Source of the DNA: an uncultured Gammaproteobacteria bacterium
GTDB lineage: Bacteria > Pseudomonadota > Gammaproteobacteria > Xanthomonadales > Xanthomonadaceae
Assembly (NCBI GenBank): GCA_964640525.1
Contig: CAZXGS010000008.1
Location: forward strand, 7,174 to 71,173
Reading direction: 5' to 3'
Length of the DNA: 64,000 nucleotides
Part shown: positions 1 through 64,000 of the stretch, piece after piece
Layout: every line of letters begins with the position of its first letter
Numbering within the stretch: position 1 is the stretch's first letter
Made by a program: the position numbers and the translations under genes
The notes under the pieces: generated by a model
Database searches by the model: none
Seen by the model: only the letters and a program-made list of their open reading frames with translations
Told to the model about the DNA's origin: nothing

Positions 1-1128
1 TTCGTCCAGGCGCGCGGCCAGCAGCACCGGCAATGCGGATTCGTCCAGTTGCACGCCCGACCAGTACGGGCGGCCGTCGGCGTAGAAGTTCTGCAGCCAG
101 TGGCCGTCGGGCTGCTGGGTGGCGATCAGGTAGGACAGCAGCGCGCGCGCTTCCTCGTGGTGGCCGCAGGCGAGCATCGCGAAACCCGACTCCACCGCAT
201 CGCGCGGCCACACCAGGTGGTAGCCGCCGGGGTCGTCGCGGGTATTGCCCCAGGGCACGCTCAGGCTGGCCACCATCGCGCCGGGGAAGTTGCGGTCGTT
301 GTGGGTTTTGAGCACCACCGCGGCGCGCCGCACCGCCGCCGCCAGCGCCGGCGCGAAGCCGTCGCAGCACACCGGCGCGGCCCAGCGCTGCCAGCCTTCG
401 ACGAAGGCCGCGTGGGCGGCATCGAATCCACTGGCCAGCGAACACAGCGCCAGCGTGCGCGCACCTTCGAGGATGTCGCCGAAACCGAGCGCGAGGACGC
501 CCTGGGGATCAGCCAGCTCGCCGATCAAGGCGACGTTGCCGTTGGCGGCGGTGTCGTGGTTCCAGCGCATCGCGCCGTGCTGTTTGAAATCCTGCCAGCC
601 GTCGGAGACGCCGACGAAACCGGCGCTGGCGCGGCTGAAGCCGCAATCAGCGGCCAGCAGCAAGGCCGCGTCGGCGGTCACCGCCGCCAAGCCTTGCGGC
701 AGCACCTGCGCGGTATTGCCGTGTCCGGAGGATTCCAGGTGCGGGGCCAGCAGCGCGTACAGCTTCAGGCCCTTGCCTTGCAGGCGGTAGCGGATCAGCA
801 CCACGTCGCGCAGCGGGTCGGCCAGCACGGTCAGCTCCAGCCGGTAGCGGTCGTGGCGATGGACGACGGTCGGCAGCGGCAGGTCGGGCGCGGGCGTGGA
901 CAGCTCGTACTGGCCGATCCGCTTGACCTCGGCCCAGAAGCCGTCGCCGGCGACGATGAAGCCGAGATCGCGGATCTGCGGGGTGCTGCACGAAGGCCAG
1001 TAGACCTCGTCGAGGATGCCGTGGCCGAGGGTGTACCAGACCCGCCCCGGGCCCAGCGCGGTACCGACCAGATCCTTGTCGCTGCTGGTCCAGGTGGGTT
1101 CCAGGCCGGGCCAGCCGGGGGCGTTCAT
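1..1128 (-). CDS. glucoamylase (glucan 1,4-alpha-glucosidase), GH15 family; N-terminal 376 codons, C-terminus lies beyond the window start
   Basis: Absent from the ORF track because it runs off the window edge. My own minus-strand translation from the ATG at 1128-1126 gives MNAPGWPGLEPTWTSSDKDLVGTALGPGRVWYTLGHGILDEVYWPSCSTPQIRDLGFIV...GFVGVSDGWQDFKQHG...GGYHLVWPRDAVESG. The stretch 541-1128 was translated codon by codon with no stop; the rest down to base 1 was read through without noticing one. These motifs are typical of bacterial GH15 enzymes. Confidence 0.8.
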   Translation of the reverse strand, partial: MNAPGWPGLEPTWTSSDKDLVGTALGPGRVWYTLGHGILDEVYWPSCSTPQIRDLGFIVAGDGFWAEVKRIGQYELSTPAPDLPLPTVVHRHDRYRLELTVLADPLRDVVLIRYRLQGKGLKLYALLAPHLESSGHGNTAQVLPQGLAAVTADAALLLAADCGFSRASAGFVGVSDGWQDFKQHGAMRWNHDTAANGNVALIGELADPQGVLALGFGDILEGARTLALCSLASGFDAAHAAFVEGWQRWAAPVCCDGFAPALAAAVRRAAVVLKTHNDRNFPGAMVASLSVPWGNTRDDPGGYHLVWPRDAVESGFAMLACGHHEEARALLSYLIATQQPDGHWLQNFYADGRPYWSGVQLDESALPVLLAARLDE

Positions 1129-1185
1129 GCAGACGGCTCCTGTCCATGGCGAGGGAGAATGTTTCAATTCGACTCGCGGTGCGTT

Positions 1186-1228
1186 CCCTCATCCGCCCTG
1201 CGGGCACCTTCTCCCGGAGGGAGAAGGA
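1186..1228. repeat. REP-like palindromic intergenic element, family B (ccctcatccg...ccttctccc-gg-agggagaagg)
   Basis: Hairpin arms ccttctccc/gggagaagg. Related copies at 12774-12818, 45858-45905 and 63616-63661, all intergenic. Confidence 0.7.
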
Positions 1229-1296
1229 AGAGCAACTGTCCGGCGTGTGGGAAGCGGCTCGATCCTTGCCGGCGCAGCTAGACGATTTTTCGTTGT

Positions 1297-2337
1297 TCAG
1301 CCGCCCGCCGGTTTTTCGTGGTGGCCGCCGAAGGCGTGGCGCATCGCCGACATCACCTGGTTGGCGAACAGGTCGTTGCCGCGCGAGCCGAAGCGGCCGA
1401 ACAGCGCCGCCGTCAACACCGGCGCCGGCACGCCTTCCTCGATCGCCGCCAGCGCGGTCCAGCGGCCTTCGCCGGAGTCGGAGACGCGGCCGGCGTAGTT
1501 CTTCAGGGTCGGGTCGGCGGCCATCTCGATCGCGGTCAGATCCAGCAGCCACGATCCGATGACACTGCCGCGCCGCCATAGTTCCACCACGTCGTGGAGC
1601 GGGAACTCGTACCGGTAGCGCTCGGGGTTTTCCAGCGGCGTGGTTTCGGCATCGGCCTCGCGTTGCTGCTTGCCGGCGTTGGCGCCGTGCAGGATGTTCA
1701 GGCCCTCGGCATACGCGGCCATCAACCCGTACTCGATGCCGTTGTGGACCATCTTGACGAAATGGCCGGCGCCATTTGGGCCGCAATACAGGTAGCCGCG
1801 CTCGGCGGGGCTCGGCTCGCCTTCGCGGCCGGGCGAACGCGGCGCGGCATCGACACCCGGCGCCAGCGCGGCGAATGCCGGCTCCAGATGCGCGAACGCG
1901 TCGGCGGGGCCGCCAATCATCTGGCAGTAACCGCGCTCGCGGCCCCACACGCCGCCGCTGACGCCCACATCGACGTAGGCGATCTGGCGCGCGGACAATT
2001 CTTTCGCGCGGCGCAGGTCCTCGACGTAATGCGAGTTGCCGCCGTCGATCAACATGTCGCCGGCGCCAAGCAAGGGCGCCAGTTGCGCGATCACCGCATC
2101 GACCACCGCGGTCGGCAGCATCAACCACACCGCACGCGGGCCGTGCAGCTTTTCCACCAGCCCTGGCAACGTGTCGGCCGCCTGCGCTCCTTCGGCCACC
2201 GCTGCGGCGCGCGCCTCGGCGCGGGTGTCGAAGGCCACGCAGTCGATCCCGGCCTGCTGCAAGCGCGCCACCATGTTCAGGCCCATCCGGCCCAGGCCCA
2301 CGAACCCCAATTGCAGCCGCTGCTTTGCCTCGCTCAT
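1297..2337 (-). CDS. gnd: 6-phosphogluconate dehydrogenase, decarboxylating, short (about 346 aa) YqeC/GntZ-like form
   Basis: Trimmed from track ORF 1297..3153 to the ATG at 2337. Motifs: Rossmann GFVGLGRMG, GGNSHY, VGVSGG, CGPNGAGHFVKMVHNGIEYG. ATGA overlap with the upstream glucokinase gene. Confidence 0.88.
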   Translation of the reverse strand: MSEAKQRLQLGFVGLGRMGLNMVARLQQAGIDCVAFDTRAEARAAAVAEGAQAADTLPGLVEKLHGPRAVWLMLPTAVVDAVIAQLAPLLGAGDMLIDGGNSHYVEDLRRAKELSARQIAYVDVGVSGGVWGRERGYCQMIGGPADAFAHLEPAFAALAPGVDAAPRSPGREGEPSPAERGYLYCGPNGAGHFVKMVHNGIEYGLMAAYAEGLNILHGANAGKQQREADAETTPLENPERYRYEFPLHDVVELWRRGSVIGSWLLDLTAIEMAADPTLKNYAGRVSDSGEGRWTALAAIEEGVPAPVLTAALFGRFGSRGNDLFANQVMSAMRHAFGGHHEKPAGG

Positions 2338-3020
2338 GCCTTGTCCTCCCAGAGTCGAAAACCGCCGAGGAAGGCATTGGCGTTGTCGCCGCGGCGCACG
2401 CCCTCGGGCAATTCGGTCAGATGGCGGACATTGCCGCCGCCGAGCACCACGTAATCCGGTTCCAGCGCCGCACGCAGCGCGGCGATTTCCGCGAGCACGT
2501 GGCGGTGCCATTTTTTCTCGTCTTTCTTGCGCGCCGCCTCGGACACGTAGTGCTCGTAGTCGTGCTTCCGGTACGGCAGGTGCGCCAGCTCCATCGGCTG
2601 AACGATGCCATCGACGACCATCGCCGAGCCCAGCCCGGTGCCCAGGCCGAGGAACAGCATGCGTCCGCCCTCGTAACTGCCGAGCGCCTGCATCGCGGCG
2701 TCGTTGATGAGTTTGACCGGGCAACCCAGGGCGCGTTCGAGGTCGAAGCCAACCCAGCCGGAGCCGAGGTTGGCCGGCTCGTGGAGGATCTTCCCGTGCA
2801 CCACCGGTGCCGGGAAACCGATGCTGACCGCATCGTAAGCCCAGCCGGCGAGCGGCTTGCGCAGCGCGTCGAGCATCTGCTGCGGGCCCATGTCCGGACC
2901 CGAATCGACTTTCACTTCCGCATCGTGGCCGCTGCGCATCGCCTTGACGTGGGTACCGCCCACGTCCAGCACCAGCACCCGGCGCGCCTTCGCCGCGGCG
3001 GCCTTGCGTGGCGCGCTCAT
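2334..3020 (-). CDS. ppgK: ROK-family glucokinase, polyphosphate/ATP glucokinase-like
   Basis: Track ORF 2334..3056. Motifs RRVLVLDVGGTHVK and LGLGTGLGSA, and the length, fit PpgK-type ROK kinases. Start placed at ATG 3020 (MSAPRK); the alternative is ATG 3056. Confidence 0.75.
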   Translation of the reverse strand: MSAPRKAAAAKARRVLVLDVGGTHVKAMRSGHDAEVKVDSGPDMGPQQMLDALRKPLAGWAYDAVSIGFPAPVVHGKILHEPANLGSGWVGFDLERALGCPVKLINDAAMQALGSYEGGRMLFLGLGTGLGSAMVVDGIVQPMELAHLPYRKHDYEHYVSEAARKKDEKKWHRHVLAEIAALRAALEPDYVVLGGGNVRHLTELPEGVRRGDNANAFLGGFRLWEDKA

Positions 3021-3157
3021 GCGCACATCTCCGCGCGCGCGCCGCAGTGCCTGCATCCGACCGCCATGCCACGCATCGCCCTGCTCCTCGTGCCTGCCGG
3101 AGCCTGCATTGTCCCAGACCCGGCGTTACGGCGCAGGCAGGCCGAACGCTCACACCA

Positions 3158-3559
3158 TCAAGGCGACTTGGCCTGCGCGGCCGCGAGCATCTCCGCCATC
3201 GCCTGTTGCACGACCTGGATCGCCTTGAACGGCCGCACCATGACCTTGAAATCCACGATCAACCCCGCCTCGTCCCACGCGATCAGATCCACGCCGTTGA
3301 CCTGGATGCCGTCGATCGAGGTTTCGAATTCGAGCGCGGCGTCGCGTTCGCCGACGACCTGCCGCACGTAACGAAAGCTGGTGTTGCCGAACACCTTGAA
3401 CGCCGCGCCGAGGTAGGCCGCGACCACCGCGCGGCCGGATTGCGGGGCATGCACCAGCGGCGAATGGAACACCGCATCTTCGGCCAGCAGCGCCGGCAGC
3501 GCGGCGGCATCGCGCGCCTGCGCGACGCGATGCCATGCCTCCAGCGGATGCGCGCTCAT
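3158..3559 (-). CDS. small NTF2/SnoaL-like fold protein (133 aa)
   Basis: C-terminal part of track ORF 3158..4027, starting at ATG 3559 (MSAHPLEAWHRV...). Coding-like composition and a 4-nt ATGA overlap with the upstream gene. Fold family assigned by eye only. Confidence 0.5.
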   Translation of the reverse strand: MSAHPLEAWHRVAQARDAAALPALLAEDAVFHSPLVHAPQSGRAVVAAYLGAAFKVFGNTSFRYVRQVVGERDAALEFETSIDGIQVNGVDLIAWDEAGLIVDFKVMVRPFKAIQVVQQAMAEMLAAAQAKSP

Positions 3560-4041
3560 GGCCCGCGGCGGAAACGGACCACCAGGATCTGCGAGCCGGC
3601 CGGCGAGGTGAAGTCCTTCGGCCGCACGCCCGGGCCGAGCTGATACGAAATGGTCAACTCGTTGCCGGACAGCAGGTACAACGCGGGCAGCGTCTTGTCG
3701 GCGTGCGGCCCGGTGTCGCCGTGGATGTCCATCCGTCCCGGGGTGCCGGAATACACCACCTGATAATCGCCACGGTCGCCGTCGAAGGCGTAGTGGTTGC
3801 CGTTCAATTGCAGGCTTTGGCCGTGGAAGTTCGCCAGCGGGTAATCCTGCCCGCCCAGTTGCGCACTCACCGGTGTCCATTGCCCGGCCAACTGCGCGGT
3901 CGGCGGCACGTCCGGCTCGACCGCGGCGAAACGGCGTGCCTGGGCGACGGGCAGGATCATCGCCACCGCGATGACGAACAGCAAGCCGGCACGGCCCGCG
4001 GAGTGACGTGAAGGATGTGCGGAGCAAGGGTGCAGGGTCAT
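3556..4041 (-). CDS. secreted hypothetical protein, TIGR03067-like lipocalin-type domain
   Basis: Track ORF 3556..4104 trimmed to ATG 4041. Signal-like LLFVIAVAMILPVAQA, followed by LNGNHYAFDGDRGDYQVVYSGTPGRMDIH...LYLLSGNELTISY. Confidence 0.45.
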   Translation of the reverse strand: MTLHPCSAHPSRHSAGRAGLLFVIAVAMILPVAQARRFAAVEPDVPPTAQLAGQWTPVSAQLGGQDYPLANFHGQSLQLNGNHYAFDGDRGDYQVVYSGTPGRMDIHGDTGPHADKTLPALYLLSGNELTISYQLGPGVRPKDFTSPAGSQILVVRFRRGP

Positions 4042-4127
4042 GGGCGTGGTTCTCCTGGCGCGCGGGAATGGGTGGGCCGGCACGCCCAGTGTAACGGCCT
4101 TCATCGCCGCATCACGGCGTGTTCACG

Positions 4128-4628
4128 GGAATGACCGAATCTTGCCGATCGCGAGCAAGCCGTACGCGGCTCACGGTCGCGGGCAGGGTTAAGGCCGCAG
4201 CCGCTCGTGGTTCGACAGGCTCACCACGAACGGGAAATTCGATAGGCCTGTCCTGAGCCTGGCGAAAGACTCGCCACGAACGGGGATGGCGAAAGGCCCG
4301 AATTCCGTTCATGGTGAGCAGGATCGGTCGAGAACGAAGTTCGAGCCGATCCGTGTCGAACCACTTGCGTGATGGGCCGAATCTTGCCGATCGCGGGCAA
4401 GGCGCACGCGGCGCGTGGTCGCGGGCAGGGTCATGGTCGCAGCCGCTCGTGGTTCGACAGGCCTGTCCTGAGCCTGGCGAAGGGCTCACCACGAACGGGA
4501 AATTCGACAGGCCTGTCCCGAGCATGGCGAAAGGCTTACCACGAACAGGGATGGCGACGGGCCTGTCCTGAGCTTGGCGAAGGGCCTGTCCTGGACCTGG
4601 CGAAAGACTCACCACGAACGGGAATCGC
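4128..4628. repeat. modular REP array A: about 110-bp head modules followed by tandem 50-bp units containing gtcctgagcctggcgaagggctcaccacgaacgg
   Basis: 50-bp periodicity (tcgacagg at 4454 and 4504, and the variant gcgacggg at 4554). Head module present twice (about 4128 and 4375). Same architecture at 10001-10560. The track ORFs here (4112..4615 and others) are translations of the repeat. Confidence 0.85.
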
Positions 4629-4630
4629 CA

Positions 4631-5863
4631 TCAATCCGTCCGCAACGCCGCGATCGGGTCCAGCGCTGCGGCCTGGCGTGCGGGATAGATGCCGAACGCC
4701 AATCCGATCGCGGCACACACCACCGCCGGCAGCAGGATCGGCAGCGGCGCCCAGGCCACCTTCCAGCCGGCGAAGCCGGCGATCGCCAGCGCCAGCGCCA
4801 CTCCGAACGCCAGTCCGAGCAGGGCGCCGGCGATGCAGATCACCGCCGACTCGCGCATGAACTGCGCGATCACGTCCTTGCGGCGGGCGCCCAGGGCGCG
4901 CATCAGGCCGATCTCGCGGCGCCGCTCCAGGACGTTGGCGAGCATGATGTTCATGATCCCGATGCCACCCACCAGCACGCTCACGAACGCGATCGCGGCC
5001 ATCACGATGCGGAAGATGTTCTGGGTCTTCTGGTGCTGGACGAACAACTGCTGCGGCACCACCAGGCTGTAGTCGGCGACCCCGGCGTGACGTTGATCGA
5101 GCAGGGCCGACAGCACCTTGGCGTCGGCGGCCATGTGCTGGGGCCCGGACAGGCGCAGGATGAAACGGTCGATCTGCGGCTCCAGCGGCTCGAAGCGGAA
5201 GCGCGCCAGCGCGGTGGACAGGGGCAGGAACACGCGGTTGGCGTCCAGTCCCAGTTGCACGCCCTCGAACTGGCTGCCGCCGAGGTCGCGGTCGGCCAGC
5301 ACGCCGACCACGGTCAACCAGACGTGATCGACCTTGATCGGCTTGCCGAGCGCATCCCCGTGCGGGAACAAGTCGTGCGCGGCCTGGTGGCCGAGCACCG
5401 CGACCGCAGCCATGCCCTCCTCGTCGGCGGCCGTCAGCACCCGCCCCTGCGCGGCGCGCAATGAGGACAGCGCGAAGTACGCCGGGGTCACGCCGCTGGC
5501 GCTGGCATTGCCGGAGGCGGCGTCGCTGAACACGCCCCAAGTCTTGATCTGCTTCTCCGCCGCACTGGCATCGGCGTCCGGCACCACCGCGCGGGCGGCC
5601 TGGGCGTCGGCAAGGCTCAGGCCGAGGCTGCGCTTGCGGGCCTCCTTCAGCGCTTGCTCGTCCTGAGCGACGCTCTGCACGATCAGGTTGTCCAGGCCCA
5701 GGCCCTGCACCAGACGCTCGGCCTCACGGCGGCCACCCTCGCCGACCGCCTGCATGGCGACGATCGCGCCGACCCCGAAGATCAGGCCGAGCAGGGTCAG
5801 GCCGGTGCGCAGCTTGCGTCGCGCCAGTTCGTCGATGGCCTCGCGCCAGGCTTGCGGAATCAT
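4631..5863 (-). CDS. ABC transporter permease, MacB/FtsX family with periplasmic domain
   Basis: 410 aa. N-terminal TM helix, a large periplasmic segment, then the C-terminal FtsX module (IMNIMLANVLERRREIGLMRALGARRKDV...). ATGA overlap with the upstream adaptor gene. Confidence 0.9.
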   Translation of the reverse strand: MIPQAWREAIDELARRKLRTGLTLLGLIFGVGAIVAMQAVGEGGRREAERLVQGLGLDNLIVQSVAQDEQALKEARKRSLGLSLADAQAARAVVPDADASAAEKQIKTWGVFSDAASGNASASGVTPAYFALSSLRAAQGRVLTAADEEGMAAVAVLGHQAAHDLFPHGDALGKPIKVDHVWLTVVGVLADRDLGGSQFEGVQLGLDANRVFLPLSTALARFRFEPLEPQIDRFILRLSGPQHMAADAKVLSALLDQRHAGVADYSLVVPQQLFVQHQKTQNIFRIVMAAIAFVSVLVGGIGIMNIMLANVLERRREIGLMRALGARRKDVIAQFMRESAVICIAGALLGLAFGVALALAIAGFAGWKVAWAPLPILLPAVVCAAIGLAFGIYPARQAAALDPIAALRTD

Positions 5864-7065
5864 GCGCCGGCCGCCTTTCCCGTCGGCAACAACAGCACGC
5901 GATCGCCAGGCGCAAGACCCTTCAGGATTTCGCTGCGGGCCACGCCGCGCGCGCCGACCACCACCGCGCGCCGTTGCCTGCGCCCGCCGGTCAGCACGTC
6001 CACGAAGTCATGGCCACCGGCGGCGATCAAGGCCAGGTTCGGCACCGTGATGCCGGCCTTGGCGCGGCGCAGCTCCACCTGCGCGGCGAAGCGCTGGCCT
6101 GGCGTCCAGCCATGGCGCGCGGCGGCGGCGGCCGGTACCAACGCCTTGAAGGCGACGTACTTGGCCGGGTTGTCTTGATCGCGCGCCTGCGCCGCATCGG
6201 CCACCCACGACACCCGGCTGGCGATCGCCTGTGCCGGGTGGCCTTCCGGATGCAGGCGGACGGCGTCGCCGACGTGCAGGCTCTGGGCATCGAGTTGCGG
6301 CAGGCTCAGCTCGACGTCGAGCTGGCTCACGTCCGGCAGCTTGGCGAAGTCCATGCCCGCCCAGAGGGTCGCGCCGATCTGCGGCTTCTGCCCGCTCCAG
6401 TCGGCCTGCAGCACGAACACGCCGGCGTGCGGCGCGGCCAGCTCGAGTGCGGCCAGGCTCTTGCGGTCCGTGTCGGCCTTGAGCGCGATGGTGGCGCGCT
6501 GGGCGTCCAGCACCGCCAGTTCGCTGGCACCGCGCGCGCCGGACTGGGCGCGCTTCCAGTCGAGGAAGGCTTGCTTGTGGTCGAGCAGGCGCTGGTCCTG
6601 GACGGCATCCATGACCTTGTCGCGCGCATACATCGTCAGCGGCGCGTGGGCGAACCGGCGGGCGATGCCCAGGTCCACGCCGACCTGCGCCAGGTCCACG
6701 TCCACCCGGCCCTCGGCGGTGGCCAAGTCCTGCCGCTTGCCGGCCTGGTTGAGCGCGTTGCGCTGCAGATCCAGGGCCGACTGGTCCAGCTCCAGCCGGG
6801 TCTGGGTGGCGGCAAAACGCGCCACTACCTGGCCTTTGCCCACCCGGCTGCCCTCCGGCAACATCCACACCAGCTGCCGCTTCGACCACTGCGGCCCGGG
6901 CACGTTCAGTGGCGTGGCCTGGACCGATTGCAGCTCGCCTTGCGCGCCGACCGTGAGCGCGATCGGCGCTGCGACGATCGTCTCGACGGGATGCTGTGCC
7001 TGCGGAGGACTGCACGCGCAAAGCGCGGCCAGACAGGCGATGGCGATGCCGAGGCGCCGCTTCAT
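5860..7065 (-). CDS. HlyD/MFP-family periplasmic adaptor, lipoprotein (adaptor 3 of 3)
   Basis: 401 aa. Lipobox LAALCAC, lipoyl-like GSRVGKGQVVARF, a long coiled-coil segment and C-terminal beta domains. ATGA overlaps on both sides. Confidence 0.8.
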   Translation of the reverse strand: MKRRLGIAIACLAALCACSPPQAQHPVETIVAAPIALTVGAQGELQSVQATPLNVPGPQWSKRQLVWMLPEGSRVGKGQVVARFAATQTRLELDQSALDLQRNALNQAGKRQDLATAEGRVDVDLAQVGVDLGIARRFAHAPLTMYARDKVMDAVQDQRLLDHKQAFLDWKRAQSGARGASELAVLDAQRATIALKADTDRKSLAALELAAPHAGVFVLQADWSGQKPQIGATLWAGMDFAKLPDVSQLDVELSLPQLDAQSLHVGDAVRLHPEGHPAQAIASRVSWVADAAQARDQDNPAKYVAFKALVPAAAAARHGWTPGQRFAAQVELRRAKAGITVPNLALIAAGGHDFVDVLTGGRRQRRAVVVGARGVARSEILKGLAPGDRVLLLPTGKAAGA

Positions 7066-8027
7066 CGCCGCACCTTCGTGGTGTCGATCGTCACGCTCAC
7101 CGGCTGGCCGGGACGCAGACTGGCGGTGCGGCCGCTGAGCGCGATCGTCACATCGACCACCGGCACCGGCTCGGACCGGCTCTTGCTGTGGACGACCTGG
7201 CCGATCGCAACCACGCGCCCGTCCAGACTGTTGCCCGTACCGCCGTCCACGCCCACCTGCACCGGCTCACCCAGCGCCAGCCGCGCCAGCTCGCGCTCGG
7301 CCACCCAGGCCCGGATCTGCAACGAAGAAAGGTCTGGAATCTGCGCCACCGCCTGACCGCGCCAGACCCGCGAACCGACGTCTATCTTGCCGCCGTTCCA
7401 GTCGTCGGCGTGGATCATCACCCCGCTGCGCGGGGCGGTCACGGTCAGCGCCGCGATCGAGGCCAGCAACGTGCCCACCTCGCCGCGCAATTGCCCGGCT
7501 TCGGCTTGCGCCAGGCGCAATTCCTCGCTGCGCTGGCGCGCCTGGAGCTGCTGGCGCTGCTGCTGCAGCGCGTATTTCGCGCGCGCCTGTTGCAGGCCGA
7601 TCACCAGCTTCTTGTAGGCGTTGCCGGCGATCAGATCCTTCGGCTCGGAGGCCTTGCGTTGCGCCTTTTCGAAGTCGGCGCGCGCCTGCTCGGTGTCCAG
7701 TGCGGACTGGCGCTCGCGCTCGGCCAGGTCCAGTTGCAGGCTGGCCAGCTCGGTCTGCTTTTCCTTGAGCTTGCTCTGCTTTTCGTTCAACCGGGTGGCG
7801 AGGTCGCCGGCGTCGAACGCCGCCACCACTTCACCCTTGCGGACGCTGGCGCCGTCGGCGGCGAGTTGGGTGAGGTTGAGCATCCACAGACCATCGACCG
7901 TTGGCGGCGCGATCGCCGCGCTGTCGCGGGCGACCACTTCGCCTTGCGCATGCACGGAATTCGAGGCGGGCGTGGCCGCAGCCAGCCCGAGGCCGGCAAG
8001 CAGGAGGCTGGCGATCGCAACCTTCAT
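7062..8027 (-). CDS. HlyD/MFP-family periplasmic adaptor (adaptor 2 of 3); conservative start
   Basis: Track ORF 7062..8438. The ATG at 8027 gives MKVAIASLLLAGLGLAAATPASNSVHAQ/GEVV..., a canonical signal peptide, followed by lipoyl-like GASVRKGEVVAAFD and a coiled coil. In-frame duplicate starts exist at 8168 and 8309 because of the 141-bp tandem repeat. Confidence 0.75.
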   Translation of the reverse strand: MKVAIASLLLAGLGLAAATPASNSVHAQGEVVARDSAAIAPPTVDGLWMLNLTQLAADGASVRKGEVVAAFDAGDLATRLNEKQSKLKEKQTELASLQLDLAERERQSALDTEQARADFEKAQRKASEPKDLIAGNAYKKLVIGLQQARAKYALQQQRQQLQARQRSEELRLAQAEAGQLRGEVGTLLASIAALTVTAPRSGVMIHADDWNGGKIDVGSRVWRGQAVAQIPDLSSLQIRAWVAERELARLALGEPVQVGVDGGTGNSLDGRVVAIGQVVHSKSRSEPVPVVDVTIALSGRTASLRPGQPVSVTIDTTKVRR

Positions 8028-8366
8028 GCGTGGCCCTTGCCGCCATCGGCAGGCGCGCTGCCGACCTCGACCCGCACGCTCATTTTGCGCATGCACGGCA
8101 TTCGCGGCGGGCGTGGCCGCGGCGAACCCGAGGCCGGCAAGCAGGAGGCTGGCGATCGCAACCTTCATGCGTGGCCCTTGCCGCCATCGGCAGGCGCGCT
8201 GCCGACCTCGACCCGCACGCTCATTTTGCGCATGCACGGCATTCGCGGCGGGCGTGGCCGCGGCGAACCCGAGGCCGGCAAGCAGGAGGCTGGCGATCGC
8301 AACCTTCATGCGTGGCCCTTGCCGCCATCGGCAGGCGCGCTGCCGACCTCGACCCGCACGCTCATT
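7944..8366. repeat. 3.0 x 141-bp perfect-phase tandem repeat spanning the junction between two adaptor genes
   Basis: Units 7944-8084, 8085-8225 and 8226-8366. Units 2 and 3 are identical by eye. Unit 1 differs at 5 positions, all between about 7958 and 7984. Each unit holds the last 19 codons plus stop of the upstream gene and the first 28 codons of the downstream gene. Confidence 0.9.
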
Positions 8367-9292
8367 CCCGGCCGCAGCGCCGTCGGTGGCGTGCCGTCGA
8401 TCGCAACGTCGACCTGGAAATAATGGCCGCGGCCCCACTCGGCCTTGGCTTCCGGCGCCCCGCCGATGGCGCTGACGTGGCCGGCCATGCGCCGGCCCGG
8501 CCAGGCATCGAACACCAAGCCCACGCGCTCACCCACGCGCAGGCCGGCGCGGTCGGACTCGATCACCCACGCACGCACTGCCATCGGACCGGCGCCGACC
8601 ACTTCGCCGATCTCGCGACCGGGGAAACTCGATGCGCCCTCGTCGATCCGGCCGCCATTCTCGCTCTCGCTGTCGAACGCATGCAGCAGCACGCCATCGC
8701 GGTCCGCAACCACCTGCGCCATGCCGACCTGGGTGCCGGCATAGTCGGCCTGGAGGGTCAGGTTGGCGACTTCCAGCTTGCCGTCCTCGACCCGTCGCGC
8801 GACTGCCGTCTGCGCCGCCGCCAGTTCCTTGCGCTTCAGCGCCAACTCGTTTTTCGCCCGCAGCGCCTGGCCCTGGTAGCGGTCGTAGTCCAGCGCCGAG
8901 ATCAACTGCCGCGGGATCGCCGCATCCACCTGTGCGTCGTCGAGCGCGGCCTGCGCATCCACCTGCGCGATCTGCGCGTCCACGACCTTGACCTTCAGCG
9001 CCGCGACTTCCTTGTCGACGCGCGCCTGCGCCTGCTCGATCTGCGCCTTGGCGTCGCGCACCAGGGTGGCGAACTGGCCCGGGTCGATCCGCACCAGCAC
9101 CTCGCCCTTGCGCACCCGCGAGCCGTCGGGCAGGTAATAGCGCAACACCACCGGCGAGGAATTCGACGGCGGGGTGTAGAGGATCTGGGCATCGACCGCG
9201 CGCACCTGCCCGGTGAGCAGGGTCGTCGCCGGGGCCGCCGACGGCAGCGCCAGCAGCAGCGTCAGCGCCACCGCGTCAGGCCGCCGAATCAT
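8306..9292 (-). CDS. HlyD/MFP-family periplasmic adaptor (adaptor 1 of 3)
   Basis: Track ORF 8306..9334 trimmed to ATG 9292 (MIRRPDAVALTLLLALPSAAPA). Lipoyl-like GSRVRKGEVLVRIDPGQ and coiled-coil AQIEQAQARVDKEVAALKVKVVDAQIAQVDAQ. Its start overlaps the ATPase stop by 17 nt. Confidence 0.8.
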   Translation of the reverse strand: MIRRPDAVALTLLLALPSAAPATTLLTGQVRAVDAQILYTPPSNSSPVVLRYYLPDGSRVRKGEVLVRIDPGQFATLVRDAKAQIEQAQARVDKEVAALKVKVVDAQIAQVDAQAALDDAQVDAAIPRQLISALDYDRYQGQALRAKNELALKRKELAAAQTAVARRVEDGKLEVANLTLQADYAGTQVGMAQVVADRDGVLLHAFDSESENGGRIDEGASSFPGREIGEVVGAGPMAVRAWVIESDRAGLRVGERVGLVFDAWPGRRMAGHVSAIGGAPEAKAEWGRGHYFQVDVAIDGTPPTALRPGMSVRVEVGSAPADGGKGHA

Positions 9293-9950
9293 GGTCCACC
9301 TTGCCATCGCGCAAACGGATCTCGCGTTGCGCACGCGCGGCCACCTCGGCGTCGTGGGTGACCAGGACGATGGTCTGGCCGCCGGCGTGCAATTCCTCGA
9401 ACAAGCCCAGCACGTCGCCGGCGCTGCGCGAATCGAGGTTGCCGGTGGGCTCGTCGGCCAGCAGCAGGGCCGGCTGCATGACCAGCGCGCGGGCGATCGC
9501 GGCGCGTTGCATCTGCCCGCCGGACAACTCGCCGGGGCGATGGTCGGTGCGCGCGGCCAGCCCGACCCGCGCGAGCAGGCCGCGCGCCCGCTCGCGCGCG
9601 TCCGGGTCGGGGGTGCGCGCGAAGCGCAGCGGCAGCAGCACGTTCTCGAGCACGCTCAGGCGCGGCAACAAGTGGAAGGACTGGAACACGAAACCGATCC
9701 GGCGATTGCGCAATTCGCTGGCGGCCTCGTCGTCGAGGCTCGCCACGTCGTGCTCCTCCAGCCGGTAACGGCCCTCGTCGGGCCGATCCAGACAGCCGAG
9801 CAGGTTGAGCAGGCTGGACTTGCCCGAGCCCGAGGCGCCGGTGATCGCGACGAACTGGCCGCGACCGATGCCCAGGTCGATCCCGGCCAGCGCGTGCACG
9901 GTCGCCCCGCTCATCGCGTAGCGGCGGTGGATGCCGGTGAGTTCGATCAT
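9276..9950 (-). CDS. ABC transporter ATP-binding protein, MacB/LolD-like
   Basis: Track ORF 9276..10079 trimmed to ATG 9950 (MIELTGIHRRY); the upstream part is REP translation. Walker A GASGSGKSSLLN, signature LSGGQMQRAAIARAL, Walker B LLLADEPTGNLD. Confidence 0.92.
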   Translation of the reverse strand: MIELTGIHRRYAMSGATVHALAGIDLGIGRGQFVAITGASGSGKSSLLNLLGCLDRPDEGRYRLEEHDVASLDDEAASELRNRRIGFVFQSFHLLPRLSVLENVLLPLRFARTPDPDARERARGLLARVGLAARTDHRPGELSGGQMQRAAIARALVMQPALLLADEPTGNLDSRSAGDVLGLFEELHAGGQTIVLVTHDAEVAARAQREIRLRDGKVDHDSAA

Positions 9951-10000
9951 GGCGGGAGAATTGGCGTGGGCATCGACGTGTGGGGGCGAACGCTGCGGAT

Positions 10001-10560
10001 CGCAACTGCGGGCAAAGTCATGGTTGCAGCCGCTCGTGGTTCGACAGGCCTGTCCTGAGCCTGGCGAAGGGCTCACCACGAACGGGAAATTCGACAGGCC
10101 TGTCCTGAGCCTGACGAAGGGCTCACCACGAACGGGAAGCTCGACAGGCTTGCCCTGAGCTTGGCGAAGGGCTCACCATGAATGGGGATGGCGACAGGCT
10201 CTGCACAAAGGGAGATGGCAAGGGGGATGGCGACAGGCTCAAGACGAACCTGGTATCCGAAGTCCGTTCGTGGTGAGCAGGATCGGTCGAGAACGAAGTT
10301 CGAGCCGATCCGTGTCGAACCACTTGCGTGATGGGCCGAATCTTGCCGATCGCGGGCAAGGCGCACGCGGCGCGTGGTCGCGGGCAGGGTCATGGTCGCA
10401 GCCGCTCGTGGTTCGACAGGCCTGTCCTGAGCCTGACGAAGGGCTCACCACGAACGGATACCGCGACAAGCCTGTCCTGAGCATGCCGAAGGGCTCACCA
10501 CGAACGAAAAATTCGACAAACCCGTCCAGAGCTTGGCGAAGGGCTCACCACGAACGGAGT
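10001..10560. repeat. modular REP array B (same family as array A)
   Basis: 50-bp units start at 10041, 10091 and 10141, and again at 10413, 10463 and 10513. Head module at about 10330. Lies between the tkt stop and the ABC ATPase start. Confidence 0.85.
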
Positions 10561-10665
10561 TGACGGGCTCGACACCGGCGTGCGCCAAGGCGACAGCAGG
10601 CTGGTTCGACATGCTCCGCATCCGCACCGGCCGGGTCGATGTCAGCCGCTTCGATTCCCGCACCA

Positions 10666-12669
10666 TCAGCGCAGCGCCAACGCCGCTTCGACCACCTTCT
10701 CGACGCTGAAGCCGAAGTACGGGAACAGCACCTCCGCCGGCGCCGAGGCGCCGTAGCTGTCGATACCGATCACCGCGCCGTCCAGGCCCACGTACTTGCG
10801 CCAGTAGTCGGACACGCCGGCTTCGATCGCCACGCGTTTGCGGCACCAGCCGGGCAACACGCCTTCGCGCCACTCCAGCGGTTGGCGGTCGAACGCTTCG
10901 GTGCACGGCATCGACACCAGCCGTGCCTTGACGCCCTTCGCGGCCAGCGCGACCGCGGCTTGGCGGGCCAGTTCGACCTCCGAGCCGGTGGCGATCAGGA
11001 TCAGGTCGAAACGCGCTTCCGGCGGATCGCTGAGGACGTAACCGCCGCGCGCGATATCAGCCAGCATGGCCTCCGGGCGGTGCTGGTGGGCCAGCTTCTG
11101 GCGGGTGAACACCAGCGCGCTCGGTCCTTGGCGATGTTCGATCGCCGCCTTCCACGCCACCGCCGATTCGACCGCGTCGCAGGGGCGCCACAGGTCGAGG
11201 TTGGGGATGTGGCGCAACGACGCCAGATGCTCGATCGGCTGGTGGGTGGGGCCGTCCTCGCCCAGCCCGATCGAGTCGTGGGTATAGACGTGGATGGAAT
11301 GCGCAGGGTTGATCGCGCTCATGCGCACGCCGTTGCGCGCGTAGTCGGAGAACACCAGGAAGGTGGCGTCATACGGCAGGAAGCCGCCATGCAGGGCCAG
11401 CCCGGTGGAGATCGCGGTCATCCCGAACTCGCGCACGCCGTAATGGATGTAGTTGCCGACCACCGTCTCGTCGAGGACGTTCTTCGAGCCTTTCCAGATC
11501 GTCAGGTTGGACTCGGCCAGATCCGCCGAGCCGCCGATCAACTCCGGCAGCAGCGGGCCGTAGGCGTCCAGCGCCATCTGCGAGGCCTTGCGGGTAGCGA
11601 CCTCGGGCCCGGCGACTTGTGTTTGCGCGATGTAGGCATCGGCGGCGGCGGCGAAGCCTTCCGGCAATTCGGCGTGCGAGCGGCGCACCAGTTCGGCGGC
11701 CAACCCGGGGTATTGCTGCGCGTAACGATCGAACAGGCCGTTCCACGCATCCTCGCGGACGCGCCCGGTGTTTACCGCGCGCCAGCCGTCGTAGATGGCC
11801 TGCGGAATCTCGAACGGCGGATACGGCCAGCCCAGGTTGGCGCGCGCGGCGGCGATCTCGTCGGCGCCCAGCGGCGAGCCGTGGGCATGCTCGCTGTCCT
11901 GCTTGTGCGGCGCGCCGTAGCCGATGATGGTGCGGCAGCAGATCAGACTCGGTTTTTCGGTTTCCGCCTGCGCATGCAGGATGGCTTCGCGGATGGACGT
12001 GGCGTCCAGCCCGTCGACATCGCGGATGACATGCCAACCGTAGGCTTCGAAGCGCGCCGGGGTGTCGTCGCCGAACCAGCCCTGGGTATGGCCGTCGATG
12101 GAGATGTGGTTGTTGTCCCAGAACGCCACCAGCTTGCCGAGGCCGAAGGTGCCGGCCAGCGAGGCAGCCTCGTGGGACACGCCTTCCATCATGCAGCCGT
12201 CGCCCATGAACACCCAGGTCATGTGATCGACGATCTCGAACTCGGGCCGGTTGAACTGTCGCGCCAGCAGCTTCTCGGCCAGCGCGAAACCGACCGCGTT
12301 GGCGAAGCCCTGGCTGAGCGGGCCGGTGGTGGTCTCCACGCCGGGGGTGTGGCCGTGCTCGGGATGGCCGGGAGTCTTCGAATGCAGCTGGCGGAAATTC
12401 TTGAGCTGCTCCATCGGCAGGTCGTAGCCGGAAAGGTGCAGGCAGGCGTACTGCAGCATCGAGCCGTGGCCGTTGGAGAGGATGAAGCGGTCGCGGTTGA
12501 ACCACTTCGGGTTGGCCGGGTTGTGGCGCAGGAAATCGTTCCACAGCACCTCGGCGATGTCGGCCATGCCCATCGGCATGCCCGGGTGGCCTGACTTGGC
12601 CTTCTGCACCGCGTCGGCGGACAGGAAGCGGATGGCGTTGGCGAGTTCGCGGCGAGTGGGCTGGGTCAT
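10666..12669 (-). CDS. tkt: transketolase
   Basis: Track ORF 10666..13005 trimmed to ATG 12669 ([34 protein letters not shown]...). Full-length match to transketolase motifs ([24 protein letters not shown]). Confidence 0.95.
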
Positions 12670-12693
12670 GGTCGGCGTCGTGGTGCCTTGGAG

Positions 12694-12728
12694 CCCCTCT
12701 CCCACCGGGAGAGGGGTTGGGGTGAGGG
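12694..12728. repeat. REP-like palindromic element, family A (cccctctcccaccgggagaggggttggggtgaggg)
   Basis: Perfect hairpin cccctctccc/gggagagggg. Copies at 45789-45824 and, as a variant, 63472-63514. Each is followed 45-100 bp later by a family B element. Confidence 0.75.
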
Positions 12729-12773
12729 AAGATTGTGACCGGTCGCGAGGCGCAGCGTCCGGGCGAGGGCCTG

Positions 12774-12818
12774 CCCTCATCCGGCGCTTCGCGCCACCTT
12801 CTTCCGGCGGGAGAAGGG
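12774..12818. repeat. REP-like palindromic element, family B
   Basis: ccctcatccggcgcttcgcgccaccttcttccggcgggagaaggg; see 1186-1228. Confidence 0.7.
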
Positions 12819-12854
12819 ATGCCATTGTCCCATTCCTGCCCGGTGCTGTCGTGC

Positions 12855-14621
12855 TCAATCCGGATACAGTGGCGGCAAGCCTTCCCGCGCTGCCTGCGCA
12901 CCCGCCGGGTCGAGCCAGCGCGGCCGCTTGGCGAACGCCGCGCGCAAGGCCGCCAGTGCCTGCGCCGAGGGCTGGCCGTCGGCGCTCCAGCGCGAGCTTT
13001 CGCAAGCCTTCAAGGCGGTGCGCTGGGCCGGATCGGCCAGGCGCTGCTGCAAGGCATCGAGGTCGCGGGGTCGCGGTGACGGCGCGCTCTCACGCAGGAT
13101 GCGCACGACCAACGCCACGTCGCCCAGCGCCAGCGCAGCATCCAGCTTCGGCAGCACCGGCGCATCGGCGCCCGAAATCGGGCTTGCTTCCTCGTCGCGC
13201 GGGCGCCGCCGGCCCCAGGCCAGGGTCAGGACGAGGATCAACGCCAGAACCGCCGCCGCGCCCTGCCACCAGCGCAACATCGGATTGGGCTGCAACTCGC
13301 CCCGTGCATGCGCAGCCATCGGCGCCGATGCCGGTGCGGGCGCGACGCCGGTGGTGGGCGGGCCAGCGGGCACGGTTCCCGCACCAGGCTGCACCTGCAA
13401 CAGCGGCAGGCGGGTCTGCGCCACCTGTGAGCGGTCGTGGACCACGTCCCACCACGGCAGCGACAGTACCGGCAACTGCAGGGTTCCAGCTTGTGCCGGC
13501 ACGATCGCGAAGCGCCGCGTGCGCTCGGCGTGCAGGGTGTCGCCGGTCAAGGCCTGGGTAGTGGTCGAGGGTTCCGGGTACACCTGCGCGCCGGGAATCG
13601 CTGGCAGTTCGATCTCCGGCAACTGCGTGGCGGCCACACCGTCGGCCGTCTCGTGGAGTACGAGTTCGAACGGCTCGCCGGCACGCGGCGCGGTCGTGGG
13701 CGCATCCACCACCCACCCCACGGATTGCGCCGGCAGCCACGGCTCCCCCGCCTGCGCCGGACGTGCCCGCACCGTCAGCGCGATCGCCCGGCCGGTCGCG
13801 CGCAGGGTACGCAAGCCACCCATGCCGACGAAGGCATCGTCGAAGGCGTTGCCGGGGTCCTGGGTCGGGTCGACGATGGCCTGGCCTTGGAACACCGGCG
13901 CCGGGATGTGCGCGCTGCCGCTGTGCTCGGGCACCAGCAGGTAATGTCGCTCGATGACGACGTAGTTGCGACCATCCACCACCGCGCTGTCGCGCTGGTC
14001 CGGCCCGATCTGGCGCAGGTCACCATTGTCACCCGCGGGCAGGTCGAGCGAACCGCCGAACAGGTTCACCGCGTAGTACAGACGCAGGGTATAGACCACG
14101 GCCTGGCCGACGTAGGGATCGGTCTGCGCCACCGAACCGACGACGAAGGCAGGATCCCCGGGCTTGCCGGCGTGCACGGGTGCGGCGCCGGCCTGGCCCG
14201 GGGTCGTCGCCATCGCACCGCTGGCCGTGGGCGCCGCATCGACCTGGACGCGTAGCAGGTTCGTGGATTCGGTTCCGACAGTGAGCGGCGGAATCTCGAT
14301 CAGGCCGGCGTGGCGCGGCGTCATCGTCACCGACCATTGCTGGCTGGATTGCATCGCGCCATTGATGATCGTGGTCTGGCTGCCGGTGGACTCGCCCAGC
14401 AATTCGAAGTCCTTTTGCAGTGGCGCAAGCTCCGGCTTGGCAGACGAGCGATCACTGCTCAGGGTCAGGGTGATCGTTTGACCCAAGGCAATGTGATCGC
14501 GGTCCAGCGACGCGCGCACCGCCGCGCTGGCGTGCAGGACACCGCACAGGCCGAGCACGGCGCATGCGATGCGCAGGGCCGGACGGGCGAACGCTGGTTT
14601 GCGTGGACGACCAGAATTCAT
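12855..14621 (-). CDS. batD: BatD-family protein (oxygen-tolerance operon component)
   Basis: 588 aa. Signal peptide, BatD-like N-terminal region ([17 protein letters not shown]...), a C-terminal TM segment and tail. Last gene of the moxR-bat operon, with an ATGA overlap to batB/C. Confidence 0.75.
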
Positions 14622-16663
14622 CGCGAGTCTCCCTGTTGCCGACGCTGGTACTCGAGCCAGAACTTGCGCTTGAGCAGCGCGCCCGGATCGTCCGGCACGC
14701 GTTGCAGCAGACGTTCGTCGGCCTGTTGTCGCTCGCGCTGCGCGGTGGACGGGATGCTCGCCAGAGCCTGCTTGCGATCGCCATGATCCTTCCGGCCCAG
14801 CGCCTGCCGCATCGCGCGCTGCTGCGCGGCATCGGCAGCCGCCTGCCGCGCGGCATCGGGCCTTGGTTGCGTCGCCTGCGCTTGCTGCGCGGCTGCGGAC
14901 GCGTCCTTGCCGTGGTCGGATGGCGGCGAGGCGGTCGCTGCCTGCGCTTGCTGCGGCGGCTTCCGGGGGGCTTGCTGTTGTTGTTGAGCTTGTTGTTGTT
15001 GAGCTTGTTGTTGTTGAGCTTGTTGTTGTTGAGCTTGTTGCTGTTGGGCTTGTCGCTGTTGGGCTTGTCGCTGTTGGGCTTGCTGCTGTTGGGCTTGCTG
15101 CTGTTGGGCTTGCTGCTGTTGGGCTTGCTGCTGTTGACCTTGCTGCTGTTGGGATTTTTGCTGTTTCGCTTGCAGCTGTTGCGCTTGCTGTTGCTGCGCC
15201 TGTTGTCGTTGCGACGGCTGCTGTCGCTTGTTCCGTGCCTGCGCCTGCCTCGAGTCGGATGAAGACTGCTGCGGCGGCGGCTTGCGCTGGGCCAGCAGCT
15301 TGCGTACCGCTTCAATGTTGGCCTTTGCATCGGCCATGCCCGGCTGCTGCGCCAGCGCGCGCTGCCAAGCTGAAATCGCGTCCTCGTAGCGCTTCATCTT
15401 CGCCAATGCATTGCCACGGTTGTAATCGGCGTCGGCATCGTCGCGAGCGGACCAGTCGGCAACTGCGGCGGCATAGTCGCCGCGCAGGTAAGCGGCAGCC
15501 GCACGCTGCGCGGGGGTTTGCGCCAGCGTGGTCGCTGCCGTGGCATCGCCGGTGCGCAGCGCCTGGTCGGCGCGCTGGTCGCGACGCTGCCACAGGCCGT
15601 TCCAGGCATCCAGCGGCGCCGCACGCACCGGCTGCACCGGCATCACCAGCACGGCCAACAGCACCGCGGCCAGCCAGCCGCGCCGAAACGCCAGCGCCGC
15701 CAGTGGCAGCAGGAGCAGCAGCAGCCACGGCCCGGTATCGCGCCACACCATCGCCTGCGACGATCCCGCGGCAGCCTTTCCTTGCGATGCGACATCGAGC
15801 ACGCCGAGCGACGCCAGATCCTGCCCGGAGGTGTCGATCGGCGCATAAAGACCGCCGCCCGCCGCGGCCAGGTCACGCAGCGCGGCATCGTCGCGCCGCG
15901 CCACCATCACCTGCCCGCCGGCGTCATGGACGAAGGATCCGTTGGCATCCGGCAGCAGCCCGCCCTGCGGGCTGCCGACACCGATCACGTCCACCCGATA
16001 ACCGCGCGCATGCACGCGGCGCGCCATCGCGATGGCCGCCGGATCGGCATCGTCGCTGAGCAACAGGATCCGGCCGCGGGTGAATCCGGCCTGCGACAGC
16101 AGGTCGGCGGCTCGATCCAGCGCGAGGTCGGCGCGCTGACCATCCACCGGCATGGTGTCGGGCGCCAGCGCGACCACCATATCGTCGAGGCTGTGCGCAT
16201 CATCGGAAATCGGCGCCACGGTGAAGGCATCGCCGGCGTAAGCCACCAGCCCCATTTGCCCACCGCGGCGCTGCGCGATCAACTGCTGGACCTTCAGCCG
16301 CTCGCGCAGCGCGCGCGTCGGCGCGAGGTCCGCCACCCGCATGTGCGAGGACATGTCCTCGACCACCACCAACGGCGCCTGGACTTCCCACGTCGCCGTC
16401 GTGGCGCGCTGCCACGCCGGTCCGGCCAGCGCCAGCACGGCGAGGACGTAGCCGACCGCGAACAGCGTCATCGGCCACGCGCGCCGTGCGCCCGGCATGG
16501 TCTGCAGCAGGCTCGGCAACAGGTGGGCATCGACCGCACGCGTCCACGGCGAGTCCGCACGCGCGCGCTGGTGCCAGCGCCACCACAGCAGGGGCAGCGC
16601 GAGCAGGGCCAGCAGCCACCACGGGCGCAGCAGGTGTGGTAACAGCGGCGACAGCGCGTTCAT
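14618..16663 (-). CDS. VWA-domain protein fused to a TPR region (BatB/BatC-like) with a Gln-rich repeat tail
   Basis: Track ORF 14618..16735 trimmed to ATG 16663 (MNALSPLLPHLLRPWW...). Two N-terminal TM helices, a VWA region (VVVEDMSSHM...LLLSDDAD), a TPR-like region (AAAAYLRGDYAAAVADW...YNRGNALAKMKRYEDAISAWQRAL), then QQAQQ repeats. Confidence 0.8.
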   Translation of the reverse strand: MNALSPLLPHLLRPWWLLALLALPLLWWRWHQRARADSPWTRAVDAHLLPSLLQTMPGARRAWPMTLFAVGYVLAVLALAGPAWQRATTATWEVQAPLVVVEDMSSHMRVADLAPTRALRERLKVQQLIAQRRGGQMGLVAYAGDAFTVAPISDDAHSLDDMVVALAPDTMPVDGQRADLALDRAADLLSQAGFTRGRILLLSDDADPAAIAMARRVHARGYRVDVIGVGSPQGGLLPDANGSFVHDAGGQVMVARRDDAALRDLAAAGGGLYAPIDTSGQDLASLGVLDVASQGKAAAGSSQAMVWRDTGPWLLLLLLPLAALAFRRGWLAAVLLAVLVMPVQPVRAAPLDAWNGLWQRRDQRADQALRTGDATAATTLAQTPAQRAAAAYLRGDYAAAVADWSARDDADADYNRGNALAKMKRYEDAISAWQRALAQQPGMADAKANIEAVRKLLAQRKPPPQQSSSDSRQAQARNKRQQPSQRQQAQQQQAQQLQAKQQKSQQQQGQQQQAQQQQAQQQQAQQQQAQQRQAQQRQAQQQQAQQQQAQQQQAQQQQAQQQQQAPRKPPQQAQAATASPPSDHGKDASAAAQQAQATQPRPDAARQAAADAAQQRAMRQALGRKDHGDRKQALASIPSTAQRERQQADERLLQRVPDDPGALLKRKFWLEYQRRQQGDSR
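14971..15213. repeat. about 16 tandem 15-bp coding repeats (QQAQQ pentapeptides) inside the batB/C-like gene
   Basis: Unit cttg(c/t)tg(c/t)tgttg(g/a)g recurs with strict 15-bp phase from 14989 to 15213. Confidence 0.85.
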
Positions 16664-17664
16664 GCCACGACCCTGCGTGGCAGCGGCGCGAGGATCCCGG
16701 CCATCGCCAGCCCCAGCGCGCCGCCGAGGAACCACGGGTACAGTTCGACCCGGGGCCGCTGTGCCTGCTGCGGTTGCAGCACCGGTTCGATGCGGTCGAG
16801 CTGGGCGTAGATTCCGGCCAGGGATTCGGTATCGCGGGCGCGGTAGTAGCGACCGCCGGTCATGCTGGCGATCTTTCCCAACGTGTCCTCGTCCACGCCA
16901 TCGCCCTGCGTCGGCAAGGCCATGCCGAAGAACGACCCTTCGCTGCCGTCGCCGCCGAAGCCGATGGTGTAGATGCGCACATGCTTGGCCGCGGCCAGTT
17001 GCGCCGCCTTCAACGGCGCGATCGCGCCGGCATTGCTGACCCCGTCGGTGAGCAGGATCAGCACGCGATCGGATGCCTTGCCGGCATGCGCGTCGGTGGC
17101 GAGCAGGCGCTTGACCGCGAGCACGATGGCGTCGCCGATCGCGGTGTTGTCGCCCGCCAACCCGGCCTCGCTGCCAAGCAACTGGTCGCGGACGCTGCGC
17201 AGGTCCCAGGTCAGCGGCGTCACCGCGTAGGCATGGGTGCCGAACACCACCAAGCCGACGCGGTCACCGATGCGGCGGGTCAGGAAGTCGCCGAGGACTG
17301 CCTTGATCGCGGTCAGCCGGTCCACCACCTGTCCACCCAACTCCATGTCCTGGCTGCGCATGCTGCCGGACAGGTCCACCGCCAGCATCAGGTCGCGGCC
17401 GCTGCGCGGGGGTTGCACCAGCGGCCCCAATTGCTGCGGACGCGCGGCCGCCACGCACAGCAGCAACCACGCCAGCAACGGCCACCACCGCAGGATTCGC
17501 TCACGGTGGCGGTCCCCGTGGTCGCCGCGCAGGGCGGCGATGGCGGGTGCGAACGGGGCCCGCAGCGCCACCGCGGCGAGCCTCGGCGCGCGCGGAAACC
17601 AGCGCGCGACCAGCCACGGCAACGGCAGCGCCAGGAACACCCACGGCCAGGCAAACTCAGGCAT
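16660..17664 (-). CDS. batA: VWA-domain protein BatA
   Basis: Track ORF 16660..17865 trimmed to ATG 17664 (MPEFAWPWVFLALPLPW). MIDAS-type DLSGSM and LLTDGVSNAG. C-terminal TM helix. Confidence 0.85.
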   Translation of the reverse strand: MPEFAWPWVFLALPLPWLVARWFPRAPRLAAVALRAPFAPAIAALRGDHGDRHRERILRWWPLLAWLLLCVAAARPQQLGPLVQPPRSGRDLMLAVDLSGSMRSQDMELGGQVVDRLTAIKAVLGDFLTRRIGDRVGLVVFGTHAYAVTPLTWDLRSVRDQLLGSEAGLAGDNTAIGDAIVLAVKRLLATDAHAGKASDRVLILLTDGVSNAGAIAPLKAAQLAAAKHVRIYTIGFGGDGSEGSFFGMALPTQGDGVDEDTLGKIASMTGGRYYRARDTESLAGIYAQLDRIEPVLQPQQAQRPRVELYPWFLGGALGLAMAGILAPLPRRVVA

Positions 17665-18139
17665 GCCCATCACCCGCGTGCGCATGCGCACACAGCGCGG
17701 CGAAGCGCGAGCGCGCCAGTTGCAAGGCGGGCGCGGCATCGGCATCCAGATGACGGCGGAATCCGCCGTCGGCGAGCAAGGCGCCATGGCCGGCGGAGAA
17801 CGGATGCGCCGGATCGTCGCCATCCAGGAACGCCAGCCAGCCATTGCCACCCAGGGTGGCGGCATTCGGATTCGCCAGGCAGGCCGCGCGGCGCAGCATC
17901 ACCGAGGCCGCAGCGAGCTGCGCGGGCGGATCGGCAGCGGCCACCAGCGCGGCGTCGTATTCGGCCATCGCCGCGGCGAGGCGACGCCTGCGCCGCCGCG
18001 CCTGCCACGTCCGCCGCAGGCACCAGCCCAGAGCGATGGCGACCGCCGCGGCGAGCAGCCACCAACCCGGCGCCGGCGGCCACCAGCCCGCAGGGGCGGG
18101 CAGGTGGATACCGCGAAGCTCGGGCAGTGCCGGTTGCAT
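17657..18139 (-). CDS. DUF4381-like membrane protein of MoxR/Bat operons
   Basis: 160 aa with one TM helix (GWWLLAAAVAIALGW) followed by an RRRRR stretch. It sits in the conserved position between DUF58 and batA. Confidence 0.6.
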   Translation of the reverse strand: MQPALPELRGIHLPAPAGWWPPAPGWWLLAAAVAIALGWCLRRTWQARRRRRRLAAAMAEYDAALVAAADPPAQLAAASVMLRRAACLANPNAATLGGNGWLAFLDGDDPAHPFSAGHGALLADGGFRRHLDADAAPALQLARSRFAALCAHAHAGDGHA

Positions 18140-18147
18140 CGGAACCT

Positions 18148-19068
18148 TCAGGCCGCGACGCGGCGCGGATCGGTGAGCGCTGCCAGCAAGGTCGCGTCGT
18201 CATCGCTGCTGGCGATCGCCAGCGCGCGGGCGCCCATGCCGCGCAGGCGCTGGATCTGTCCATCGCGCAGGGCGGGAAACGCGCGCCGCCAGCGTTCGCG
18301 GGTGCGCGTGGCGGCCAGATCCAGTTCGACCGGCGCAGATGCACCGGCGACCGCGAACGGCAGGCGCTCGCGCGGCGGTTGCAGTTCCAGCGGGTCGGAC
18401 AGCAGCACGACCTGCAGGTCGTGGCGCCGGGCCAGCAACGACAGCGCCGGATCGGCCACCGTCGTCAGCGAGTGGGCATCGGCCAGCACGAGGATGCTGG
18501 CGCCGGTGTGCAACACCCGCGCCGCCGCGTCGATCGCGTGCGCCAGGCCTGCATCCTGCTCCGGTGGCTGCGTGTACCAGCGCACCAGCGCATCCAGCAC
18601 GCGCAGCACGCCGTTGCGGCCGCCGCGCGGGGCCACCGGCGCCTGCGCCACGACCCCGCGCAGGGCACCGACGCGGTCGCCGCGACGTTGCGCGGCCCAC
18701 GCCACGATCGCGCCGGCGCGCGCAGCCTGCACCGACTTGAACCGAACCCGGGTGCCAAAGTACAGCGCCGGAGCGGTGTCGGCGACGATCAGCGCGACCC
18801 GTTCACGCTCGGCCTGGAACAACTTGGTGTGCGGCTTGCCGGTGCGCGCGCTGAGCCGCCAGTCGATGTGGCGGGCGTCGTCGCCGGCGGTGTAAGGCCG
18901 CGACTCGGCGTATTCCATGCCGCGCCCGCGCAGCGGCGACAGCGCCGGTCCCGCTGCTCCGGACAGACCCAGCGTCGGTGGCGGCCAACCGCGGACGCGC
19001 TCGCGCAGTCCGATCAATTCGGCCAGCACCGGGCGCAGTCCATCGGCAGGTGGCGGTGTGCGCTGCAT
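18148..19068 (-). CDS. DUF58 family protein (MoxR-associated, VWA-like)
   Basis: Track ORF 18148..19200 trimmed to ATG 19068. Motif RPYTAGDDARHIDWRLSARTGKPHTKLFQAERE is characteristic of DUF58. Confidence 0.85.
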   Translation of the reverse strand: MQRTPPPADGLRPVLAELIGLRERVRGWPPPTLGLSGAAGPALSPLRGRGMEYAESRPYTAGDDARHIDWRLSARTGKPHTKLFQAERERVALIVADTAPALYFGTRVRFKSVQAARAGAIVAWAAQRRGDRVGALRGVVAQAPVAPRGGRNGVLRVLDALVRWYTQPPEQDAGLAHAIDAAARVLHTGASILVLADAHSLTTVADPALSLLARRHDLQVVLLSDPLELQPPRERLPFAVAGASAPVELDLAATRTRERWRRAFPALRDGQIQRLRGMGARALAIASSDDDATLLAALTDPRRVAA

Positions 19069-19075
19069 GATCGGA

Positions 19076-20143
<1,068 letters not shown>

Positions 20144-20239
20144 GGGCAAGACTCGGCGGCGCCGGTCGCAACCGGCGGTGGTGTTGGGGTTTCGTCGGGG
20201 CGTTCGACCGGGCTCGCGCCCGAATGTTCCGCGCCGGGC

Positions 20240-21424
20240 TCAGCGATTGGCGAGGATCGCGGCCAGCGACTCGGCCTTGCCGATCAAAAACCCCTGCGCG
20301 TAACCACAGCCGATGCGGCCTAGCGCTGCCAACTGCTCGGCGGTCTCCACGCCCTCGACCACGAGATCGGCGCCGATCGCCTGCCCCATGGCCACGATCG
20401 CCCGCACGATCTGCATCGCCCGCTCCGACGCCAGCATCTCGCGCACGAAGGCCTGATCGATCTTGATCGCGTCCACCGCCAGCCGATGCAACTGTGCCAG
20501 GTGCGCGTAGCGGGTGCCGAAGTCGTCCAGCGACACGCCGATGCCCTGGGCATGGCAGTCGTCAATGACCTGTGCGACCTGCGCGGGGTCCAGAGCCTGG
20601 CTCTCGGTGATCTCGACCTTGATGCAGCCCAGCGGCAGTTGCAGTGCATCGCGTCGGGCGACGATCCCGCGAATCAGACCCGGCGCGGCCAACTGGCGCG
20701 CGGAGACGTTCACCGCCACGAACGGCATCGGATCATCGCGCAGCGCATCCAGCGCGGCGCAGGCGGCGTCGAAGACGTACTCCCCGACCGGCATGATCAA
20801 CGAGGTCTCCTCGGCAAGGCGAATGAACTCTTCCGGGTCCACCGCACCGAGGCCAGGGTGATTCCATCGCACCAATGCCTCGTACCCGACGATGCGGCCG
20901 CTGGCAATTTCCAGGATCGGTTGGTAGCAGACTTCCAGCTTGCGCTCCAGCAGGGCCTCGCGCAGCTCGTCCTCGAGCCGGAACTTGCTGGAACCGTGGT
21001 CGTCGCGGTCGGGCGCGTCCTCGAGCATCTCGGGCTCGACGGCGCCGCGAAGCATCCGCAGCATCCGTCGGTTCCGCTTCATCTGGCCTTCCAGCACCAT
21101 CCGCAGGATCGGATCGGCGCCGGTCAGGCGCTCGCGCAACTGGTCGCTGTCGATCGCCAGGACGTCGGCCGCATCGGACACCACCACGGCGTCCACGAGG
21201 TAGTTGGTCCTTTCGATTGCCGCCATGTCGCCGACCAGATCACCGCGTCCCAAGCGGGCCAGCACAACCGCTTTGGGCGTACCGCCAGCACGCCCCGGAC
21301 GGGTTCCGCGCAGCTCGACGATCCCGCCCTCGATCAGGTATCCGGCCCTGGGCTGTTCCCCGTGGCGAAACAGGTAATCACCGCCCTTCAGGCTGAGCCG
21401 CGGCACGATCGATCTCCATCGCAC
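20240..21424 (-). CDS. cyclic-nucleotide-binding-like domain plus EAL-domain c-di-GMP phosphodiesterase
   Basis: 394 aa with a GTG start at 21424. N-terminal CAP-type beta-roll (GGDYLFRHGEQPRAGYLIEGGIVEL...GRGDLVGDMAAI). The EAL domain has intact-looking EALVRW, NVSARQ, EITES, DDFGT, KIDQAF and EGVET motifs. Confidence 0.85.
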   Translation of the reverse strand: MRWRSIVPRLSLKGGDYLFRHGEQPRAGYLIEGGIVELRGTRPGRAGGTPKAVVLARLGRGDLVGDMAAIERTNYLVDAVVVSDAADVLAIDSDQLRERLTGADPILRMVLEGQMKRNRRMLRMLRGAVEPEMLEDAPDRDDHGSSKFRLEDELREALLERKLEVCYQPILEIASGRIVGYEALVRWNHPGLGAVDPEEFIRLAEETSLIMPVGEYVFDAACAALDALRDDPMPFVAVNVSARQLAAPGLIRGIVARRDALQLPLGCIKVEITESQALDPAQVAQVIDDCHAQGIGVSLDDFGTRYAHLAQLHRLAVDAIKIDQAFVREMLASERAMQIVRAIVAMGQAIGADLVVEGVETAEQLAALGRIGCGYAQGFLIGKAESLAAILANR

Positions 21425-21425
21425 G

Positions 21426-21454
21426 GAAAAGGAAAGGGCCGCAAAGCGGCCCTC
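21426..21454 (-). terminator. rho-independent terminator downstream of pilQ
   Basis: Minus strand reads GGGCCGC-TTT-GCGGCCC followed by TTTCCTTTTCC. Stem at 21436-21452, 32 nt after the pilQ stop. Confidence 0.7.
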
Positions 21455-21485
21455 TCCGGTGTTGCTTGCAGCAAATCCGTCACCG

Positions 21486-23777
21486 TCAGTTGCGCTGCTT
21501 GACGTCGAGGATCTTCGGCGTCACGAACACCAGCAACTCGGCCTTGCTCGCGGTGTGGTTCTTGCTGCGGAACAGGAAGCCGAGCCCCGGCAGGTCACCC
21601 AGGAACGGCACCTTGTTCATGTCGTCACGCTTGCTGAACTCGTACACGCCACCGACCACGACGGTCTGCCCGGAATCGACCAGCGCCGCAGTGGTGATCT
21701 GCCGCTTGGTGATCTGCGGCACGTCGCCGTAACTTGGCACCGTGATGAAGCCTTTCAGCTCGTCCTTGGTGATGTCCAGGTCCATGTACACGCGGTTGTC
21801 GTGCGTGATGGTCGGGGTCACCTTCAGCTCCAGCACGACGTCCTTGAACTGGACGTTGGCCTGCGCACCACCGCCGCCACTACCGCCGCTGGTGGTGACG
21901 TAGCCGATTTCGTCACCCTGCTTGATGTCGGCCATCCGCTGGTTGCTGGTGATGACACGCGGGTTGGAGATCACCTCGCCGCGTCCCTCGGTCTGCAAGG
22001 CGGTCAATTCCAGATCCAGCGCATGACTGCCGCGCAGAATACTGAAGGCCATGCTCCCGGCGGCGCCTGTGATCGGCAGGTTCACGTTCAAGCCATGGGT
22101 GATGCTTGGCACGGTGATGGTCGGCAGCGCCACCGCAGCGATCTGCGCCGGGGTCGGATTGGGACCCAGTGCCGCAATCGCAGCGTTGTACGTCGCGATC
22201 GCTGATGCGTTTGCGACGTCGGCGCTCGTCACCGAACCCTGAGTCGCCAGGGTATTGCCGATGCTGTCACCCCAACTGGTAATGGTCTTGGAGCCGTCGT
22301 TGAAGCCGCTGATCCCAAGCCTGGCGCCAATTTCACGCGCAAAGTCCTCGTTGGCGATGACGATCCGCGCCTCGATCAGCACCTGGTCGACCGGGCGATC
22401 CAGCACCGTGACCAGCTTCTTGATGTCATCCACCTTGCGCGGCAGATCGGTCAACAGCAGTGTGTTGCTGCGCTTGTCGAAACTGACACTGCCACGGTCG
22501 GACAGGAAACCACGCTGCTGGTTGCCGGATGAATTGCCGCCCGAATTGTTGGACTTGGCGCCGTCCGTCAGCAGCTTGGCGATGTCTTCGGCACTGCCGT
22601 AGTTGATCGGAATGTACTCGGTGACCGTAGGCGCGCGCTCCTCGATCGCAATGCGCGCATCCTCCAGCGACTGCTCGTAGTCGGCCAGTTCCTTCTGCGG
22701 CGCCACCCACACCACGCCGCCGTCACGCCGCTTGTCCAGTCCCTTGGCGCGCAGCACCACATCCAGCGCCTGATCCCACGGCACGTTGATCAGCCGCAGC
22801 GTCACGTTGCCGGTGACCGAGTCTGCCGCCACCACGTTCAGGCCGGACTCCTCGGCGATCAACTGCAGCACGGTGCGCACCGGCACGTCCTGGAAGTTGA
22901 AGGTCGCCGGCTTGCCGGTGTACTTCTTCGCCGTACCCGCTCCGATGCGTCCGGAATCGGCCACGGCACCGCCCGCATCAACCTTCTTCGGGTTGACCTC
23001 GATGACGTACTCGTTGCCCATCTGGTAGGCGGAGGCGCTGAAGCCACCGCCGGTGTCGATCACCAGTCGCGTACCGCCCGCCTGCTCGCGCGCATCGATC
23101 GACCGCACCGGGGTCGCGAAATCGCTCACGTCCAAGTGCTTGGCCAGATTGGCCGGGATCATCGCGTTGCTGACATCGATCATCACCCGCGAGCCTTCCA
23201 CGTGCATGTCGGCGGCAGCGCCATCACCGCTGAACTTGAGCACGATCCGACCTGCGCCGTCCTGGCCGCGACGGAAGTCCACGTTGGACACGCTCAGTGC
23301 GCCGGCGACCCGACGCGACGGATCAACGGTATTGGCCATCACCGGGCCCTTCACCTTCGCACCGGAGTCAGCCACGTTCAGGATCAGGCGATTGCCCTCG
23401 ATCCTGGACTTGTAGGCCGCCTGCCTGAACAGATCGACCATGACCCGCGTGCGACCGTTGGCCTGGGCGGCCGACAGCGTGCTTGCCGAGCCATCGCCGA
23501 TCAGAACCTTGTGCCCGGCCAAGCCGTTCTGGGTGTCGGGCAGGTCGATCGCGATCCGCGGCGGACCGTCCGTGGTGAAAACCTGCGCGTCGGCGACCGG
23601 GTGTGCGAACTTCAAGGTGATGTCCACCCCGCCTTTTGCACCGGGGGCATGGGTGACCTGCTGCAGCACATTCGACGCACAGGCGGGGAATGCACTGCTG
23701 AGCAGCCAGACGCCCAAGCCCAGCGCCGCAGTGGCGCGCGACCGGTTGATCCGGCGGGTGACTTTGTTTGCGCTCAT
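21486..23777 (-). CDS. pilQ: type IV pilus secretin PilQ
   Basis: 763 aa. Signal peptide, AMIN-like N-terminal repeats, and a C-terminal secretin domain (VPFLGDLPGLGFLFRSKNHTASKAELLVFVTPKIL). Confidence 0.95.
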   Translation of the reverse strand: MSANKVTRRINRSRATAALGLGVWLLSSAFPACASNVLQQVTHAPGAKGGVDITLKFAHPVADAQVFTTDGPPRIAIDLPDTQNGLAGHKVLIGDGSASTLSAAQANGRTRVMVDLFRQAAYKSRIEGNRLILNVADSGAKVKGPVMANTVDPSRRVAGALSVSNVDFRRGQDGAGRIVLKFSGDGAAADMHVEGSRVMIDVSNAMIPANLAKHLDVSDFATPVRSIDAREQAGGTRLVIDTGGGFSASAYQMGNEYVIEVNPKKVDAGGAVADSGRIGAGTAKKYTGKPATFNFQDVPVRTVLQLIAEESGLNVVAADSVTGNVTLRLINVPWDQALDVVLRAKGLDKRRDGGVVWVAPQKELADYEQSLEDARIAIEERAPTVTEYIPINYGSAEDIAKLLTDGAKSNNSGGNSSGNQQRGFLSDRGSVSFDKRSNTLLLTDLPRKVDDIKKLVTVLDRPVDQVLIEARIVIANEDFAREIGARLGISGFNDGSKTITSWGDSIGNTLATQGSVTSADVANASAIATYNAAIAALGPNPTPAQIAAVALPTITVPSITHGLNVNLPITGAAGSMAFSILRGSHALDLELTALQTEGRGEVISNPRVITSNQRMADIKQGDEIGYVTTSGGSGGGGAQANVQFKDVVLELKVTPTITHDNRVYMDLDITKDELKGFITVPSYGDVPQITKRQITTAALVDSGQTVVVGGVYEFSKRDDMNKVPFLGDLPGLGFLFRSKNHTASKAELLVFVTPKILDVKQRN

Positions 23778-23792
23778 CTTGCTACTCCCCGA

Positions 23793-24329
23793 TCATTGAT
23801 TTGGTAAGCTGATGGATGCCGGCCGTTCGATCCAGCCACCCGCCCCATCCGACACCAGCTCGGTGATGTTGATCTTCGTGGGTGTCACTTCGATCACCTT
23901 GCCGTCGTTCTGGCCGAGATAGTTGCCTGGAACGACGCGATGCGTCACTCGATCCGGCGACATGACCAAGGCAACAATGTGGCTGCCCGAGCCCAAGGTA
24001 CCGTTCATCACCAAGCTGTCCAGCGGAAAAGCCTCGAGAGGCTGCTTGGGACGGTTCGGTTCAGGCCTGGGCCCGGTGTTGCCCTTGCCTTGGTCGTTGG
24101 GCGCCGAGAATGGATCCCGCAGACCTTGATCCTTGTACACGAATGTTTCGAACTGCTGCATCGGCGGCACGGTATCCAGTGGCGGGCCCGGCTTGGCCTT
24201 GATCTGGGCCGCGTAGGTTTCAAGATTCGGATCGGAGGTGATCCCGCGCCCGCAGCCACCCAAGGTCGCCGCGATCGCGACCGGAACGATGCAACGCACT
24301 ACGACGTTTCGCAGACCAGTCATCTTCAC
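23793..24329 (-). CDS. pilP: type IV pilus assembly lipoprotein PilP
   Basis: 178 aa, lipobox LGGC. Its position between pilO and pilQ, and the conserved C-terminal beta domain, fit PilP. Confidence 0.85.
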   Translation of the reverse strand: MKMTGLRNVVVRCIVPVAIAATLGGCGRGITSDPNLETYAAQIKAKPGPPLDTVPPMQQFETFVYKDQGLRDPFSAPNDQGKGNTGPRPEPNRPKQPLEAFPLDSLVMNGTLGSGSHIVALVMSPDRVTHRVVPGNYLGQNDGKVIEVTPTKINITELVSDGAGGWIERPASISLPNQ

Positions 24330-25003
24330 TTACCCCCTGCCGGTGGCGTGGTCGGCGCGTCCGCCGCCGCTGACGCCGCGGCGGTTTCGTCTTCGTCCAG
24401 ATAGCGGTAGGTCTTCACCGTACCTTCCAGCGTCAGGCTGCCTGCGCCGCCATTCTTGTCGCTCTTGTCGGTCGGCTTGAGCGAAATGTCCTGCATGGTG
24501 AGGATGACAACTCGCGGCAAGGACGCGACGCCGCTCATGAACGCACCAAACTGGTGGTACGTCCCGACCATGCGCAACTGGATTGGCTTCTCCGCGTAGA
24601 ACTCCTGCTTGCTTTCGTCACCAGGCTTGAACAGCTCGTTGACGATGCCGGTCGCCAGCGCGGTTTGCGAGATGTCGACGATCAGGTCCGGCATATCCGT
24701 TTTGCCAGGCAACTGACGCATCATCTGCTGGAGCATTTCCTCCATCTGCGCCAGTTGGATCTTGAGTGGCTCCAGATTGGCCGCACGCCCCGCCTTGTCC
24801 TCGAACGTCACCTTCAGAGACGCTTCGTTTTGCTCCAACCCTGTCAGCTGCTCGATCTGGCCCTTGATGAGCGCGTAATAGAAGATCGCCACGATGGCCA
24901 CGATCACGGCCGCGCAAGCGCCATACTTGACCGCATCCGGCCACGATCCCGGATTGTTCCAGTCGATGTTGCTGAGGTCGACTTTTTTCTTTTGGGTACT
25001 CAC
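24326..25003 (-). CDS. pilO: type IV pilus assembly protein PilO
   Basis: 225 aa. Single TM helix, a coiled coil, then a PilO-type C-terminal domain. ATGA overlaps with both neighbours. Confidence 0.85.
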   Translation of the reverse strand: MSTQKKKVDLSNIDWNNPGSWPDAVKYGACAAVIVAIVAIFYYALIKGQIEQLTGLEQNEASLKVTFEDKAGRAANLEPLKIQLAQMEEMLQQMMRQLPGKTDMPDLIVDISQTALATGIVNELFKPGDESKQEFYAEKPIQLRMVGTYHQFGAFMSGVASLPRVVILTMQDISLKPTDKSDKNGGAGSLTLEGTVKTYRYLDEDETAAASAAADAPTTPPAGGK

Positions 25004-25731
25004 GGGGTCGCCCCTCCCTTGCTGCTGGCTGCGGATGCAGGCACTGCGGGCGACGGTACGGCCGCTGCCGATGCGGGAGGTTGCGTTGCGGCGCTGTCGC
25101 CGGGCCCGCTTGCCGCACCCGGAGCCGGTTTCACCAGCGGCTTGCCATCCGGACCCAGAACCGGCTGTCCATCCGGGCCAAGGACTTGCCCGGGCTTGGT
25201 CAAGGTCAGCGCCAGAGTGAACTGATACGGCAAGGTCTTGTCGTCGCTACCGGCCTCGATCACATTCAGGTCTGGACTGGTCATCCATCCTGATGCTTCG
25301 ATATTGCGCATGTAAGCGCTGACCCTGGCGTTGGACTGCGAATATCCCTGCAGTGTCAGCCTGTTGCCATCCTGCTTGACCGAACTCAAGCGAACGCCGT
25401 CGGGAATCGTCTTCACCAGCTCATCGAACAGATGCACCATCTGGGAGCGATTGGCCTGGAGCTGCTCGATGACACCCTTGCGACGCAGCAAGGTTTCCTT
25501 CTTCTTGTCGAGAATCTCGATTTCCTTGATCTTCGCGTCCAACTGCGTGATCTGGTCCTGCAGGAAGGCATTGCGGGCATTCTGGCCCTCGATCTGCTGG
25601 TTGTAATAGACCCAACCACCCAGACCGATCACCAGCGCCGCGGCGACCGCGACGCCCAGCATCACGAAGAACGCCTGCTGGCGTTCCTTGCGGCGCTCGG
25701 CGCGCCATGGAAGGAGATTGACCTTGGCCAT
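25000..25731 (-). CDS. pilN: type IV pilus assembly protein PilN
   Basis: Track ORF 25000..25908 trimmed to ATG 25731. MAKVNLLPWRAERRKERQ is the canonical PilN N-terminus that binds PilM. Confidence 0.9.
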   Translation of the reverse strand: MAKVNLLPWRAERRKERQQAFFVMLGVAVAAALVIGLGGWVYYNQQIEGQNARNAFLQDQITQLDAKIKEIEILDKKKETLLRRKGVIEQLQANRSQMVHLFDELVKTIPDGVRLSSVKQDGNRLTLQGYSQSNARVSAYMRNIEASGWMTSPDLNVIEAGSDDKTLPYQFTLALTLTKPGQVLGPDGQPVLGPDGKPLVKPAPGAASGPGDSAATQPPASAAAVPSPAVPASAASSKGGATP

Positions 25732-26789
25732 CAGTCGAAACTCCTCATGGCAAGTCCGCAGGCGATCATCAGCGCCGGGGCATCCTGTGCCAGGGCATTG
25801 GCCTGGACGCGGGGACCGAGCGACATGTTCGCCAGCGGGTTGGCTAGAACGGTGGGCACGCCGAGTTGTTCCTCGATCATGCCCGGCATGCCGGCGATGG
25901 AAGCGCAACCGCCGGCCAGCACGATTTGGTCGACCCGATTGAACTCGCTGCCGGCGTAGAAGAACTGCAGGAGGCGGCTGATCTGCTGGACCATCGCTTC
26001 CTTGAACGGCTCGAGCACTTCGACCTCGTAACTCTCGGGCAGGCCGCCCTGGCGCTTGGCCAGCCCGGCTTCCTCGTAATTGAGGCCATAGCGACGCATC
26101 ACCTCGTCGGTGAGTTGCTTGCCACCGAAGGTCTGCTCGCGGGTGTAGATGCTGCGCTGGTCGCGCAGCACGTTGAGGGTGGTGATCGTAGCGCCCACGT
26201 CGAGCAATGCGACCAATCCATCCTTGGGCACCGAGAGCTGGTCGGCGATCAGGCGGAACGCGTTTTCCATCGCGAACGCCTCGACATCCATCACCTTGGC
26301 AGTCAGGCCGCCCATCTCCAGCGCCGACTGCCGCAGCTCCACGTTCTCCGAACGCGAGGCCACCAGCAGCACCTGCAGGATCTCGGCATTCCCGGGCATC
26401 GGCCCGAGCACCTCGAAATCCATGCTGACCTCATTGATCGGGTACGGGATGTACTGCGCGGCGTCGTACTGGATCTGATCCTCCAGCGCGTCGTCGTCCA
26501 GGTTGGCGGGCATGGTGATCAGCTTGGTGATCACCGCCGAGCCCGCTACCGCAGCCGCTGCATGCTTGGCACGGGTGCCGGAACGGCTGACCGCGCGTTT
26601 GATCGCCTCGCCGATCGCCTCGACCTCGACGATGGCCTTGTCGACCACGGCGTTGGACGGCAACGGCTCGACCGCGTAATGCTCCACGCGATAGCGGCCA
26701 CCGCTCTGGCTGAGCTGCAGCAACTTGATGGCAGTGGAACTGATGTCGACGCCGACGAGCGGCGCCTGTGCACTTCCGAAGAGACCCAC
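25731..26789 (-). CDS. pilM: type IV pilus assembly ATPase-like protein PilM
   Basis: Track ORF 25731..26978. A GTG at 26789, preceded by GGAGAAACC, gives VGLFGSAQAPLVGVDISSTAIKLLQL (352 aa, the normal PilM length). The alternative is the ATG at 26813. Confidence 0.88.
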   Translation of the reverse strand: MGLFGSAQAPLVGVDISSTAIKLLQLSQSGGRYRVEHYAVEPLPSNAVVDKAIVEVEAIGEAIKRAVSRSGTRAKHAAAAVAGSAVITKLITMPANLDDDALEDQIQYDAAQYIPYPINEVSMDFEVLGPMPGNAEILQVLLVASRSENVELRQSALEMGGLTAKVMDVEAFAMENAFRLIADQLSVPKDGLVALLDVGATITTLNVLRDQRSIYTREQTFGGKQLTDEVMRRYGLNYEEAGLAKRQGGLPESYEVEVLEPFKEAMVQQISRLLQFFYAGSEFNRVDQIVLAGGCASIAGMPGMIEEQLGVPTVLANPLANMSLGPRVQANALAQDAPALMIACGLAMRSFD

Positions 26790-27030
26790 GGTTTCTCCCC
26801 TTCCGACGGTCATTTGTCGGCGGTACATGTACCGGCCGTGACAAAGTAATAACGATTCGCTCACGAAATAGCAAGCGGGCAGCGCGAACTTTTTTCGCCG
26901 ACCCGCCTCCGACCCCCTCCTCGGACCCTCCCGCCCCCTGACGGAAAGGCGGCTCGATCCCCTGAGCCGGCCGCCCACGTTCTATACTCCATAACCCCAC
27001 ATCCTGCAAACCACCGGACGAATTCCAGGG

Positions 27031-29790
27031 ATGGCACGACTCTTTCGTTGGATCCGCCGCGCGTTCTACGCCGGCCTGCTCCTGCTTGCGCTTGGCGTGG
27101 CAGCCCTGGGCATCGGCTATTGGCTGGTGGTGCCGCGCCTGCCGGACGTGGACAGCCTGCGCCACGTCGAGATGCAGTTGCCGCTGAATGTGTATTCGCG
27201 CGAAGGCCGACTGATCGCGCAGTTCGGCGAGACGCGGCGCTACCCGGTGCACATCAAGGACGTGCCGCTGCGGGTGCGCGACGCCTTCCTGGCCACCGAG
27301 GACGCGCACTTCTACCAGCACCCCGGCGTGGACTGGCGCGGCGTGGCGCGTGCGGTGTGGCTGATCGCCACCACCCACGAGCACCGCGTGCCCGGCGGCA
27401 GCACGATCACCCAGCAGGTGGCCCGGCAGTTCTTCCTGAGCAACGAGTACAGCTACACCCGCAAGGCCACGGAAATCCTGCTGGCGTTGAAGATCGAGCG
27501 CGAGCTGAGCAAGGACGAGATCTTCGAGCTCTACCTCAACAAGTGCTTCTTCGGCAACCGCGCCTACGGCGTGGCGGCAGCCGCGGATTTCTACTACGGC
27601 AAGACGCTCGACCAGCTCAGCCTGGACGAGGCCGCCTCGCTGGCGGCGATCCCCAAGTTCCCCTCCAGCGGCAACCCGCTGTCCAACCCCGAACGCGCGC
27701 TGGAACGCCGCAACTGGGTGCTCGACCGCATGGCCGAGAACAATTTCATCACCCCCGCGCAACGCGATGCCGCCAAGGCGCTGCCGCCGCATGCCGCGCC
27801 GCACGAACCGCAGGTGGAGGTCGATGCGCCGTACGTGGCCGAGATGGTCCGCCAGGCCATGATCGACCGCTACGGCAGCGACGCCCTCAACCGCGGCTAC
27901 AAGGTCTACACCACCATCGATGGCGTGAAACAGGCCGCGGCCAACCTGGCGGTGCGCAACGACCTGCTGGTTTACGACCGCCGTCACGGCTACCGCGGCC
28001 CCGAGGCCAAACTGGACCTCAACGCCGAGACCGACCGCGCTGCCCTGCTGGGCAAGCTGCAGGCGCGCGGAACCATCGGCGGCTTGCTGCCGGGGGTGGT
28101 GACGCAGGCCGGTCCGCGCGATGCGCAGGTGCTGCTGGCCGACGGCAACCAGGTCACCCTCGGCATGGACGACGTGCACTGGGCGCTGGCCGGCAAGTCG
28201 CGCATCGACCAGTTGCTCGCGCGCGGCGATGTCATCCGGCTGCTGCCGATCACCCAGGCCGACAAGGACAACCAGGCGCGGGTGGATGCGCTCAACAAGA
28301 TCCGCGGACAGGTCGATGCCGACAAACTGGCGCCGCCGCCGCCCAACCTGGATCCGACCGCGAACCGGGTGGTCAGCTACCAGCTCGACGAAATTCCCAA
28401 AGCGCAGTCCGCGCTGGTTTCGCTGAACCCGGAAGACGGTGCGCTGCAGGCGCTGGTGGGGGGGTTCTCGTTCGCGCAGACCAAGTTCAACCGCGCCACC
28501 CAGTCGCTGCGCCAGCCCGGCTCGAGCTTCAAGCCATTCATTTACGCCGCGGCGATGGAGCGCGGCTTCTCGCCGGCCTCGATCGTGCTCGACGCGCCGG
28601 TGGTGTTCAACGACCACAGCGCGGGCAAGGTGTGGCGGCCGCAGAACGACGACGGCAAGTTCCTCGGCCCCATGCGCCTGCGCAAGGCGCTGGCGCTCTC
28701 GCGCAACCTCGTCTCGGTACGCCTGCTGGATGCGGTCGGGGTGGATTTCGCGCGCAAGTACATCCAGAACTTCGGTTTCACCGAGCAAAGCTTGCCCAAC
28801 AACCTGACCATGGCGCTTGGCACCGCCTCGGTGCCGCCGATGTGGATGGCGCGCGGCTACTCGGTGTTCGCCAATGGCGGCTTCAAGGTCGAGCCCTACT
28901 TCATCGACCGGGTGGTGGACCGCAACGGGGTCACCATCGCCCGCGCGCACCCGGCACGCGCCTGCAAGGGCTGCGTGGAGCGCTCGCAGCAGGACCAGGC
29001 GGTTTCGAGCGTGGTGGATGGCTTCGATCTGGCCCCGGTCGCCGGTGCCGCGCCGGCCGCATCAGGCACCGACGGGGACGCGTCCAGCGAGGCTGCCGAC
29101 GGCGGTTTCGATCTCGACGCCCAGGCTCCGGCGGCCAGCCCCGCAGCCGGCGGCAAGCCGGTCGCGCAAGCCGCGGCGTCGGCTGCCTCGCAAGCCGCCT
29201 CGACCGCCACCGATGCGGCATCGGCGCCGCAGGAAGCGACAGCACCGCCGATCCCGCCGATCGATCCGGATTTCGTCGGTCCGCCGGCGACCTTCCCGGC
29301 GCGGCGCGCGATCGACGAGCGCACCGCGTTCCTGGTCAAGTCGATGATGCAATCGGTGATCCTGCACGGCACCGGCACCGCGGCGCTGGTGCTGCACCGC
29401 GCCGACCTCGGCGGCAAGACCGGCACCACCAACGACATGCACGACGCATGGTTTTCCGGCTACGGCGGGCACTTGGTGACGACCGTGTGGGTGGGCATGG
29501 ACGACTACTCCACCCTCGGCCACGGCGAGTTCGGCGCGCGCGCCGCGCTGCCGATCTGGATCGACTACATGCGCACCGCGCTGGCCTACCAGCCGGAGAA
29601 CCCGGTCGTGCCGCCACCGGGCATCGTCACCGTGCAGATCGACGGCGGCGGCCACATCCTCCCGGCCGGCTCCACCGGAGGGATGACCGAATACTTCAAG
29701 GCCGAGGAGTTGGCCCGGTTCCAGAACGAGCTCCCCGGGCCGGCCGACTCCAGCGGCAGCACCAGCGAGGAAGCTTTTGATATCTTCTGA
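27031..29790 (+). CDS. mrcA: penicillin-binding protein 1A (bifunctional glycosyltransferase/transpeptidase)
   Basis: 919 aa. GT51 motifs (ATEDAHFYQHPGVD, GGSTITQQ, RKATE) and transpeptidase motifs (SSFKP, KTGTTN). Divergent from pilM, as in many proteobacteria. Confidence 0.95.
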   Translation: MARLFRWIRRAFYAGLLLLALGVAALGIGYWLVVPRLPDVDSLRHVEMQLPLNVYSREGRLIAQFGETRRYPVHIKDVPLRVRDAFLATEDAHFYQHPGVDWRGVARAVWLIATTHEHRVPGGSTITQQVARQFFLSNEYSYTRKATEILLALKIERELSKDEIFELYLNKCFFGNRAYGVAAAADFYYGKTLDQLSLDEAASLAAIPKFPSSGNPLSNPERALERRNWVLDRMAENNFITPAQRDAAKALPPHAAPHEPQVEVDAPYVAEMVRQAMIDRYGSDALNRGYKVYTTIDGVKQAAANLAVRNDLLVYDRRHGYRGPEAKLDLNAETDRAALLGKLQARGTIGGLLPGVVTQAGPRDAQVLLADGNQVTLGMDDVHWALAGKSRIDQLLARGDVIRLLPITQADKDNQARVDALNKIRGQVDADKLAPPPPNLDPTANRVVSYQLDEIPKAQSALVSLNPEDGALQALVGGFSFAQTKFNRATQSLRQPGSSFKPFIYAAAMERGFSPASIVLDAPVVFNDHSAGKVWRPQNDDGKFLGPMRLRKALALSRNLVSVRLLDAVGVDFARKYIQNFGFTEQSLPNNLTMALGTASVPPMWMARGYSVFANGGFKVEPYFIDRVVDRNGVTIARAHPARACKGCVERSQQDQAVSSVVDGFDLAPVAGAAPAASGTDGDASSEAADGGFDLDAQAPAASPAAGGKPVAQAAASAASQAASTATDAASAPQEATAPPIPPIDPDFVGPPATFPARRAIDERTAFLVKSMMQSVILHGTGTAALVLHRADLGGKTGTTNDMHDAWFSGYGGHLVTTVWVGMDDYSTLGHGEFGARAALPIWIDYMRTALAYQPENPVVPPPGIVTVQIDGGGHILPAGSTGGMTEYFKAEELARFQNELPGPADSSGSTSEEAFDIF

Positions 29791-29853
29791 GGGTCGGCCT
29801 TGGCCGGCCCGGTCCGACGCCGGTCGGAGCGGCCGCGCATCCGCAGGTCTCCC

Positions 29854-30501
29854 ATGCGCCACGCCCCCGACTCGAGCCGGCACGCCCACGCGATCGCGCA
29901 CACCCAAGCCCGCACCCGCGAACGGCGCCAGCGACTGGCCATCGAGGCGGCGCGGCTGATCAGCGAGGGCGGCATCCGCGACTTCCACCTCGCCAAGCGC
30001 AAGGCGGCGCAGCGGCTGGGCATCCACGACGACGCCAGCCTGCCGCGCAACAGCGAGATCCAGGCCGCCCTGCACGACTACCAGCGGCTGTTCCACGGCG
30101 ATGCGCATGCCGGACTGCTGCGCGAACGACGCCAGGCCGCGGCGCGCGCGCTGGCGTTTTTCGCCGCGTTCGAGCCGCGCCTGGTCGGCGCCGTGCTCGA
30201 CGGCAGCGCCGACGCCCACTCGGCCGTTTGCCTGCACCTGCATACCGACGAACCCGACCGGGTCGCGGTGTTCCTTGCCGAGCAGGGCATCCCCGCACAG
30301 GACTCACACCGCCGCGTACGGCTGGATCGCGAGCGCGCCATCGAGGTTCCGGTGTGGCTGTTCACCGCCGAGGATCTGCCCTTCGACCTCAGCGTGCTGC
30401 CGCGCAGCGTGCTGCGCCAGGCGCCACTGGACCGATTCGACGACAAGCCGATGCCGCGCGCCTCGCTGGCCGCGCTGGAAGCCCTGCTCGGGGATGGCTG
30501 A
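29854..30501 (+). CDS. conserved hypothetical protein
   Basis: Track ORF 29800..30501 (TTG start); first ATG at 29854. Coding-like composition. No confident family assignment. Confidence 0.5.
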   Translation: MRHAPDSSRHAHAIAHTQARTRERRQRLAIEAARLISEGGIRDFHLAKRKAAQRLGIHDDASLPRNSEIQAALHDYQRLFHGDAHAGLLRERRQAAARALAFFAAFEPRLVGAVLDGSADAHSAVCLHLHTDEPDRVAVFLAEQGIPAQDSHRRVRLDRERAIEVPVWLFTAEDLPFDLSVLPRSVLRQAPLDRFDDKPMPRASLAALEALLGDG

Positions 30502-30554
30502 CGCTGGAAGCGGGCGCCGGCGTTCTGCGCCCGGCCCGGACGCCTGCGCGCCGT

Positions 30555-31850
30555 TCAGCGCGCCTGGATCGGGGTGAACTCGCGCGCGGTGGCGCCGACA
30601 TAGACCTGTCGCGGACGCCCGATCCTGGAATCGGCTTCCGCGCTCTGCTCCAGCCAGTGGGAAACCCATCCGGCGGTACGTGCGATGGCGAACATCACCG
30701 TGAACATCTCGGTCGGGATGCCCAGCGCCTTGTAGATGATGCCCGAATAGAAGTCCACGTTCGGGTACAGCTTGCGGGAGACGAAATACTCGTCCTTCAG
30801 CGCCGCCTCCTCCAGCTTCAGCGCGATCTCCAGCATGGGGTCGTTGACCCCCAGTTCGGCCAGCACCTTGTGGGTCATCTCGCGGATGATGGTCGCGCGC
30901 GGGTCGAAGTTCTTGTACACGCGGTGACCAAAGCCCATCAGGCGGAAGCCGGAGTGCTTGTCCTTGGCCCGATCGACCGCCTTGCCGACGTGCTCGGGCT
31001 TGCCGATCTCGGCCAGCATGCGCAGCACCGCCTCGTTGGCACCACCGTGCGCCGGCCCCCACAGCGCGGCCACGCCGGCCGCCACGCAGGCGTACGGATT
31101 GGCGCCGGTGGAACCGACCAGCCGCACGGTCGACGTGGAGGCGTTCTGCTCGTGGTCGGCGTGCAGGATGAACAGCAGATCCAGCGCCTTGGCCACCACC
31201 GGGTTCAGGCGCAGCGGCTCGCTGGGCACCTCGAACATCATGTGCAGGAACCGATCAACGTATTCCAGGTTGTTGCGCGGGTAGCGCAGCGGCCAGCCGA
31301 TCGAATAGCGATAGCACGCGGCGGCGATGGTCGGCACCTTGGCGATCAGGCGGATCGCCGCGAGCCGGCGCATTTCCGGATCGTCCAGGTCCAGGCCGTG
31401 GTGGTAGAACGCCGCCAGCGAGCCGATCATGCCGGTCAGCATCGCCATCGGGTGGGCGTCGTGGCGGAAACCGAACAGGAAGGTCCGGAACGCCTCGTGC
31501 ATCATGGTGTGATGCGCCACCTCGTGGTCGAAGGCGGCGAACTGCTGCGCGTTCGGCAACTCGCCGTGCATCAGCAGGTAGGCCACTTCCAGGAAATTGG
31601 AGTGCTTGGCGAGCTGCTCGATCGGGTAGCCGCGGTACATCAACACCCCGGCATCGCCGTCGATGTAGGTGATCGCCGACTTGCAACTGGCGGTGGCGAT
31701 GAAGCCCTGGTCGTAGGTGAAATGGCCGGTGGCGCCGGGGAGCTTGCCGATGTCGATGCAGGACGGGCCGACCGTGCCGTGGATCAGCGGCAATTCGACG
31801 GACTTGCCGGAGGTGGCATCGTTCAGGACAACGCTCTGGGGCTCGGACAC
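30555..31850 (-). CDS. gltA: citrate synthase (type II)
   Basis: 431 aa. GTG start preceded by AAGGAG. Motifs GPAHGGANE and [15 protein letters not shown]. Confidence 0.95.
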
Positions 31851-32055
31851 GGGCTGCTCCTTGGCTTGTATTCGGACACGCCGGGGGATCGCCGGAGTCG
31901 TCCCGCAAGGTGCAGGGCGCCGGCAGACCGGGTGGAAACGAGGATTATCCCACAGCCGTTGCGGATTCTTGCGCGCGCCGGGGAAATCCGCGCACGCCCA
32001 CGCAACGGTGGCGCACCGTGGCGCGCGGGCAAGGCCGGCGCCAGGCGATAGCGGC

Positions 32056-32298
32056 TTACTTCTGGTAGCGCTTGCGGAAGCGATCGACGCGACCGCTGGT
32101 GTCCATCATCTTCTGCTTGCCGGTGTAGAACGGGTGCGAATGCGAGGACACGTCGATCTTGATCAACGGATACGCCTGCCCGTCCTCCCACGTGATCGTC
32201 TCCTTGCTGGCCAGGGTGGAGCGGGTCAGGAAGGAGAAATCGGTGGTCACGTCCTGAAACACGACCGGGCGGTAATTCGGATGGATGTCGGCTTTCAT
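32056..32298 (-). CDS. rpmE2: 50S ribosomal protein L31, type B (no CxxC zinc motif)
   Basis: Track ORF 32056..32649 trimmed to ATG 32298: [16 protein letters not shown]...HPFYTGKQK, 80 aa. Confidence 0.9.
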
Positions 32299-32620
32299 GG
32301 GACGCGCCTTTTGCGGATGGGGTCTTGCGGGAAAAGACCGCCATTTTAGCCAGATGGCGGCGCGTGCCGCAAGTTGCATCAGCCGCGGAGGCCCGGCGAA
32401 GGACCTCCAGCCGGCCCGACGCGTGACCCGCAGCCGGCCTCCGCAGGGAGCCCTGTGCCGCGATTGGGCGGCTGGAGTTGGTCTCGCGGCGCCCGGCGCA
32501 GCAGGCGCGGGGGCGCCGTTCGCGCCATGTGGCAAGGGCAACCTGCCCAACCCCGCGCGTTGCACGAGGGCATGGTTCCGCGCCTGCGGGAGCAGGCAAG
32601 GATTCATCTGGAAAGCGTCT

Positions 32621-34786
32621 TCACGCCCCCGCGTAGCGTTCGGCGGCACCGACCCAGCGCGCGATCAGGCGCTGCGCGCGCTGGGGGTCGGTGGCCAGCA
32701 GGCCGGCCGCCATCTTCTGCACGCCGGGCAACAAGGCGGCGTCGCGCAGCAGGTCCGCGACGCGAAACTGCGCCAGGCCTGCCTGGCGGGTGCCGAGCAG
32801 TTCTCCGGGGCCGCGCAGTTCCAGGTCCTTGTTGGCGATCCTGAAGCCATCGGTGGTGGCGCGCATGACCTCGATCCGCTGCCTGGCCAATGCCGACAAC
32901 GGGGGCTGGTAGATCAGCACGCAGGTCGATACCGCGGCGCCGCGCCCGACCCGGCCACGCAACTGGTGCAACTGCGCCAGCCCGAGGCGTTCGGCATTCT
33001 CGATCAACATCAGGCTCGCCCGCGGCACGTCCACGCCTACCTCGATCACCGTGGTGGCCACCAGCACATCCAGCGCCGCATCCTTGAAGGCGCGCATGGC
33101 CGCCTGCTTCTCGGCCGGCTTCATCCGGCCATGCACGAAGCCCACGCGCAGTTCCGGCAAGGCCTCGACCAGCTTGCGGTAGAGCGCCGTGGCGGCCTGC
33201 GCCGGTGGCAGCGGATTGCCCGGCGTTGCGGCTGGCCCGGCCGCCGCAGGATCACCCCCTTCCTCGTCGATCAGCGTGCACACCCAGTAGGCCTGACGGC
33301 CCTCCGCGCAGGCCACGCGCACGCGTTCGATCAACTCGTCACGACGCTGCGCGCCGGCCGCCACGGTCTGCACCGGGGTACGGCCCGGAGGCAGTTCGTC
33401 GAGCACCGAGACATCCAGGTCGGCGTACGCCGTCATTGCCAGCGTGCGCGGGATCGGCGTGGCGGTCATCACCAACTGGTGCGGCACCCTCGCGCCGTCC
33501 AGGCCCTTGTCGCGCAGCGCAAGACGCTGGTGGACACCGAAGCGATGCTGCTCATCGATGATCGCCAGGCCAAGGTCGGCGAAGACGACGCCTTCCTGCA
33601 TCAACGCGTGGGTTCCCACCACGATGCTGGACCTGCCCGCGGCGATGTTCGCCAGGGCCAGGCGCCGCGCACGCGCGCCGAGCTTTCCGCCCAGCCACGC
33701 CAGATCCACCCCCAGCGGCTGAAACCATGCGCTGAAGGTCGCAAGATGCTGCTCGGCCAGCAATTCGGTCGGCGCCATCAGTGCAACCTGGCGGCCGGCG
33801 GCGACCGCGCGCGCTGCGGCCAGCGCCGCCACCGCGGTCTTGCCGGCCCCGACATCGCCCTGCAGCAGGCGCAGCATCGGCTCGGCACGCGCCATGTCCG
33901 CGCCGATCTCCCCCAGCACCCGCAGCTGCGCCCCGGTGAGCGCAAAACCCAGCAGTTCGCGCAGGCGGGCGGCGAGCCGGTCATCCGCGGGGATCGGCTG
34001 CGCACCGAGCTGGCGGATCGCCATGCGCTTGCGGCGCAGGCTCAATTGATAAGCCAGCAACTCCTCCAGCGCCAGCCGCTGCTGCGCCGGGTGCAGGCCA
34101 GCGGCAAGCTGCGCGGTGTCCACGCCGCCAGCCGGCTGATGCACGGTCAGCAACGCCTCGCGCAGGCCAGGCAAGCGATGCGCGGACAACAGATCCGGCG
34201 ACAGCAACTCCATCTCGGCGGCTGCTGGCAGGCGTTGCAGCGCCAGCCCGACAAGTCGCCGCAAGGTGCCCGGCATGACGCCCGGGACCATCGGATAAAC
34301 CGGATCGAGCCGTTCGCTGAGCACCGCCGGTTCGGCATCGGCGAGCCACTGGTAACGAGGATGGGCGATTTCGAGCCCCGCCCGCGCTTCGCGTGGCGTA
34401 CCGAAGGCGCGGATGCGGCGGCCGACGGTGAACTGCGCCGCCTGCGAGGCGGTGAAGTGGAAAAACCGCAACACCAGGCTCGCGCCGCTGGCATCGCCAA
34501 TGGCCACCTGCAACATCGGCCGAAAGCGGAAACTGCGCTCGACGGCCTCCACCCGCCCCTCGACCTGTGCCGGGATACCGGGCTGCAGCGCGCGGATCGC
34601 GCTCAGGCGGGTGCGGTCCTCGTAGCGCAACGGCAGGTGGAACCAAAGGTCCTGGACGCGCTGCAGGCCCTGCGCGGCGAGCTTGGCAGCCACGCCCGCA
34701 CCGACCCCGGGCAACGCGGCCAGCAGGGTCTCCCCGCTGGCCGCCAGCGCCGGCGCGGCGACTTTGGGTCGTGGCGCGCGGCCCAC
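32621..34786 (-). CDS. recG: ATP-dependent DNA helicase RecG
   Basis: 721 aa with a GTG start. Wedge domain, then helicase motifs [23 protein letters not shown] and QLRGRVGRG. Confidence 0.93.
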
Positions 34787-34793
34787 GCGCGGT

Positions 34794-35177
34794 TCAGTCC
34801 AGTTGCAATACCAGATCGATCTCGACCCTGGCCCCCTTCGGAAGCGCGGCCACGCCGATGGTCGAGCGGGCCGGGAACGGGGCGCTGAAGTTCTGCGCCA
34901 TCACCGCGTTGACCGCGGCGAAGTCCTTCAGGTCGACGAGGTAGATGCCGACCCGGACGACGTGCAGGAAATTGGTGCCCGCGGCATCACAGACTGCGCG
35001 CAGGTTCTTGAACACCTGCCGCGCCTGCGCGGTGATGTCGCCATCGATCAACTCGCCGGTGGCCGGGTTCAGCGGAATCTGGCCGGAGGTGTAGATCGTC
35101 TTGCCGGACACCACGGCCTGGCTGTACGGGCCGATCGCGGCGGGGGCGGCATCGCTGGTGATGGGGTGACGGGGCAT
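34794..35177 (-). CDS. ridA: RidA/YjgF-family reactive-intermediate deaminase
   Basis: Track ORF 34794..35405 trimmed to ATG 35177. AAIGPYSQAV...GQIPL...ARSTIGVAALPKGARVEI; 127 aa. Confidence 0.9.
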   Translation of the reverse strand: MPRHPITSDAAPAAIGPYSQAVVSGKTIYTSGQIPLNPATGELIDGDITAQARQVFKNLRAVCDAAGTNFLHVVRVGIYLVDLKDFAAVNAVMAQNFSAPFPARSTIGVAALPKGARVEIDLVLQLD

Positions 35178-35334
35178 GGCGTTCTCGTGTTCACGGTCGA
35201 GGCATGAGTTTATCCCGGCTTGCCGGATCACCGCCGCTCCCGGCGCGCCATCACCGCGCGAGCCAGGTGCGCCCTTGCATGACGAACGCCGCGCATCCCG
35301 TCTCGACTGCCATTTCACAGGGCGCCAGCACTGC

Positions 35335-35361
35335 TGGATCCCGGCTTCCGCCGGGATGACG
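35335..35361. repeat. REP-like hairpin, family C (tggatcccggcttccgccgggatgacg)
   Basis: Same family as the two hairpins at 48123-48149 and 48181-48207. Confidence 0.6.
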
Positions 35362-35433
35362 GATGGGACGTTCGGCGCCATTCGGGGTTGGCCGCGGGGC
35401 CACACGCATGGGCCGCAGCGCGGCGCGAATCGA

Positions 35434-37584
35434 TCAAACCCTCTGCGCGTCCTGCACCACCGTCAGCCTGCGGATCCGCGAGATCACCTCGGCCAGGTGG
35501 CGCGCCGACTTGACCTCGATCACGAAGTGCATCACCGAGGCGCTGATGTCGCGTTCCTGGTACTCGACGCTCTCGATGTTGGACTTCGCCTCGGCCACTG
35601 CGGCGGCCACCTGCGCCAGCACGCCGGGCTTGTTGACCACCTCGATGCGCAGCTCCGCCAGGTAGTCGCCCTCGACATTGCGATCCCAACTGATGGCAAG
35701 GCATCGGTCGGGCAACTTGCGGTATTCCGGGACGTTGGGGCACTCCAGCCGGTGCACCACCACGCCTTTGCCGGCGCTCAGATAGCCCATGATCGGATCC
35801 CCCGGGATCGGCCGGCAGCAGGCGGCGAAGCTCAGGATCCCGCGCTCGGCGCCGGAGATCTGGATGTCGTCCGCGCTGGCCGGCCGCGCGTTCTCGTGCG
35901 CCGCCCGCCGTGCCAGCACGTGCGCGACTTGCGAGGGCATGCGGTTGCCCATGGCGATGTCCGACAACAGCTCCTCCAGGCGCTTGTAGCGGTTGTCGGC
36001 CAGGTACTTGTCCAGGCCCGCCTGCGGCACGGCGTCGAGCGAGGTGCCCTGGGCTTCGAGCGCGCGTTCCAGGATGCGATGGCCCAGATCCACCGCATCC
36101 TCGTGCTCGAGGTGCTTGAGGTGGTGGCGGATCGCGGTGCGCGCCTTGCTGGACACCACGAAATCCAGCCAGTTGGTGCGCGGGCTGGCCGACTTGGCGG
36201 TGATCACCTCCACCCGCTGCCCGCTGGCCAGCTTGGTGCGCAGCGGTACCAGCTTCTTGTCCACTCGCGCCGCCACCGCGTGGTTGCCCACGTCGGTGTG
36301 CACCGCGTAGGCGAAGTCCAGGGCGGTCGAATTGCGCGGCAAGGACATGATCGCGCCCTTTGGCGTGAACAGGTACACCTCGTCGGGGAACAGATCCACC
36401 TTGACGTGCTCCAGGAACTCCAGCGAGGAGCTTGCGTACTGCTGCGACTCCAGCAGGCCACGCAACCAGTCGTGCGCGCGGGTCTGCGCGCTGCTCGGGC
36501 TGCCGCCGTGCTTGTACACCCAGTGCGCGGCAATCCCGCGCTCGGCGATCAGGTCCATGTCCTCGGTGCGGATCTGCACCTCCAGCGGCGAACCGTGCGG
36601 CCCGAACAGGACCGTATGCAGCGACTGGTAACCGTTCACCTTGGGAATGGCGATGAAATCGCGAAAGCGCCCGTCGAGCGGCTTGTACAGCCCGTGCACC
36701 GCGCCCAGCGCCTGATAGCACTGGCTCACCGTCTGCACCACCACGCGAAAGCCGAACACGTCCATCACCTGCGCGAACGATTTGCTCTCGCTGCGCATCT
36801 TGTTGTAGATGCTGTAGGGCGTCTTGACACGGCCGACCAGGCGGAATGGCAATCCCTCGCCCGCCAGGCGCTCGGCCAGGCGCATCTCGATCGCGCCCAT
36901 CGCCTCGCGCCGCGCCAGCGGCTGGCTGCGGATGCGGCGCGCGATGGTGGCGTGGCGATGCGGATACAGGGTGCGAAAACCCAGATCCTGCAATTCGCTG
37001 CGGATGCGGTTCATGCCCAGGCGCTGGGCGATCGGCGCGTAGATGTCCAGCGTCTCGCGGGCGATGCGCTTCTGGCTGGCCGATACCATCGCTTCGAGCG
37101 TGCGCATGTTGTGCAAACGGTCGGCGAGCTTGATCAGGATCACCCGCAGGTCGCGCGACATCGCCAGCAGCATCTTGCGGAAACTCTCCGCATCGGCCTC
37201 CTGGCGATCACGGAACTTGAGTCGATCGAGCTTGGTGACCCCCTCCACCAGTTCGGCCACGGCCTCGCCGAAACCTTCGGCGAGCACGTCCCGCTGCAGC
37301 GGGGTGTCCTCCAGCGCGTCATGCAGGATGGCCGCGCACAACGCCTCCACGTCCATGCGCAGGTCGGCGAGGATCGAGGCTACGGCGACGGGGTGGGTGA
37401 TGTAGGGCTCGCCGCTGCGACGGGTCTGCCCGGCATGCGCCGATGCACCCAGCAAATAGGCGCGGCGGACGGTCGCGACCTGGTCGGGCGGCAGGTAATC
37501 ACGCAACTTCGCTTCCAGCGCAGCCACGTCATCGGGCACCGTGACCGGCCCGTCCGACGTGAATTGCGTGCGTTGCTCGTCCAT
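35434..37584 (-). CDS. spoT: bifunctional (p)ppGpp synthetase / guanosine-3',5'-bis(diphosphate) 3'-pyrophosphohydrolase
   Basis: Track ORF 35434..37638 trimmed to ATG 37584. HD motif (ILHDALEDT), synthetase region (NGYQSLHT), and TGS and ACT tails. Confidence 0.93.
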   Translation of the reverse strand: MDEQRTQFTSDGPVTVPDDVAALEAKLRDYLPPDQVATVRRAYLLGASAHAGQTRRSGEPYITHPVAVASILADLRMDVEALCAAILHDALEDTPLQRDVLAEGFGEAVAELVEGVTKLDRLKFRDRQEADAESFRKMLLAMSRDLRVILIKLADRLHNMRTLEAMVSASQKRIARETLDIYAPIAQRLGMNRIRSELQDLGFRTLYPHRHATIARRIRSQPLARREAMGAIEMRLAERLAGEGLPFRLVGRVKTPYSIYNKMRSESKSFAQVMDVFGFRVVVQTVSQCYQALGAVHGLYKPLDGRFRDFIAIPKVNGYQSLHTVLFGPHGSPLEVQIRTEDMDLIAERGIAAHWVYKHGGSPSSAQTRAHDWLRGLLESQQYASSSLEFLEHVKVDLFPDEVYLFTPKGAIMSLPRNSTALDFAYAVHTDVGNHAVAARVDKKLVPLRTKLASGQRVEVITAKSASPRTNWLDFVVSSKARTAIRHHLKHLEHEDAVDLGHRILERALEAQGTSLDAVPQAGLDKYLADNRYKRLEELLSDIAMGNRMPSQVAHVLARRAAHENARPASADDIQISGAERGILSFAACCRPIPGDPIMGYLSAGKGVVVHRLECPNVPEYRKLPDRCLAISWDRNVEGDYLAELRIEVVNKPGVLAQVAAAVAEAKSNIESVEYQERDISASVMHFVIEVKSARHLAEVISRIRRLTVVQDAQRV

Positions 37585-37724
37585 GACCCGAGCGTAACCG
37601 GGCCGACCGGGCGCGGCAATGCGTCCGATTGCCTGCACCGCGGAGGTTGCCCTCGCGTCAAGGCGACGGGGCGATCACGCAGGCGTCATCGAGGGATGCC
37701 GCCTGGCGCGGTAAACCGGGACGA

Positions 37725-38024
37725 TCAGTCGTCGCCGCCCTTGGACATGTCGTCGTCGACGACTTCCGCCGCAGCCCACTCCAGCGCCTCGCGCTCGCGG
37801 CGTTCCCGCTCGCTGCGATCGACCTGATCGATCGTGGCCTGGTCGATGCGGCGCGCGGCGATCTCGCGCAACGCCAGCACGGTCGGCTTGTCGCCGTGCT
37901 CGGTGCCGTCGAGCACCGAAGGCACCCCGCGCGCCAGCTGGCGGGCGCGCTTGGACGCCATCACCACCAGTTCGAAACGGTTGTCCACCACTTCCAGGCA
38001 ATCTTCGACGGTCACGCGGGCCAT
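37725..38024 (-). CDS. rpoZ: DNA-directed RNA polymerase subunit omega
   Basis: [30 protein letters not shown]; 99 aa, immediately upstream of spoT. Confidence 0.95.
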
Positions 38025-38186
38025 GCTTGCTCCAGATCAGATACCGGACAGATGCCCGGGTTCGCGAGTGAACTGTGCATTTTAGGGGTCGGCACGACGC
38101 ACCGCAACCTCAGCATCACGCAACCGCGCCATTCGACACCTGTCGACAACAGACGCGCCAGGCCATCCGAGCCACGCAGGACACCT

Positions 38187-38218
38187 AAAAAGCAAGCCCG
38201 GCGCGAGGCCGGGCTTGC
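38187..38218 (-). terminator. rho-independent terminator downstream of the OmpA-family gene
   Basis: Perfect 11-bp stem gcaagcccggc/gccgggcttgc, 5-nt loop, then TTTTT on the minus strand, 23 nt after the stop. Confidence 0.85.
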
Positions 38219-38240
38219 ATGCACTGCATGACGCGCTGGA

Positions 38241-39332
38241 TCAGTTCTGCACGTTCAACTCGGTACGGCGGTTCTGCGCGCGACCGGCCGGGTTGTCCGA
38301 ACCGTCAGGGTTGGTGTTCGGCGCAATCGGGTGGCTCTCGCCGTAACCGTGCGGTCCCACCAAGCGACCGGCATCGATGCCATTCTTCACCAGGAAGTCG
38401 TACACGATCTTGGCGCGACGCTCGGAGAGCTTCATGTTGTAGGCATCCGAACCGATCGAGTCGGTGTGGCCGGCAACCTCCACGCGCAACTGCGGGTACT
38501 TGTTCAGCACCGCGACGGCCTCGTTCAGGATCGCCACCGCATCCGGGCGCAGCTTGGACTTGTCGAAGTCGAAGTTCACGCCACGCAGGTCGATGGTCAC
38601 CGGAACCGGGCAGCCGTCCGGACCCACGGCCGTACCAGCCGCGGTGTTCGGGCACTTGTCGTTGCAGTCGTTGACGCCGTCACCGTCGGAATCCTTGTCC
38701 GCGCAGGTGACCACCGGCGCCGGCGCCGGGGCCGGCTCGACGGGCTTCATCGGCTCCGGACCCAGGGCCACGGTCACGCCGACCGAGGCCAGCAGATCGA
38801 CGAAGTGGCCGGTCGTTGGCGCCTGCACCGAATTGTTGAACCCGTCATAACGGGCGCCAACCTCGGTACGGATGCCGTAACGGCCGTAATTGGCCTGCAG
38901 GCCGACGCCGAACACCGCCGCCAGGTTGTCCTCGGAATTGTGGAAGGGCAGACCGCCGAACCAGTAACCTTCGCGGTTGTGCTGCCAGCCCAGGCCGAAG
39001 CGCACGTATGGATTCCAGTCACGCCCCTCCTTGCGGAAGTGGTACAGGGCATCCAGCGACACGCCATACTGCTGCCAGTGCAGGCCGCTGTCGGGATTGT
39101 TCTCGCGCGCGCTCTGGCTGTTGAAGTTCAGTTCCAGCGCCCAATTGGGCGACAACGGCTTGCCGACACCGATCATGCCGAACGGCGCGTTGTAGTTCTG
39201 GCGCGCATTGTCCTGGTAGTTGTAGCCGAACGATCCGTCGATGTACCAGCGATCGTCGTAGCTCTGCGCAGCCGCGGTCTGCACCAGGCCGATCGCACCA
39301 AACAGGGCCAGGCAAAGAATCTTCTTCTTCAT
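38241..39332 (-). CDS. OmpA-family outer-membrane protein with thrombospondin-type-3-like Asp-rich linker
   Basis: Track ORF trimmed to ATG 39332 (MKKKILCLALFGAIGLVQTAAA, RBS GAGGAG). N-terminal beta-barrel, CADKDSDGDGVNDCNDKCPNT linker, and a C-terminal OmpA_C domain (VAGHTDSIGSDAYNMKLSERRA). Confidence 0.92.
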   Translation of the reverse strand: MKKKILCLALFGAIGLVQTAAAQSYDDRWYIDGSFGYNYQDNARQNYNAPFGMIGVGKPLSPNWALELNFNSQSARENNPDSGLHWQQYGVSLDALYHFRKEGRDWNPYVRFGLGWQHNREGYWFGGLPFHNSEDNLAAVFGVGLQANYGRYGIRTEVGARYDGFNNSVQAPTTGHFVDLLASVGVTVALGPEPMKPVEPAPAPAPVVTCADKDSDGDGVNDCNDKCPNTAAGTAVGPDGCPVPVTIDLRGVNFDFDKSKLRPDAVAILNEAVAVLNKYPQLRVEVAGHTDSIGSDAYNMKLSERRAKIVYDFLVKNGIDAGRLVGPHGYGESHPIAPNTNPDGSDNPAGRAQNRRTELNVQN

Positions 39333-39485
39333 TTGAATCTCCTCACGGTTTGATGACGACCTTGCGAAACCAATCCAATCCGAAACGGGGCCAGTCCATT
39401 GCACTCGGGAAAGCAGCCGCGATCCCCCGCAAACCGCCTTGTTAACGAGAGACTAACAAGTTCCCGCGATCCGCGCAAGCAGTGT

Positions 39486-40937
39486 CTATTCGGTCACGAA
39501 TTCGTTCAGCAAGCGTTGGATCGGGGTCGCATCCAGGGCCGCCGGATCCCTCGCCAGGGCCAGGATGTCATCGACCTTCGCCGCCGGCAGGTGGCCGCGC
39601 AGCGCCGCCTCGAACTTGGCCAGCAACACCGGGATACCCTCGACGCGGCGCTTGCGGTGGCCGATCGGATAGTCGATCGACACCTGCTCGGTCGAACTGC
39701 CGTCCGCGAAGAACACCTGCACCGAATTGCCGATGTAGCGCTTGCCCGGGTCGAAATAATCCTTGGTGAACTGCGGATTCTCCTCCACCGCCATCTTCGC
39801 GCGCAGCGCATCGATGCGCGGGTCGGCGGCCACCGCATCGGTGTAGTCGTCCGCGCTCAGGCGTCCGAAGATCAACGGCACCGCCACCATGTACTGGATG
39901 CAATGGTCGCGGTCGGCATAGTTGGCCAGCGGGCCGGTCTTGTCGATGATGCGCACGCCGGCTTCCTGGGTGCGGATCACGACCCTTTCGATTTCCGCGA
40001 TCCGATCCTTGACCTGCGGGTGCAGCGCCATTGCGCACTCCACCGCGGTCTGGGCGTGGAACTCGGCCGGGAAGCTGATCTTGAACAGCACGTTCTCCAT
40101 CACGTAGCTGCCGAACGGACGTTCGAACCGGAACGGCTGGCCCTTGAAGGCGACGTCGTAATAGCCCCACGTCGTTGCGCTCAGCGCGCTCGGATAGCCC
40201 ACCTCGCCCTTGACCGCGTTCAGCGCAAGGGTCACCGCACGCCGGCAGGCGTCGCCGGCGGCCCAGCTCTTGCGCGGGCCGGTGTTGGGCGCGTGGCGGT
40301 AGGTGCGCAGCGCGCCGTTGTCGATCCAGCTGTGCGACACCGCGTTGACGATCTGCTCGTGACTGCCGCCGAGCATCGCCGTGGTCACCGCGGTGGACGC
40401 CAGCCGGACCAGGATCACGTGGTCGATGCCGACCCGGTTGAAGCTGTTCTGCAGCGCGTAGCAGCCCTGGATCTCGTGCGCCTTGATCGCCCAGCCGAGC
40501 ACGTCGCGCACGGTGATCGGCTTGCCACCATCACGCTCGGCCTTGCGCGAGAGGTAATCAGCCACCGCGAGAATGGCGCCGAGGTTGTCGGAGGGGTGGC
40601 CCCATTCGGCGGCCAGCCAGGTGTCGTTGAAGTCCAGCCAGCGCACCTGCACGCCGATGTTGTAGGCGGCCTGCACCGGATCGAGCTCGAAGCCGGTGCC
40701 GGGCACGCGCGCGCCGCCAGCCAGCGTCGCCCCCGGCACGATCGGGCCGAGATGGCGGACGCAGGCCGGATGCTTAATCGCCAGCATCGCGCAGGCCAGC
40801 GAGTCCAGCAGCATCCAGCGCGCGGTGTCGAAGGCTTCGGTGGAGTCGATGCGGTAGCCGGTGACGTAATCGGCGATGTCCACCATCGCCTGGTCGGGTT
40901 GGGGTCGAACGGCTGAGCGAATGTCCGGCTGACTCAT
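39486..40937 (-). CDS. prpD: 2-methylcitrate dehydratase PrpD
   Basis: 483 aa with full-length MmgE/PrpD-family similarity (by recognition). Adjacent to prpF and acnD. Confidence 0.9.
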
Positions 40938-41006
40938 GGCCCCACTCCTGACGATTGCAGATGCCCGCGTGTCGCGGCCGGCAGGCGAATGCCGGATCGA
41001 CCGCGG

Positions 41007-42221
41007 TCAGCTGCGTTCGATCGCCGACAACGCTTCCTCCGGTACCCTCACCATGCCTTCCATGAGGATGCGGGCACTGCGGCTCATGCTCGCGCGGACC
41101 ACCTGCCAGGCGCCATCGACCTGGCGCGCCTGAGCGCCCACCCGCAAGGTCCCCGAGGGGTGGCCGAAGCGCACCGCCTCGCGCGCGCCGCCACCGGCAG
41201 CGCGGTTGACCAAGGTTCCCGGTACCGCCGCGGCGGCGCCGATCGCCACCGCCGCGGTGCCCATCATGGCGTGGTGCAGCTTGCCCATCGACAGCGCGCG
41301 CACGTTCAGGTCGATGTCGGCGGCACGCACGTTCTTCCCGCTGGAGGCGACGTAGTCCGCAGCCGGGGCGAGGAAGGCGAGCTTCGGGGTGTGCTGGCGC
41401 TGGGCGATCTGAGCCAACTCGTCGATCAGACCCATCTTCAGCGCGCCGTGGGCGCGGATCGTCTCCAGCCGTGCCAGCGCCTTCGCATCCTCGTTGATCG
41501 CACCCTGCAGCTCGGTTCCGGCATAACCGAGCGCGGCGGCATCGACGAAAACGGTCGGGATGCCGGCATTGATCAGGGTCGCCTGCAGCACGCCCACGCC
41601 GGGTACGTCGAGTTCATCGACGAGGTGGCCAGTGGGGAACATGCCCTTGCCGGCAGCATCGCCGTCACCCTCCTCCGAAGGATCGAGAAATTCCAGAACG
41701 ATCTCCGCGGCCGGAAAGGTCACGCCGTCGAGTTCGAAATCGCCGCTCTCCTGCACCTGTCCGTCGGTGATCGGCACATGGGCGAGGATGGTCTTGCCGA
41801 TGTTGGCCTGCCAGATTCGCACGGTGCACACGCCATCGCGCAGGATGCGCGCCGGATCGATCAGCCCGGAGGCGATCGCGAACGGCCCGACCGCCGCCGA
41901 CAGGTTGCCGCAGTTGCCCGACCAATCCACGAACGCCTTGTCGATGGCGACCTGGCCGAACAGGTAATCGACGTCGTGGTCGGCGCGCGAGCTGGGCGAG
42001 ACGATCGCGGTCTTGCTGGTGCTGGAGGTCGCCCCGCCCATGCCGTCGGTCTGTTTGCCGTAGGGGTCGGGGCTGCCGATCACCCGCAGCAACAGGCTAT
42101 CGCGCGCGGCGCCGGGAACCTGCGCCGCGGCCGGCAAGTCGGCCAAGCGGAAGAACACGCCCTTGCTGGTGCCGCCGCGCATGTAGGTGGCGGGGATGCG
42201 AAGTTGCGGGGGATGCGGCAT
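41007..42221 (-). CDS. prpF: 2-methylaconitate cis-trans isomerase PrpF
   Basis: 404 aa. The N-terminus IPATYMRGGTSKGVFF and the motif GNCGNLSAAVGPFA are typical of PrpF. Confidence 0.9.
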   Translation of the reverse strand: MPHPPQLRIPATYMRGGTSKGVFFRLADLPAAAQVPGAARDSLLLRVIGSPDPYGKQTDGMGGATSSTSKTAIVSPSSRADHDVDYLFGQVAIDKAFVDWSGNCGNLSAAVGPFAIASGLIDPARILRDGVCTVRIWQANIGKTILAHVPITDGQVQESGDFELDGVTFPAAEIVLEFLDPSEEGDGDAAGKGMFPTGHLVDELDVPGVGVLQATLINAGIPTVFVDAAALGYAGTELQGAINEDAKALARLETIRAHGALKMGLIDELAQIAQRQHTPKLAFLAPAADYVASSGKNVRAADIDLNVRALSMGKLHHAMMGTAAVAIGAAAAVPGTLVNRAAGGGAREAVRFGHPSGTLRVGAQARQVDGAWQVVRASMSRSARILMEGMVRVPEEALSAIERS

Positions 42222-42419
42222 GGCGGGGATCGCTGGCGGGGATGGGCGAATTGTAACGACCCGCCGACGGCGCTTGCGAACGGGCGATGGCGGGCGACGT
42301 CGGGCTGGATCGCTCGCGGATGCGCGCGAAGCCTTCGAGGCTCGGTTCGGATTTGGCTGCCGGCACTCAGTCGCGTTGCGGGCCGCAGTGGCCAGCGTTC
42401 ATCCTTCCCCAATACGCGA

Positions 42420-42740
42420 TCAGCCCTGCTGCAACCATGCCGGAATGCCCCGGTGCGCGTGCAGGACTCGCCCGACCTCGACGTGCCGTGCGCGTTCCAC
42501 GAAAAACACCAGATACGGGAACCCCTTGACCGGCCAGCAGCGCAAGCCATCGAGATTGAGCTCGGCCGCGTACGGGGTCGATCCGGCCTTGGGGTAGCTA
42601 CCGATGTGCCGCAACGCGCCCTGCACCGCGGCGACCCAGCGCTGGGCCAGTCCCGAACCACCCTCCTTCCGATACCAAGCGGTGGCCTGTCGCAGATCCT
42701 GACGGGCCTTGGCGCTGAGGGTGACGCGCGTTGGCGTCAC
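42420..42740 (-). CDS. parE: type II toxin, ParE/RelE superfamily
   Basis: 106 aa with a GTG start that overlaps the antitoxin stop (GTGA). Pattern A..DL.....Y....G...A.R........L...P..G...........R......Y.V.Y......V.I..V.H fits ParE. Confidence 0.8.
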   Translation of the reverse strand: MTPTRVTLSAKARQDLRQATAWYRKEGGSGLAQRWVAAVQGALRHIGSYPKAGSTPYAAELNLDGLRCWPVKGFPYLVFFVERARHVEVGRVLHAHRGIPAWLQQG

Positions 42741-42976
42741 GGCTCGGATCGGCCTTTAGCGACCTCGCGCAACTGTGCAAAAAACGTCGCGTCTGCTTCT
42801 TGGGCCGGCCCCGACCCAAACCCCTCCATCAGCAGCGCACGCACTTTCGCCACATCGCGCTGCTTGCGGATCAACTCGCGCAGGTACTCGCTGGTCGAGC
42901 CGTAGGCATGTTCGGCGACCTGGGCATCGACGAACGCCTTCAGGTCGTCGGGCAAGGAGATGTTCATGGTGGCCAT
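42737..42976 (-). CDS. parD: type II antitoxin, ParD/RHH (CopG-like) family
   Basis: Track ORF 42737..43042 trimmed to ATG 42976. MATMNISLPDDLKAFVDAQVAEHAYGSTSEYLRELIRKQ is a canonical ParD-type N-terminus; 79 aa. Confidence 0.82.
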   Translation of the reverse strand: MATMNISLPDDLKAFVDAQVAEHAYGSTSEYLRELIRKQRDVAKVRALLMEGFGSGPAQEADATFFAQLREVAKGRSEP

Positions 42977-43147
42977 GGCGCGTTCCGATGGCAAGGATTG
43001 CCATCGAGTCTGCGCCCGGCAGGGTGCGGCCGCAAGCGGCATCCTGCGCCGGCCGCAGGCATCACCGCGGCGACCCGGCGCCGCACGAGGAAGCGTGTCG
43101 TTCCCGCCACGGCCACCGCGCGCCAGGCCGCACCGTTCCGCCGCGCC

Positions 43148-45763
43148 TCAGGCCGCCTTGCTGGCCGCCAGGAAATCCTGCGCGAACCGCTGCAGCACCC
43201 CGCCGGCCTGGTAGATCGCCACATCCTCGGCGGTGTCCAGCCGGCAGGTGACCGGCACCTCCACGCGCTCGCCGCTGCGGCGGTGGACGACCAAGGTCAG
43301 CTGCGCACGCGGGGCCGGGCTGCCGAGCACGTCGTAGGTTTCGGTGCCATCCAGAGCGAGGGTCTTGCGATCGGTGCCCGGCTGGAACTCCAGCGGCAGC
43401 ACGCCCATGCCGACCAGATTGGTGCGGTGGATGCGCTCGAAGCCCTCGGCCACGATCGCCTCCACCCCCGCCAGCCGCACGCCCTTGGCCGCCCAGTCGC
43501 GCGAGCTGCCCTGGCCGTAGTCGGCGCCGGCGACGATGATCAGCGGCTGGCCGCGCTCCATGTAGGTCTCGATCGCCTCCCACATCCGCACGAGCTTGCC
43601 TTCCGGCTCGATCCGCGCCAGCGAGCCCTGCTTCACCGCGCCATCGACGACCACCATTTCGTTGATGAGCTTGGGGTTGGCGAAGGTCGCGCGCTGCGCG
43701 GTCAGGTGGTCGCCGCGGTGGGTGGCGTAGGAATTGAAGTCCTCCTCCGGCAGGCCCATTTTCGCCAGGTACTCGCCGGCGGCGCTGTCGCGCAGGATCG
43801 CGTTCGACGGCGAGAGGTGGTCGGTGGTGATGTTGTCGCCGAGCACAGCCAGCGGGCGCATGCCGCGCAGCGTGCGCGCGCCGGCCAGCGCGCCTTCCCA
43901 GTACGGCGGCCGGCGGATGTAGGTGCTGGTCTCGCGCCAGCCGTACAGCGGCGCGGCCATGCCGGCCGGCCCGCCGGTGCGGGCGAACATCGGCTCGTAG
44001 ACGCGGCGGAACTGCTCGGGCTTGACGTGCTGGGCGAGGATGGCGTCGATCTGGGCATCGTCGGGCCAGATGTCGACCAGCCGCACGTCCTGTCCGTTCG
44101 CATCGACGCCCAGCACATCCTTTTCGATGTCGAAGCGGATCGTGCCGGCGATCGCCCAGGCCACCACCAGCGGCGGCGAGGCCAAGAAGGCCTGCTTGGC
44201 GTAGGGATGGATGCGGCCATCGAAATTGCGGTTGCCCGAAAGCACCGCGGTGGCGTACAGGTCGCGTTCGACGATCTCGCGCTGGATCACCGGGTCGAGC
44301 GCGCCGCTCATGCCGTTGCAGGTGGTGCAGGCGAAGCCGACGATGCCGAAGCCGAGCTGCTCCAGCTCCGGCAGCAGACCGGCCTCGCGCAGGTACGACT
44401 CCACCGCCTTGGAGCCGGGCGCCAGCGAGGTTTTCACCCACGGCTTGCGGCGCAGGCCGCGGGCGTTGGCATTGCGCGCCAGCAGGCCGGCGGCGATCAC
44501 GTTGCGCGGGTTGGAGGTGTTGGTGCAACTGGTGATGGCGGCGATGATGACCGCGCCATCGGGCATCAGCCCCTGCGCCTGCTCGGCGCGACCGGAAGCC
44601 AGCTTGGCCGGATCGGCGATGCCGCGCGCGGCCAGCTCGCTGGTCGCCACCCGCTTGTGCGGGTTCGACGGCCCGGCCATGGTGCGCACGACGGCCGCCA
44701 GGTCGAAGCTCAGCGTCCGGTCGTACTGCGCGCCGCGCAGGCTGTCCGACCACAGCCCGGCCTGCTTCGCATAGGTCTCGACCAGCCGGACCTGCTGCGG
44801 CTCGCGCCCGGTCAGGCGCAGGTAAGTCAGGGTCTGCTCGTCGATCGAGAACAGCGCCGCGGTGGCGCCGTACTCCGGGGTCATGTTGGAGATGGTGGCG
44901 CGATCGCCCAGGGTCAGCGCTGCCGCGCCCTCGCCGAAGAACTCGATGTAGGCGCCGACGACTTTCGCGTTGCGCAGGAACTCGGTCAGCGACAGCACGA
45001 TGTCGGTGGCGGTGATGCCCGCCCCCGGGCGGCCGCGCAGTTCGACGCCGACGATCTCCGGCAGCCGCATCCACGAGGCGCGGCCGAGCATCACCGATTC
45101 GGCCTCCAGCCCGCCGACGCCGACCGCGATCACCCCCAGCGCGTCCACGTGCGGGGTGTGGCTGTCGGTGCCGACGCAGGTGTCGGGATACGCCACCCCG
45201 TCCTCCACGCCGACCACGGGGCTCATCCGCTCCAGGTTGATCTGGTGCATGATCCCGTTGCCCGGCGGGATCACGTCGACGTTGCGGAACGCCTTTTTCG
45301 TCCACTCGATGAAGTGGAAGCGATCCTCGTTGCGGCGATCCTCAATGGCGCGGTTCTTGGCGAACGCATCCGGGTCGTAGCCGCCGCATTCCACCGCCAG
45401 CGAGTGGTCGACGATCAACTGGGTCGGCACCACCGGATTGATCTGCGCCGGGTCACCGCCTTGATCGGCGATCGCATCACGCAGGCCGGCCAAGTCCACC
45501 AGCGCGGTCTGGCCGAGGATGTCGTGGCAGACCACGCGCGCCGGGAACCACGGGAAGTCGAGGTCGCGGCGGCGTTCGATGAATTGCCTGAGGTAGTCGT
45601 CGCGCAGCGCCGGATCGGCGCGGCGCACGATGTTCTCGGCATGGACGCGGCAGGTGTAGGGCAGCGTGTCCCAGGCGCCGGGGCGGAGGGCATCGACCGC
45701 CGCGCGGGCGTCGAACCAGTCCAGCTCGGTGCCGGGCAGCGGCTTGCGGAATTCGCTGTTCAT
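43148..45763 (-). CDS. acnD: Fe/S-dependent 2-methylisocitrate dehydratase AcnD (aconitase family)
   Basis: Track ORF 43148..46021 trimmed to ATG 45763 (MNSEFRKPLPGT...). 871 aa, with aconitase motifs (IVDHS, GTDSHT, CTTCNG) and synteny with prpF. Confidence 0.92.
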   Translation of the reverse strand: MNSEFRKPLPGTELDWFDARAAVDALRPGAWDTLPYTCRVHAENIVRRADPALRDDYLRQFIERRRDLDFPWFPARVVCHDILGQTALVDLAGLRDAIADQGGDPAQINPVVPTQLIVDHSLAVECGGYDPDAFAKNRAIEDRRNEDRFHFIEWTKKAFRNVDVIPPGNGIMHQINLERMSPVVGVEDGVAYPDTCVGTDSHTPHVDALGVIAVGVGGLEAESVMLGRASWMRLPEIVGVELRGRPGAGITATDIVLSLTEFLRNAKVVGAYIEFFGEGAAALTLGDRATISNMTPEYGATAALFSIDEQTLTYLRLTGREPQQVRLVETYAKQAGLWSDSLRGAQYDRTLSFDLAAVVRTMAGPSNPHKRVATSELAARGIADPAKLASGRAEQAQGLMPDGAVIIAAITSCTNTSNPRNVIAAGLLARNANARGLRRKPWVKTSLAPGSKAVESYLREAGLLPELEQLGFGIVGFACTTCNGMSGALDPVIQREIVERDLYATAVLSGNRNFDGRIHPYAKQAFLASPPLVVAWAIAGTIRFDIEKDVLGVDANGQDVRLVDIWPDDAQIDAILAQHVKPEQFRRVYEPMFARTGGPAGMAAPLYGWRETSTYIRRPPYWEGALAGARTLRGMRPLAVLGDNITTDHLSPSNAILRDSAAGEYLAKMGLPEEDFNSYATHRGDHLTAQRATFANPKLINEMVVVDGAVKQGSLARIEPEGKLVRMWEAIETYMERGQPLIIVAGADYGQGSSRDWAAKGVRLAGVEAIVAEGFERIHRTNLVGMGVLPLEFQPGTDRKTLALDGTETYDVLGSPAPRAQLTLVVHRRSGERVEVPVTCRLDTAEDVAIYQAGGVLQRFAQDFLAASKAA

Positions 45764-45788
45764 GCGTGGAAATCCCTGCTGTGGAAAG

Positions 45789-45905
45789 CCCCTCTCCCAC
45801 CGGGAGAGGGGTTGGGGTGAGGGGCCGGCCGCCCACGCAGGTCCGCGCTCGCACCGACCCCTCATCCGCCCCTTGCGGGGCACCTTCTTCCGCCGGGAGA
45901 AGGGA
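45789..45905. repeat. REP family A element (45789-45824) followed by a family B element (45858-45905)
   Basis: Same paired arrangement as 12694-12818 and 63472-63661. Lies in the acnD/fadH divergent intergenic region. Confidence 0.75.
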
Positions 45906-46073
45906 GGCGATGCGCATCGCCTTGCAGGCAACAGCCGAACGCCCATTGTGCCAGATGCGGCCGTACGCCTCGGTGATCGTCCGACCCATCGACCCCGTTC
46001 CATTGTCACCCAAACCGTCACCCAGCCACTTGTCGGCGATCCCGCGACTTGGCATATTCATACGATCGTTTGA

Positions 46074-48240
<2,167 letters not shown>

Positions 48241-48358
48241 AAGCAACCGGCTCCGTACCGCCATCCTCGCGGCGTTCGACCGCCGCCGGCCGGTCGCGTG
48301 GCGAGGGTGATCCAGAACGCCATCACCCAAAGTCTCCCGAATCCGTTCGGGGCGTGCC

Positions 48359-49111
48359 TCAGAACGGGTTCGCGCAGGCCTTTGCGGTCTTGCCGAACAT
48401 CTCGGTCTGGATCGCCGGAGACTGCATCAGCAGGTTGGCATAGGACTGAATCGGGATGCCGCCGGCACGGTAGCAAGCCGTGCCGAAGCCGGCGTCGTTG
48501 CCCGCACCGTTCATCAACTGGGTCACCCAGCGCACCGGCCAGACGATGACCGGATCGCAGTAATTCACCCGGATGCTGAGGATGTTGGCGTCCTGGATGC
48601 TCTGCTTGGACTTCGCGCCGGGCGTGGTGCTCCGGTACAACAGCCTGGCGTTGGGAATCGCGGTGATCGGGGTGCCATTCACCAGCACGTTGTTGTTGGT
48701 CGCGAAGTCCTTGAACGAATTGGCGGTCGGGTTGAGCACGTCGATCGCCACATTGTCCAGGCCACCGATGGCGCCCAGCGTGGTCTTGGTCCAGGCGTTG
48801 ACCAGCGACGAGGTGTAGCCGGCGATATCGCGATTCATGTTCGCGGACTGGTACAGCGGCACCAGCCCCTTGATCACGCCGGCGCGGATCGAACACACGC
48901 TGCCGTTGGCAACGATGCCCTCGCGCGCGCCGGAAATCGCGGCTTGGTCGAGCGTGGTCTTGGCCATGAAGAACAGCGCGAACTGCAGGATGCCCAGGGT
49001 CAGCAACAGCAACACCGGGATCACGATGATGAACTCGGCCAGCGATTGACCGGCCATGGCGTGGCGCCTGCCCAGCCGGGGTGCCAGCGGCTGCCGCACG
49101 GACCTTTTCAT
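48359..49111 (-). CDS. TadE-like pseudopilin-type protein (250 aa)
   Basis: N-terminus GQSLAEFIIVIPVLLLLTLGILQFALFFMAKTTLDQAA matches the TadE-like signature. Last gene of the Tad-like operon. Confidence 0.75.
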   Translation of the reverse strand: MKRSVRQPLAPRLGRRHAMAGQSLAEFIIVIPVLLLLTLGILQFALFFMAKTTLDQAAISGAREGIVANGSVCSIRAGVIKGLVPLYQSANMNRDIAGYTSSLVNAWTKTTLGAIGGLDNVAIDVLNPTANSFKDFATNNNVLVNGTPITAIPNARLLYRSTTPGAKSKQSIQDANILSIRVNYCDPVIVWPVRWVTQLMNGAGNDAGFGTACYRAGGIPIQSYANLLMQSPAIQTEMFGKTAKACANPF

Positions 49112-49275
49112 GGGATGCCCTCCGTCGTTGCGCAGGTCCGCGCACGCGAACCCGATCCGACATCGCCCTTCGTTGCGCTCGCGACCCCAACGAGGCCACG
49201 CGCGACACCCGCATCACCGTCACCCGCCGCCTTGGCGTTGCTGGCCGGGCCGGCATGGACGATTCCTGCGGTCAT
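49108..49275 (-). CDS. possible small ORF (55 aa), translationally coupled on both sides
   Basis: ATGA overlaps at both ends (with the DUF192 stop and the TadE-like start). By hand count, third-position GC is about 70 percent, lower than neighbouring genes. No TM segment or recognisable motif. Confidence 0.25.
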   Translation of the reverse strand: MTAGIVHAGPASNAKAAGDGDAGVARGLVGVASATKGDVGSGSRARTCATTEGIP

Positions 49276-49628
49276 GGCACACCCGCATCGCTCACCGTCA
49301 ATTGGCGCTGCGGCGTGATGCCCGCCCGCGCGCACGCGCCGGCGGCGAACTCCACCGTCGTCCTGGCCCGCAGGCAGGCGGCCATGCGCATCGGCCGCAG
49401 CGCGCTGACCACCCGCAGCACCACGCCGGAGGCGTCGAGGAACACCACGTCGATGGCGTACCGCATGCCCACGGTGTGGACGGCGTTGCAGCGCTCCAGG
49501 TACATCGCCTCGCCCGCCGCCAGCGGCGGCCGCCACAGCAGGCCGCGCATTCGCTCCAGCGGGCCGCGCGTCACCAGCAGCCGATCCGCCACGACCTCCC
49601 CACCCGACAGCAGCCTGGCGAGTTTCAA
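49272..49628 (-). CDS. DUF192-family protein
   Basis: C-terminal part of track ORF 49272..50426. A TTG at 49628 overlaps the tadC stop. RMRGLLWRPPL...AMYLERCNAVHTVGMRYAIDVVFLDASGVV...VEFAAG fits the DUF192 pattern. Start codon uncertain. Confidence 0.6.
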   Translation of the reverse strand: MKLARLLSGGEVVADRLLVTRGPLERMRGLLWRPPLAAGEAMYLERCNAVHTVGMRYAIDVVFLDASGVVLRVVSALRPMRMAACLRARTTVEFAAGACARAGITPQRQLTVSDAGVP

Positions 49629-50503
49629 AACAACCCCTGCTCGGCAACCATCATCACGATCGGGAACGCGATCACGATGAAGGTGGTGGGAAAGATGAAC
49701 ATGACCAGCGGAAACAGCAGCTTCACCGGCGCTTCCATGGCCATCTTCTCGGCGCGCTGGAAGCGTTCGTTGCGGCGCCGCTCGGCCTGCAGGCGCAACA
49801 CCTTGCCGACGCTGGCGCCGACCTGCTCGGCCTGGATGATCGCCGAGACGAACGAGGACACCTCGGGGATCGTCAGCCGCTCGTCCATGCGCCGCAGCGC
49901 GTCGGAGCGGTTCAGGCCGGCGCGGATGTCGCGCAGGACAAGGAAGAATTCCTGCCGCAGTGCGCCCTTCGGGCCCTTCTCGATGGTCTGCGCCATCGCG
50001 TTGGTGAAGTTCAGGCCGGCTTCCATGCCGAGCACGATGTAGTCCAGGAAGATCGGCAGCTCCTTGAGGATCGACTTGTGCCGATGGGTGAAGCGCTGGT
50101 TGAGCCACATCAGCGGGTAGAACAAGCCAAGCACGACGCCGAAGGCGGTCAGCGACCACGCCATCATCGGCCCGGTCTCGCGCACGCCGACGTAGATCAG
50201 GCCGCCCAGCGCCACCGCACCGATCAGCATCACCGAGCAGAACTCCTCGGCGGTCAGCATGTAGTTGGCACCGGAGCGGGCGATCTTCACGTACACGCCC
50301 TCCAGCAGCGGCGTGGGCAGACGCGAGCCGATGTAGGTGGACACGAAGCGCACCAGCGGCCAGATCGCGCGCAGGATGCGCGGCAGCGGGTCCAGGTAGA
50401 GGCGATCCTCCTCCGGCAGCTCCCACTGCAGGCCGGCCAGCGCCCAGATCGCCAGCACGACGGTGGCGATCACCAGCAGCGAAATGAGGACGATCAGGAT
50501 CAT
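49625..50503 (-). CDS. tadC: type II secretion system F-family inner-membrane protein, TadC-like
   Basis: Track ORF 49625..51454 trimmed to ATG 50503 (MILIVLISLLV...). 292 aa, with the T2SSF-type cytoplasmic domain flanked by TM helices. ATGA overlap with tadB. Confidence 0.85.
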   Translation of the reverse strand: MILIVLISLLVIATVVLAIWALAGLQWELPEEDRLYLDPLPRILRAIWPLVRFVSTYIGSRLPTPLLEGVYVKIARSGANYMLTAEEFCSVMLIGAVALGGLIYVGVRETGPMMAWSLTAFGVVLGLFYPLMWLNQRFTHRHKSILKELPIFLDYIVLGMEAGLNFTNAMAQTIEKGPKGALRQEFFLVLRDIRAGLNRSDALRRMDERLTIPEVSSFVSAIIQAEQVGASVGKVLRLQAERRRNERFQRAEKMAMEAPVKLLFPLVMFIFPTTFIVIAFPIVMMVAEQGLF

Positions 50504-51348
50504 ACGTCGATGTTGGTGATCTTGCGGATGCCGATGAAGCCCAGGATTTCCATGATCACGATCACGCCCAGGGTCATGTATCCGGGCATGCTGGTGAACA
50601 GCGGCGCCATCTCGCGCGGTTGCAGTTGGGTCAGGACCACGATCATCAACGGCGGCAGCGAGGTCATCACCAGGCCCTGGATCTTGCCCATCGAGGTCAG
50701 GCTGCGGATCTTGCCCTCGACCTGGATGGTGCGGGTGATGGTGCCGGCCAGCGAGTCGAGCATCTCGCCGAGGTTGCCGCCGGTCTCGCGCGAGATGCGC
50801 ACGCCGGCGGTGAACAGACCCATCTCCTCGAGCGGGATGCGCTCCTCCATCTTGCCCAGCGCATCCTCGAAGCTCATCCCCATGCGCTGGTTGCGCAACA
50901 TCAACGAGAACTCCTGCGACAGCGGCGGGTGGGCTTCCTTGGCGAGGTTCTCCAGGGTGGTCATCACGCTGGCGCCGGCGCGCAGCGAACTGGCCATGAC
51001 CGCCAGCGCATCGGGCAACTGGTTGCGGAACTTGTCCATCCGGCGTTTGCGCACGAAGTTGACGATCAACTTGGGCGCGATGATGGGTACCGGCAGGCTG
51101 AGCAGGGTGAACACCATGTTGTCGGTGAACAGCCACACCAGCGCCGGCACCGCGATGAACCCGAGGAAATACACCACCGCCAGCTTGCGATAGTCCACGA
51201 ACACGAACATGTCGGCGAGGTCGCGCTCGGTCGTGCCCTTGAGCTTCTCGACCTGCTTGTCGGCGAGGTGGCCCATGAACATCAGCGCCACCCAACCGAA
51301 CAGCACCAGGGTGAGGACCACGCAGACGATGATGGCCGCGATCATCAT
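50500..51348 (-). CDS. tadB: type II secretion system F-family inner-membrane protein, TadB-like
   Basis: 282 aa. LPDALAVMASSLRAGAS...AL is a typical T2SSF motif. ATGA overlap with the ATPase gene. Confidence 0.85.
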   Translation of the reverse strand: MMIAAIIVCVVLTLVLFGWVALMFMGHLADKQVEKLKGTTERDLADMFVFVDYRKLAVVYFLGFIAVPALVWLFTDNMVFTLLSLPVPIIAPKLIVNFVRKRRMDKFRNQLPDALAVMASSLRAGASVMTTLENLAKEAHPPLSQEFSLMLRNQRMGMSFEDALGKMEERIPLEEMGLFTAGVRISRETGGNLGEMLDSLAGTITRTIQVEGKIRSLTSMGKIQGLVMTSLPPLMIVVLTQLQPREMAPLFTSMPGYMTLGVIVIMEILGFIGIRKITNIDV

Positions 51349-53030
51349 AGGTGGCGACTGCCCTTGGCGAAGAAGATCGAACGGTCGATCTCGATGCCGC
51401 GCGCACCCAGTTCCTCGTAGAACTCGGGAACCCGGCCGGTGGCGACGAACTCACCGACCACCCGGCGTTCGGAGTCGAAGCCCTGCTGCTTGAACTGGAA
51501 GATGTCCTGCAACTGGATCACCCCGTTCTCCATCCCGGTCACCTCGGTGATGTGGGTGATCTTGCGGGCGCCATCGGACATGCGGTTCTGCTGCACGATG
51601 ATGTTGATCGCCGAGGACACCTGCTGGCGGATCGCCAACACCGGCAGGTCCATGCCGGCCATCAGCACCATCACTTCCAGGCGCGCCAGGGTGTCGCGCG
51701 GCGAGTTGGCGTGCACGGTGGTCAACGAGCCGTCGTGGCCGGTGTTCATCGCCTGCAGCATGTCCAGCGCCTCGCCGCCGCGGCACTCGCCGACCACGAT
51801 GCGGTCCGGGCGCATGCGCAGGCAGTTGCGCACCAGGTCGCGAATGCTTACCGCGCCCTTGCCCTCGACATTGGCCGGCCGCGATTCCAGCGAGATCAGG
51901 TTGGTCATGCCCAGCCGCAGTTCGGCGGCGTCTTCGACCGTGATCACGCGTTCGCGGTCGGGGATGAAATTGGACAGGATGTTGAGCAGGGTGGTCTTGC
52001 CCGAGCCGGTGCCGCCGGAAATGATGACGTTGCGCCGCTGCTCCACGCACAGGCGCAGGAAGTTCATCATCTCGTGGTTGGCCGAACCGAAGTCCACGAA
52101 GTCCTTGGCCACCAGCTTGCGCCTGGCGAACTTGCGGATGGTGATGTTGGGCCCCTTGAGCGCCAGCGGCGGGATCACCGCGTTGACGCGCGAGCCGTCG
52201 CGCAGGCGGGCATCCACCATCGGCGAGCCCTCGTCGATGCGGCGGCCCAGCGGGGTGACGATGCGTTCGATCGCCGACAGCACCGCCTGGTCGCTGGAGA
52301 ACACCACCGGTGCCGGCTCCAGCCGGCCGCCACGCTCGATGAAGATCTGGTCGAAGCAGTTGACCATCACCTCGCTGATGCTCTCGTCGGCCAGCAGGAC
52401 CTCCAGCGGGCCAAGACCGATCGCCTCGTTGAGCGCGTTGCGCGCCAACTGGTTGCGATCATAGGTGCCGATCAGGCCGGGGTCCTCGTTGATGATCTCC
52501 TCGATCAGCTCACGGGTCTTGGCGCGCAGCTCGGCCTCGCTCAGCCGCGTCACGTCCAGCCGACGGAAGTCCATCCTGGCGATGATCCGGTCGTGGATCG
52601 TGCGCAGGACGGCGTATTCGCCCTGGTCGAAGGCGTTGCCGGCCGCAGGCAGCGCGTCGGCGAACGGCTCCCGTGCCGGCGTCATCACCGCGGCGGAGGG
52701 CATGGCGCTGGCGGTGGCCGCCGTGCCGCCGGCTTCCTTCTGCAATACCGCCTGGATCTTGTAGCTGCCGATTCCGACGACGTCGTCAGGCAGCAACGGG
52801 CCGTGGGTGCGCGAGATGCGGTGCGAGTTGACCGTGGTGCCGGCGCGACTGCCCTCGTCGCGCACGTAGATGCCGTCCTCCTGCACCACCAGCACCGCGT
52901 GCGTGCGGCCCACGTCCCAGCCCTGCAACACCACGAGGTTTTCCACCGACTTGCCGATCGCGCAGATCGGCGCATTGCAGTTGACCGTCTGCACCTTGCC
53001 GCGCGAGTTGGAAACAGTTACCTGGAACAT
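51345..53030 (-). CDS. cpaF: CpaF/TadA-family secretion ATPase with N-terminal FHA domain
   Basis: 561 aa. Residues 1-95 have an FHA-like pattern (IGKSVENLVVLQGWDVGRTHAVLVVQEDGIYVRDEGSRAGTTVNSHRI...DDVVGIGSYKI). Then a linker and the CpaF core: Walker A GGTGSGKTTLLN, VGECRGGEA, GHDGSLTTVHAN. Confidence 0.9.
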   Translation of the reverse strand: MFQVTVSNSRGKVQTVNCNAPICAIGKSVENLVVLQGWDVGRTHAVLVVQEDGIYVRDEGSRAGTTVNSHRISRTHGPLLPDDVVGIGSYKIQAVLQKEAGGTAATASAMPSAAVMTPAREPFADALPAAGNAFDQGEYAVLRTIHDRIIARMDFRRLDVTRLSEAELRAKTRELIEEIINEDPGLIGTYDRNQLARNALNEAIGLGPLEVLLADESISEVMVNCFDQIFIERGGRLEPAPVVFSSDQAVLSAIERIVTPLGRRIDEGSPMVDARLRDGSRVNAVIPPLALKGPNITIRKFARRKLVAKDFVDFGSANHEMMNFLRLCVEQRRNVIISGGTGSGKTTLLNILSNFIPDRERVITVEDAAELRLGMTNLISLESRPANVEGKGAVSIRDLVRNCLRMRPDRIVVGECRGGEALDMLQAMNTGHDGSLTTVHANSPRDTLARLEVMVLMAGMDLPVLAIRQQVSSAINIIVQQNRMSDGARKITHITEVTGMENGVIQLQDIFQFKQQGFDSERRVVGEFVATGRVPEFYEELGARGIEIDRSIFFAKGSRHL

Positions 53031-53119
53031 GGTTCACGCCACCGCCGGAATGTTCGATCTTCATACCACGCCGCGCTTCCGACGCAACCGTCCCCGGTGC
53101 GTCGGCGCCGACACTCCGG

Positions 53120-54817
53120 CTATCCGTGACCCGGGGATGGCGCCGCTGCGGATGGCGCCGTCGCTGCATTGGCCGTTCCGGCAGACGCCGACCCGCCGCC
53201 CGCGTTCCCGGCCGCGCGCGCAGCGGCCTGCGCCTTCACCGGCGGTGCCGGGGCCACGGGTGCCGCGGGCTTGGTCAGCGCAGGTGCCGGATGCGCGTTG
53301 CTCGCACCGGGCGCAGCCTCGGCCGGCGCAGCTTCGGCCGGCGCAGGTGCCGGTTGGGACGCCGCAGGAGCTGCGTCCGGTACCGCGCGTTCCTGTTCGG
53401 GGTGCGATCCCGGGCCGATGCCGAAGCCGGGCATCTGGGTGGACCTGCCGTACTTGCTGTCGAAGTCCTGGATGATCTGGGTGCCGCGCTGGATCAACTC
53501 GGAATTCACCGCCGAGGACGGATCGATGACCTCGGGGGTGACGAAGATGACCAGCTCCGACTTGTTGGCATTGAAGTTCTTGTCGCGGAACAGGTAACCC
53601 AGGATCGGAATGTCGCCAAGCCATGGGAACTTGCTGATCGACTTGGCACCCCCGGCCTGGACCAGGCCGGACAGCACGATGGTCTGCCCGCTCTTGACGT
53701 TGACCACCGAGGCGGTCTTGCGGGTGAGGAAACCGGGGAAGCCCTGGATGGTCACCGACGGGTCGATCTGGCTGACCTCGGTGTTGATGTCGGCCAGCAC
53801 GTTGCCGTGCGCGTCGGCGACCGGCTTGATGTCCAGATGCACGCCGTAGTCCTTGTACTCCACCGTGCTCTGGCCGAGCACGCTGGTGATCGGGATCGGG
53901 ATCTGGCCGCCGGCGAGGAAGCTGGCGGTGCCCTCGCTGCGCGTGCTGAGCTGCGGATTGGCCAGCACGTAGGCATCGCCATGCTGGGCCGCGATGTTGA
54001 TGATCGAGGACAGCGAGGTGGTGATGCCGAAATACTCTGAAAATGGCACGTGCAGCGGCAGCCCGGTGGACGCTCCGCCCGGTCCTTGGAAGGCGTTGGC
54101 AGGGTTTCCGCCCTGGGTGAGGTCGCCCTGCCGGAAATACGGATTGGTGCGCCAGTCCTTGACGATGCCCAGCGACGGCCCGGCCAGCACGTTCTGCCAG
54201 TCGATGCCGATGTTGCGCAGCGCCGACTTCTTGAAGTCCACCACCTGCACGTCCAGGTAGACCATGCGCTGCATGTCCACCGTGCCTGGATGGGTGAGGT
54301 TGACGACGTCGGGCACCGATTGCGCCACCGTCTCCACGCGCTTGTAGTCGTCGGGCGTCAGGTCGCCGGTGAGGATGACCCGGCCTGCGGTATTGGCGAC
54401 CTTCAGGCCAGGCACCGAAGCCAGGGCGCTGGCCAGACCCTCTGCCGCCTCGCGTGCATTCACGGGGGTGACCAGGATGTTGAACGCCTGCACGCCGCCG
54501 TTCTTGTGCCACAACAGCATGTTGGTGTTGCCTGCGGCCTGGCCGATCAGGATCAGGTCGTCGCCGGCCTGCTGCACCGACACCAGCTTGCCGTTGCCAA
54601 GCGCCACGCGCTTGACGTCGCGCAGGTGCAGGACCTTGACTTCGCCGGCGTACAGGGTCAACTGGCTTGCGGCCGTTTCACCCTCGGCGGTGACGGCGCG
54701 CGGCGCGCGGGCGGTGGCCTGGGTCGGTACCCGTGCCGGCGCGGGAAGTGCCGCCAGCAGCGTCGTTGCAGCCGTCGCCACAACCCATCGAGCGGATTGG
54801 TTCATCGTCAAGATCAT
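53120..54817 (-). CDS. cpaC: secretin, CpaC/RcpA family, with Ala/Pro-rich C-terminal tail
   Basis: 565 aa. Signal peptide, N-domains, and the secretin core (KFPWLGDIPILGYLFRDKNFNANKSELVIFVTPEVI). About 110 aa of A/P-rich low complexity at the C-terminus. Alternative start at ATG 54805. Confidence 0.9.
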   Translation of the reverse strand: MILTMNQSARWVVATAATTLLAALPAPARVPTQATARAPRAVTAEGETAASQLTLYAGEVKVLHLRDVKRVALGNGKLVSVQQAGDDLILIGQAAGNTNMLLWHKNGGVQAFNILVTPVNAREAAEGLASALASVPGLKVANTAGRVILTGDLTPDDYKRVETVAQSVPDVVNLTHPGTVDMQRMVYLDVQVVDFKKSALRNIGIDWQNVLAGPSLGIVKDWRTNPYFRQGDLTQGGNPANAFQGPGGASTGLPLHVPFSEYFGITTSLSSIINIAAQHGDAYVLANPQLSTRSEGTASFLAGGQIPIPITSVLGQSTVEYKDYGVHLDIKPVADAHGNVLADINTEVSQIDPSVTIQGFPGFLTRKTASVVNVKSGQTIVLSGLVQAGGAKSISKFPWLGDIPILGYLFRDKNFNANKSELVIFVTPEVIDPSSAVNSELIQRGTQIIQDFDSKYGRSTQMPGFGIGPGSHPEQERAVPDAAPAASQPAPAPAEAAPAEAAPGASNAHPAPALTKPAAPVAPAPPVKAQAAARAAGNAGGGSASAGTANAATAPSAAAPSPGHG

Positions 54818-54841
54818 CCTGTGAATTCGGTCGTGGAAGCG

Positions 54842-55867
54842 TCAGTGGCCGCCCATCCCGCCGTTGCCGGGGGACGGAGGTGCGGGCTGGCTGTTCTGCA
54901 ACAGAGCGCGCAGCAGCGCCTTGGCGGCCTGCTGGGTCTGCTCGGGCGGTAGCGGCTTGTCCGGCTGCGCCTGCGGCGCGGCGACCTTGGGCGCGGTGCC
55001 CGAGTACATCACCTGCTGGCTGACCGAGCCGCCGGAACCGATGATGAACTGGATCGCGCCGGTGCCGCTGTTGGCCTGGACATTGTCGGCGCCCAACCTG
55101 GTCAGCAGGTCCACGCTGTTGACCTTGGGCATGTCCTTGGCGCCGACCACGGTGTCGGTGCCGGGCGCCAGCGCGATCCGCAGCGTCCCCAACTCGTTGG
55201 CCAGCAACAGCTCGGAGGCTTGATCGGCGGTCAACTGCAGGGTGATCGTGCCGAACTGGCCGGCCAGGTTCTGCCCGGGCTTGGGCATGCCCTCGCTGAA
55301 GCCGAGGTCGTTGCCGGTCGCCAGCACCAGTGCCCGATGCAGCACCGGCAGCAGATCCTGCACATCGCCGCCGCCTTCGTCGCTGCGACTGGTGGACAGC
55401 AGGATGTCGATGTGGTCGCCCGGGCGCAGCAGGCCAGACAGCGCATTGACCTCGTCCACCGTGATCGTCACCGCGCGCGTGCCGGCGGGCAGCAGCGAAG
55501 CGAAGTCGGACACCTCCAGCTTGTCGAAGTAGCTCGACAGCATCGGCTTTCCCGCCACCACCGGCCGCCGCAGCGCGCGCCCGGAGAACTGCGCGAAGTC
55601 CTTCATCAGGATCGTGTCCGGATACAGCAAGTCTTTCGGAAACGAGCGTTCGGACATGTTTTCGTTGCTGACCACGGTGCCCGGCGGCAGGTCGGTGCTG
55701 GGCACGACCACATCCACCATGCCCTCGGTCATCCTCTGCTGCATCTCTGCCTGGTACTGCGACTTGGTCTGATGCAGGTAGCGCACGATCAGCGTCACCG
55801 ACACGATCGCCAGCACCATGGCGATCAGCAACATCCCGACGTATCTGTTTACTTGAGGTATGCGCAT
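54842..55867 (-). CDS. cpaB: Flp pilus assembly protein CpaB/RcpC (SAF domain)
   Basis: 341 aa. N-terminal TM anchor, an SAF-like region (VVVPSTDLPPGTVV), and an RcpC-like region (TRAVTITVDE...GLLRPGDHIDILL). Confidence 0.85.
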   Translation of the reverse strand: MRIPQVNRYVGMLLIAMVLAIVSVTLIVRYLHQTKSQYQAEMQQRMTEGMVDVVVPSTDLPPGTVVSNENMSERSFPKDLLYPDTILMKDFAQFSGRALRRPVVAGKPMLSSYFDKLEVSDFASLLPAGTRAVTITVDEVNALSGLLRPGDHIDILLSTSRSDEGGGDVQDLLPVLHRALVLATGNDLGFSEGMPKPGQNLAGQFGTITLQLTADQASELLLANELGTLRIALAPGTDTVVGAKDMPKVNSVDLLTRLGADNVQANSGTGAIQFIIGSGGSVSQQVMYSGTAPKVAAPQAQPDKPLPPEQTQQAAKALLRALLQNSQPAPPSPGNGGMGGH

Positions 55868-55876
55868 CTTCGAGGC

Positions 55877-56104
55877 TTATGGCAGGGAAATCAGGAAGGT
55901 GAAGTTCATCCACCACGTATGCAACACTTCGATCAGTTTTTCGATCACCGGCTTCGGCGGCCCGCCAACTCCGGGGATCGGAAGGACCGCAAGCAAAAAG
56001 ATGACCGCAAGCGCGGCCACGATGTATTCGGCCATGGCCTGACCGTGCTGGCGCGATCGGATGCCCAGCCGCGGGGCACGGAGCGCGTGCAGCCGCGGAC
56101 TCAT
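55877..56104 (-). CDS. small Flp-like (type IVc) prepilin-like protein, 75 aa
   Basis: C-terminal part of track ORF 55877..56755. The ATG at 56104 overlaps the upstream stop (ATGA). RQHGQAMAEYIVAALAVIFLLAV contains a G/xxxxEY-type Flp processing motif. Confidence 0.65.
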   Translation of the reverse strand: MSPRLHALRAPRLGIRSRQHGQAMAEYIVAALAVIFLLAVLPIPGVGGPPKPVIEKLIEVLHTWWMNFTFLISLP

Positions 56105-56853
56105 TGCGACATCACCGTGAGGGTGATCGACGCGCCCGATTTCAACGGCGCCACCACGATCCCGGCGTGGCTGCGGCCCTTGCTGAACATCAGCATCGAC
56201 GGGCCGCTGCCGCGCGCGGAGGGCATGTCCTGACTCCAGCCGAACGAGGGCATGTTCTGCGTGTACCAGTCGACCACGGCACCGGGCAGGTTGGCGGTGT
56301 AGAGCAGCCACGTGTCGCCGTTGCGGCCGCCGTCCTGGCTGACCATGTGGGTCAGCGGTCGCGCATCGCCTGGCGCGGGAAAATCCAGCACGCCGGAACC
56401 GAAGTCCTGTCCCAGCGTGCCGATGCCCAGCAGGGCGGTCGAGCCACCCTTGCCATCCGCGCGGATCTGCACGGTGTAATAGCACTGGCCTTCCTTGTGC
56501 CCGACCACGTCCCAGGGTCCGAGGGTGTCTTCCACGAACAGCGGCCGATTCGGCTGGCCCTTCCACAGATCCTTGTAGAACTGGGCGAAAGCGCCCGGGG
56601 ACAACCTGCTGTTGGCCGCCACGATGCTCATCAGGCGACCGTTGATGATGATGCGTGGCGCGATCAGTTGCTGGGCGGTATTCGCCGGCGTCTTCAGGCT
56701 CGCGCAGGTCACCTGCGGCACCGCGGTCGCCGCGGCGACTCCCGCCATGCCCCATGCCAGCACCAGCGCCAGACCGGCGCAGCGCAAGGCTGCACGATGC
56801 ACGGGAAAGGCACCGGATAGAGTGGACCGCATGCGCTTCATGGTCGACATCAT
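56101..56853 (-). CDS. secreted hypothetical protein (250 aa), Tad-locus specific
   Basis: C-terminal part of track ORF 56101..57549. The ATG at 56853 overlaps the upstream stop. Signal-like LRCAGLALVLAWGMAGVAAATA. I recognise no family. Confidence 0.65.
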   Translation of the reverse strand: MMSTMKRMRSTLSGAFPVHRAALRCAGLALVLAWGMAGVAAATAVPQVTCASLKTPANTAQQLIAPRIIINGRLMSIVAANSRLSPGAFAQFYKDLWKGQPNRPLFVEDTLGPWDVVGHKEGQCYYTVQIRADGKGGSTALLGIGTLGQDFGSGVLDFPAPGDARPLTHMVSQDGGRNGDTWLLYTANLPGAVVDWYTQNMPSFGWSQDMPSARGSGPSMLMFSKGRSHAGIVVAPLKSGASITLTVMSQ

Positions 56854-58193
56854 CCTGTGGTCACCAGCGAACTGCCCGGCTTGGCCGGGTCCGGCACCAC
56901 CGTGACCGAGGTGGTGGTGCCATTCGGGGTCGACAGCACACCGTCGACCTCGACGGCATTTTGTTCCTGGCCAGCGGCACAGGTGACGCCGCCGGCGCAG
57001 ATGTAAGTCACGCTGGACACCGTGAAGCCGGAGCTGGCCATCTGCCCGGAATAGGTCTGCCAGGCGGTGTACGGATTGCCGGACAGCGACACCGAACTGC
57101 TCGTGGTCATCCCGCCGGATGGATTCAGGGTCACCGTGACCACCGAGGATCCCCGCTGGAACACCAGCACCACCGATCCGTCCGCCTGCTTGGTGTTGCT
57201 GACCACGGAAAATCCCATCGCCGCGTACTGGGCGATGACCTGGTCGATTTGCGATTGCGACACGCCGGTTGTGCCGCCACCGGGCGGGTTGTAGTTCTTC
57301 AGCCGATCCGCCGGCACCGAACCGGCATCGGTCACATCGATGTAGCCGAAGCCCACCGGACCGCCGCCCTGGCTGCCCAGGTCGGGAATCACGAACCCGA
57401 TGATGCTCTGGAAATCGCTGACCAGCTTGCCGATCGACGCCAATGCCTTGGGTCGGGTGGCGCAATCGTTGTCCAGCGTCCCGAGGATCGACGTGGGCAC
57501 CGCCGTGGCCGCCTGGCAGCGCTCGTATTTTTCGTCCGCGGCGCTCCATCCGTCCGCGAGCAGGACGTCGCGGGCGGAGAAGGTCAAGGATTTTCCATCG
57601 ATCAGGTTGACGTAGTCAGTCGGACCGATCGGCATCTTCGGTTTCACCGCGACATTGGCGGTGTAGTACTTGTCCATGGTCAGCACGAACCCTGCGCCCA
57701 CCAAGTCCCGCAGCGGCTTCAGGGTGACATCCAGCACCTTGTCGGTGGCAAAGCTGCCCGGCTCGGCATTGCCTTGCGCGGTGGCCGTGACCTGGTTCGC
57801 CTTGCCGACCAGTTGGTTCCCGCCCTGATCCACCCACAGCGGCAGGTTGCCGAAGTTCGCCAGCGAATCGTTCTGCTGCTGCGTGACGCCGGTGAATCCG
57901 CTGCTGAAGAAGCGCATCTTGACCGCATTGGCGAGCTGCGCGTCGGTCAGCTTGGCCATCTTGGCATCGCGCTCGTAGCCCGAATTGCTGTACACCGTGC
58001 GCTCGAAGGCGGTGTAGCGCGCCGCCTGCAGGGTCGCCGAGCGCATGGTGATGAACTTGCCGACCAGCACGATCATCAGGAAGAACGGCGCCAGAAAAAA
58101 CAGCGCCACGATGATCGACTCGGCCATCGACTGCCCGCGCATGCCGCGCGGTGGCACGAATGACCCGTCCCGCGGGCGCAGCCGAGCCCTCAT
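56850..58193 (-). CDS. large TadE-like N-terminal domain protein (447 aa)
   Basis: Track ORF 56850..58505 trimmed to ATG 58193 (ATGA overlap with the upstream gene). GQSMAESIIVALFFLAPFFLMIVLVGKFITMRSATLQAARYTAFE is TadE-like. About 380 aa of unassigned C-terminal sequence follows. Confidence 0.7.
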   Translation of the reverse strand: MRARLRPRDGSFVPPRGMRGQSMAESIIVALFFLAPFFLMIVLVGKFITMRSATLQAARYTAFERTVYSNSGYERDAKMAKLTDAQLANAVKMRFFSSGFTGVTQQQNDSLANFGNLPLWVDQGGNQLVGKANQVTATAQGNAEPGSFATDKVLDVTLKPLRDLVGAGFVLTMDKYYTANVAVKPKMPIGPTDYVNLIDGKSLTFSARDVLLADGWSAADEKYERCQAATAVPTSILGTLDNDCATRPKALASIGKLVSDFQSIIGFVIPDLGSQGGGPVGFGYIDVTDAGSVPADRLKNYNPPGGGTTGVSQSQIDQVIAQYAAMGFSVVSNTKQADGSVVLVFQRGSSVVTVTLNPSGGMTTSSSVSLSGNPYTAWQTYSGQMASSGFTVSSVTYICAGGVTCAAGQEQNAVEVDGVLSTPNGTTTSVTVVPDPAKPGSSLVTTG

Positions 58194-59611
58194 GGCCCCA
58201 CCCCTGCCGCCTGCGCCCCATCCGCCGCCACCACCACCGGCAGCGAGGTCTTGACCAGGTGCGCTTCCCAGTATGGATTGAAGAAATTGCCGTACACCAG
58301 GCTGCCGCCCAGGCTCCACTGCCCGTCCGGACGCACGAAATAGGCGTTGGCCGAGGACGCGACCTGGACCATCGCCGAGGCCTCGGAGTCGTACACGTCC
58401 AACTTGCCACCGGCGATCGGCTTGCCGCTGTCGTGCATCTGCTTGGTGGTGTCGACGGTATCGGAGGTGCGCTCGACGAACAGGGTGATGGTGGGCGATT
58501 CCCAAGCCGGGCTGGTCAGGTCACGCAGGCCCATGTACTGGCGCAGACCATTGAAATCCCCGACCTTCCACTGCTGTCCGGCATTGCCTCCGGCGATGCC
58601 TTGCCCGCTGGACGGCGGCACCGGGATGAAGATGGGAATCGGGATCGGGATGACGGCGTCGATGACACACACGCCCACCCCGAAATAATTGCCGTTGTCC
58701 GAGGCCTTCCACTGGGTGTTGTCGTTTGACAGGTTGGCCGAGCCATTCCAGTGGCCAAAGAAGGTGATCCCGCCGACGCCATCCGGACAACTGCCGAACG
58801 CGGTCAGCAGCGATTCGAACGGGGGCATCTCCGAACCACCGCGCGCCCGCGTCCAGTTGTCCAGGCTGGCCATGGTCACGTTGTGGAAGCGGTTTTTGGG
58901 ATCGTCCTGGTTCTTGTATGGCGTGTAGCGCTTGTGGAACTTGAGCAACTGGACTTCCGAGGCGCCCAACGCCGCCACGCCGGCAACGCTGAGCTTGGCC
59001 TGCGGATCATTGTCCTTGACGACCTCGTTGGCGACCGCCGGCACTTCGGCCGCGGTTCCGTACAGGTACGCGGCGGAGGCGGTGCTCAACACGCTCTCCA
59101 GTCCGTTGAGGAAGGTGACCACCGGCCCGGTGGTGCCGTCCAGGGCATTGAACACCGTGCTGGAGATGTTCTGGTAGATCTTGTTGGAAGTCTTGCCAGG
59201 CTCGCCGGGGCTGAAGATCGACAGACCGAACTTGATCATGTCGTCGGTGCCGTTGGACGAGTACTTGCCGCACTTGTTCTGGGTGAAGATCAGGCAGTAG
59301 AACCGCGACCACGACGCCAGACTGACCATCTGCGCGATCGCCACCTGGTTGGCGACCATGGCACGGTTGGAATAGGCGGTGAAGTTGTATGCCCGCGCCA
59401 TCACCTGCGCGCTGGAATAGGAAGCCGAATCGGCAGTGTCCTGCAGGCGGGTGCGGACGAGGTTCATCCGCCCGACGTTGTAGACCAGCAGGCCGGCCAG
59501 CAGCAGGGCGAGCGCCAGGATCGCAACCAGAATGATGACCTGCCCGGACTGGCGCCGACGCGCCCCGGTCTCGGGTTGCCTGCGATGGAATGTGGCGGTG
59601 CCCCCCAGCAC
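58190..59611 (-). CDS. TadG-like (Flp pilus-assembly TadE/G-like N-terminal domain) protein, 473 aa
   Basis: Track ORF 58190..59749. A GTG at 59611, preceded by AGGAGG, lies downstream of the flp terminator. RRRQSGQVIILVAILALALLLAGLLVYNVGRMNLVRTRLQDTADSA fits the TadG N-terminal signature. Confidence 0.7.
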   Translation of the reverse strand: MLGGTATFHRRQPETGARRRQSGQVIILVAILALALLLAGLLVYNVGRMNLVRTRLQDTADSASYSSAQVMARAYNFTAYSNRAMVANQVAIAQMVSLASWSRFYCLIFTQNKCGKYSSNGTDDMIKFGLSIFSPGEPGKTSNKIYQNISSTVFNALDGTTGPVVTFLNGLESVLSTASAAYLYGTAAEVPAVANEVVKDNDPQAKLSVAGVAALGASEVQLLKFHKRYTPYKNQDDPKNRFHNVTMASLDNWTRARGGSEMPPFESLLTAFGSCPDGVGGITFFGHWNGSANLSNDNTQWKASDNGNYFGVGVCVIDAVIPIPIPIFIPVPPSSGQGIAGGNAGQQWKVGDFNGLRQYMGLRDLTSPAWESPTITLFVERTSDTVDTTKQMHDSGKPIAGGKLDVYDSEASAMVQVASSANAYFVRPDGQWSLGGSLVYGNFFNPYWEAHLVKTSLPVVVAADGAQAAGVGP

Positions 59612-59747
59612 GTTGCCTCCTGCCAGCGTTGAATCCCCGACGGCCTTCCGCGTCCCTGCCCCCCGGTCCGCCGCGATCACCCGCAAACAGCCGGATTCGA
59701 CTGCCTTTCCACCCCGCGAGCGGCGAGAAATTGACCCGCCATCACTC

Positions 59748-59788
59748 AAAAAACCTTCCCCGCGCCTGGCATCAGGCCGCGGGGAAGG
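59748..59788 (-). terminator. strong rho-independent terminator immediately after the flp pilin gene
   Basis: Perfect 11-bp stem ccttccccgcg (59754-59764) / cgcggggaagg (59778-59788), 13-nt loop, then TTTTTT on the minus strand (59748-59753). Confidence 0.85.
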
Positions 59789-59816
59789 CGATCCACACTG
59801 TCCTTGACCGTATCGA

Positions 59817-60128
59817 TCAGCCGCCCGTCTGGCTGGCGTCGGCCGCGTTGGACTTGTAGTTCTTCAGGTTGTACTGGTTGCTGGCCTCGACGTTGGCCTT
59901 GCTGGCCGCCGACGCGGCGGCGTTGTTGCCGGCGATACCGCCCTTGCCGGCCAACTGGCTGGTGATGGAGGCCATCTGGCCGCGCACCGTCTTGCCGAAG
60001 AACGAATACACCGCGATCGCGGCGATCGCGACCAGAGCGACGATGATGATGTACTCGGTCATGCCCTGGCCGATCTGGCCGAGACGGAAACCGCGCTTGC
60101 CCAGCGTGCGTGGAGCCTGCATGTTCAT
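59817..60128 (-). CDS. flp: Flp-family type IVc prepilin (major pilin candidate), 103 aa
   Basis: MNMQAPRTLGKRGFRLGQIGQG/MTEYIIIVALVAIAAIAVYSFFG carries the Flp G/xxxEY motif and hydrophobic helix. RBS GAGG. First gene of the locus. Confidence 0.85.
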   Translation of the reverse strand: MNMQAPRTLGKRGFRLGQIGQGMTEYIIIVALVAIAAIAVYSFFGKTVRGQMASITSQLAGKGGIAGNNAAASAASKANVEASNQYNLKNYKSNAADASQTGG

Positions 60129-60986
60129 GGTGACCTCATTTCATGGTTGATGGATTTTCCAGGCACCCACGCGCCTGCGGGAACTGCGCCTTCGGCCTTC
60201 TCCGATCTGGCACGCGCCCGCGACCACAGGAGCACCAGCGTTGAAATTTTCCTTGCGAAGGACGAGGGATCCGGCAGGTCCGCCGGAGCATTGCTCTGGC
60301 TCGCACTGTCTTCCCTGACGAAAACCCCTTGCCCGCCACTTCCTGCAACACCTGCCTGTTCGGCAACCGCCTGACCCTTTGCCATCGGATCGCCCAGCTG
60401 CAACCTTCCACAGCCGGCCCATTCGATGCAAGCAGCCCCTGCCTGAAGCCGCTGCCCGCAAGGCAAACCATACGCCGGCGAACGCGACTATACGCCGGCG
60501 GATGCTCTGTTCAAGACCCGCATTCAGGCCTTCGAAGTTACCGCAAGAAAACTGTGCAAAGTACTTTCCTTGACGGAAATTTTGCCGGAAAGCGGAAATT
60601 TCCTGACAGCCGAACATGAATGCACACTGAATATCTTGCCAGAATCCTGACCGCTCGTCGTTTTCATTACGTTTCGGTAATCCAACATTCATTCAAAGTG
60701 TGACGTGCTTGGCTTGACGTTCGCCCATTTGCAAGCCGACGCTGGCCGGATGCGCCGGGCGATCGATCCCTGGTGCATCCCTCCACGCCATTTCGCGTAT
60801 CGGCAGGCCATCGCCGGCGCTGCAATGCAGATGGCCCGGCGGCGCCTGCAGATGCAGGCGGTCCGGCAGCCGTCTTGTCCGCAGGCTTTCGACGATTCAT
60901 CATCGCGACCCGTCGATGCGTGCTGCGTCGAGGCACATCTGGCACACCACACGATCTGTCGGCAGACCGGGGACAGGGAAGCACGC

Positions 60987-62015
60987 ATGAACCGATGCAC
61001 CGCCTTGCGCTGGACGGCAACCCTTGCGATTGGCCTGGGCGGCCACGCCACGGCCGGCACATTGTACCTGTGCGACACCGGCCAGCCGCCCGCAGGTGCG
61101 ACCGCCTCGCCGGCGCCAGCGGCTGGCCATTGCGTGCCGGTGACGCAGGCCGCGCAGGCCCTCGGCGCCCGCATGGCATCGCGTGGCAGCGACGTCGGAC
61201 GCAGCATGACGATCGGCGCCACGCTCCCCGCACGAGCCATCGATGCGGAATCGGTGCTGACCGCCGAACCCGGCGACACCCCGACGACGCCGATCCACGC
61301 CACGACCGGAGCTGCACCAACCCAGGCACCACCTGCCGAACGGCCATCCGTGCCTGCGTCCGCCGCAGCCGCACAAGGCGTCATCCTGGTGGCCGACGCA
61401 CACGGCCGGCTGCGCGCCACCACGGGATCACCTTCGGCGAGCGCGCCTGCTTCTGCAACCGAAGCCAACATGTTCCATTACACGCGCAACGGCGTCACCA
61501 TCTACACCAACACGCCACAACGCGCGCTGATGGCGTCGCGCCTCCCGTTTCTCCTGATCGGCAATTGCGATGCCTGTTCGATGGTGGGCATGGGCATCAC
61601 GCTCGGGCGGATGGTCCTCAACACCACCGCATTCGAACCGGAGATCGCCACCGCCGCGCGCACCTGGGGCGTGAGCGAGTGGCTGGTGCGCGCAGTGATC
61701 CATGCCGAGTCGGGGTTCAATCCGGCCGCCGTCTCCGGCAAGGGCGCGCAGGGCCTGATGCAGCTCATGCCCGGCACCGCGGCCAGGTTCGGCGTCCATG
61801 ACGCGTTCGCCGCCGACGACAACATCCGCGGCGGCGTGCAGTACCTGGCCTTTCTATCGCAGCGCTACCACGGCGACATCCGCCTGATCGCGGCGGCCTA
61901 CAATGCCGGCGAGGCCAACGTGGATCGTTACGGCGGCGTGCCGCCGTTCGCCGAGACCCGCCGCTACGTGGCACGCGTCGCCAGCCTGGCCAAGCGCTAC
62001 CAGGACAAGCACTGA
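60987..62015 (+). CDS. lytic transglycosylase (SLT domain) with signal peptide and Ala/Pro/Thr-rich linker
   Basis: Track ORF 60705..62015 trimmed to ATG 60987 (MNRCTALRWTATLAIGLGGHATA). SLT motifs: HAESGFNPAAVSGKGAQGLMQLMP and AAYNAGEANV. Confidence 0.85.
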   Translation: MNRCTALRWTATLAIGLGGHATAGTLYLCDTGQPPAGATASPAPAAGHCVPVTQAAQALGARMASRGSDVGRSMTIGATLPARAIDAESVLTAEPGDTPTTPIHATTGAAPTQAPPAERPSVPASAAAAQGVILVADAHGRLRATTGSPSASAPASATEANMFHYTRNGVTIYTNTPQRALMASRLPFLLIGNCDACSMVGMGITLGRMVLNTTAFEPEIATAARTWGVSEWLVRAVIHAESGFNPAAVSGKGAQGLMQLMPGTAARFGVHDAFAADDNIRGGVQYLAFLSQRYHGDIRLIAAAYNAGEANVDRYGGVPPFAETRRYVARVASLAKRYQDKH

Positions 62016-62216
62016 GGCTGTGGGGCGCGATGCGCAGCCGCGACCCTGCCGCGGACTTCACACGCCACATCCCGGCGTGTGCTACGGTTCGCCCCCCGAC
62101 CACACCGGGCCATGCCGGCCCGCGCCAGCACCACCATCCCGTCGTCCCCGATGACGCCATGCCGCACGGTCCATGTCTGACCGCCGTGACGGCCAACGCA
62201 GCAAGGAACCAACGCG

Positions 62217-62660
62217 ATGAAACTGGCTTTGATCCTGTGGCTGGCGCATACCCTGCCCCAGCCGGTCGCCGACCCGATGTGCCTGGCGACCACCATTTAC
62301 CTGGAAGCGCGCGGGCAGTCCGAGCTCGGCCAGCGCGCGATCGCCGAAGTGGCGCTGCGCCGGCGCGACAGCGGCAAGTGGGGTGACTCGATCTGCGCCG
62401 TGGTCACCGCGCCGGGCCAGTTCGCGATGTCCATCCTGCATCCGGACCAACGCTTGCGCGAACCACGCGCCGGCCTGCAGGCGCTGCGGATCGCCCTGCT
62501 CGCCCTGCGCGAGGAATCGCTGCCCGCGTCCGAACGCATGCAGGTGGTGCCCGGGGCCAACAGCTTCGCGCCGATCGCCGACGATGCTGCGCCGGGGCGC
62601 GTGATCAGGCGCATCGGCGCCCATGTGTTCTATCGCTCTGCCGCGCTGGCGGCGCGCTGA
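62217..62660 (+). CDS. cell-wall hydrolase, SleB-like (Hydrolase_2 family)
   Basis: 147 aa. CLATTIYLEARGQSELGQRAIAEVALRR...CAVVTAPGQF is the family signature. Confidence 0.7.
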   Translation: MKLALILWLAHTLPQPVADPMCLATTIYLEARGQSELGQRAIAEVALRRRDSGKWGDSICAVVTAPGQFAMSILHPDQRLREPRAGLQALRIALLALREESLPASERMQVVPGANSFAPIADDAAPGRVIRRIGAHVFYRSAALAAR

Positions 62661-62824
62661 GCGCCTCGGTGTCGCCAGTCACCGTGGCACGCGCCAGTCG
62701 CCTCCTGCCCACGGGCGCTTGCTCGAATTGACGATACCGGCGGCACGCTGCATCTCATCCGGACGGACTGATGTCTGCACCCGCAGGCTCCATGTAAGGG
62801 GCTCCCCATCCGGAGACCCATCGC

Positions 62825-63433
62825 ATGAAGCTCTACACCAAACCCGGTGCCTGCTCGCTTGCCGACCACATCGCGCTGGAATGGACCGGCAAGCCATTCG
62901 AGGTGCAGACCGTCACTGCCGCGCAGACCAAGCAGCCCGATTACCTCGCGCTCAATCCCTCCGGCCAGGTGCCGGCGCTGGTCGATGGCGATTTCGTCCT
63001 GACCCAGAACGCGGCGATCCTCAACTACATCGCCGACACCCACCCGGACAGCCAGCTGGGCGGCGACGGCAGCGCGAAAGGTCGCGCCGAGGTCAATCGC
63101 TGGTTGGGGTTCGCCAACTCCGACATCCATCCGAGCTTCTGGCCGATGTTCGGCAGCACCAGCTACCTTGGCAAGGAAGAGATGGAAAAGACCAAGGACG
63201 CCGCACGCAAGAAGCTGCGCGGGCTGTACGAGCGCGCCGACCGCCAGCTCGACGGCCGCGAGTGGATCGCCGGTTCGCGCTCGATCGCTGACCCGTATCT
63301 TTACGTCACCCTGCGCTGGGCCGGGATCGTCGGCATCGATCTGACCGGCCTCGACCACCTGGCCGGCTTCAAGGCACGGATGGAAGCCGATGCCGGCGTC
63401 CAGCGCGCGCTCAAGAGCGAAGGGCTGGCCTGA
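62825..63433 (+). CDS. glutathione S-transferase (beta-class-like)
   Basis: 202 aa. MKLYTKPGACSLADHIALEW...LALNPSGQVPALV...QNAAILNYIAD. Confidence 0.9.
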   Translation: MKLYTKPGACSLADHIALEWTGKPFEVQTVTAAQTKQPDYLALNPSGQVPALVDGDFVLTQNAAILNYIADTHPDSQLGGDGSAKGRAEVNRWLGFANSDIHPSFWPMFGSTSYLGKEEMEKTKDAARKKLRGLYERADRQLDGREWIAGSRSIADPYLYVTLRWAGIVGIDLTGLDHLAGFKARMEADAGVQRALKSEGLA

Positions 63434-63471
63434 GGGCCGGCACAGGCCATCAGGATCGACTCGGCAGGCTT

Positions 63472-63661
63472 CCCCTCTCCCTCCGGGAGAGGGTGCCCGC
63501 AGGGCGGGTGAGGGAAGCATCGCACCCAACGACACGATGCGACTCCCGCGGGAAATTGCAGCCAAAGCGACCGCGCCGCTGACCCCATACGGCGGACGCC
63601 CTACCGCGGGTTCTGCCCTCATCCGACCCTGCGGGGCACCTTCCCCCGGAAGGGGAAGGGG
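63472..63661. repeat. REP family A variant (63472-63514) and family B element (63616-63661)
   Basis: cccctctccctccgggagaggg...gggtgaggg, and ccctcatccgaccctgcggggcaccttcccccggaaggggaagggg. Confidence 0.7.
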
Positions 63662-63953
63662 TGGCCATGGTCCCACGTGGACATCGCCGGCTGCTCCGGC
63701 CACGAAACACGCCAGGAAAATGCTCTTCCGCCGTCGGGCCACCGCCATCGGAGCGCAACGGGTCGGAAACGCAGGCCAGGCGGCGAGATGGAATGGCACT
63801 CCCGTTCACTCCGGAATCGCTTGCTGCCATACCGTCGCCATTCTCATGCGCATCCACACGCCTGCCGGCAGGCGCTGCAGCGGGCGCTGCCGGATGACCC
63901 GACATCCTGAATTGCGCCAGACTGGGCCGACCTCACGATCCAGGGAGCCCGTC

Positions 63954-64000
63954 ATGGCAGGCATTCGGATGTATCACGAGGGATCTCGGCAACTGCAGGA
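63954..64000 (+). CDS. start of an unidentified CDS (first 15 codons only)
   Basis: An ATG at 63954, preceded by GGGAG, reads MAGIRMYHEGSRQLQ to the window end. Too short to classify. Confidence 0.3.
   Translation, partial: MAGIRMYHEGSRQLQ

Follow-up and report, generated by a model that had tools for sequence, protein, structure and literature searches.

A conserved operon of Lysobacter-type bacteria predicted to encode a MacB-type export pump with three different periplasmic adaptors

The five-gene operon analysed here is genuine and conserved and is predicted to encode an export pump of Lysobacter-type bacteria, with three adaptors (Ad1, Ad2 and Ad3) where the studied pumps have one. We think it reasonably likely that the three form one mixed hexameric ring on the two-fold MacB dimer of a single MacB-type (type VII ABC) pump, probably as (Ad1-Ad2-Ad3)x2. 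The operon lies in a window of 64,000 nucleotides (the whole stretch of DNA that was analysed), for which a sequence-only reading had proposed the gene order ATPase-Ad1-Ad2-Ad3-permease. We recovered this order on the minus strand, with family matches for the products, and the public gene calls give all five genes the same lengths (Table 1). The arrangement turned out to be common, a case that the same reading had foreseen together with its assignment to a known system, but we found no publication making such an assignment, and our literature searches returned none on a three-adaptor MacB-type pump.

Table 1. Coordinates of the operon genes and of the repeats in and around them
Feature	Position	Strand	Description
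ATPase gene	9276-9950	minus	224 aa; ABC ATPase, MacB-NBD/LolD-like
Adaptor 1 (Ad1) gene	8306-9292	minus	328 aa
Adaptor 2 (Ad2) gene	7062-8027	minus	321 aa, counted from the third repeat copy
Adaptor 3 (Ad3) gene	5860-7065	minus	401 aa; lipoprotein
Permease gene	4631-5863	minus	410 aa; MacB/FtsX-type
141-bp x3 tandem repeat	7944-8366	none	spans the Ad1/Ad2 junction
50-bp repeat-unit array	4112-4636	none	downstream of the operon
Repeat arrays	10001-10572	none	upstream of the ATPase gene

The ATPase matches Pfam ABC_tran (3.6e-32), and its best NCBIfam matches are the N-terminal part of MacB (5e-68) and LolD (7e-67). Walker A (GASGSGKS), the signature (LSGGQ), Walker B (LLLADEPTG) and the H-loop are all intact in the translation, and the protein is predicted to be a catalytically competent nucleotide-binding subunit of the MacB/LolD/FtsE group. 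The permease matches Pfam MacB_PCD (8.7e-33, residues 20-247) and FtsX (4.8e-21, residues 290-402) and aligns over its full length to solved MacB (5lil, 5.9e-46; 5nik_J, 1.6e-45). A big periplasmic domain separates TM1 from TM2 and is followed by the FtsX C-terminal helices, the predicted MacB-type layout of four transmembrane helices with a large TM1-TM2 periplasmic domain.

All three adaptors match RND_mfp/HlyD models at 1e-15 to 1e-18 and are, as had been claimed, different paralogues, with a pairwise identity of 27-29%. Ad1 (NCBIfam RND_mfp, 2.7e-15) and Ad2 (Pfam HlyD_D23, 1.2e-12, and HlyD_3, 1.1e-11) both stop short in the RND_mfp match, at model positions 246 and 247 of 322, respectively. 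Ad1 consists of a Sec-type signal peptide, a lipoyl domain, a long hairpin and a beta-barrel, without a membrane-proximal domain or a membrane anchor; Ad2 likewise has a Sec-type signal peptide, lipoyl domain, hairpin and beta-barrel, with the membrane-proximal domain absent. In the alignments, the first beta-strand of both follows directly on an A-x-A signal peptide, a motif that is conserved among Ad1 orthologues, and in the AlphaFold model of an orthologue in which Ad1 and Ad2 are fused, both halves finish at the beta-barrel. The top Foldseek match of each half of the fusion is EmrA (8zal_B, E 1e-12, target-normalised TM-score 0.61), with 4tko also matched, and by these models Ad1 and Ad2 appear to be of EmrA type as far as the missing membrane-proximal domain and the long hairpin are concerned. 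They differ from EmrA in anchor and partner: their signals look cleavable and their partner is of MacB type. The NCBIfam EmrA model scores only 42 bits against a cut-off of 391.

Ad3 is a different kind of adaptor. Its AlphaFold model (pLDDT 91.5) contains all four adaptor domains, the membrane-proximal one included, and its best Foldseek matches are MacA of MacAB-TolC (9qgy_G, 5e-22; 5nik_D, 1e-20), which phmmer detects at 6e-5. We can predict from the model that Ad3 is a four-domain MacA-like adaptor (hairpin, lipoyl, beta-barrel and membrane-proximal domains). Cys18, in its lipobox, is present in at least 90% of 86 aligned sequences and invariant in a 16-sequence alignment. The earlier claim that the adaptors carry Sec or lipoprotein signals instead of a membrane anchor thus holds (A-x-A in Ad1 and Ad2, lipobox in Ad3), with signal peptides assigned by inspecting alignments and not by a dedicated predictor, and by the same features none of them has a MacA-style N-terminal transmembrane helix. 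The hairpin helices of the AlphaFold models measure 53+59 residues in Ad1 and Ad2 and 53+58 in Ad3, so that the hairpins are equally long in all three, about 80 A. Their tips are among the best-conserved regions within every adaptor, and paralogue-specific tip signatures persist down to 23-30% overall identity.

We fetched 80 related loci, and wherever the contig is long enough their genes are one-to-one orthologues in an unchanged order, which answers the neighbourhood survey that the sequence-only reading had proposed. Loss of any single adaptor was not seen in any complete locus among them, and three adaptors are also found in all six very divergent relatives (L014, L020, L021, L022, L103 and L104), which are 23-30% identical where measured and one of which, L104, belongs to another order. 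An Ad3 orthologue is present in 133 of the 401 genomes of the order that were sampled. Median dN/dS is 0.107, 0.108 and 0.123 for the three adaptors, compared with 0.055-0.060 for the ATPase and the permease, and all three adaptors are under purifying selection; the suspicion that two of the adaptor genes might be pseudogenes in relatives did not hold, as these genes are intact there. Gene junctions in the related loci are nearly always ATGA overlaps, a pattern that points to coupled translation in roughly equal amounts.

Fusion of Ad1 and Ad2 is frequent in relatives, being found as a single ORF in 30 of 78 related loci, where a hypervariable linker of 15-35 residues takes the place of the Ad1 stop codon and the Ad2 signal peptide. 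The state switches between fused and split at least five times on the tree, by which the fusion appears to have arisen at least five separate times. At least 237 Ad1-Ad2 fusion clusters are present in the protein database, with Dyella, Rhodanobacter, Frateuria and Fulvimonas among the annotated isolates, and among the 50 cluster representatives (at 50% identity) closest to Ad2, 39 contain two modules. A natural fusion was modelled by AlphaFold with a pLDDT of 89 and a pTM of 0.77, a value too high for two freely oriented halves. Fusions join Ad1 with Ad2 only, and Ad3 stays unfused. As Ad1 and Ad2 are so often fused in relatives, all three adaptors are probably in one mixed ring.

The Ad1/Ad2 junction of the window itself carries a triplication. 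Tandem Repeats Finder reports a period of 141, 3.0 copies and 98% matches (the copies are 96% identical by a separate comparison), and the unit comprises the last 19 codons and stop of Ad1 followed by the first 28 codons, the signal peptide, of Ad2. There are three in-frame ATGs for Ad2, of which only the first (8309) overlaps the Ad1 stop as ATGA; the one at 8027 lies 278 nt downstream of Ad1, in a frame that is open up to 8309. The earlier statement that all junctions overlap is therefore correct for ATPase/Ad1, Ad2/Ad3 and Ad3/permease (17, 4 and 4 nt) and fails for the 321-aa model of Ad2. The two are not fused here: Ad1 terminates at a TGA, and Ad2 begins with a separate start and signal peptide. 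The triplication is absent from the two closest relatives, L023 and L034. As it stands in the assembled sequence, it may disturb Ad2 expression here, and to that extent it counts against the mixed ring. Around the operon, a 288-nt composite (4298-4585) recurs upstream at 10257-10544 with 91% identity, and the region upstream of the ATPase gene (10001-10572) yielded no sigma-70-like promoter.

In the machine that we propose, the ATPase and permease would sit in the inner membrane as the usual two-fold dimer and convert ATP hydrolysis into motion of its periplasmic domains. The three paralogues would build a mixed hexameric tube, (Ad1-Ad2-Ad3)x2 or a 'dimer of heterotrimers', in which the three positions around a MacB protomer, which are not equivalent, would each take a different paralogue. 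In MacAB-TolC, each MacB is contacted by three MacA monomers, whose membrane-proximal domains touch the Sabre subdomain (two of them) and the Porter subdomain (one) of MacB (PMC5985334); the RND pump TriABC is an established case of a mixed adaptor ring (PMC4338810), and fused adaptor dimers, natural or engineered, are known (PMC4446572). Lipid-anchored Ad3 would grip the permease through its membrane-proximal domain, and soluble Ad1 and Ad2 would complete the beta-barrel ring, the lipoyl ring and the hairpin tube, which would dock tip-to-tip onto a TolC-like channel from another locus and export a periplasmic substrate. Equimolar subunits would give a stoichiometry of 2:2:2:2:2, matching the known 6:2 ratio of adaptor to MacB. 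Co-assembly, the 2:2:2 ratio, docking to the outer-membrane channel and the direction of transport are what we infer for this pump.

The sequence-only reading had offered either a hetero-oligomeric ring or alternative adaptors for different partners or substrates. Adaptors that form their own homo-hexamers and link the same pump to different outer-membrane channels or substrates would suit a genome with six OMF (OEP/TolC-family) genes and three hairpin tips with different conserved signatures. Occasional loss would then be expected, yet every complete related locus and all six divergent lineages keep three adaptors; in addition, the genes are translationally coupled by their ATGA overlaps, the repeated fusion forces Ad1 and Ad2 into the same assembly, and neither could engage the permease alone, as both lack the domain and the anchor for it. 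Co-conservation, purifying selection, overlaps and repeated fusion lead us to favour the hetero-oligomeric ring and to judge alternative adaptors very improbable. The fusion fits an (Ad1-Ad2)x3 hexamer equally well, which counts against the mixed ring of three. Ad1 and Ad2 alone would then make up the tube, a trimer of heterodimers like TriA/TriB, and Ad3 would be a separate lipoprotein partner that might, for example, assemble by itself on the permease, load the pump or regulate it. No other pair of adaptors is ever found fused, a trimer of dimers is accepted for fused or paired RND-pump adaptors (PMC4446572), and such a ring would share the three-fold symmetry of a TolC-like channel, whereas the mixed ring would be a C2 ring of three subunit types on a three-fold TolC, a mismatch that counts against it, as every paralogue must fit both kinds of TolC groove. 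On the other side, an (Ad1-Ad2)x3 ring would have neither a membrane-proximal domain nor an anchor with which to hold the permease, an Ad3 outside the tube is hard to reconcile with its full adaptor architecture and equal hairpin length, and equimolar coupled translation would leave surplus subunits. The lack of Ad2-Ad3 fusions does not help either, as these are never expected under either ring model because the Ad3 lipid anchor would be destroyed. We regard this arrangement, and the separate role that it gives to Ad3, as unlikely. The mixed ring (Ad1-Ad2-Ad3)x2 would itself carry a membrane-proximal domain, which stimulates MacB in E. coli, in only two of its six protomers, and this also counts against it.

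No TolC-like gene lies in the window, as had been noted, and OEP/TolC genes are absent from the contig; the six OMF genes of the genome are on other contigs. An OMF gene linked to the operon was found in none of the 80 related loci or the divergent loci checked, and none of the 80 has a conserved outer-membrane channel, regulator or substrate gene adjoining it, which counts against the mixed-ring pump. The missing TolC gene is not unusual, as the E. coli macAB operon also lacks tolC and six OMF genes exist elsewhere here. Missing linkage would also suit a machine that works in the inner membrane and periplasm only, like YknXYZ, Spr0693-0695 or LolCDE, and whose task might be to protect the membrane against a toxic peptide or to pull something out of it, but macAB is likewise unlinked, the hosts are Gram-negative with several OMF genes, and long hairpins, equal in all three adaptors and with conserved tips, fit tip-to-tip docking. 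Even with Gram-positive MacB-type pumps whose adaptors work without an outer-membrane channel (PMC5985334) in its favour, we hold such a machine to be quite improbable.

Among known systems, MacAB-TolC (E. coli, A. actinomycetemcomitans, A. baumannii) is the prototype of type VII ABC tripartite efflux pumps. The pump described here resembles it in a permease with MacB fold and topology (6e-46 to 5lil), a MacB-NBD-like ATPase, an Ad3 structurally closest to MacA of the assembled pump and an unlinked OMF gene. Where MacAB-TolC has six copies of one adaptor, however, it has three adaptor species, so it lacks the single species that makes up the homo-hexamer of MacB-type pumps: the three paralogous genes are 27-29% identical and all conserved. 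Unlike a MacA-only pump, it also has two adaptors that lack both a membrane-proximal domain and an anchor; Ad3 is held by a lipid where MacA uses an N-terminal transmembrane helix, ATPase and permease are encoded separately, and the hairpin helices reach about 80 A compared with 70 A for the MacA stem (PMC5985334). ATPase, permease and adaptor are separate genes of one operon, as here, in the cyanobacterial glycolipid exporter DevBCA-HgdD and in Gram-positive YknWXYZ and Spr0693-0695, but each of these has one adaptor species (PMC5985334), and the ATPase matches the DevA model more poorly than the MacB or LolD models.

EmrA, the MFS-pump adaptor of EmrAB-TolC, shares with Ad1 and Ad2 the beta-barrel, the lipoyl domain, the long hairpin and the lack of a membrane-proximal domain, at negligible sequence similarity. 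EmrA is anchored by an N-terminal transmembrane helix and works with an MFS partner lacking a large periplasmic domain, whereas Ad1 and Ad2, with cleavable-looking signal peptides, belong to a MacB-type pump. Two adaptor modules share one chain in the natural DSY0927 of Desulfitobacterium hafniense and in engineered AcrA-AcrA, and from fused dimeric adaptors it has been argued that adaptors function in neighbouring pairs (PMC4446572). Dyella, Rhodanobacter and Frateuria have Ad1-Ad2 fusions of the same kind, but these join two old, different paralogues, and an unfused third adaptor, the lipoprotein, and a MacB-type pump always accompany them; in the window, Ad1 and Ad2 are separate genes. TriABC-OpmH of Pseudomonas aeruginosa is an RND pump requiring two different adaptors, and TriA and TriB both retain all four adaptor domains. 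Among studied pumps, we found no other precedent for paralogous adaptors that share a ring and differ in their roles (PMC4338810; PMC13328181). The transporter described here is a MacB-type ABC one and does not belong with the RND transporters of TriABC type: TriC is three-fold, with two adaptor species as a trimer of dimers, whereas the two-fold MacB-type pump proposed here would carry three species as a dimer of trimers.

The ATPase, three adaptors and MacB-type permease proposed by the sequence-only reading form a real operon, as open reading frames, domain matches and public gene calls agree. The G+C content of the region is about 70%, and the five genes lie head to tail, with lengths identical to those in the contig's public gene calls. 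The ATPase matches ABC_tran (3.6e-32), has as its nearest NCBIfam models the N-terminal part of MacB (5e-68) and LolD, and keeps Walker A, signature, Walker B, and H-loop, as read from its sequence. The permease carries MacB_PCD (8.7e-33) and FtsX (4.8e-21) domains and aligns over its full length with the solved MacB structures 5lil (5.9e-46) and 5nik_J (1.6e-45). The three HlyD-type periplasmic adaptors encoded between them (Ad1, Ad2, and Ad3) match HlyD/RND_mfp models weakly, at 1e-15 to 1e-18, under the curated cut-offs. As had been described, they are distinct paralogues, with pairwise identities of 27 to 29% and no large insertions or deletions between them. The reported absence of a TolC-like gene from the window extends to its whole contig, where no TolC-family (OEP) gene was found; the six in the assembly (3.35 Mb, 125 contigs) are all on other contigs.

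Features of the operon region, in window coordinates
Feature	Position	Strand	Length or unit	Remark
ABC ATPase	9276-9950	-	224 aa	
Ad1	8306-9292	-	328 aa	
Ad2	7062-8027	-	321 aa	
Ad3	5860-7065	-	401 aa	
Permease	4631-5863	-	410 aa	
Triplication	7944-8366		141-bp unit x3	98% matches; Ad1/Ad2 junction
Repeat array	4112-4636		50-bp unit	One side of operon
Repeat array	10001-10572		50-bp unit	Other side of operon
Composite repeat	4298-4585		288 nt	
Composite repeat, second occurrence	10257-10544			91% identity to the first

The description of all junctions as overlapping stands for the other genes and fails for the 321-aa model of Ad2, whose ATG lies 278 nt past the one overlapping the Ad1 stop. 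Each unit of the triplication at this junction consists of the final 19 codons and TGA of Ad1, followed by the signal-peptide region of Ad2 (its initial 28 codons). Ad2 has three in-frame ATGs, of which the first (8309) is the sole one to overlap the Ad1 stop, and an exact look-up showed that the gene caller starts Ad2 at the third. The triplication is in frame; an Ad2 translated from the first ATG would bear three signal peptides in tandem. In copies 2 and 3 there is also a 19-codon mini-ORF, the tail of Ad1, ending in ATGA on the next Ad2 start. As assembled, the triplication sits exactly where relatives have merged the Ad1 and Ad2 genes.

A survey of gene neighborhoods, proposed along with the original observation, revealed a conserved layout. 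An Ad3-orthologue profile run against a one-genome-per-species collection gave 166 loci, and every one of the best 80, which we examined, belongs to the Lysobacterales. Carriers among these 80 include Lysobacter enzymogenes, L. antibioticus, Pseudoxanthomonas, Thermomonas, Arenimonas, Chiayiivirga, and Silanimonas, as well as Frateuria, Dyella, Rhodanobacter, and Fulvimonas. The order ATPase-Ad1-Ad2-Ad3-permease was recovered by tblastn with the five window proteins in all of the best 80 with a long enough contig. The genes are one-to-one orthologues, with tblastn identities to the window proteins of 42 to 60% (Ad1), 41 to 58% (Ad2), 48 to 60% (Ad3), 65 to 85% (ATPase), and 64 to 74% (permease), and they are joined almost always by 4-nt ATGA overlaps. 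Two Chiayiivirga loci (L024:2677-3508 and L036:8292-9000) have a 600- to 750-bp non-coding insert between Ad2 and Ad3, MITE-like in its long terminal inverted repeats (...CCTTCTCTTTGGTTACTTTCTCTTGG...), which removes the usual ATGA overlap and leaves both genes intact. A locus titled "Patescibacteria group bacterium" also has a typical Lysobacterales-type operon and is placed by the tree with Rhodanobacteraceae and Ahniellaceae loci; its bin is probably mislabeled or contaminated.

In an even sample of the order, a full-length Ad3 orthologue was present in 133 of 401 genomes (41 of 99 genera, eight families), almost always as one copy per genome. Outside the order, an even sample of 400 Gammaproteobacteria genomes contained a full-length orthologue in a single genome, and the other class-wide matches were rejected as generic C-terminal similarity to ordinary adaptors. 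Within the window's own genus the operon occurs in 4 of 16 genomes, so the pump has been gained and lost. The direct repeats flanking the operon could be a route of loss, which would fit this patchy presence. No OMF (TolC-family channel), regulator, or substrate gene is conserved beside the operon across the 80 loci, where the commonest neighbor family occurs in 12 and the most frequent families track lineage synteny. Gene families beside the operon are not conserved, and the five genes stand on their own as a module.

Three adaptors, with an ATPase on one side and a MacB-type permease on the other, are also present in all six further loci that we opened. One, from the window's genus, has an Ad3 about 60% identical to that of the window, and the other five are very divergent (Ad3 identity of 23 to 30% where measured). 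Depending on lineage, the adaptor lengths follow a short-short-long or a short-long-long pattern; in L020, L021, and L104, the middle adaptor (385 to 393 aa) can be aligned with Ad3 from end to end, with the membrane-proximal domain (MPD) included. The coexistence of both forms suggests stepwise loss of the MPD.

Protein lengths (aa) in the six further three-adaptor loci
Locus	Lineage	ATPase	First adaptor	Middle adaptor	Last adaptor	Permease
L014	Same genus	224	up to 387	up to 363	399	410
L020	Family f4	225	340	389	394	411
L021	Family f8	226	318	393	396	414
L022	Family f9	221	319	326	403	409
L103	Family f7	235	331	344	405	416
L104	Another order	233	324	385	399	416

None of the three adaptors is decaying. 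The median dN/dS, taken over 18 locus pairs of moderate divergence, was 0.107 for Ad1, 0.108 for Ad2, and 0.123 for Ad3, compared with 0.055 for the ATPase and 0.060 for the permease. One defect was found among 78 loci, an in-frame stop at about 7990 in L084 (Frateuria hangzhouensis STR12). This stop falls close to where the Ad1 part of an otherwise fused Ad1-Ad2 gene ends, and it reflects either an error in sequencing or a recent secondary splitting of the gene.

The adaptors fall into two architectures. An AlphaFold model of Ad3 (window sequence, 86 homologues; pLDDT 91.5) has a hairpin with helices of 53 and 58 residues, a beta-barrel, and an MPD at about residues 325 to 391, and its best structural matches are MacA within the assembled MacAB-TolC pump (9qgy_G, 5e-22; 5nik_D, 1e-20). 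Ad1 and Ad2 were modeled as the fusion of Dyella ginsengisoli (L071; 95 fused homologues); an alignment mixing fused rows with separate Ad1 and Ad2 rows was not used, as MAFFT put the Ad1 rows on the Ad2 half. In this model (pLDDT 89.1, pTM 0.77), each half is predicted to contain a lipoyl domain, a hairpin with helices of 53 and 59 residues, and a beta-barrel, with the MPD in neither. In structure, each half comes closest to EmrA of the EmrAB-TolC pump (8zal_B, E 1e-12, target-normalised TM-score 0.61), and a pTM of 0.77 for two equal modules would imply a defined mutual orientation. The NCBIfam alignments agree with the modeled presence or absence of the MPD, as those of Ad1 and Ad2 end at about model position 247 of 322, whereas that of Ad3 extends to 307. 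By eye in the alignments, the Sec and lipoprotein signals noted earlier are borne out. Ad1 orthologues have an A-x-A signal peptide followed directly by the first beta-strand (LTGEVR), unfused Ad2 orthologues start similarly, and the lipobox cysteine of Ad3 is invariant in a 16-sequence alignment and present in at least 90% of an 86-sequence one. L022, whose system is 23% identical, shows the same order of two Sec signals and a lipoprotein signal. In all three adaptors the hairpin tips rank with the best-conserved regions, with paralogue-specific signatures maintained across deep divergences; by eye, the RLS tip motif (R-x3-L-x6-S) has no clean match in Ad1, Ad2, or Ad3.

Ad1 and Ad2 share one open reading frame of about 630 aa in 30 of 78 loci, where a Pro/Ala/Asp/Thr-rich linker of 15 to 35 residues stands in for the Ad1 stop codon and the Ad2 signal peptide. 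This linker is flanked by two conserved motifs, PGMSVRV at the end of Ad1 and L-x-x-x-GE at the start of mature Ad2, and is the most variable part of the fusion (entropy of 2.87, against a mean of 1.38). Fused proteins make up at least 237 clusters (90% identity) in a large protein database and are annotated as "HlyD family secretion protein" in isolates of Dyella, Rhodanobacter, Frateuria, and Fulvimonas. When Ad2 was searched against 1.84 billion cluster representatives, 39 of the 50 closest were two-module proteins of 580 to 800 aa; the two that we read (P0260 and P0265) are fusions with the MPD kept in one or both modules. A 1,006-aa match (P0303), aligned to Ad2 in three stretches, was rejected as a triple fusion for its long Arg/Ala-rich, out-of-frame-looking stretches and probably arose from miscalling an ORF on a high-GC contig. 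At least 5 changes between the fused and split states, all forced by well-supported branches, are required on a 79-row tree built from Ad3 and the permease. Repeated fusion of neighboring genes in a fixed order is classical evidence for adjacent products present in equal numbers in one complex. We saw no Ad2-Ad3 fusion, which is expected since it would cost Ad3 its lipid-modified N-terminal cysteine.

The MacAB-TolC pump has six MacA subunits above a MacB dimer. Each MacB is contacted by three of them, two through an MPD at the Sabre subdomain and the third through an MPD at the Porter subdomain (Greene et al. 2018, PMC5985334). With six-fold symmetry in the ring and two-fold symmetry in the pump, there are therefore three non-equivalent adaptor positions; with a three-fold RND pump there are two, which TriABC occupies with two different adaptors. 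Fused adaptor dimers, both natural (DSY0927) and engineered, are read as backing a "trimer of dimers" (PMC4446572, PMC4338810, PMC13328181). From these positions and the RND analogy, we consider it reasonably probable that the three adaptors form one mixed ring, (Ad1-Ad2-Ad3)x2, a "dimer of heterotrimers." The lipid and MPD of Ad3 would anchor such a ring to membrane and permease, with Ad1 and Ad2 filling the remaining places in the hairpin tube and in the rings of beta-barrels and lipoyl domains. With hairpins of equal length, the six tips would stand level and could meet, tip to tip, a TolC-like channel whose gene lies elsewhere, and coupled, roughly equimolar translation of the five genes would give 2:2:2:2:2, the known 6:2 ratio of adaptor to pump. 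As in MacB, ATP-driven closure of the periplasmic domains may press a periplasmic substrate into the tube.

A ring of (Ad1-Ad2)x3 with Ad3 outside it would agree equally with the Ad1-Ad2 fusions, and also with the three-fold symmetry of TolC, but it would have no domain or anchor for gripping the permease and would leave the full adaptor build and equal hairpin length of Ad3 unexplained, which makes it unlikely. We find it rather more improbable that the machine works without any outer-membrane channel, like Gram-positive YknXYZ: the host is Gram negative and the long, equal hairpins have conserved tips, although the lack of an OMF gene linked to the operon would fit. Three alternative homo-hexamers, one per adaptor, seem very improbable, as they are contradicted by the fusions, neither the complete related loci nor the six further loci have lost a single adaptor, and Ad1 and Ad2 have no MPD. 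Returning to the mixed ring of heterotrimers, a broader idea, which we hold with more doubt than conviction, is that paralogue number follows transporter symmetry, each position having its dedicated protein. Six adaptor positions over a two-fold MacB dimer would give three, just as a three-fold RND trimer would give two (TriA and TriB). With the MPD kept by one of three adaptors (two in some lineages), the skirt around the pump would be mostly open, and peptides, small folded proteins, lipid-linked molecules, or other bulky periplasmic cargo could enter from the side.

MacAB-TolC and similar pumps play a central part in resistance to antibiotics and peptides and in the export of toxins and siderophores, and there is still debate over how six identical adaptors can serve a pump with two-fold symmetry and an outer channel with three-fold symmetry. 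Found in about one-third of the genomes sampled from a large order of bacteria that live in soil and water, the family is a natural experiment in which the adaptor is split in three, two parts are stripped of a domain, and those two are repeatedly joined. In a cultured host (candidates are Lysobacter enzymogenes, L. antibioticus, Dyella, Frateuria, and Rhodanobacter), it could reveal which positions need the MPD, which contact the outer channel, and whether a "dimer of heterotrimers" exists.

Full-text searches gave nothing relevant on a MacB with two or three adaptors or on MacB in Lysobacter or Rhodanobacter, and the sole multi-adaptor system in three reviews, on tripartite pumps (PMC8277102, 2021), adaptor proteins (PMC13328181, 2026), and the MacB family (PMC5985334, 2018), is the RND pump TriABC. 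Two apparent precedents were discarded: the "two membrane fusion proteins" of the MacB-type pump VarABCDEF from Vibrio cholerae are one adaptor and a 40-residue remnant (PMC5595328), and the "three membrane fusion proteins" of a Geobacter paper refer to three separate RND pumps (PMC8963506). What we describe is a widespread and apparently unstudied family of MacB-type pumps marked by a three-part adaptor. It shares with MacB-type pumps the permease fold, the ATPase, and a MacA-like adaptor, and departs from them in the single adaptor species and in the anchoring of the adaptor by a transmembrane helix: whereas MacAB-TolC has one adaptor species, MacA, the window pump has three.

Follow-up and report, generated by a model that had tools for sequence, protein, structure and literature searches.

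A 141-bp tandem repeat at a translationally coupled adaptor junction of a MacB-type efflux operon, probably a recent lineage-specific amplification

Within the 64,000-nucleotide stretch of DNA analysed here (the window), the junction between two neighbouring adaptor genes is present three times in succession. This raises the question as to whether the array is a recent amplification, a copy-number-variable switch or an error of assembly, the three options named by a first-pass annotation, and what a threefold translation start and signal peptide would mean for the downstream protein. The genes concerned form a conserved five-gene MacB-type ABC efflux operon on the minus strand, made up of an ATPase, three HlyD-like adaptors and an FtsX/MacB permease. 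The first gene encodes an ABC ATPase of the MacB/LolD type (9276..9950) and overlaps the start of adaptor 1 by 17 nt. Adaptor 1 (8306..9292) is a 328-aa HlyD-like periplasmic adaptor that is 100% identical to the public gene call P0070 on the 81,282-bp NCBI source contig, and adaptor 2 (7062..8027), a 321-aa HlyD family protein by its Pfam profiles, is 100% identical to public gene call P0001, also of 321 aa and with its start at 8027. They are followed by adaptor 3 (5860..7065), a 401-aa protein with weak HlyD/RND_mfp similarity, and by the permease (4631..5863), which has MacB_PCD and FtsX domains; the ATPase, adaptors 1 and 3 and the permease were all assigned by profile matches. ATGA overlaps occur at the junctions between adaptors 2 and 3 and between adaptor 3 and the permease as well as at the repeated one. 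Features of a MacB-type operon are found in the MacB_PCD (8.7e-33), FtsX (4.8e-21) and ABC_tran (5.8e-32) matches, and the best NCBIfam matches are MacB and LolD, both under their equivalog cut-offs. Judged by profile scores, adaptor 2 belongs to the HlyD/membrane-fusion-protein family, with 48 bits for HlyD_D23 (cut-off 30) and 45.9 bits for HlyD_3 (cut-off 22.2). For adaptors 1 and 3 membership is suggestive: they fall under the Pfam cut-off (20.2 and 23.2 bits) and match RND_mfp at 2.7e-15 and 1.5e-18, respectively, and the homologues of adaptor 1 carry the HlyD family name in their sources.

TRF delimits the tandem array at 7944-8366, with a period of 141, 3.0 copies, 98% matches, no indels and a score of 811. 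The array reads on the minus strand with its units head to tail, and on either side of it the sequence is collinear with the relatives' operon. A chance origin of an exact 141-bp repeat is impossible. The three units described at first pass (8226-8366, 8085-8225 and 7944-8084) were recovered exactly by TRF and by unit alignment, and translation reproduced the anatomy proposed for them, with the genes on the minus strand: in the coding direction, every unit consists of one base, the last 19 codons of adaptor 1 (MSVRVEVGSAPADGGKGHA) with a TGA, and 28 signal-peptide-like codons, the ATG of which overlaps the adaptor-1-type TGA as ATGA and has AAGGG six bases 5' of it. Unit 1 (8226..8366), the most upstream on the minus strand, carries the true end of adaptor 1, with its 19 codons and the TGA at 8306-8308, and the ATGA overlap with an SD-like AAGGG; its copy of the adaptor-2 signal peptide is of the F variant and begins at ATG 8309. 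Unit 2 (8085..8225) has the same sequence as unit 1, so that a pseudo-copy of the adaptor-1 tail, with its TGA at 8165-8167, is followed by a second F-variant signal-peptide copy with its ATG at 8168. Unit 3 (7944..8084) is joined to the mature adaptor-2 body and contains another pseudo-copy of the tail (TGA 8024-8026) and an L-variant signal peptide with its ATG at 8027. Since the true tail and stop sit in unit 1, the coding sequence of adaptor 1 is unaltered, with a C-terminus of MSVRVEVGSAPADGGKGHA directly before the TGA.

The borders of the array are sharp, with zero extra shared bases (GCTGCGGCCGGG/AATGAGCG ... CATGCGCAA/GGCGAAGT, the slash marking the border), and the units meet at a novel joint, CAA/AATGAG (...GCGCAA/AATGAGCG...), within the joint sequence GCATGCGCAAAATGAGCGTG. 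As the periodicity stops exactly at both borders, the joint shows no microhomology, and a search for microhomology or palindromes at the unit ends found none in register. Within the array no Rfam family was matched, none of the promoter-like sites sought on its opposite strand was found, and a scan of JGI metagenomes with a 36-nt core of the unit gave 0 matches. The opposite strand has one terminator-like match, at chance level. Long plus-strand ORFs cross the array and are taken to be the antisense ORFs usual for a 70% GC genome.

Alignment on the coding strand confirms the earlier by-eye impression that the two distal units (8366-8226 and 8225-8085) are identical and that the third (8084-7944) differs at five clustered positions, namely columns 100, 102, 105, 121 and 127 (window positions 7985, 7983, 7980, 7964 and 7958). 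The changes are L15F, which takes 2 nt, one synonymous GCT/GCC exchange, S22A and S24A. Together they span 28 of the 141 columns (P about 0.005 by permutation) and all fall in the last 42 columns, from column 100 onwards (P about 0.002), with the other 99 columns identical. Clustering of this kind makes independent point mutations unlikely and a single event likelier, and on the alignment a recombination or conversion tract that ends near column 99, and that may run into the adaptor-2 body, is the more likely explanation. A relative from another sample, L083 from SRR25435993, has 95.1% nucleotide identity, so that donors of such a kind exist. The proposal that the duplicated copies derive from a different allele than the resident one is therefore plausible, given a pattern expected of a recombination boundary and the 95%-identical relative. 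Elsewhere in the window there is no donor for the F-variant patch, and the 33-nt variant sequence is found in the two upstream units only (0 matches expected).

To place the array in an evolutionary context, we compared the junction with that of 80 related loci, mostly from Lysobacterales/Xanthomonadales and a few from Burkholderiales. In all 80, as far as the contigs reach, four or more of the operon's five genes keep their order; in 74 all five are present. Adaptors 1 and 2 are fused in one reading frame in 26 of the 80 loci, in agreement with the 630-660-aa homologues returned by the protein search. Stop and start overlap as ATGA in 43 and as GTGA in nine of the 54 unfused loci; going by these sequences, stop/start coupling is the family norm. 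TRF reports a tandem repeat at the junction between adaptors 1 and 2 in 0/80 related loci. A protein search found 66 homologues of adaptor 2, and their coverage of the triplicated 415-aa query does not exceed 82%. Among these homologues, 20 were aligned, each showing one comparable signal segment at its N-terminus, and the N-termini of eight were read; a duplicated signal peptide is absent in those eight, each of which has a single one, and five longer homologues read separately have no duplicated signal segment either, four of them looking like lipoproteins. The junction spacing gives a second line of comparison. The adaptor-1 stop and the G-E motif conserved in mature adaptor 2 lie 56-106 nt apart (median 74) in 52 of the 54 unfused relatives, the two remaining loci having given a spurious negative distance. 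The corresponding distance here is 365 nt, or 83 + 282 (2 x 141), and with two units removed it becomes 83 nt, within the range of the relatives. The junction spacing and the absence of the repeat in relatives together imply that one unit is ancestral and that two are a derived insertion. Comparison of the site in related genomes thus bears out that the array is unique to this lineage, a single and probably uncultured one within Lysobacterales. As the nearest sequenced relative at the junction has about 58% protein identity, the event is not datable more closely.

On balance, we think it probable that the 141-bp junction between adaptors 1 and 2 underwent a recent tandem amplification specific to this lineage, with little functional consequence. 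Recent amplification is the best supported of the three options considered at first pass, with units 1 and 2 identical and no repeat in the 80 loci, and it is the identity of units 1 and 2 that speaks for recency. Tandem duplications arise by illegitimate joint formation, followed by RecA-dependent unequal crossing-over. For this locus, a first step would have been an illegitimate, microhomology-free duplication of the junction that created the novel CAA/AAT joint, and in a second step unequal crossing-over between homologous units, in the first 99 columns that they share, would have added the third unit. The order F-F-L is what unequal exchange within these shared 99 columns of an F-L duplication would give. 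The five clustered differences of the last unit would then mark a single recombination or gene-conversion boundary and not gradual divergence.

An amplification of this kind has to be told apart from an error of assembly. Between the two identical units 100 different 141-mers recur, and uniqueness is reached only by k-mers of about 240 nt, so that a short-read assembler must have inferred the loop traversals; the F-F adjacency is visible to reads or k-mers of at least 115 nt, long enough to reach from column 127 of one unit to column 100 of the one after it. Independent Logan assemblies (k=31) of the same strain, from SRR11845634 and SRR11845619, gave contigs that match 4489-8022 and 4489-8015 of the window at 100% identity and have their opposite end in a REP-like repeat. 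L084, a third Logan contig, likewise terminates at 30-mers that recur in the window, and every Logan contig end examined falls on such 30-mers, from which it follows that contig ends in these data mark repeats. The start of contig L002 lies exactly 30 nt (k-1) ahead of column 100, at which the units first differ, and the contig is then unbroken for 3.5 kb, including the stretch past column 127, where a two-allele bubble must re-join. This topology is expected of a tandem array, in which the F copies run on into the joint and not into the gene body, and not of a strain bubble. Contig L001 runs 7 nt beyond the end predicted from a fork at column 100, which may reflect additional heterogeneity.

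These observations bear directly on the possibility that the whole repeat is artefactual, with one junction unit in the genome and co-occurring F and L strain alleles stitched in tandem. Such an origin would suit a source that is probably metagenomic, units set apart by 5 substitutions in an allele-like patch, and a period, 141, that is also a common upper limit for k in assemblers. We nevertheless regard it as improbable, given that the joint shares nothing with the true flanks, so that k-mer overlap cannot create it without reads, and that the k=31 L-variant contig forks at column 100 with no second fork after column 127. The largest default k of MEGAHIT is 141, the same as the repeat period. 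As a sufficient explanation a k=141 artefact was rejected, since a unitig at k=141 cannot hold 100 repeated 141-mers, and the agreement between period and k is probably a coincidence. From the sequence and contig evidence, duplication of the junction is very likely real.

For the number of units our confidence is lower, and three would be the true copy number with only reasonable likelihood. A different possibility, which we judge unlikely though deserving of attention, is that a real tandem duplication was given the wrong count, the true array having, for example, two units (F-L) or another or heterogeneous number, and the loop having been mis-traversed. Across the F-F part the only unique k-mers are those of about 240 nt or more, the source is very probably a MAG, as are its nearest relatives, and the Logan contigs, from at least three runs, are just 2-3.5 kb long and broken at every repeat; in addition, L001 and L002 end differently in the array, which hints at heterogeneity between samples. 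Against a miscount, ordinary 150-nt reads could support at least two F units, and assemblers tend to go round a loop as few times as the data allow. As to the assembly-artefact option raised at first pass, then, the copy number may be in error, and a wholly invented repeat is unlikely in view of the novel joint and the fork that does not close.

What would the cell make of the array as assembled? The ATGs at 8309, 8168 and 8027 share one open frame and give products of 415, 368 and 321 aa; translation reproduced these in-frame starts and the long product with its 19-aa linkers, both of which had been pointed out before. Adaptor 2 thus has three equivalent SD and ATG sites within one open frame. 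The 415-aa product has three MKVAIASLLLAGLG(F/L)AAATPA(A/S)N(A/S)VHAQ segments joined by NERAGRGRQRACRWRQGPR, and each of the two NERAGRGRQRACRWRQGPR linkers, 19 aa long and rich in arginine, is the adaptor-1 tail read out of frame. Predicted signal-peptide features are an MK start, a 16-residue hydrophobic core (Kyte-Doolittle >1.8) and a V-H-A/Q site. Hydrophobic segments of the 415-aa frame lie at residues 3-18, 50-65 and 97-113, with V-H-A/Q after each, and the net charge of the 20 residues that follow the three VHA/Q sites is +6, +6 and -2. A passage in PMC9697088, citing Andersson and von Heijne 1991 and Peters et al. 1994, states that positive charges just past the signal-peptidase site hinder SecY-dependent translocation, and under the positive-inside rule basic segments remain cytoplasmic (PMC9360617). 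Ribosomes coupled to the adaptor-1 stop would start at 8309 and produce the 415-aa precursor, with other ribosomes beginning at 8168 or 8027. Signal-peptide copies 1 and 2, each with the +6 linker of 19 aa behind it, would be poor initiators of Sec export, and the third, with the slightly acidic, normal mature N-terminus behind it, would initiate export. The charge pattern after the three sites leads us to expect export and signal-peptidase cleavage at the last VHA/Q, and all three starts should yield the same mature adaptor 2 with the N-terminus QGEVVARD. Overall, the array is likely to be neutral or slightly deleterious, or to alter the yield of adaptor 2 to a modest degree, and it is probably no regulatory device.

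Two regulatory roles suggested at first pass are not supported. In the first, each extra unit would carry a mini-ORF of 19 codons that relays termination-reinitiation from one start to the next. The mini-ORF ATG (columns 2-4; upstream sequence GCATGCGCAAAATG) has no SD before it, and ribosomes from 8309 read straight through the 415 codons of the other frame, on which grounds the relay was discarded. The adaptor-1 frame is open throughout units 2 and 3, so that mini-ORFs could exceed 19 codons. The second role, a phase-variable-like switch, is excluded in its classical form by an in-frame unit of 47 codons: a change in copy number cannot turn the gene on or off. It also conflicts with the identical SD/ATG contexts of the three starts and with the expectation that every precursor matures to one and the same protein.

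One further functional reading is that the array is a selected copy-number-variable cassette, in which the multiplied SD/start/signal-peptide module uncouples adaptor 2 from adaptor 1 or raises it relative to adaptor 1, or makes a membrane-anchored long isoform, and in this way adjusts the stoichiometry or topology of the pump. The unit is an exact multiple of 3 with the frame open through all units, the SD-like AAGGG and the ATG are kept in every unit, and the changed residues keep a good A-x-A-type site (AANAVHA), unlike in decay. Yet about one third of random tandem duplications are divisible by 3, identical copies show no selection signal, and the arginine-rich linker, being an out-of-frame adaptor-1 tail, is not evolved sequence; nor is there any conservation, the array being absent in the 80 related loci and in the adaptor-2 homologues with N-termini examined. 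We therefore hold this cassette to be highly improbable. If it were true, a maintained variable array would amount to a 'junction amplification' that tunes the subunit stoichiometry of a three-adaptor MacB-type pump. The array is outside any regulatory repeat family, and a recent amplification with little consequence remains our preferred reading.

If real, the locus is a natural, early-stage case of microhomology-free tandem amplification at a translationally coupled junction and, at the same time, a natural 'tandem signal peptide' construct. The array opens no new question. In practice, it marks a site at which copy number and gene-start calls from a MAG are untrustworthy without long reads. 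Of wider interest is the conserved five-gene MacB-type operon itself, with its three HlyD-like adaptors; about a third of the relatives have two of these fused into a single protein.

How does the array compare with known systems? Phase-variable contingency loci with simple-sequence repeats also have a repeat at the translation start, but their short units shift the frame or the promoter spacing, and the 141-bp unit found here cannot shift the frame. In-frame coding repeats with long units, VNTR-like and known from surface proteins, share with the array a unit that is a multiple of 3, a preserved frame and a copy number that could change by recombination. In those systems, the repeated element is a domain inside one gene and the arrays are usually conserved among relatives, whereas the present unit straddles two genes, is partly out of frame and has no counterpart array in any relative. 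With ordinary ATGA-coupled operon junctions the locus shares the ATGA overlap itself, present at all three junctions from adaptor 1 to the permease; what sets the repeated junction apart is that two further identical starts come after the coupled one in the same frame, with the consequence that the coupled product is an N-terminally extended precursor. Spontaneous bacterial tandem duplication and amplification shares with the array head-to-tail copies, a single novel joint and near-100% identity, and is likewise lineage-specific and expected to be unstable. The segments usually studied in that setting range from kb to Mb, compared with only 141 bp here, and what has been multiplied here is the stop/start/signal-peptide module of a coupled junction and not whole genes. 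The array thus represents an ordinary class of mutation, a tandem duplication followed by amplification, in an unusual place, a coupled gene junction.

Within the array of three 141-bp tandem units at the junction of adaptor 1 and adaptor 2, two Logan contigs from different runs of the same strain, L001 (SRR11845634) and L002 (SRR11845619), both terminate in unit 3, the unit joined to the body of adaptor 2, at positions that differ by 7 nt (window 8015-8022). The L002 end lies at the k-1 position predicted for a fork at column 100, the first of the five variant columns that separate unit 3 from units 1 and 2; the L001 end lies off that position, which suggests that the array in SRR11845634 carries additional sequence heterogeneity.

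Contig ends also mark other repeats in the window. A REP-like element of ~50 bp, with the core GTTCGTGGTGAGCCCTTCG...CTCAGGACAGGCCTGTCGAA, is present in 10 minus-strand copies (4213-4619 and 10065-10555), which are grouped as short tandem arrays in a single orientation throughout and are confined, within the window, to the immediate flanks of the five-gene transporter operon on both sides; Logan k=31 contig breaks fall inside these arrays. The 30-mer CTCCCACCGGGAGAGGGGTTGGGGTGAGGG at 12699-12728, which occurs twice in the window and coincides with a Logan contig end, may represent a further family of small dispersed repeats. A minus-strand ORF (14618-16735) that neighbours a BatD-domain gene (12855-14621) contains ~15 repeats of a 15-bp unit (14976-15205) encoding the low-complexity (AQQQQ)n tract of a 705-aa protein, and one Logan contig ends within this repeat.

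ARAGORN predicts three tRNAs of 84-85 nt in the window, all on the minus strand: Gly-GCC (3450-3533), Arg-GCG (17397-17481) and Arg-TCG (57302-57385). These calls may represent unusual tRNAs or else be false positives; an Rfam scan of the window at the gathering threshold matched neither a tRNA nor any other family.

Among 80 related operons, adaptors 1 and 2 form one fused protein of 630-660 aa in 26 (loci L011-L015, L017, L020, L029, L035, L039, L040, L042, L051, L057, L063, L064, L067, L068, L070, L072-L075 and L077-L079). The fused proteins, P0004-P0007 and others in the protein search, have no internal signal peptide, whereas in the remaining operons the two adaptors are separate, their reading frames overlap as ATGA or GTGA, and a separate signal peptide is present. 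Given this split, the adaptor 1/adaptor 2 junction is a recurrent point of gene fusion and fission.

Follow-up and report, generated by a model that had tools for sequence, protein, structure and literature searches.

The window, a 64,000-nt (64-kb) stretch of DNA, carries at positions 48359-60128 of its minus strand a single tightly coupled string of 12 genes, with the 5´ to 3´ order flp, tadG-like, a 447-aa pseudopilin, a 250-aa periplasmic protein, a 75-aa mini-Flp, cpaB, cpaC, FHA-cpaF, tadB, tadC, DUF192 and tadE (all operon features described below are on this strand). Minus-strand coding was unbroken throughout the interval in a GC3 frame plot, and all 12 ORFs are full length, with GC3 values of 0.85-0.95 and strong codon bias. 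Four-nt start/stop overlaps were found at seven junctions (tadG/447, 447/250, 250/75, cpaF/tadB, tadB/tadC, tadC/DUF192 and DUF192/orf55, the last with a possible 55-aa ORF) as well as at orf55/tadE; the remaining intergenic gaps are 9, 24 and 89 nt, and the flp-tadG spacer is 205 nt. The translated sizes agree with those of the original prediction, whose gene list needs a corrected start for DUF192, and its description of one minus-strand string joined by few-nt overlaps is borne out by the GC3 plot, the translations and the coordinates. The GC content of the locus is slightly under that of its flanks and the genes flanking the operon are not the same from relative to relative, together suggesting recent mobility.

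Pfam profiles were run on the operon genes and on most other genes of the window, with eight of the latter (transketolase, PilQ, PBP1A, citrate synthase, RecG, SpoT, RpoZ and PrpD) named by eye only. Above-threshold matches confirmed the 473-aa protein, CpaB, CpaC, CpaF, TadB, TadC, DUF192 and TadE, and the scan gave no significant family for the 447-, 250-, 75- and 55-aa products. The 341-aa periplasmic alignment protein CpaB/RcpC (54842..55867) matched RcpC (E = 9e-24), SAF and TIGR03177 pilus_cpaB (150 bits), and the 565-aa outer-membrane secretin CpaC/RcpA (53120..54817) matched Secretin (E = 2e-41) and T2SS-T3SS_pil_N (E = 3e-12). The inner-membrane platform is represented by TadB (282 aa, 50500..51348; T2SSF E = 3e-18) and TadC (292 aa, 49625..50503; T2SSF E = 1e-18). 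The motor ATPase, a 561-aa FHA-CpaF (51345..53030), comprises an FHA domain at residues 25-88 and an ATPase core from residue ~135 (T2SSE, 208 bits); its residues 135-547 gave the Caulobacter CpaF structures 9e24 and 8rjf as best PDB match (E = 1e-115), and both the Walker A motif GGTGSGKTT and the His box are there. Of the parts expected of a Tad/Flp machine, the following are encoded: a CpaF/TadA ATPase, paralogous TadB and TadC, a secretin with CpaB, and TadE-type minor pilins with TadG. The interval is a real, intact operon for a Flp/Tad-type pilus.

Four prepilin-like proteins (Flp, the 447-aa protein, mini-Flp and TadE) share a class III leader of the form [R/K/H/A]G|Q-x-x-x-E, and the presence of four such leaders per locus is a conserved trait. 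The major prepilin Flp (103 aa, 59817..60128) gave only a weak Flp_Fap score (17.7 bits, cut-off 32.2). It has the G/xxxxEY motif followed by a hydrophobic helix, with the mature N-terminus QGMTEYIIIVAL, and these features recur in the 13 flp-bearing loci among the 19 examined. Predicted cleavage at RLGQIG|QGMTEY would leave a mature protein of 83 aa, longer than the usual Flp. In the flp-tadG spacer, a GC-rich hairpin followed by U6 (59748..59788; the spacer has an RNA fold z-score of -3.4) has a similar counterpart in a related locus, L083, and is probably an attenuator or terminator that would fix the pilin:machinery ratio. The TadG-like protein downstream (58190..59611; PF13400 Tad, E = 4e-11) has an N-terminal membrane anchor, occupies the same position in relatives and, at 473 aa, is of ordinary length for TadG.

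The large TadE-like minor pilin (447 aa, 56850..58193) has a class III signal peptide with predicted cleavage at RG|QSMAES. Its relatives align only across the first ~235-255 positions, and the C-terminal module, approximately residues 310-447, is lineage-specific; this module is also the only part for which a confident structure model was obtained, and no known fold was matched. A sub-threshold MucBP_2 hit was the sole Pfam trace in the protein itself, and a homologue 68% identical to it gave a weak TadE match. The mini Flp-like pilin (75 aa, 55877..56104), for which cleavage at QHG|QAMAEY is predicted to give a 54-aa mature protein, keeps its motif and position across syntenic loci, with a 70-76-aa gene called in L083 and in a second relative, L085. 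The TadE minor pilin (250 aa, 48359..49111; PF07811 E = 5e-13; predicted cleavage MAG|QSLAEF) is encoded by the terminal gene of the operon in relatives too.

Two further products complete the string. The 250-aa periplasmic protein (56101..56853) consists of a Sec signal peptide and two tandem beta-beta-alpha-beta4 repeats, with Cys50 and Cys124 invariant. It had no Pfam or NCBIfam match, and its structure model (pLDDT 79) retrieved no PDB fold at E < 0.001; an exhaustive search placed it in a family of 787 representative clusters. The 118-aa DUF192 protein (49272..49628, TTG start at 49628; PF02643 E = 3e-14) has no signal peptide apparent by eye. Its gene lies inside the fetched stretch in 36/80 CpaF loci, directly after tadC in 10 of the 11 mapped loci having one. 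We infer an accessory role for these two conserved proteins.

The FHA domain that the original prediction had noticed on the ATPase is clear (PF00498, 41.9 bits, cut-off 20.7), with a borderline Yop-YscD_cpl match beside it (33.9 bits, cut-off 33.2), and no further FHA domain was present among the window genes scanned. The missing TadZ is likewise upheld within the 64 kb and is common to the whole subtype: no CbiA, ParA or AAA_31 match was found among the window genes scanned, and a TadZ HMM was negative in the window and in every FHA-CpaF locus (this HMM and the A24 HMM used below were home-made from neighbouring loci and run on all stop-to-stop ORFs of at least 60 aa). Across a neighbourhood survey of 80 CpaF loci, with example loci validated by Pfam, FHA and TadZ were mutually exclusive; TadZ was present, adjacent or fused, in 52/52 loci with an FHA-less CpaF and in 0/28 FHA-CpaF loci, a dichotomy that tracks one clade and so reflects few independent events, indicating replacement in evolution rather than equivalent function. 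In a neighbour-joining tree the FHA-CpaF cores group as one clade, KilF-like Myxococcota ATPases among them; TadZ-TadA fusions fall mostly in a separate group, with one, L022, inside the FHA group.

At the phosphothreonine-contact sites the window FHA domain reads GK, GRTH and AG, corresponding to replacement of Arg, Ser and Asn by Lys, Gly and Ala with the His kept, as set against an approximate GarA reference sequence. Most of the syntenic subfamily shares these changes, several members retaining the Arg, and the Myxococcota and Lentisphaerae FHA-CpaFs retain GR, SxxH and NG. The loss of the phosphothreonine-binding Arg, Ser and Asn suggests that the FHA domain of the window CpaF is probably a phospho-independent docking module. 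The cytoplasmic FHA-like domains of the YscD/PrgH type in type III secretion systems are likewise not known to carry the canonical phosphothreonine-binding residues and have a scaffolding role in the secretion apparatus, a likeness that holds at the domain level only, as machine and partners differ. Phospho-signalling may still matter, given that Ser/Thr kinase genes adjoin two loci with degenerate FHA domains (L001 and L009).

A dedicated prepilin peptidase is also absent from the locus, as originally noted, and this too is common to the subtype. Among the window genes scanned, none matched Peptidase_A24, and the A24 HMM was negative in the window and in all 17 syntenic loci (17/17); the same HMM was positive in 26 other loci. 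The presence of pilMNOPQ genes in the window indicates that the host makes type IVa pili. Sharing of peptidases between systems is documented (PMC6668835), and in Bdellovibrio, where a TadV is lacking, PilD processes Flp1 (bioRxiv 10.64898/2026.07.08.737194), so a Tad system without its own peptidase is not new. By analogy, prepilin processing here is probably carried out by a peptidase encoded outside the locus, with PilD the foremost candidate.

The position of TadD is different. No TadD is encoded at the locus, and the only TPR protein among the window genes scanned is an unrelated BatB/C-like vWA protein (14621-16660). The absence reported in the original prediction therefore stands for the window; as a subtype trait it does not, since a 156-161-aa TPR (TadD-like) protein is encoded in L001, L003, L004, L005, L009, L083 and L085; in close relatives it measures 156-157 aa and lies between DUF192 and tadE. 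In the window this slot is occupied by a spacer (49112..49271) containing the possible 55-aa ORF, which has ambiguous GC3, no Pfam match, no counterpart in relatives and no homology to the TPR gene of L083 or L085. The proposed 55-aa ORF is thus probably not a gene, and, compared with its relatives, the window operon has lost a TPR (TadD-like) gene. Its absence could impair secretin assembly.

The same operon recurs in at least 12 loci of varied beta- and gamma-proteobacteria, as well as two close relatives, the hosts being Chromatiales, Oleiphilus, Acidithiobacillus, Piscinibacter, Quisquiliibacterium, Polaromonas, Halofilum, Rhodanobacter and one close MAG. Recurrence of the same gene order in both classes argues for a true subtype and not a one-off, as the original prediction of a distinct architecture had proposed. 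The canonical loci, Aggregatibacter flp-tadV-rcpCAB-tadZABCDEFG and Caulobacter cpaA-F, share with the window a Flp-type pilin, RcpC/CpaB, RcpA/CpaC, TadA/CpaF, TadB, TadC and TadE-/TadG-like proteins. Unlike them, the window has no TadZ/CpaE, TadV/CpaA or TadD, carries an FHA domain on the ATPase, places tadG and a large pseudopilin straight after flp, and adds the 250-aa periplasmic protein, mini-Flp and DUF192, all conserved. The Bdellovibrio bacteriovorus Tad system is similar in having no dedicated TadV and a remodelled ATPase N-terminus (bioRxiv 10.64898/2026.07.08.737194). There, however, TadZ is fused to TadA and the genes are dispersed over the genome, whereas the window ATPase carries FHA and no TadZ is present.

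The closest characterised relative is the Kil system of Myxococcus xanthus, whose CpaF-type ATPase likewise bears an FHA domain at its N-terminus and works without TadZ; TadD and RcpB are reported to be missing there as well (PMC8460266). An FHA-CpaF without TadZ is therefore not new as such. The two systems also have in common CpaB, the secretin, TadB/C, pseudopilins and a Flp-type pilin. These parallels, the grouping of the ATPase core with KilF-like Myxococcota proteins and the several conserved parts of no known function raise the question of whether the locus encodes a Kil-like machine for contact-dependent killing, effector delivery or secretion, with the 250-aa protein or the 447-aa module as cargo. 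We regard this as unlikely. Kil is split between two gene clusters, brings in numerous additional FHA proteins and lipoproteins as well as a dedicated peptidase, KilA, and has no TadG. The window locus is a single compact operon that includes TadG, DUF192, mini-Flp and the 250-aa periplasmic protein, with neither extra FHA proteins nor a kilA-type peptidase among the window genes scanned. The phosphothreonine-binding residues kept by Myxococcota FHA domains are lost here, and no homologues of the 250- and 447-aa proteins were found in the fetched Myxococcota and Lentisphaerae FHA loci. Moreover, the 250-aa gene sits among pilin genes and is translationally coupled to them, an arrangement that fits a structural part better than cargo. 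To our knowledge, the host genera of the syntenic loci are not predators. Kil-like systems have been reported only from delta-proteobacteria (PMC8460266).

It is quite improbable that the operon is a decaying or silent remnant that, without TadD, peptidase and TadZ, no longer builds a pilus. Loss of the TPR gene kept by close relatives, along with the lower GC and variable flanks, would be in keeping with decay, but each of the 12 genes is complete, codon bias is strong, the 4-nt overlaps are intact, the whole subtype is normally without TadZ and TadV, and among relatives L006 likewise has no TPR gene in the DUF192-tadE slot and that of L005 sits elsewhere in its locus. That this is a canonical Tad locus whose very divergent TadZ, TadV and TadD hide among the four ORFs with no significant Pfam family is most improbable of all, as Pfam/NCBIfam searches, structure models of the 250- and 447-aa proteins and a PDB fold search uncovered no disguised homologue, the 250-aa protein combines a signal peptide with a beta-rich fold of two repeats and shows neither a P-loop nor polytopic membrane topology nor a TPR, the 447- and 75-aa proteins resemble pilins, the 55-aa ORF lacks conservation, and the TadZ and A24 HMMs from neighbouring loci were negative.

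We therefore favor, with reasonable confidence, an intact type IVc (Tad/Flp) pilus operon of an FHA-CpaF, TadZ-independent lineage, carried by a Rhodanobacteraceae-like gammaproteobacterium and likely serving adhesion or biofilm formation by way of a retractable fibre. In such a machine, a peptidase from outside the locus, likeliest the PilD of the host's type IVa pilus and type II secretion systems, would cut the four prepilins after Gly, and hexameric CpaF would polymerise Flp on the TadB/TadC platform. The fibre would be primed or capped by the minor pilins and TadG, with the extra C-terminal module of the 447-aa protein displayed at the tip, and would exit through the CpaB ring and then the CpaC secretin. 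The N-terminal FHA domain of CpaF would replace TadZ in docking or positioning, probably without phosphothreonine binding, and the likely output would be surface adhesion or biofilm formation through the retractable Flp fibre. Rather than a new kind of system, the operon is a variant form of an already known machine, widespread but unstudied. More tentatively, it may represent a separate, widespread beta/gamma Tad lineage in which a phospho-independent FHA domain replaced TadZ and the 250-aa protein, mini-Flp and 447-aa pilin together build a periplasmic or tip assembly peculiar to the subtype, perhaps with a function beyond adhesion such as Kil-like effector delivery or display.

The locus at 48359-60128 is coding without interruption on the minus strand, as judged from a frame-specific GC3 plot, and the majority of its gene junctions are 4-nt overlaps. 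Translation and Pfam searches assigned, in order, flp (103 aa, 59817-60128; weak Flp_Fap match), a TadG-like protein (473 aa, 58190-59611; Tad, PF13400), a 447-aa protein (56850-58193) with only a sub-threshold MucBP_2 match in Pfam and none in NCBIfam, a 250-aa protein (56101-56853) belonging to neither a Pfam nor an NCBIfam family, and a 75-aa protein, here called mini-Flp (55877-56104), for which neither collection gave a significant family. These are followed by CpaB (341 aa; RcpC and SAF), CpaC (565 aa; Secretin and T2SS-T3SS_pil_N), the ATPase FHA-CpaF (561 aa; FHA and T2SSE), TadB (282 aa) and TadC (292 aa; T2SSF in each), a DUF192 protein (118 aa, 49272-49628, with a TTG start at 49628), a 55-aa ORF with no significant Pfam family, and TadE (250 aa, 48359-49111; TadE). 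All are on the minus strand, and the families of the products from CpaB to TadE, as well as that of the TadG-like protein, scored above the Pfam threshold. The gene string and the FHA domain on the ATPase, both part of the original prediction, are thus borne out, and the operon as described is a solid observation.

A hairpin followed by U6 lies in the flp-tadG spacer (59748-59788), with a similar hairpin in a close MAG relative (L083), and is a plausible attenuator. A scan for sigma-70 promoters gave a single site, ~360 nt upstream of flp, whose weak score is no better than chance. The flanking genes, encoding an OYE-type reductase, an aconitase and ParE on one side and a divergent SLT transglycosylase, a cell-wall hydrolase and a GST on the other, are unrelated to the locus. 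The ParE-family toxin gene (42420-42740, minus strand) adjoins the aconitase-family gene (43148-46021).

Scanning a genome collection with FHA-CpaF returned 80 loci (L001-L080), the best of them at only 56% identity, and two closer relatives were reached via the 250-aa protein. In these two, the MAG GCA_018242485.1 (63-69% identity) and Rhodanobacter umsongensis (~50% identity), the operon is identical. No exact match to the window CpaF protein turned up, so such homologues are the sole guide to the source organism. Mapping by tblastn revealed a recurring order of flp, tadG, large pseudopilin, 250-aa homologue, mini-Flp, cpaB, cpaC, FHA-cpaF, tadB, tadC, DUF192, (TPR) and tadE in Chromatiales, Oleiphilus, Piscinibacter, Quisquiliibacterium, Polaromonas and Halofilum genomes as well as several MAGs, and a variant with tadB/C located elsewhere in Acidithiobacillus. 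Given this shared gene order, the distinct architectural subtype that had been proposed is upheld; it is genuine and occurs widely. Each syntenic locus that is covered over the whole region encodes proteins with class III leaders, in most cases four, with the motif G|Q(G/A/S)xxE. The N-terminus of mature Flp, QGMTEYIIIVAL, hardly varies among the syntenic loci. Literature searches for an FHA-CpaF operon in proteobacteria and for the Acidithiobacillus tad genes yielded nothing relevant, and no paper describing the present operon was found.

The GC content of the locus (0.64-0.68 over 48001-62000) is slightly lower than that of its flanks (0.69-0.70), and the genes on either side are not the same in the window, L083 and the Rhodanobacter relative (L085), which suggests that the operon moves between chromosomal contexts. 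The SLT lytic transglycosylase gene is divergent from flp both in the window (60705-62015, plus strand) and in L083 (4938-5786, minus strand). Its product may be dedicated to remodelling peptidoglycan for the system or be a mere neighbour; as it is absent from L085 and from all 80 scanned loci, we treat it as a neighbour.

To search for TadZ, we used a regular expression for the deviant Walker A motif and then an HMM built from its matches. TadZ was present in all 52 loci whose CpaF lacks an FHA domain, directly upstream of CpaF or fused to it, and in none of the 28 FHA-CpaF loci; neither method detected it in the window or in five further loci fetched via 250- and 447-aa homologues (L081, L083-L086). 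Validation with Pfam identified L029 as Response_reg plus AAA_31/ParA and L015 and L022 as CbiA/ParA-T2SSE fusions. A neighbour-joining tree built from just the ATPase core places all FHA-CpaFs together, with the TadZ-fusion protein of L022 nested among them. This group includes Archangium and Citreicoccus proteins that are presumably KilF-like. Six of the eight TadZ-CpaF fusions first recognised form a separate group, and those of L035 and L046 fall elsewhere. Because the FHA-CpaFs form one cluster, the dichotomy between FHA and TadZ is a clade trait; it shows evolutionary replacement and does not prove equal function. The TadZ-CpaF fusions (L015, L019, L021, L022, L023, L026, L033, L035 and L046; 700-1260 aa) resemble Bdellovibrio TadZA and are common among Bdellovibrionales-like and other MAGs.

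The core of the window CpaF matches Caulobacter CpaF structures at E = 1e-115. Its FHA domain was aligned with GarA, using an approximate reference sequence. On this alignment, the Myxococcota, Lentisphaerae and other distant FHA members keep the canonical GR, SxxH and NG, whereas the window protein has GK, GRTH and AG at these sites, retaining the structural His alone. Most syntenic relatives have changes similar to those of the window, and several retain the Arg. The degenerate phosphothreonine-site residues, together with a borderline Yop-YscD_cpl match, point to a putative phospho-independent interaction module. Hanks-type Ser/Thr kinase genes adjoin flp in two loci of the same subtype, L001 (288-1796, minus strand, ~1.1 kb from flp and divergent) and L009 (1656-2996, plus strand, directly upstream of flp and also encoding a cNMP-binding domain). 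These kinases, encoded beside loci whose FHA domains are as degenerate as that of the window, are a caveat to phospho-independence. The window has no kinase gene.

An HMM built from five A24 genes detected TadV-like genes in 26 of the 80 loci, including the Myxococcota/Lentisphaerae FHA loci L017 (Peptidase_A24 confirmed by Pfam), L020, L024, L059 and L070. Neither this HMM nor precomputed Pfam assignments revealed an A24 peptidase in the 17 syntenic proteobacterial loci, L083, L085, L086 or the window. Type IV filament systems are known to share peptidases: MSH loci are all without one (Denise et al., PMC6668835), and Flp1 of Bdellovibrio, which lacks TadV, is processed by PilD (2026 preprint, 10.64898/2026.07.08.737194). 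With this sharing and the lack of A24 genes in the subtype, the most economical explanation would be that a trans-acting PilD, encoded beyond the window, processes the prepilins. The window carries pilM, pilN, pilO, pilP and pilQ (21486-26978, minus strand), with a divergent PBP1A gene (27031-29790, plus strand); pilQ and the PBP1A gene, the two largest there, were recognised by eye only. The host therefore makes type IVa pili as a further type IV filament system, and PilD is very probably encoded elsewhere in its genome.

The original prediction had also reported that TadZ, an A24 peptidase and TadD are missing from the 64 kb. The TadZ and A24 HMMs were applied to every window ORF of at least 60 aa, and Pfam, run on most of the window's other genes, returned neither Peptidase_A24 nor ParA/CbiA/AAA_31. 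The eight genes outside the Pfam run, for transketolase, PilQ, PBP1A, citrate synthase, RecG, SpoT, RpoZ and PrpD, were identified by eye only. A hidden TadZ, TadV or TadD among the unassigned ORFs, the outcome that had been named as counting against the prediction, was rejected on the results of Pfam and NCBIfam searches, HMMs built from the loci, and predicted structures compared by Foldseek. TPR matches in the window were confined to a BatB/C-like vWA protein (14621-16660, minus strand) of an aerotolerance-type (Bat) operon that also includes BatD, DUF58, DUF4381 and MoxR. Within this gene, a 15-bp unit repeated 15 times (14976-15205) encodes a Gln/Ala-rich tract of QQQAQ repeats.

None of the three functions was found, then, but only the absence of TadZ and A24 is common to the subtype; that of TadD is a local loss. 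Between DUF192 and tadE, L001, L003, L004, L009, L083 and L085 carry a gene of ~156-161 aa, longer in L013 and L014, whose product has a signal peptide or lipobox and TPR repeats (above Pfam cut-offs in L001 and L085), and L005 has a TPR gene upstream on the opposite strand. The window slot is only 160 nt long, and in the ~220 nt left unaligned with L083 neither the DNA nor its translation resembles the L083 and L085 TPR genes, indicating that the window lineage lost the gene. The 55-aa ORF in this slot, listed in the original prediction as possible, is most likely not a gene: it resembles those TPR genes in neither protein nor DNA, and its codon bias is ambiguous.

An exhaustive profile search placed the 250-aa protein in a family of 787 representative clusters at E <= 0.001. 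Its predicted structure (mean pLDDT 79) comprises a signal peptide and two tandem beta-beta-alpha-beta4 repeats, and two cysteines are invariant. Foldseek found nothing in the PDB at E < 0.001, the best partial resemblances being DcrB and PsbP. The model of the 447-aa protein was poor (mean pLDDT 44.6, with residues 310-447 alone confident), so that the lack of a match in the fold search is uninformative. In profile searches, its relatives share only the first ~235-255 positions, making the C-terminal module lineage-specific, and the leader of a homologue with 68% identity matches TadE weakly. A domain common to both proteins, raised by a precomputed PF27226 tag on homologues of each, was not supported (hhalign probability 0.7%, E = 0.084). 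Homologues of the two were absent from the Myxococcota FHA loci. Of the 80 CpaF loci, 36 include a DUF192 gene in the sequence fetched; they are of both the TadZ and FHA types and come from Proteobacteria, Firmicutes, Chloroflexota and others. In most loci mapped in detail, this gene directly follows tadC. No solved relative of DUF192 was detectable by sequence, and a literature search found no link to Tad pili. DUF192 may be an overlooked general Tad component.

Repeats were also seen elsewhere in the window. A 141-bp unit, present in three copies of 98% identity (7944-8366), triplicates the 5´ end (signal-peptide region) and upstream sequence of an HlyD-family gene (7062-8438, minus strand; repeat translated as ...RMKVAIASLLLAGLG...). 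A 50-bp unit (TTCGACAGGCCTGTCCTGAGC..GGCGAAGGGCTCACCACGAAC) occurs as 2.7-2.9 tandem copies at each of 4453-4585, 10040-10186 and 10414-10558, mostly intergenic, and looks like a dispersed repeat family.

Tad pili serve in adhesion, biofilm formation and surface sensing, and in prey killing in predators; in current models, TadZ, TadV and TadD are regular components. Among characterised systems, the Myxococcus Kil apparatus is the nearest, and the window operon has the ATPase type in common with it. Kil combines an FHA-KilF with the lack of TadZ, TadD and RcpB, and the study on it reported Kil-like systems only from delta-proteobacteria (PMC8460266). Unlike Kil, the window operon is compact, has TadG, lacks a peptidase and extra FHA proteins, carries a degenerate FHA domain and has accessory genes of its own. 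The tip complex or cargo put forward in the original prediction is a possibility. The lineage of this operon is large and uncharacterised, with ~790 representative clusters for the signature 250-aa protein by itself, and extends the relatives of the Kil-type ATPase well past predatory delta-proteobacteria. The 250-aa family and DUF192 are candidate new Tad components. This lineage does without TadZ and a dedicated peptidase, and the clean dichotomy between FHA and TadZ offers a testable idea of how the motor may be docked or positioned without TadZ.

Follow-up and report, generated by a model that had tools for sequence, protein, structure and literature searches.

A non-canonical FHA domain on the Tad pilus motor CpaF, in an operon without TadZ, as a putative phosphorylation-independent docking module

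In canonical Tad systems, a separate ParA/MinD-like protein, TadZ/CpaE, recruits or positions the motor ATPase CpaF/TadA. To our knowledge, the positioning of the Tad machine and the engagement of its single bifunctional motor are understood only via TadZ/CpaE and in a few model organisms. The locus described here raises the question of what could take this role in an operon of a different make-up. In a 64-kb stretch of gammaproteobacterial DNA (the window; GC content 68%), the cpaF gene of a Tad operon encodes an N-terminal FHA domain, and no CpaE/TadZ-type ParA/MinD ATPase was found in the 64 kb with a CpaE HMM and the pattern KGGxGK[ST] in all frames. A preliminary description of this DNA had proposed that the FHA domain may replace TadZ, by a contact that is either phospho-dependent or phospho-independent. 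The features of the locus are as follows.

48359..49111, minus strand, tadE-like pseudopilin gene (Pfam TadE, 49.5 bits)
49272..49640, minus strand, DUF192 gene (Pfam DUF192, 49.5 bits; orthologue in locus L003 76% identical by tblastn)
49625..50503, minus strand, tadC, T2SSF platform protein (Pfam T2SSF, 68 bits)
50500..51348, minus strand, tadB, T2SSF platform protein (Pfam T2SSF, 66 bits)
51345..53030, minus strand, FHA-CpaF (TadA) gene of class III CpaF architecture, 561 aa (ORF, Pfam FHA and T2SSE)
51348..52625, minus strand, CpaF core, residues 136-561: three-helix bundle, N-terminal domain and ATPase domain (Pfam, NCBIfam, Foldseek)
about 51993-52019, minus strand, Walker A GGTGSGKTT within the CpaF core
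52626..52739, minus strand, disordered Ala-rich linker, residues 98-135 (AF2 pLDDT ~30)
52740..53030, minus strand, FHA domain, residues 1-97, non-canonical "GW-type" (Pfam, AF2, Foldseek, clade-wide motif states)
53120..54817, minus strand, cpaC/rcpA secretin (Pfam Secretin, 141.8 bits, and T2SS-T3SS_pil_N)
54842..55867, minus strand, cpaB/rcpC (Pfam RcpC, 84 bits, and SAF)
55877..56104, minus strand, small Flp-like (minor) pilin, GQAMAEYI (regex and translation)
56101..56853, minus strand, conserved ~240-aa signal-peptide protein (translation; orthologues in GW-type loci)
56850..58193, minus strand, conserved ~447-aa protein with the pseudopilin-like N-terminus GQSMAESIIV (translation)
58190..59560, minus strand, TadG-like protein with a Tad domain (Pfam Tad PF13400, 43 bits)
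59817..60128, minus strand, Flp-type major pilin candidate, GQGMTEYI (regex; weak Flp_Fap match)

The GC3 of the cpaF ORF was 0.92, which is typical of the true genes in the window and indicates that the ORF is a real gene. A gene-calling artefact was considered for the N-terminus and rejected because the sequence MFxIxV... is conserved from residue 1; M1 and this start are kept in 75 homologues with 56-88% identity. An exact-sequence look-up indicated that the window protein is not on record, and close homologues were used instead. The AF2 model showed the order of a class III CpaF, with an FHA domain at residues 1-97 (pLDDT >90), a stretch of pLDDT ~30 at residues 99-133 and helices from residue 136, where the three-helix bundle of the core begins. 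These data bore out the preliminary description, which had read the ORF as an FHA domain fused to a complete CpaF core. Its linker of about 60 aa was Ala-rich as claimed (34% Ala) but proved to be only 38 aa long. The linker ranges from 20 to 65 aa across the family, and its mean column entropy is 2.87 bits versus 0.76 bits for the core.

T2SSE (PF00437) matched residues 205-482 of the core with E=2e-61, and the Walker A, Asp box, Walker B and His box of a PilT/VirB11-type T2SSE core were all found; the motifs GGTGSGKTT, EDAAEL, GECRGGEA and TGHDGSLTTVHAN all lie in invariant columns of alignment A3. The best Foldseek matches of the core were the C. crescentus CpaF structures 9e24, 8rjf and 8rkd (44% identity, E=1e-43), while FlaI reached only 22% in the same comparison. 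It indicates that CpaF, and not PilB, PilT, GspE or VirB11, is the closest relative. The best NCBIfam model was TIGR03819 (TadA) with 331.8 bits, under its cut-off of 373.

The gene neighbourhood agreed with this assignment. The cpaF gene is grouped with tadB and tadC, the secretin, cpaB and the Flp pilins; its stop codon overlaps the start of tadB by 4 nt, and cpaC/rcpA lies directly upstream with neither cpaD nor cpaE between. The genes make up a complete Tad/Flp pilus operon, and the window protein is its motor ATPase, CpaF/TadA. Five other loci with Pfam annotation (L001, L003 and L084-L086) carry the same operon, and leaving TadZ aside, the operon is complete and syntenic across the GW-type loci. 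Orthologues of the small pilin in these five loci are 70-76 aa long, and those of the major pilin candidate in GW-type loci are 42-70% identical. Orthologues of the signal-peptide protein gave a weak PF27226 match, and the ~447-aa protein matched no Pfam family in the Pfam scan.

The fold of the N-terminal domain is well supported. PF00498 (FHA) matched residues 25-88 well above its cut-off of 20.7 bits (41.9 bits, E=1.4e-10), and AF2 modelled residues 1-97 as a beta-sandwich with a pLDDT above 90 in the full-length protein and of 93.7 in the domain-only model. When the full-length model was submitted to Foldseek, the ATPase core took up the match list and FHA domains did not appear in it, and the domain-only model was therefore used. 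It matched the solved FHA domains of GarA, OdhI, Ki67, FhaA and ArnA with TM scores of 0.72-0.82 and an rmsd of 1.8-2.8 Å. The suggestion that the first 95 or so residues form an FHA domain was thus confirmed, and residues 1-97 are predicted to be ordered, contrary to the disorder that had been named as a ground for dropping the idea.

The residues with which an FHA domain reads phosphothreonine gave a different picture. In canonical FHA domains, the Arg of the beta3-beta4 "GR" motif and the Ser of the beta4-beta5 "SxxH" motif contact the phosphate, and the Asn of the beta6-beta7 "NG" motif contacts the peptide backbone. The window FHA domain has G26-K27, G37-W38, G41-R42-x-H44, A63-G64-T65 and N68, and in the alignment to ArnA, GR is replaced by GK, SRKHA by GRTHA and STNGT by SRAGT. 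The three substitutions noted at the outset (IGKS, VGRTHA and SRAGTT) were correct, and the PF00498 match proposed as a check was significant. The "GR" Arg is Lys27 in the window protein and Lys in 75/75 members of its clade, as compared with Arg in 37 of 51 sequences (50 FHA-CpaF representatives and the window protein). Position 41 is Gly in the window protein and G33/A27/Q12/S3 among the 75 members, while the "NG" Asn is Ala63 here and is present in none of the 75 at that position. Since the substitutions are conserved across the clade, they are no peculiarity of one sequence. On the other hand, the structural His44 is kept in 74 of the 75, and W38, N31, G37 and C18 are invariant across the 75 clade homologues.

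The mean column entropy of the binding-face loops was 1.16 bits versus 1.71 bits for the rest of the FHA domain, and conservation within the GW-type domain is highest in the peptide-binding loops. A vestigial FHA domain was therefore rejected, given nine invariant positions and binding-face loops that are more conserved than the scaffold. The GW-type FHA domain forms a distinct, monophyletic subgroup, mostly from gamma- and beta-proteobacteria. Despite the three replaced contact residues, it has kept the fold, and its peptide-binding face is strongly conserved. Other FHA-CpaF lineages have fully canonical motifs in 19 of the 50 representatives, and also in the loci L019, L048 and L051. Judged from the residues, phosphothreonine binding has probably been lost in the GW-type, with the reservation that Lys27 could still touch the phosphate. 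We therefore advise caution in annotating GW-type FHA domains as phosphothreonine readers, as the binding residues are systematically replaced on a face that is strongly constrained.

The presence of the FHA domain was compared with that of TadZ/CpaE across loci. The CpaE HMM, whose seed was checked and consists of Response_reg and AAA_31/ParA, was scanned over 84 loci with 10-kb flanks. The scan gave 0 loci with both FHA and CpaE, 17 with FHA only, 57 with CpaE only (9 of them fusions) and 3 with neither (Fisher p=2e-14, not corrected for phylogeny). Neither the window nor any FHA-bearing locus matched the ATPase part of the CpaE HMM, and the Pfam scan detected no AAA_31, CbiA or ParA within 10 kb of L001, L003 and L084-L086. 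As L001 and L003 were already among the 17 evaluable loci, L084-L086 add three, and TadZ/CpaE was present within 10 kb in 0/20 evaluable FHA-CpaF loci versus 57/60 FHA-less CpaF loci. Among the 150 nearest 50%-identity cluster representatives, 56 had an N-terminal FHA domain, 47 a fused TadZ and none both. A neighbour-joining tree built on the core placed the GW-type FHA, canonical-FHA and TadZA-fused CpaFs as neighbours, and in this neighbouring part of the tree TadZ is fused via a linker at the same N-terminal position. The Fisher p overstates independence because the FHA-bearing CpaFs cluster together, as few as one or two evolutionary events may underlie the association, and the 80 loci are those most similar to the query, so that the sample is biased.

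Taken together, we suggest that the GW-type FHA domain is a phosphorylation-independent docking module of a class III Tad motor in the role of TadZ, a reading that we hold with about even confidence. The tethered domain would most likely act in protein-protein docking or recruitment, with the TadB/TadC platform or some positional landmark as the candidate partner to which it brings the ATPase hexamer. This would be the role that a separate TadZ/CpaE has in canonical Tad systems and a fused TadZ in Bdellovibrio-type TadZA. The replacement of TadZ that had been proposed at the outset has gained comparative support from the mutual exclusivity of FHA and TadZ across loci and from the fused TadZ at the same position. 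As to the two kinds of contact left side by side in that proposal, the phospho-independent one is favoured, because the contact residues are replaced clade-wide and no Hanks-type kinase or PP2C signature was found in the window. A search of GW-type loci for a conserved Thr or acidic partner motif in the cytoplasmic segments of TadB, TadC and CpaB showed only generic T2SSF/RcpC conservation.

Three other explanations were weighed against this docking role. Type VI secretion, with Fha1, PpkA and PppA, offers a precedent for phospho-signalling, in which a Hanks-type kinase would phosphorylate a Thr of the CpaF linker or of a Tad component for the FHA domain to read, and kinase and phosphatase activity would switch on pilus assembly. 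In its favour, the domain scores above the threshold of the FHA profile and folds as an FHA domain, His44, Gly26, Thr65 and Asn68 are kept, Lys27 is still positively charged, and the linker contains Thr residues, among them a TP site. The fully canonical motifs of the other lineages point in the same direction, as do kinase-like ORFs within 10 kb of L048 (canonical motif) and L025 (partly canonical motif). We nevertheless consider this explanation improbable for the GW-type, in view of the clade-wide state of positions 27, 41 and 63 and of a linker that is not conserved. Moreover, the search for Hanks-type kinases and PP2C phosphatases that the preliminary description had called for detected no signature with PROSITE-type regexes in all six frames of the 64-kb window; the regexes were added because the Pfam scan of the 35 other window genes covered the best 25 of 76 families and a weak kinase match was possible. 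Outside the window, a kinase-like ORF lies within 10 kb in only 1 of ~15 GW-type loci, and Pkinase and PP2C were absent by Pfam within 10 kb of L001, L003 and L084-L086.

TadZ/CpaE may also be encoded elsewhere in the genome, so that the FHA domain is an unrelated extra input, such as a second-messenger or two-component link. The search covered 64 kb in the window genome and 10-kb flanks elsewhere. Bdellovibrio and the Kil system show that Tad genes need not lie together, and two-component or cNMP-related genes adjoin some GW-type operons. However, TadZ/CpaE adjoins or is fused to cpaF in nearly all FHA-less loci, which indicates that the linkage is normally tight, while it is missing in every evaluable FHA-bearing locus. 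The rest of the GW-type operon is complete and keeps its synteny, and this explanation seems improbable. Autoregulation, in which the FHA domain folds back on the CpaF hexamer or neighbouring subunits without an external partner and the absence of TadZ is coincidental, is unlikely, though a little less so. The domain would then gate the ATPase, bias the switch between extension and retraction, or stabilise the hexamer, and the flexible tether suits intramolecular docking. In C. crescentus, shortening the disordered N-terminus of CpaF is reported to harm both pilus extension and retraction (PMC12019362), which suggests that the CpaF N-terminus can tune motor function. Autoregulation leaves the mutual exclusivity of FHA and TadZ, whether separate or fused, unexplained, and the full-length AF2 model gave no confident placement of the FHA domain against the core (pTM 0.58, low linker pLDDT).

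The fusion itself is already published as class III CpaF, with the order FHA-IDR-3HB-NTD-CAD and the example E3HIW0 of Achromobacter xylosoxidans (PMC12019362, Nat Commun 2025), and its novelty had been overrated. The window protein has the same order of N-terminal FHA domain, disordered linker and minimal CpaF core. That paper generically calls the FHA domain a phospho-threonine binder, leaves the binding residues unanalysed and does not mention TadZ/CpaE (PMC12019362); the present loci differ from this account in a phosphothreonine triad that is degenerate clade-wide and in being without TadZ/CpaE. Our literature search on FHA with CpaF, TadA, TadZ, CpaE and the Flp pilus found no paper that tests a CpaF FHA domain or ties it to the absence of TadZ/CpaE.

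Kil-type systems are marked by several extra FHA proteins, by genes split over more than one cluster and by a short secretin without N0. The window has a contiguous, ordinary Tad operon, a secretin of 565 aa with an N-terminal pilus domain, and no other FHA ORF by FHA HMM. KilF of Myxococcus xanthus is a Tad ATPase with an N-terminal FHA domain, as is the window protein, and belongs to the Kil Tad-like prey-killing apparatus, where it is dynamically recruited to sites of prey contact; the authors describe a single ATPase (PMC8460266, eLife 2021). The Kil-like loci L019, L048 and L051 differ from the window operon in canonical GR/SRxH/NGT motifs, extra multi-FHA proteins and a second ATPase, with kinase-like ORFs near L048. 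In Bdellovibrio bacteriovorus, the ATPase is a TadZ-TadA fusion, TadZA, whose TadZ and linker bind the polarity hub RomR (bioRxiv 10.64898/2026.07.08.737194). Like the window protein, it carries an accessory module on a flexible linker ahead of the same core and has no separate TadZ gene, and the two groups are neighbours in the core tree, but the module of TadZA is a ParA/MinD ATPase domain with RomR as partner instead of an FHA domain.

FHA domains also serve elsewhere without reading phosphothreonine. Both the cytoplasmic domain of T3SS YscD/PrgH (PF16697) and the FHA domains of T7SSb EssC lack the phosphothreonine-binding residues and are structural docking modules, and those of EssC are fused to the N-terminus of a motor ATPase. 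The window protein scored 33.9 bits with PF16697 (cut-off 33.2). These are unrelated machines, and the YscD domain sits in a membrane ring protein and not in the ATPase. The best structural matches of the window domain were the FHA domains of GarA and OdhI (6i2p, 6i2r and 4qcj; TM 0.75-0.82), at an identity of only 21-23%. GarA uses one FHA surface for phosphothreonine-dependent and phospho-independent partners, so that ligands without a phosphate have been seen before on the canonical FHA face. Unlike the window domain, GarA retains the canonical Arg/Ser/Asn and is a free-standing metabolic regulator.

In the loci sampled, there is a large family of Tad operons without a nearby TadZ in which the FHA domain is always on the motor. 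More tentatively, GW-type FHA-CpaF may represent a widespread TadZ-independent Tad subtype of gamma- and beta-proteobacteria, in which a phospho-independent FHA domain took over the docking or positioning role of TadZ. If so, a separate TadZ, a fused TadZ and an FHA domain would be swapped at one position of the ATPase, and type IV filament motors would have a second route to placement and activation that works by a different mechanism. Provided that the link is functional, the FHA domain would be a defined, deletable handle on what recruits the ATPase in these bacteria.

The host of the window is a Rhodanobacter-like gammaproteobacterium, while class III CpaF is mostly betaproteobacterial according to PMC12019362. 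Members of the family of FHA-bearing operons without TadZ were found in Rhodanobacter, Metallibacterium, Acidithiobacillus, Thauera, Castellaniella and Herminiimonas, and in many MAGs.

The ORF at 51345-53030 on the minus strand was a genuine gene of 561 aa, with a GC3 of 0.92 as is usual for genes in this ~68% GC window. When it was aligned to Pfam FHA (PF00498), as the preliminary description had proposed, residues 25-88 scored 41.9 bits (E=1.4e-10), above the curated cut-off of 20.7, and the T2SSE ATPase domain was found at residues 205-482 (E=2e-61). A related FHA-like family, the cytoplasmic domain of T3SS YscD, was matched at the borderline (33.9 bits vs 33.2), and the protein's top NCBIfam model was TadA TIGR03819, at 331.8 bits and under the cut-off of 373. 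In the full-length AlphaFold2 model, built with a 75-sequence alignment, residues 1-97 form a beta-sandwich (pLDDT >90), residues 99-133 are disordered (pLDDT ~30), and a helical bundle starts at residue 136 and leads into the ATPase core. The FHA-only model (pLDDT 93.7, pTM 0.85) superposed on the solved FHA domains of GarA/OdhI, Ki67, FhaA, ArnA and EmbR with TM 0.72-0.82 and rmsd of ~2-2.8 Å, and the cryo-EM and crystal structures of C. crescentus CpaF were the top PDB matches of the full model (44% identity). The fusion of an FHA domain to the CpaF ATPase was thus borne out, but the linker, previously put at about 60 aa, measured 38 aa (34% Ala).

The fusion itself is no discovery. The protein search gave 8000 matches, and of the 120 homologues listed, at 56-88% identity, only four did not carry both PF00498 and PF00437; hosts of these homologues included Rhodanobacter, Metallibacterium, Acidithiobacillus, Acidiferrobacter, Herminiimonas and many MAGs. 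CpaF orthologues were sorted into three architectures in Nat Commun 2025 (PMC12019362), and the window protein is a further member of its class III. It is also reported that KilF, the Kil ATPase of Myxococcus, bears an N-terminal FHA fusion (eLife 2021, PMC8460266). The FHA binding residues were analysed in neither study, and CpaE and TadZ are nowhere mentioned in PMC12019362.

The FHA-CpaF gene belongs to a contiguous minus-strand Tad/Flp operon.

Tad/Flp operon of the window, in transcription order
59817-60128, minus strand, Flp-type pilin
58190-59560, minus strand, TadG-like
56850-58193, minus strand, pseudopilin-like protein of ~447 aa, no significant Pfam match
56101-56853, minus strand, secreted protein of ~240 aa, no significant Pfam match
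55877-56104, minus strand, small Flp-like pilin (mini-pilin, ~75 aa), no significant Pfam match
54842-55867, minus strand, CpaB/RcpC
53120-54817, minus strand, CpaC secretin
51345-53030, minus strand, FHA-CpaF
50500-51348, minus strand, TadB, start overlapping the cpaF stop
49625-50503, minus strand, TadC
~49272-49640, minus strand, DUF192
48359-49111, minus strand, TadE

This operon contained no CpaE/TadZ, CpaD or prepilin peptidase, and the deviant Walker A of ParA/MinD was absent from all six frames of the 64-kb window. For comparison, 80 CpaF loci closest to the query were collected with 10-kb flanks, on contigs from one genome per species, and all their ORFs were scanned with three local HMMs for the CpaF core, FHA and CpaE/TadZ. 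For the CpaE HMM, 22 ORFs directly upstream of cpaF served as the seed set, of which one checked in Pfam had the TadZ architecture (Response_reg with AAA_31/ParA/CbiA).

Evaluable CpaF loci by FHA and CpaE
FHA on CpaF: CpaE present in 0, absent in 17
No FHA on CpaF: CpaE present in 57, absent in 3

The Fisher test gave p = 2e-14 with the loci treated as independent of phylogeny, and as few as one or two evolutionary events may underlie the association. In nine of the 57 CpaE-positive loci the TadZ ATPase domain was fused to the CpaF N-terminus in Pfam-checked proteins of ~720 aa. This arrangement, TadZA, was the subject of a recent Bdellovibrio study, in which TadZ and the linker were necessary and sufficient for binding the polarity hub RomR (bioRxiv 10.64898/2026.07.08.737194). 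Among the 150 best representatives at 50% identity from an exhaustive search, 56 were FHA-fused, 47 TadZ-fused and none both. Therefore, one tethered N-terminal position bears either TadZ or FHA, and with FHA no separate TadZ was found nearby. A rough neighbour-joining tree of CpaF cores placed GW-FHA, canonical-FHA and TadZA proteins next to one another.

The preliminary description had noted three substituted phosphothreonine-contact motifs, and the alignment with ArnA agreed: the window FHA reads GK for GR, GRTHA for SRKHA and SRAGT for STNGT. Across the 75 clade members, Lys27 was invariant and never Arg, the canonical Ser position was G33/A27/Q12/S3, Asn occurred at its canonical position in none, and His44 was kept in 74. 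N31, G37, W38 and C18, on the same loops, are invariant and particular to the clade. The canonical peptide-binding loops were more conserved (column entropy 1.16 bits) than the remaining FHA (1.71 bits), and the linker was essentially unconstrained (2.87 bits, 20-65 aa). These patterns suggest that the FHA of this clade keeps a functional binding face whose chemistry would no longer be that of a classical phosphothreonine reader. A cysteine pair, unusual for a cytoplasmic FHA, was also conserved (window 52962-52979), with C18 at the end of beta2 in 75/75 and C23 in beta3 in 65/75; packing, metal binding and redox are candidate roles.

Canonical-looking GR/S[RK]xH/NGT motifs were kept by 19 of 50 FHA-CpaF representatives in a broader set clustered at 50% identity, while both Ser and Asn were lost in the GW-type subgroup to which the window protein belongs. 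GW-type loci were monophyletic and mainly gamma- and beta-proteobacterial. The canonical or partly canonical loci (Myxococcota and 'Deltaproteobacteria' MAGs) looked Kil-like, carrying additional multi-FHA proteins as well as a second ATPase. Hanks-kinase-like ORFs lay within 10 kb of one canonical locus (L048) and one partly canonical locus (L025); of ~15 GW-type loci, only 1 had a kinase-like ORF nearby. All six frames of the window lacked the Hanks kinase active-site and PP2C signatures. The same operon, with no ParA-like gene, kinase or phosphatase within 10 kb, recurred in three additional GW-type loci annotated with Pfam (Metallibacterium, a 2.8-Mb JGI contig and a betaproteobacterial MAG) and in the Rhodanobacter and MAG GW-type loci. 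Classical kinase-dependent phosphothreonine reading by the window FHA seems improbable to us.

The most economical reading, to which we give roughly even chances, is that the FHA would fill the role of TadZ in this Tad subtype as a tethered docking or recruitment module, in the GW-type clade probably through phospho-independent contact. The earlier proposal that FHA may replace TadZ stood in part, with the comparative counts in its favour. We do not rate it higher because no FHA partner stood out in TadB, TadC or CpaB, TadZ is possibly encoded elsewhere in these genomes, the evolutionary events may be as few as one or two and the sampled loci were those most like the query. Intramolecular autoregulation of the motor by the FHA is rather unlikely. 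An unlinked TadZ encoded elsewhere in the genome, in which case the FHA would provide a different input, is improbable. Our literature search found no work testing the FHA of CpaF or tying FHA to TadZ; neither the comparative evidence against TadZ nor the remodelling of the phosphothreonine site throughout the clade appears in the searchable literature, and together they give a directly testable hypothesis.

The TadZ-TadA fusions (~700-740 aa; L012, L014, L016, L017, L018, L022, L024, L029 and L062, and the representatives P0145, P0151, P0153 and others) have an N-terminal ParA/MinD ATPase domain without a receiver-like domain. At 47/150 nearest representatives, they are far commoner than the single Bdellovibrio case of the 2026 preprint. 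Giant CpaF-like proteins of 821-1605 aa with two to four CpaF-core stretches (P0121-P0126, P0129, P0131, P0142) could be tandem ATPase fusions or assembly/gene-calling artefacts. Seven loci resembled the Myxococcus Kil system in organisation and encoded large proteins with one or two FHA domains (L015, L018, L019, L025, L043, L048, L051); the CpaF FHA was canonical or partly canonical in all except L018, a TadZA fusion, and L019, L025, L048 and L051 had a second, divergent CpaF-like ATPase.

The pseudopilin-like, secreted and mini-pilin genes were conserved in, and specific to, GW-type operons; among the sampled loci without FHA, blastp detected none of them. A TPR (TadD-like) gene sits between DUF192 and tadE in the closest relatives (L001, L003, L084-L086); it had no tblastn match anywhere in the window, where this gap is only ~180 bp (49111-49290). 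No prepilin peptidase (CpaA/TadV) was found in or adjoining the Tad operon in the window (48359-60128) or in these relatives, so the two Flp-type prepilins must rely on a processing enzyme encoded elsewhere. In Bdellovibrio, Tad prepilins are processed by the T4aP peptidase PilD (bioRxiv 10.64898/2026.07.08.737194). Some GW-type operons (Rhodanobacter, Metallibacterium) adjoin a LuxR-type response regulator and a 7TMR-DISM sensor kinase, and another adjoins two cNMP-binding proteins and a nucleotide cyclase (L001 15564-19496; L084 15221-17868; L085 1-2181 and 15582-16511). Such neighbours, which the window does not share, may provide transcriptional or second-messenger input. The type IVa pilus secretin gene pilQ (21489-23777, minus strand) is followed directly downstream by the gene for a cNMP-binding and EAL (c-di-GMP phosphodiesterase) protein (20243-21424, minus strand). 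PilM and PilO domains were detected elsewhere in the window, which thus carries two distinct type IV filament systems, the Tad system being one of them.
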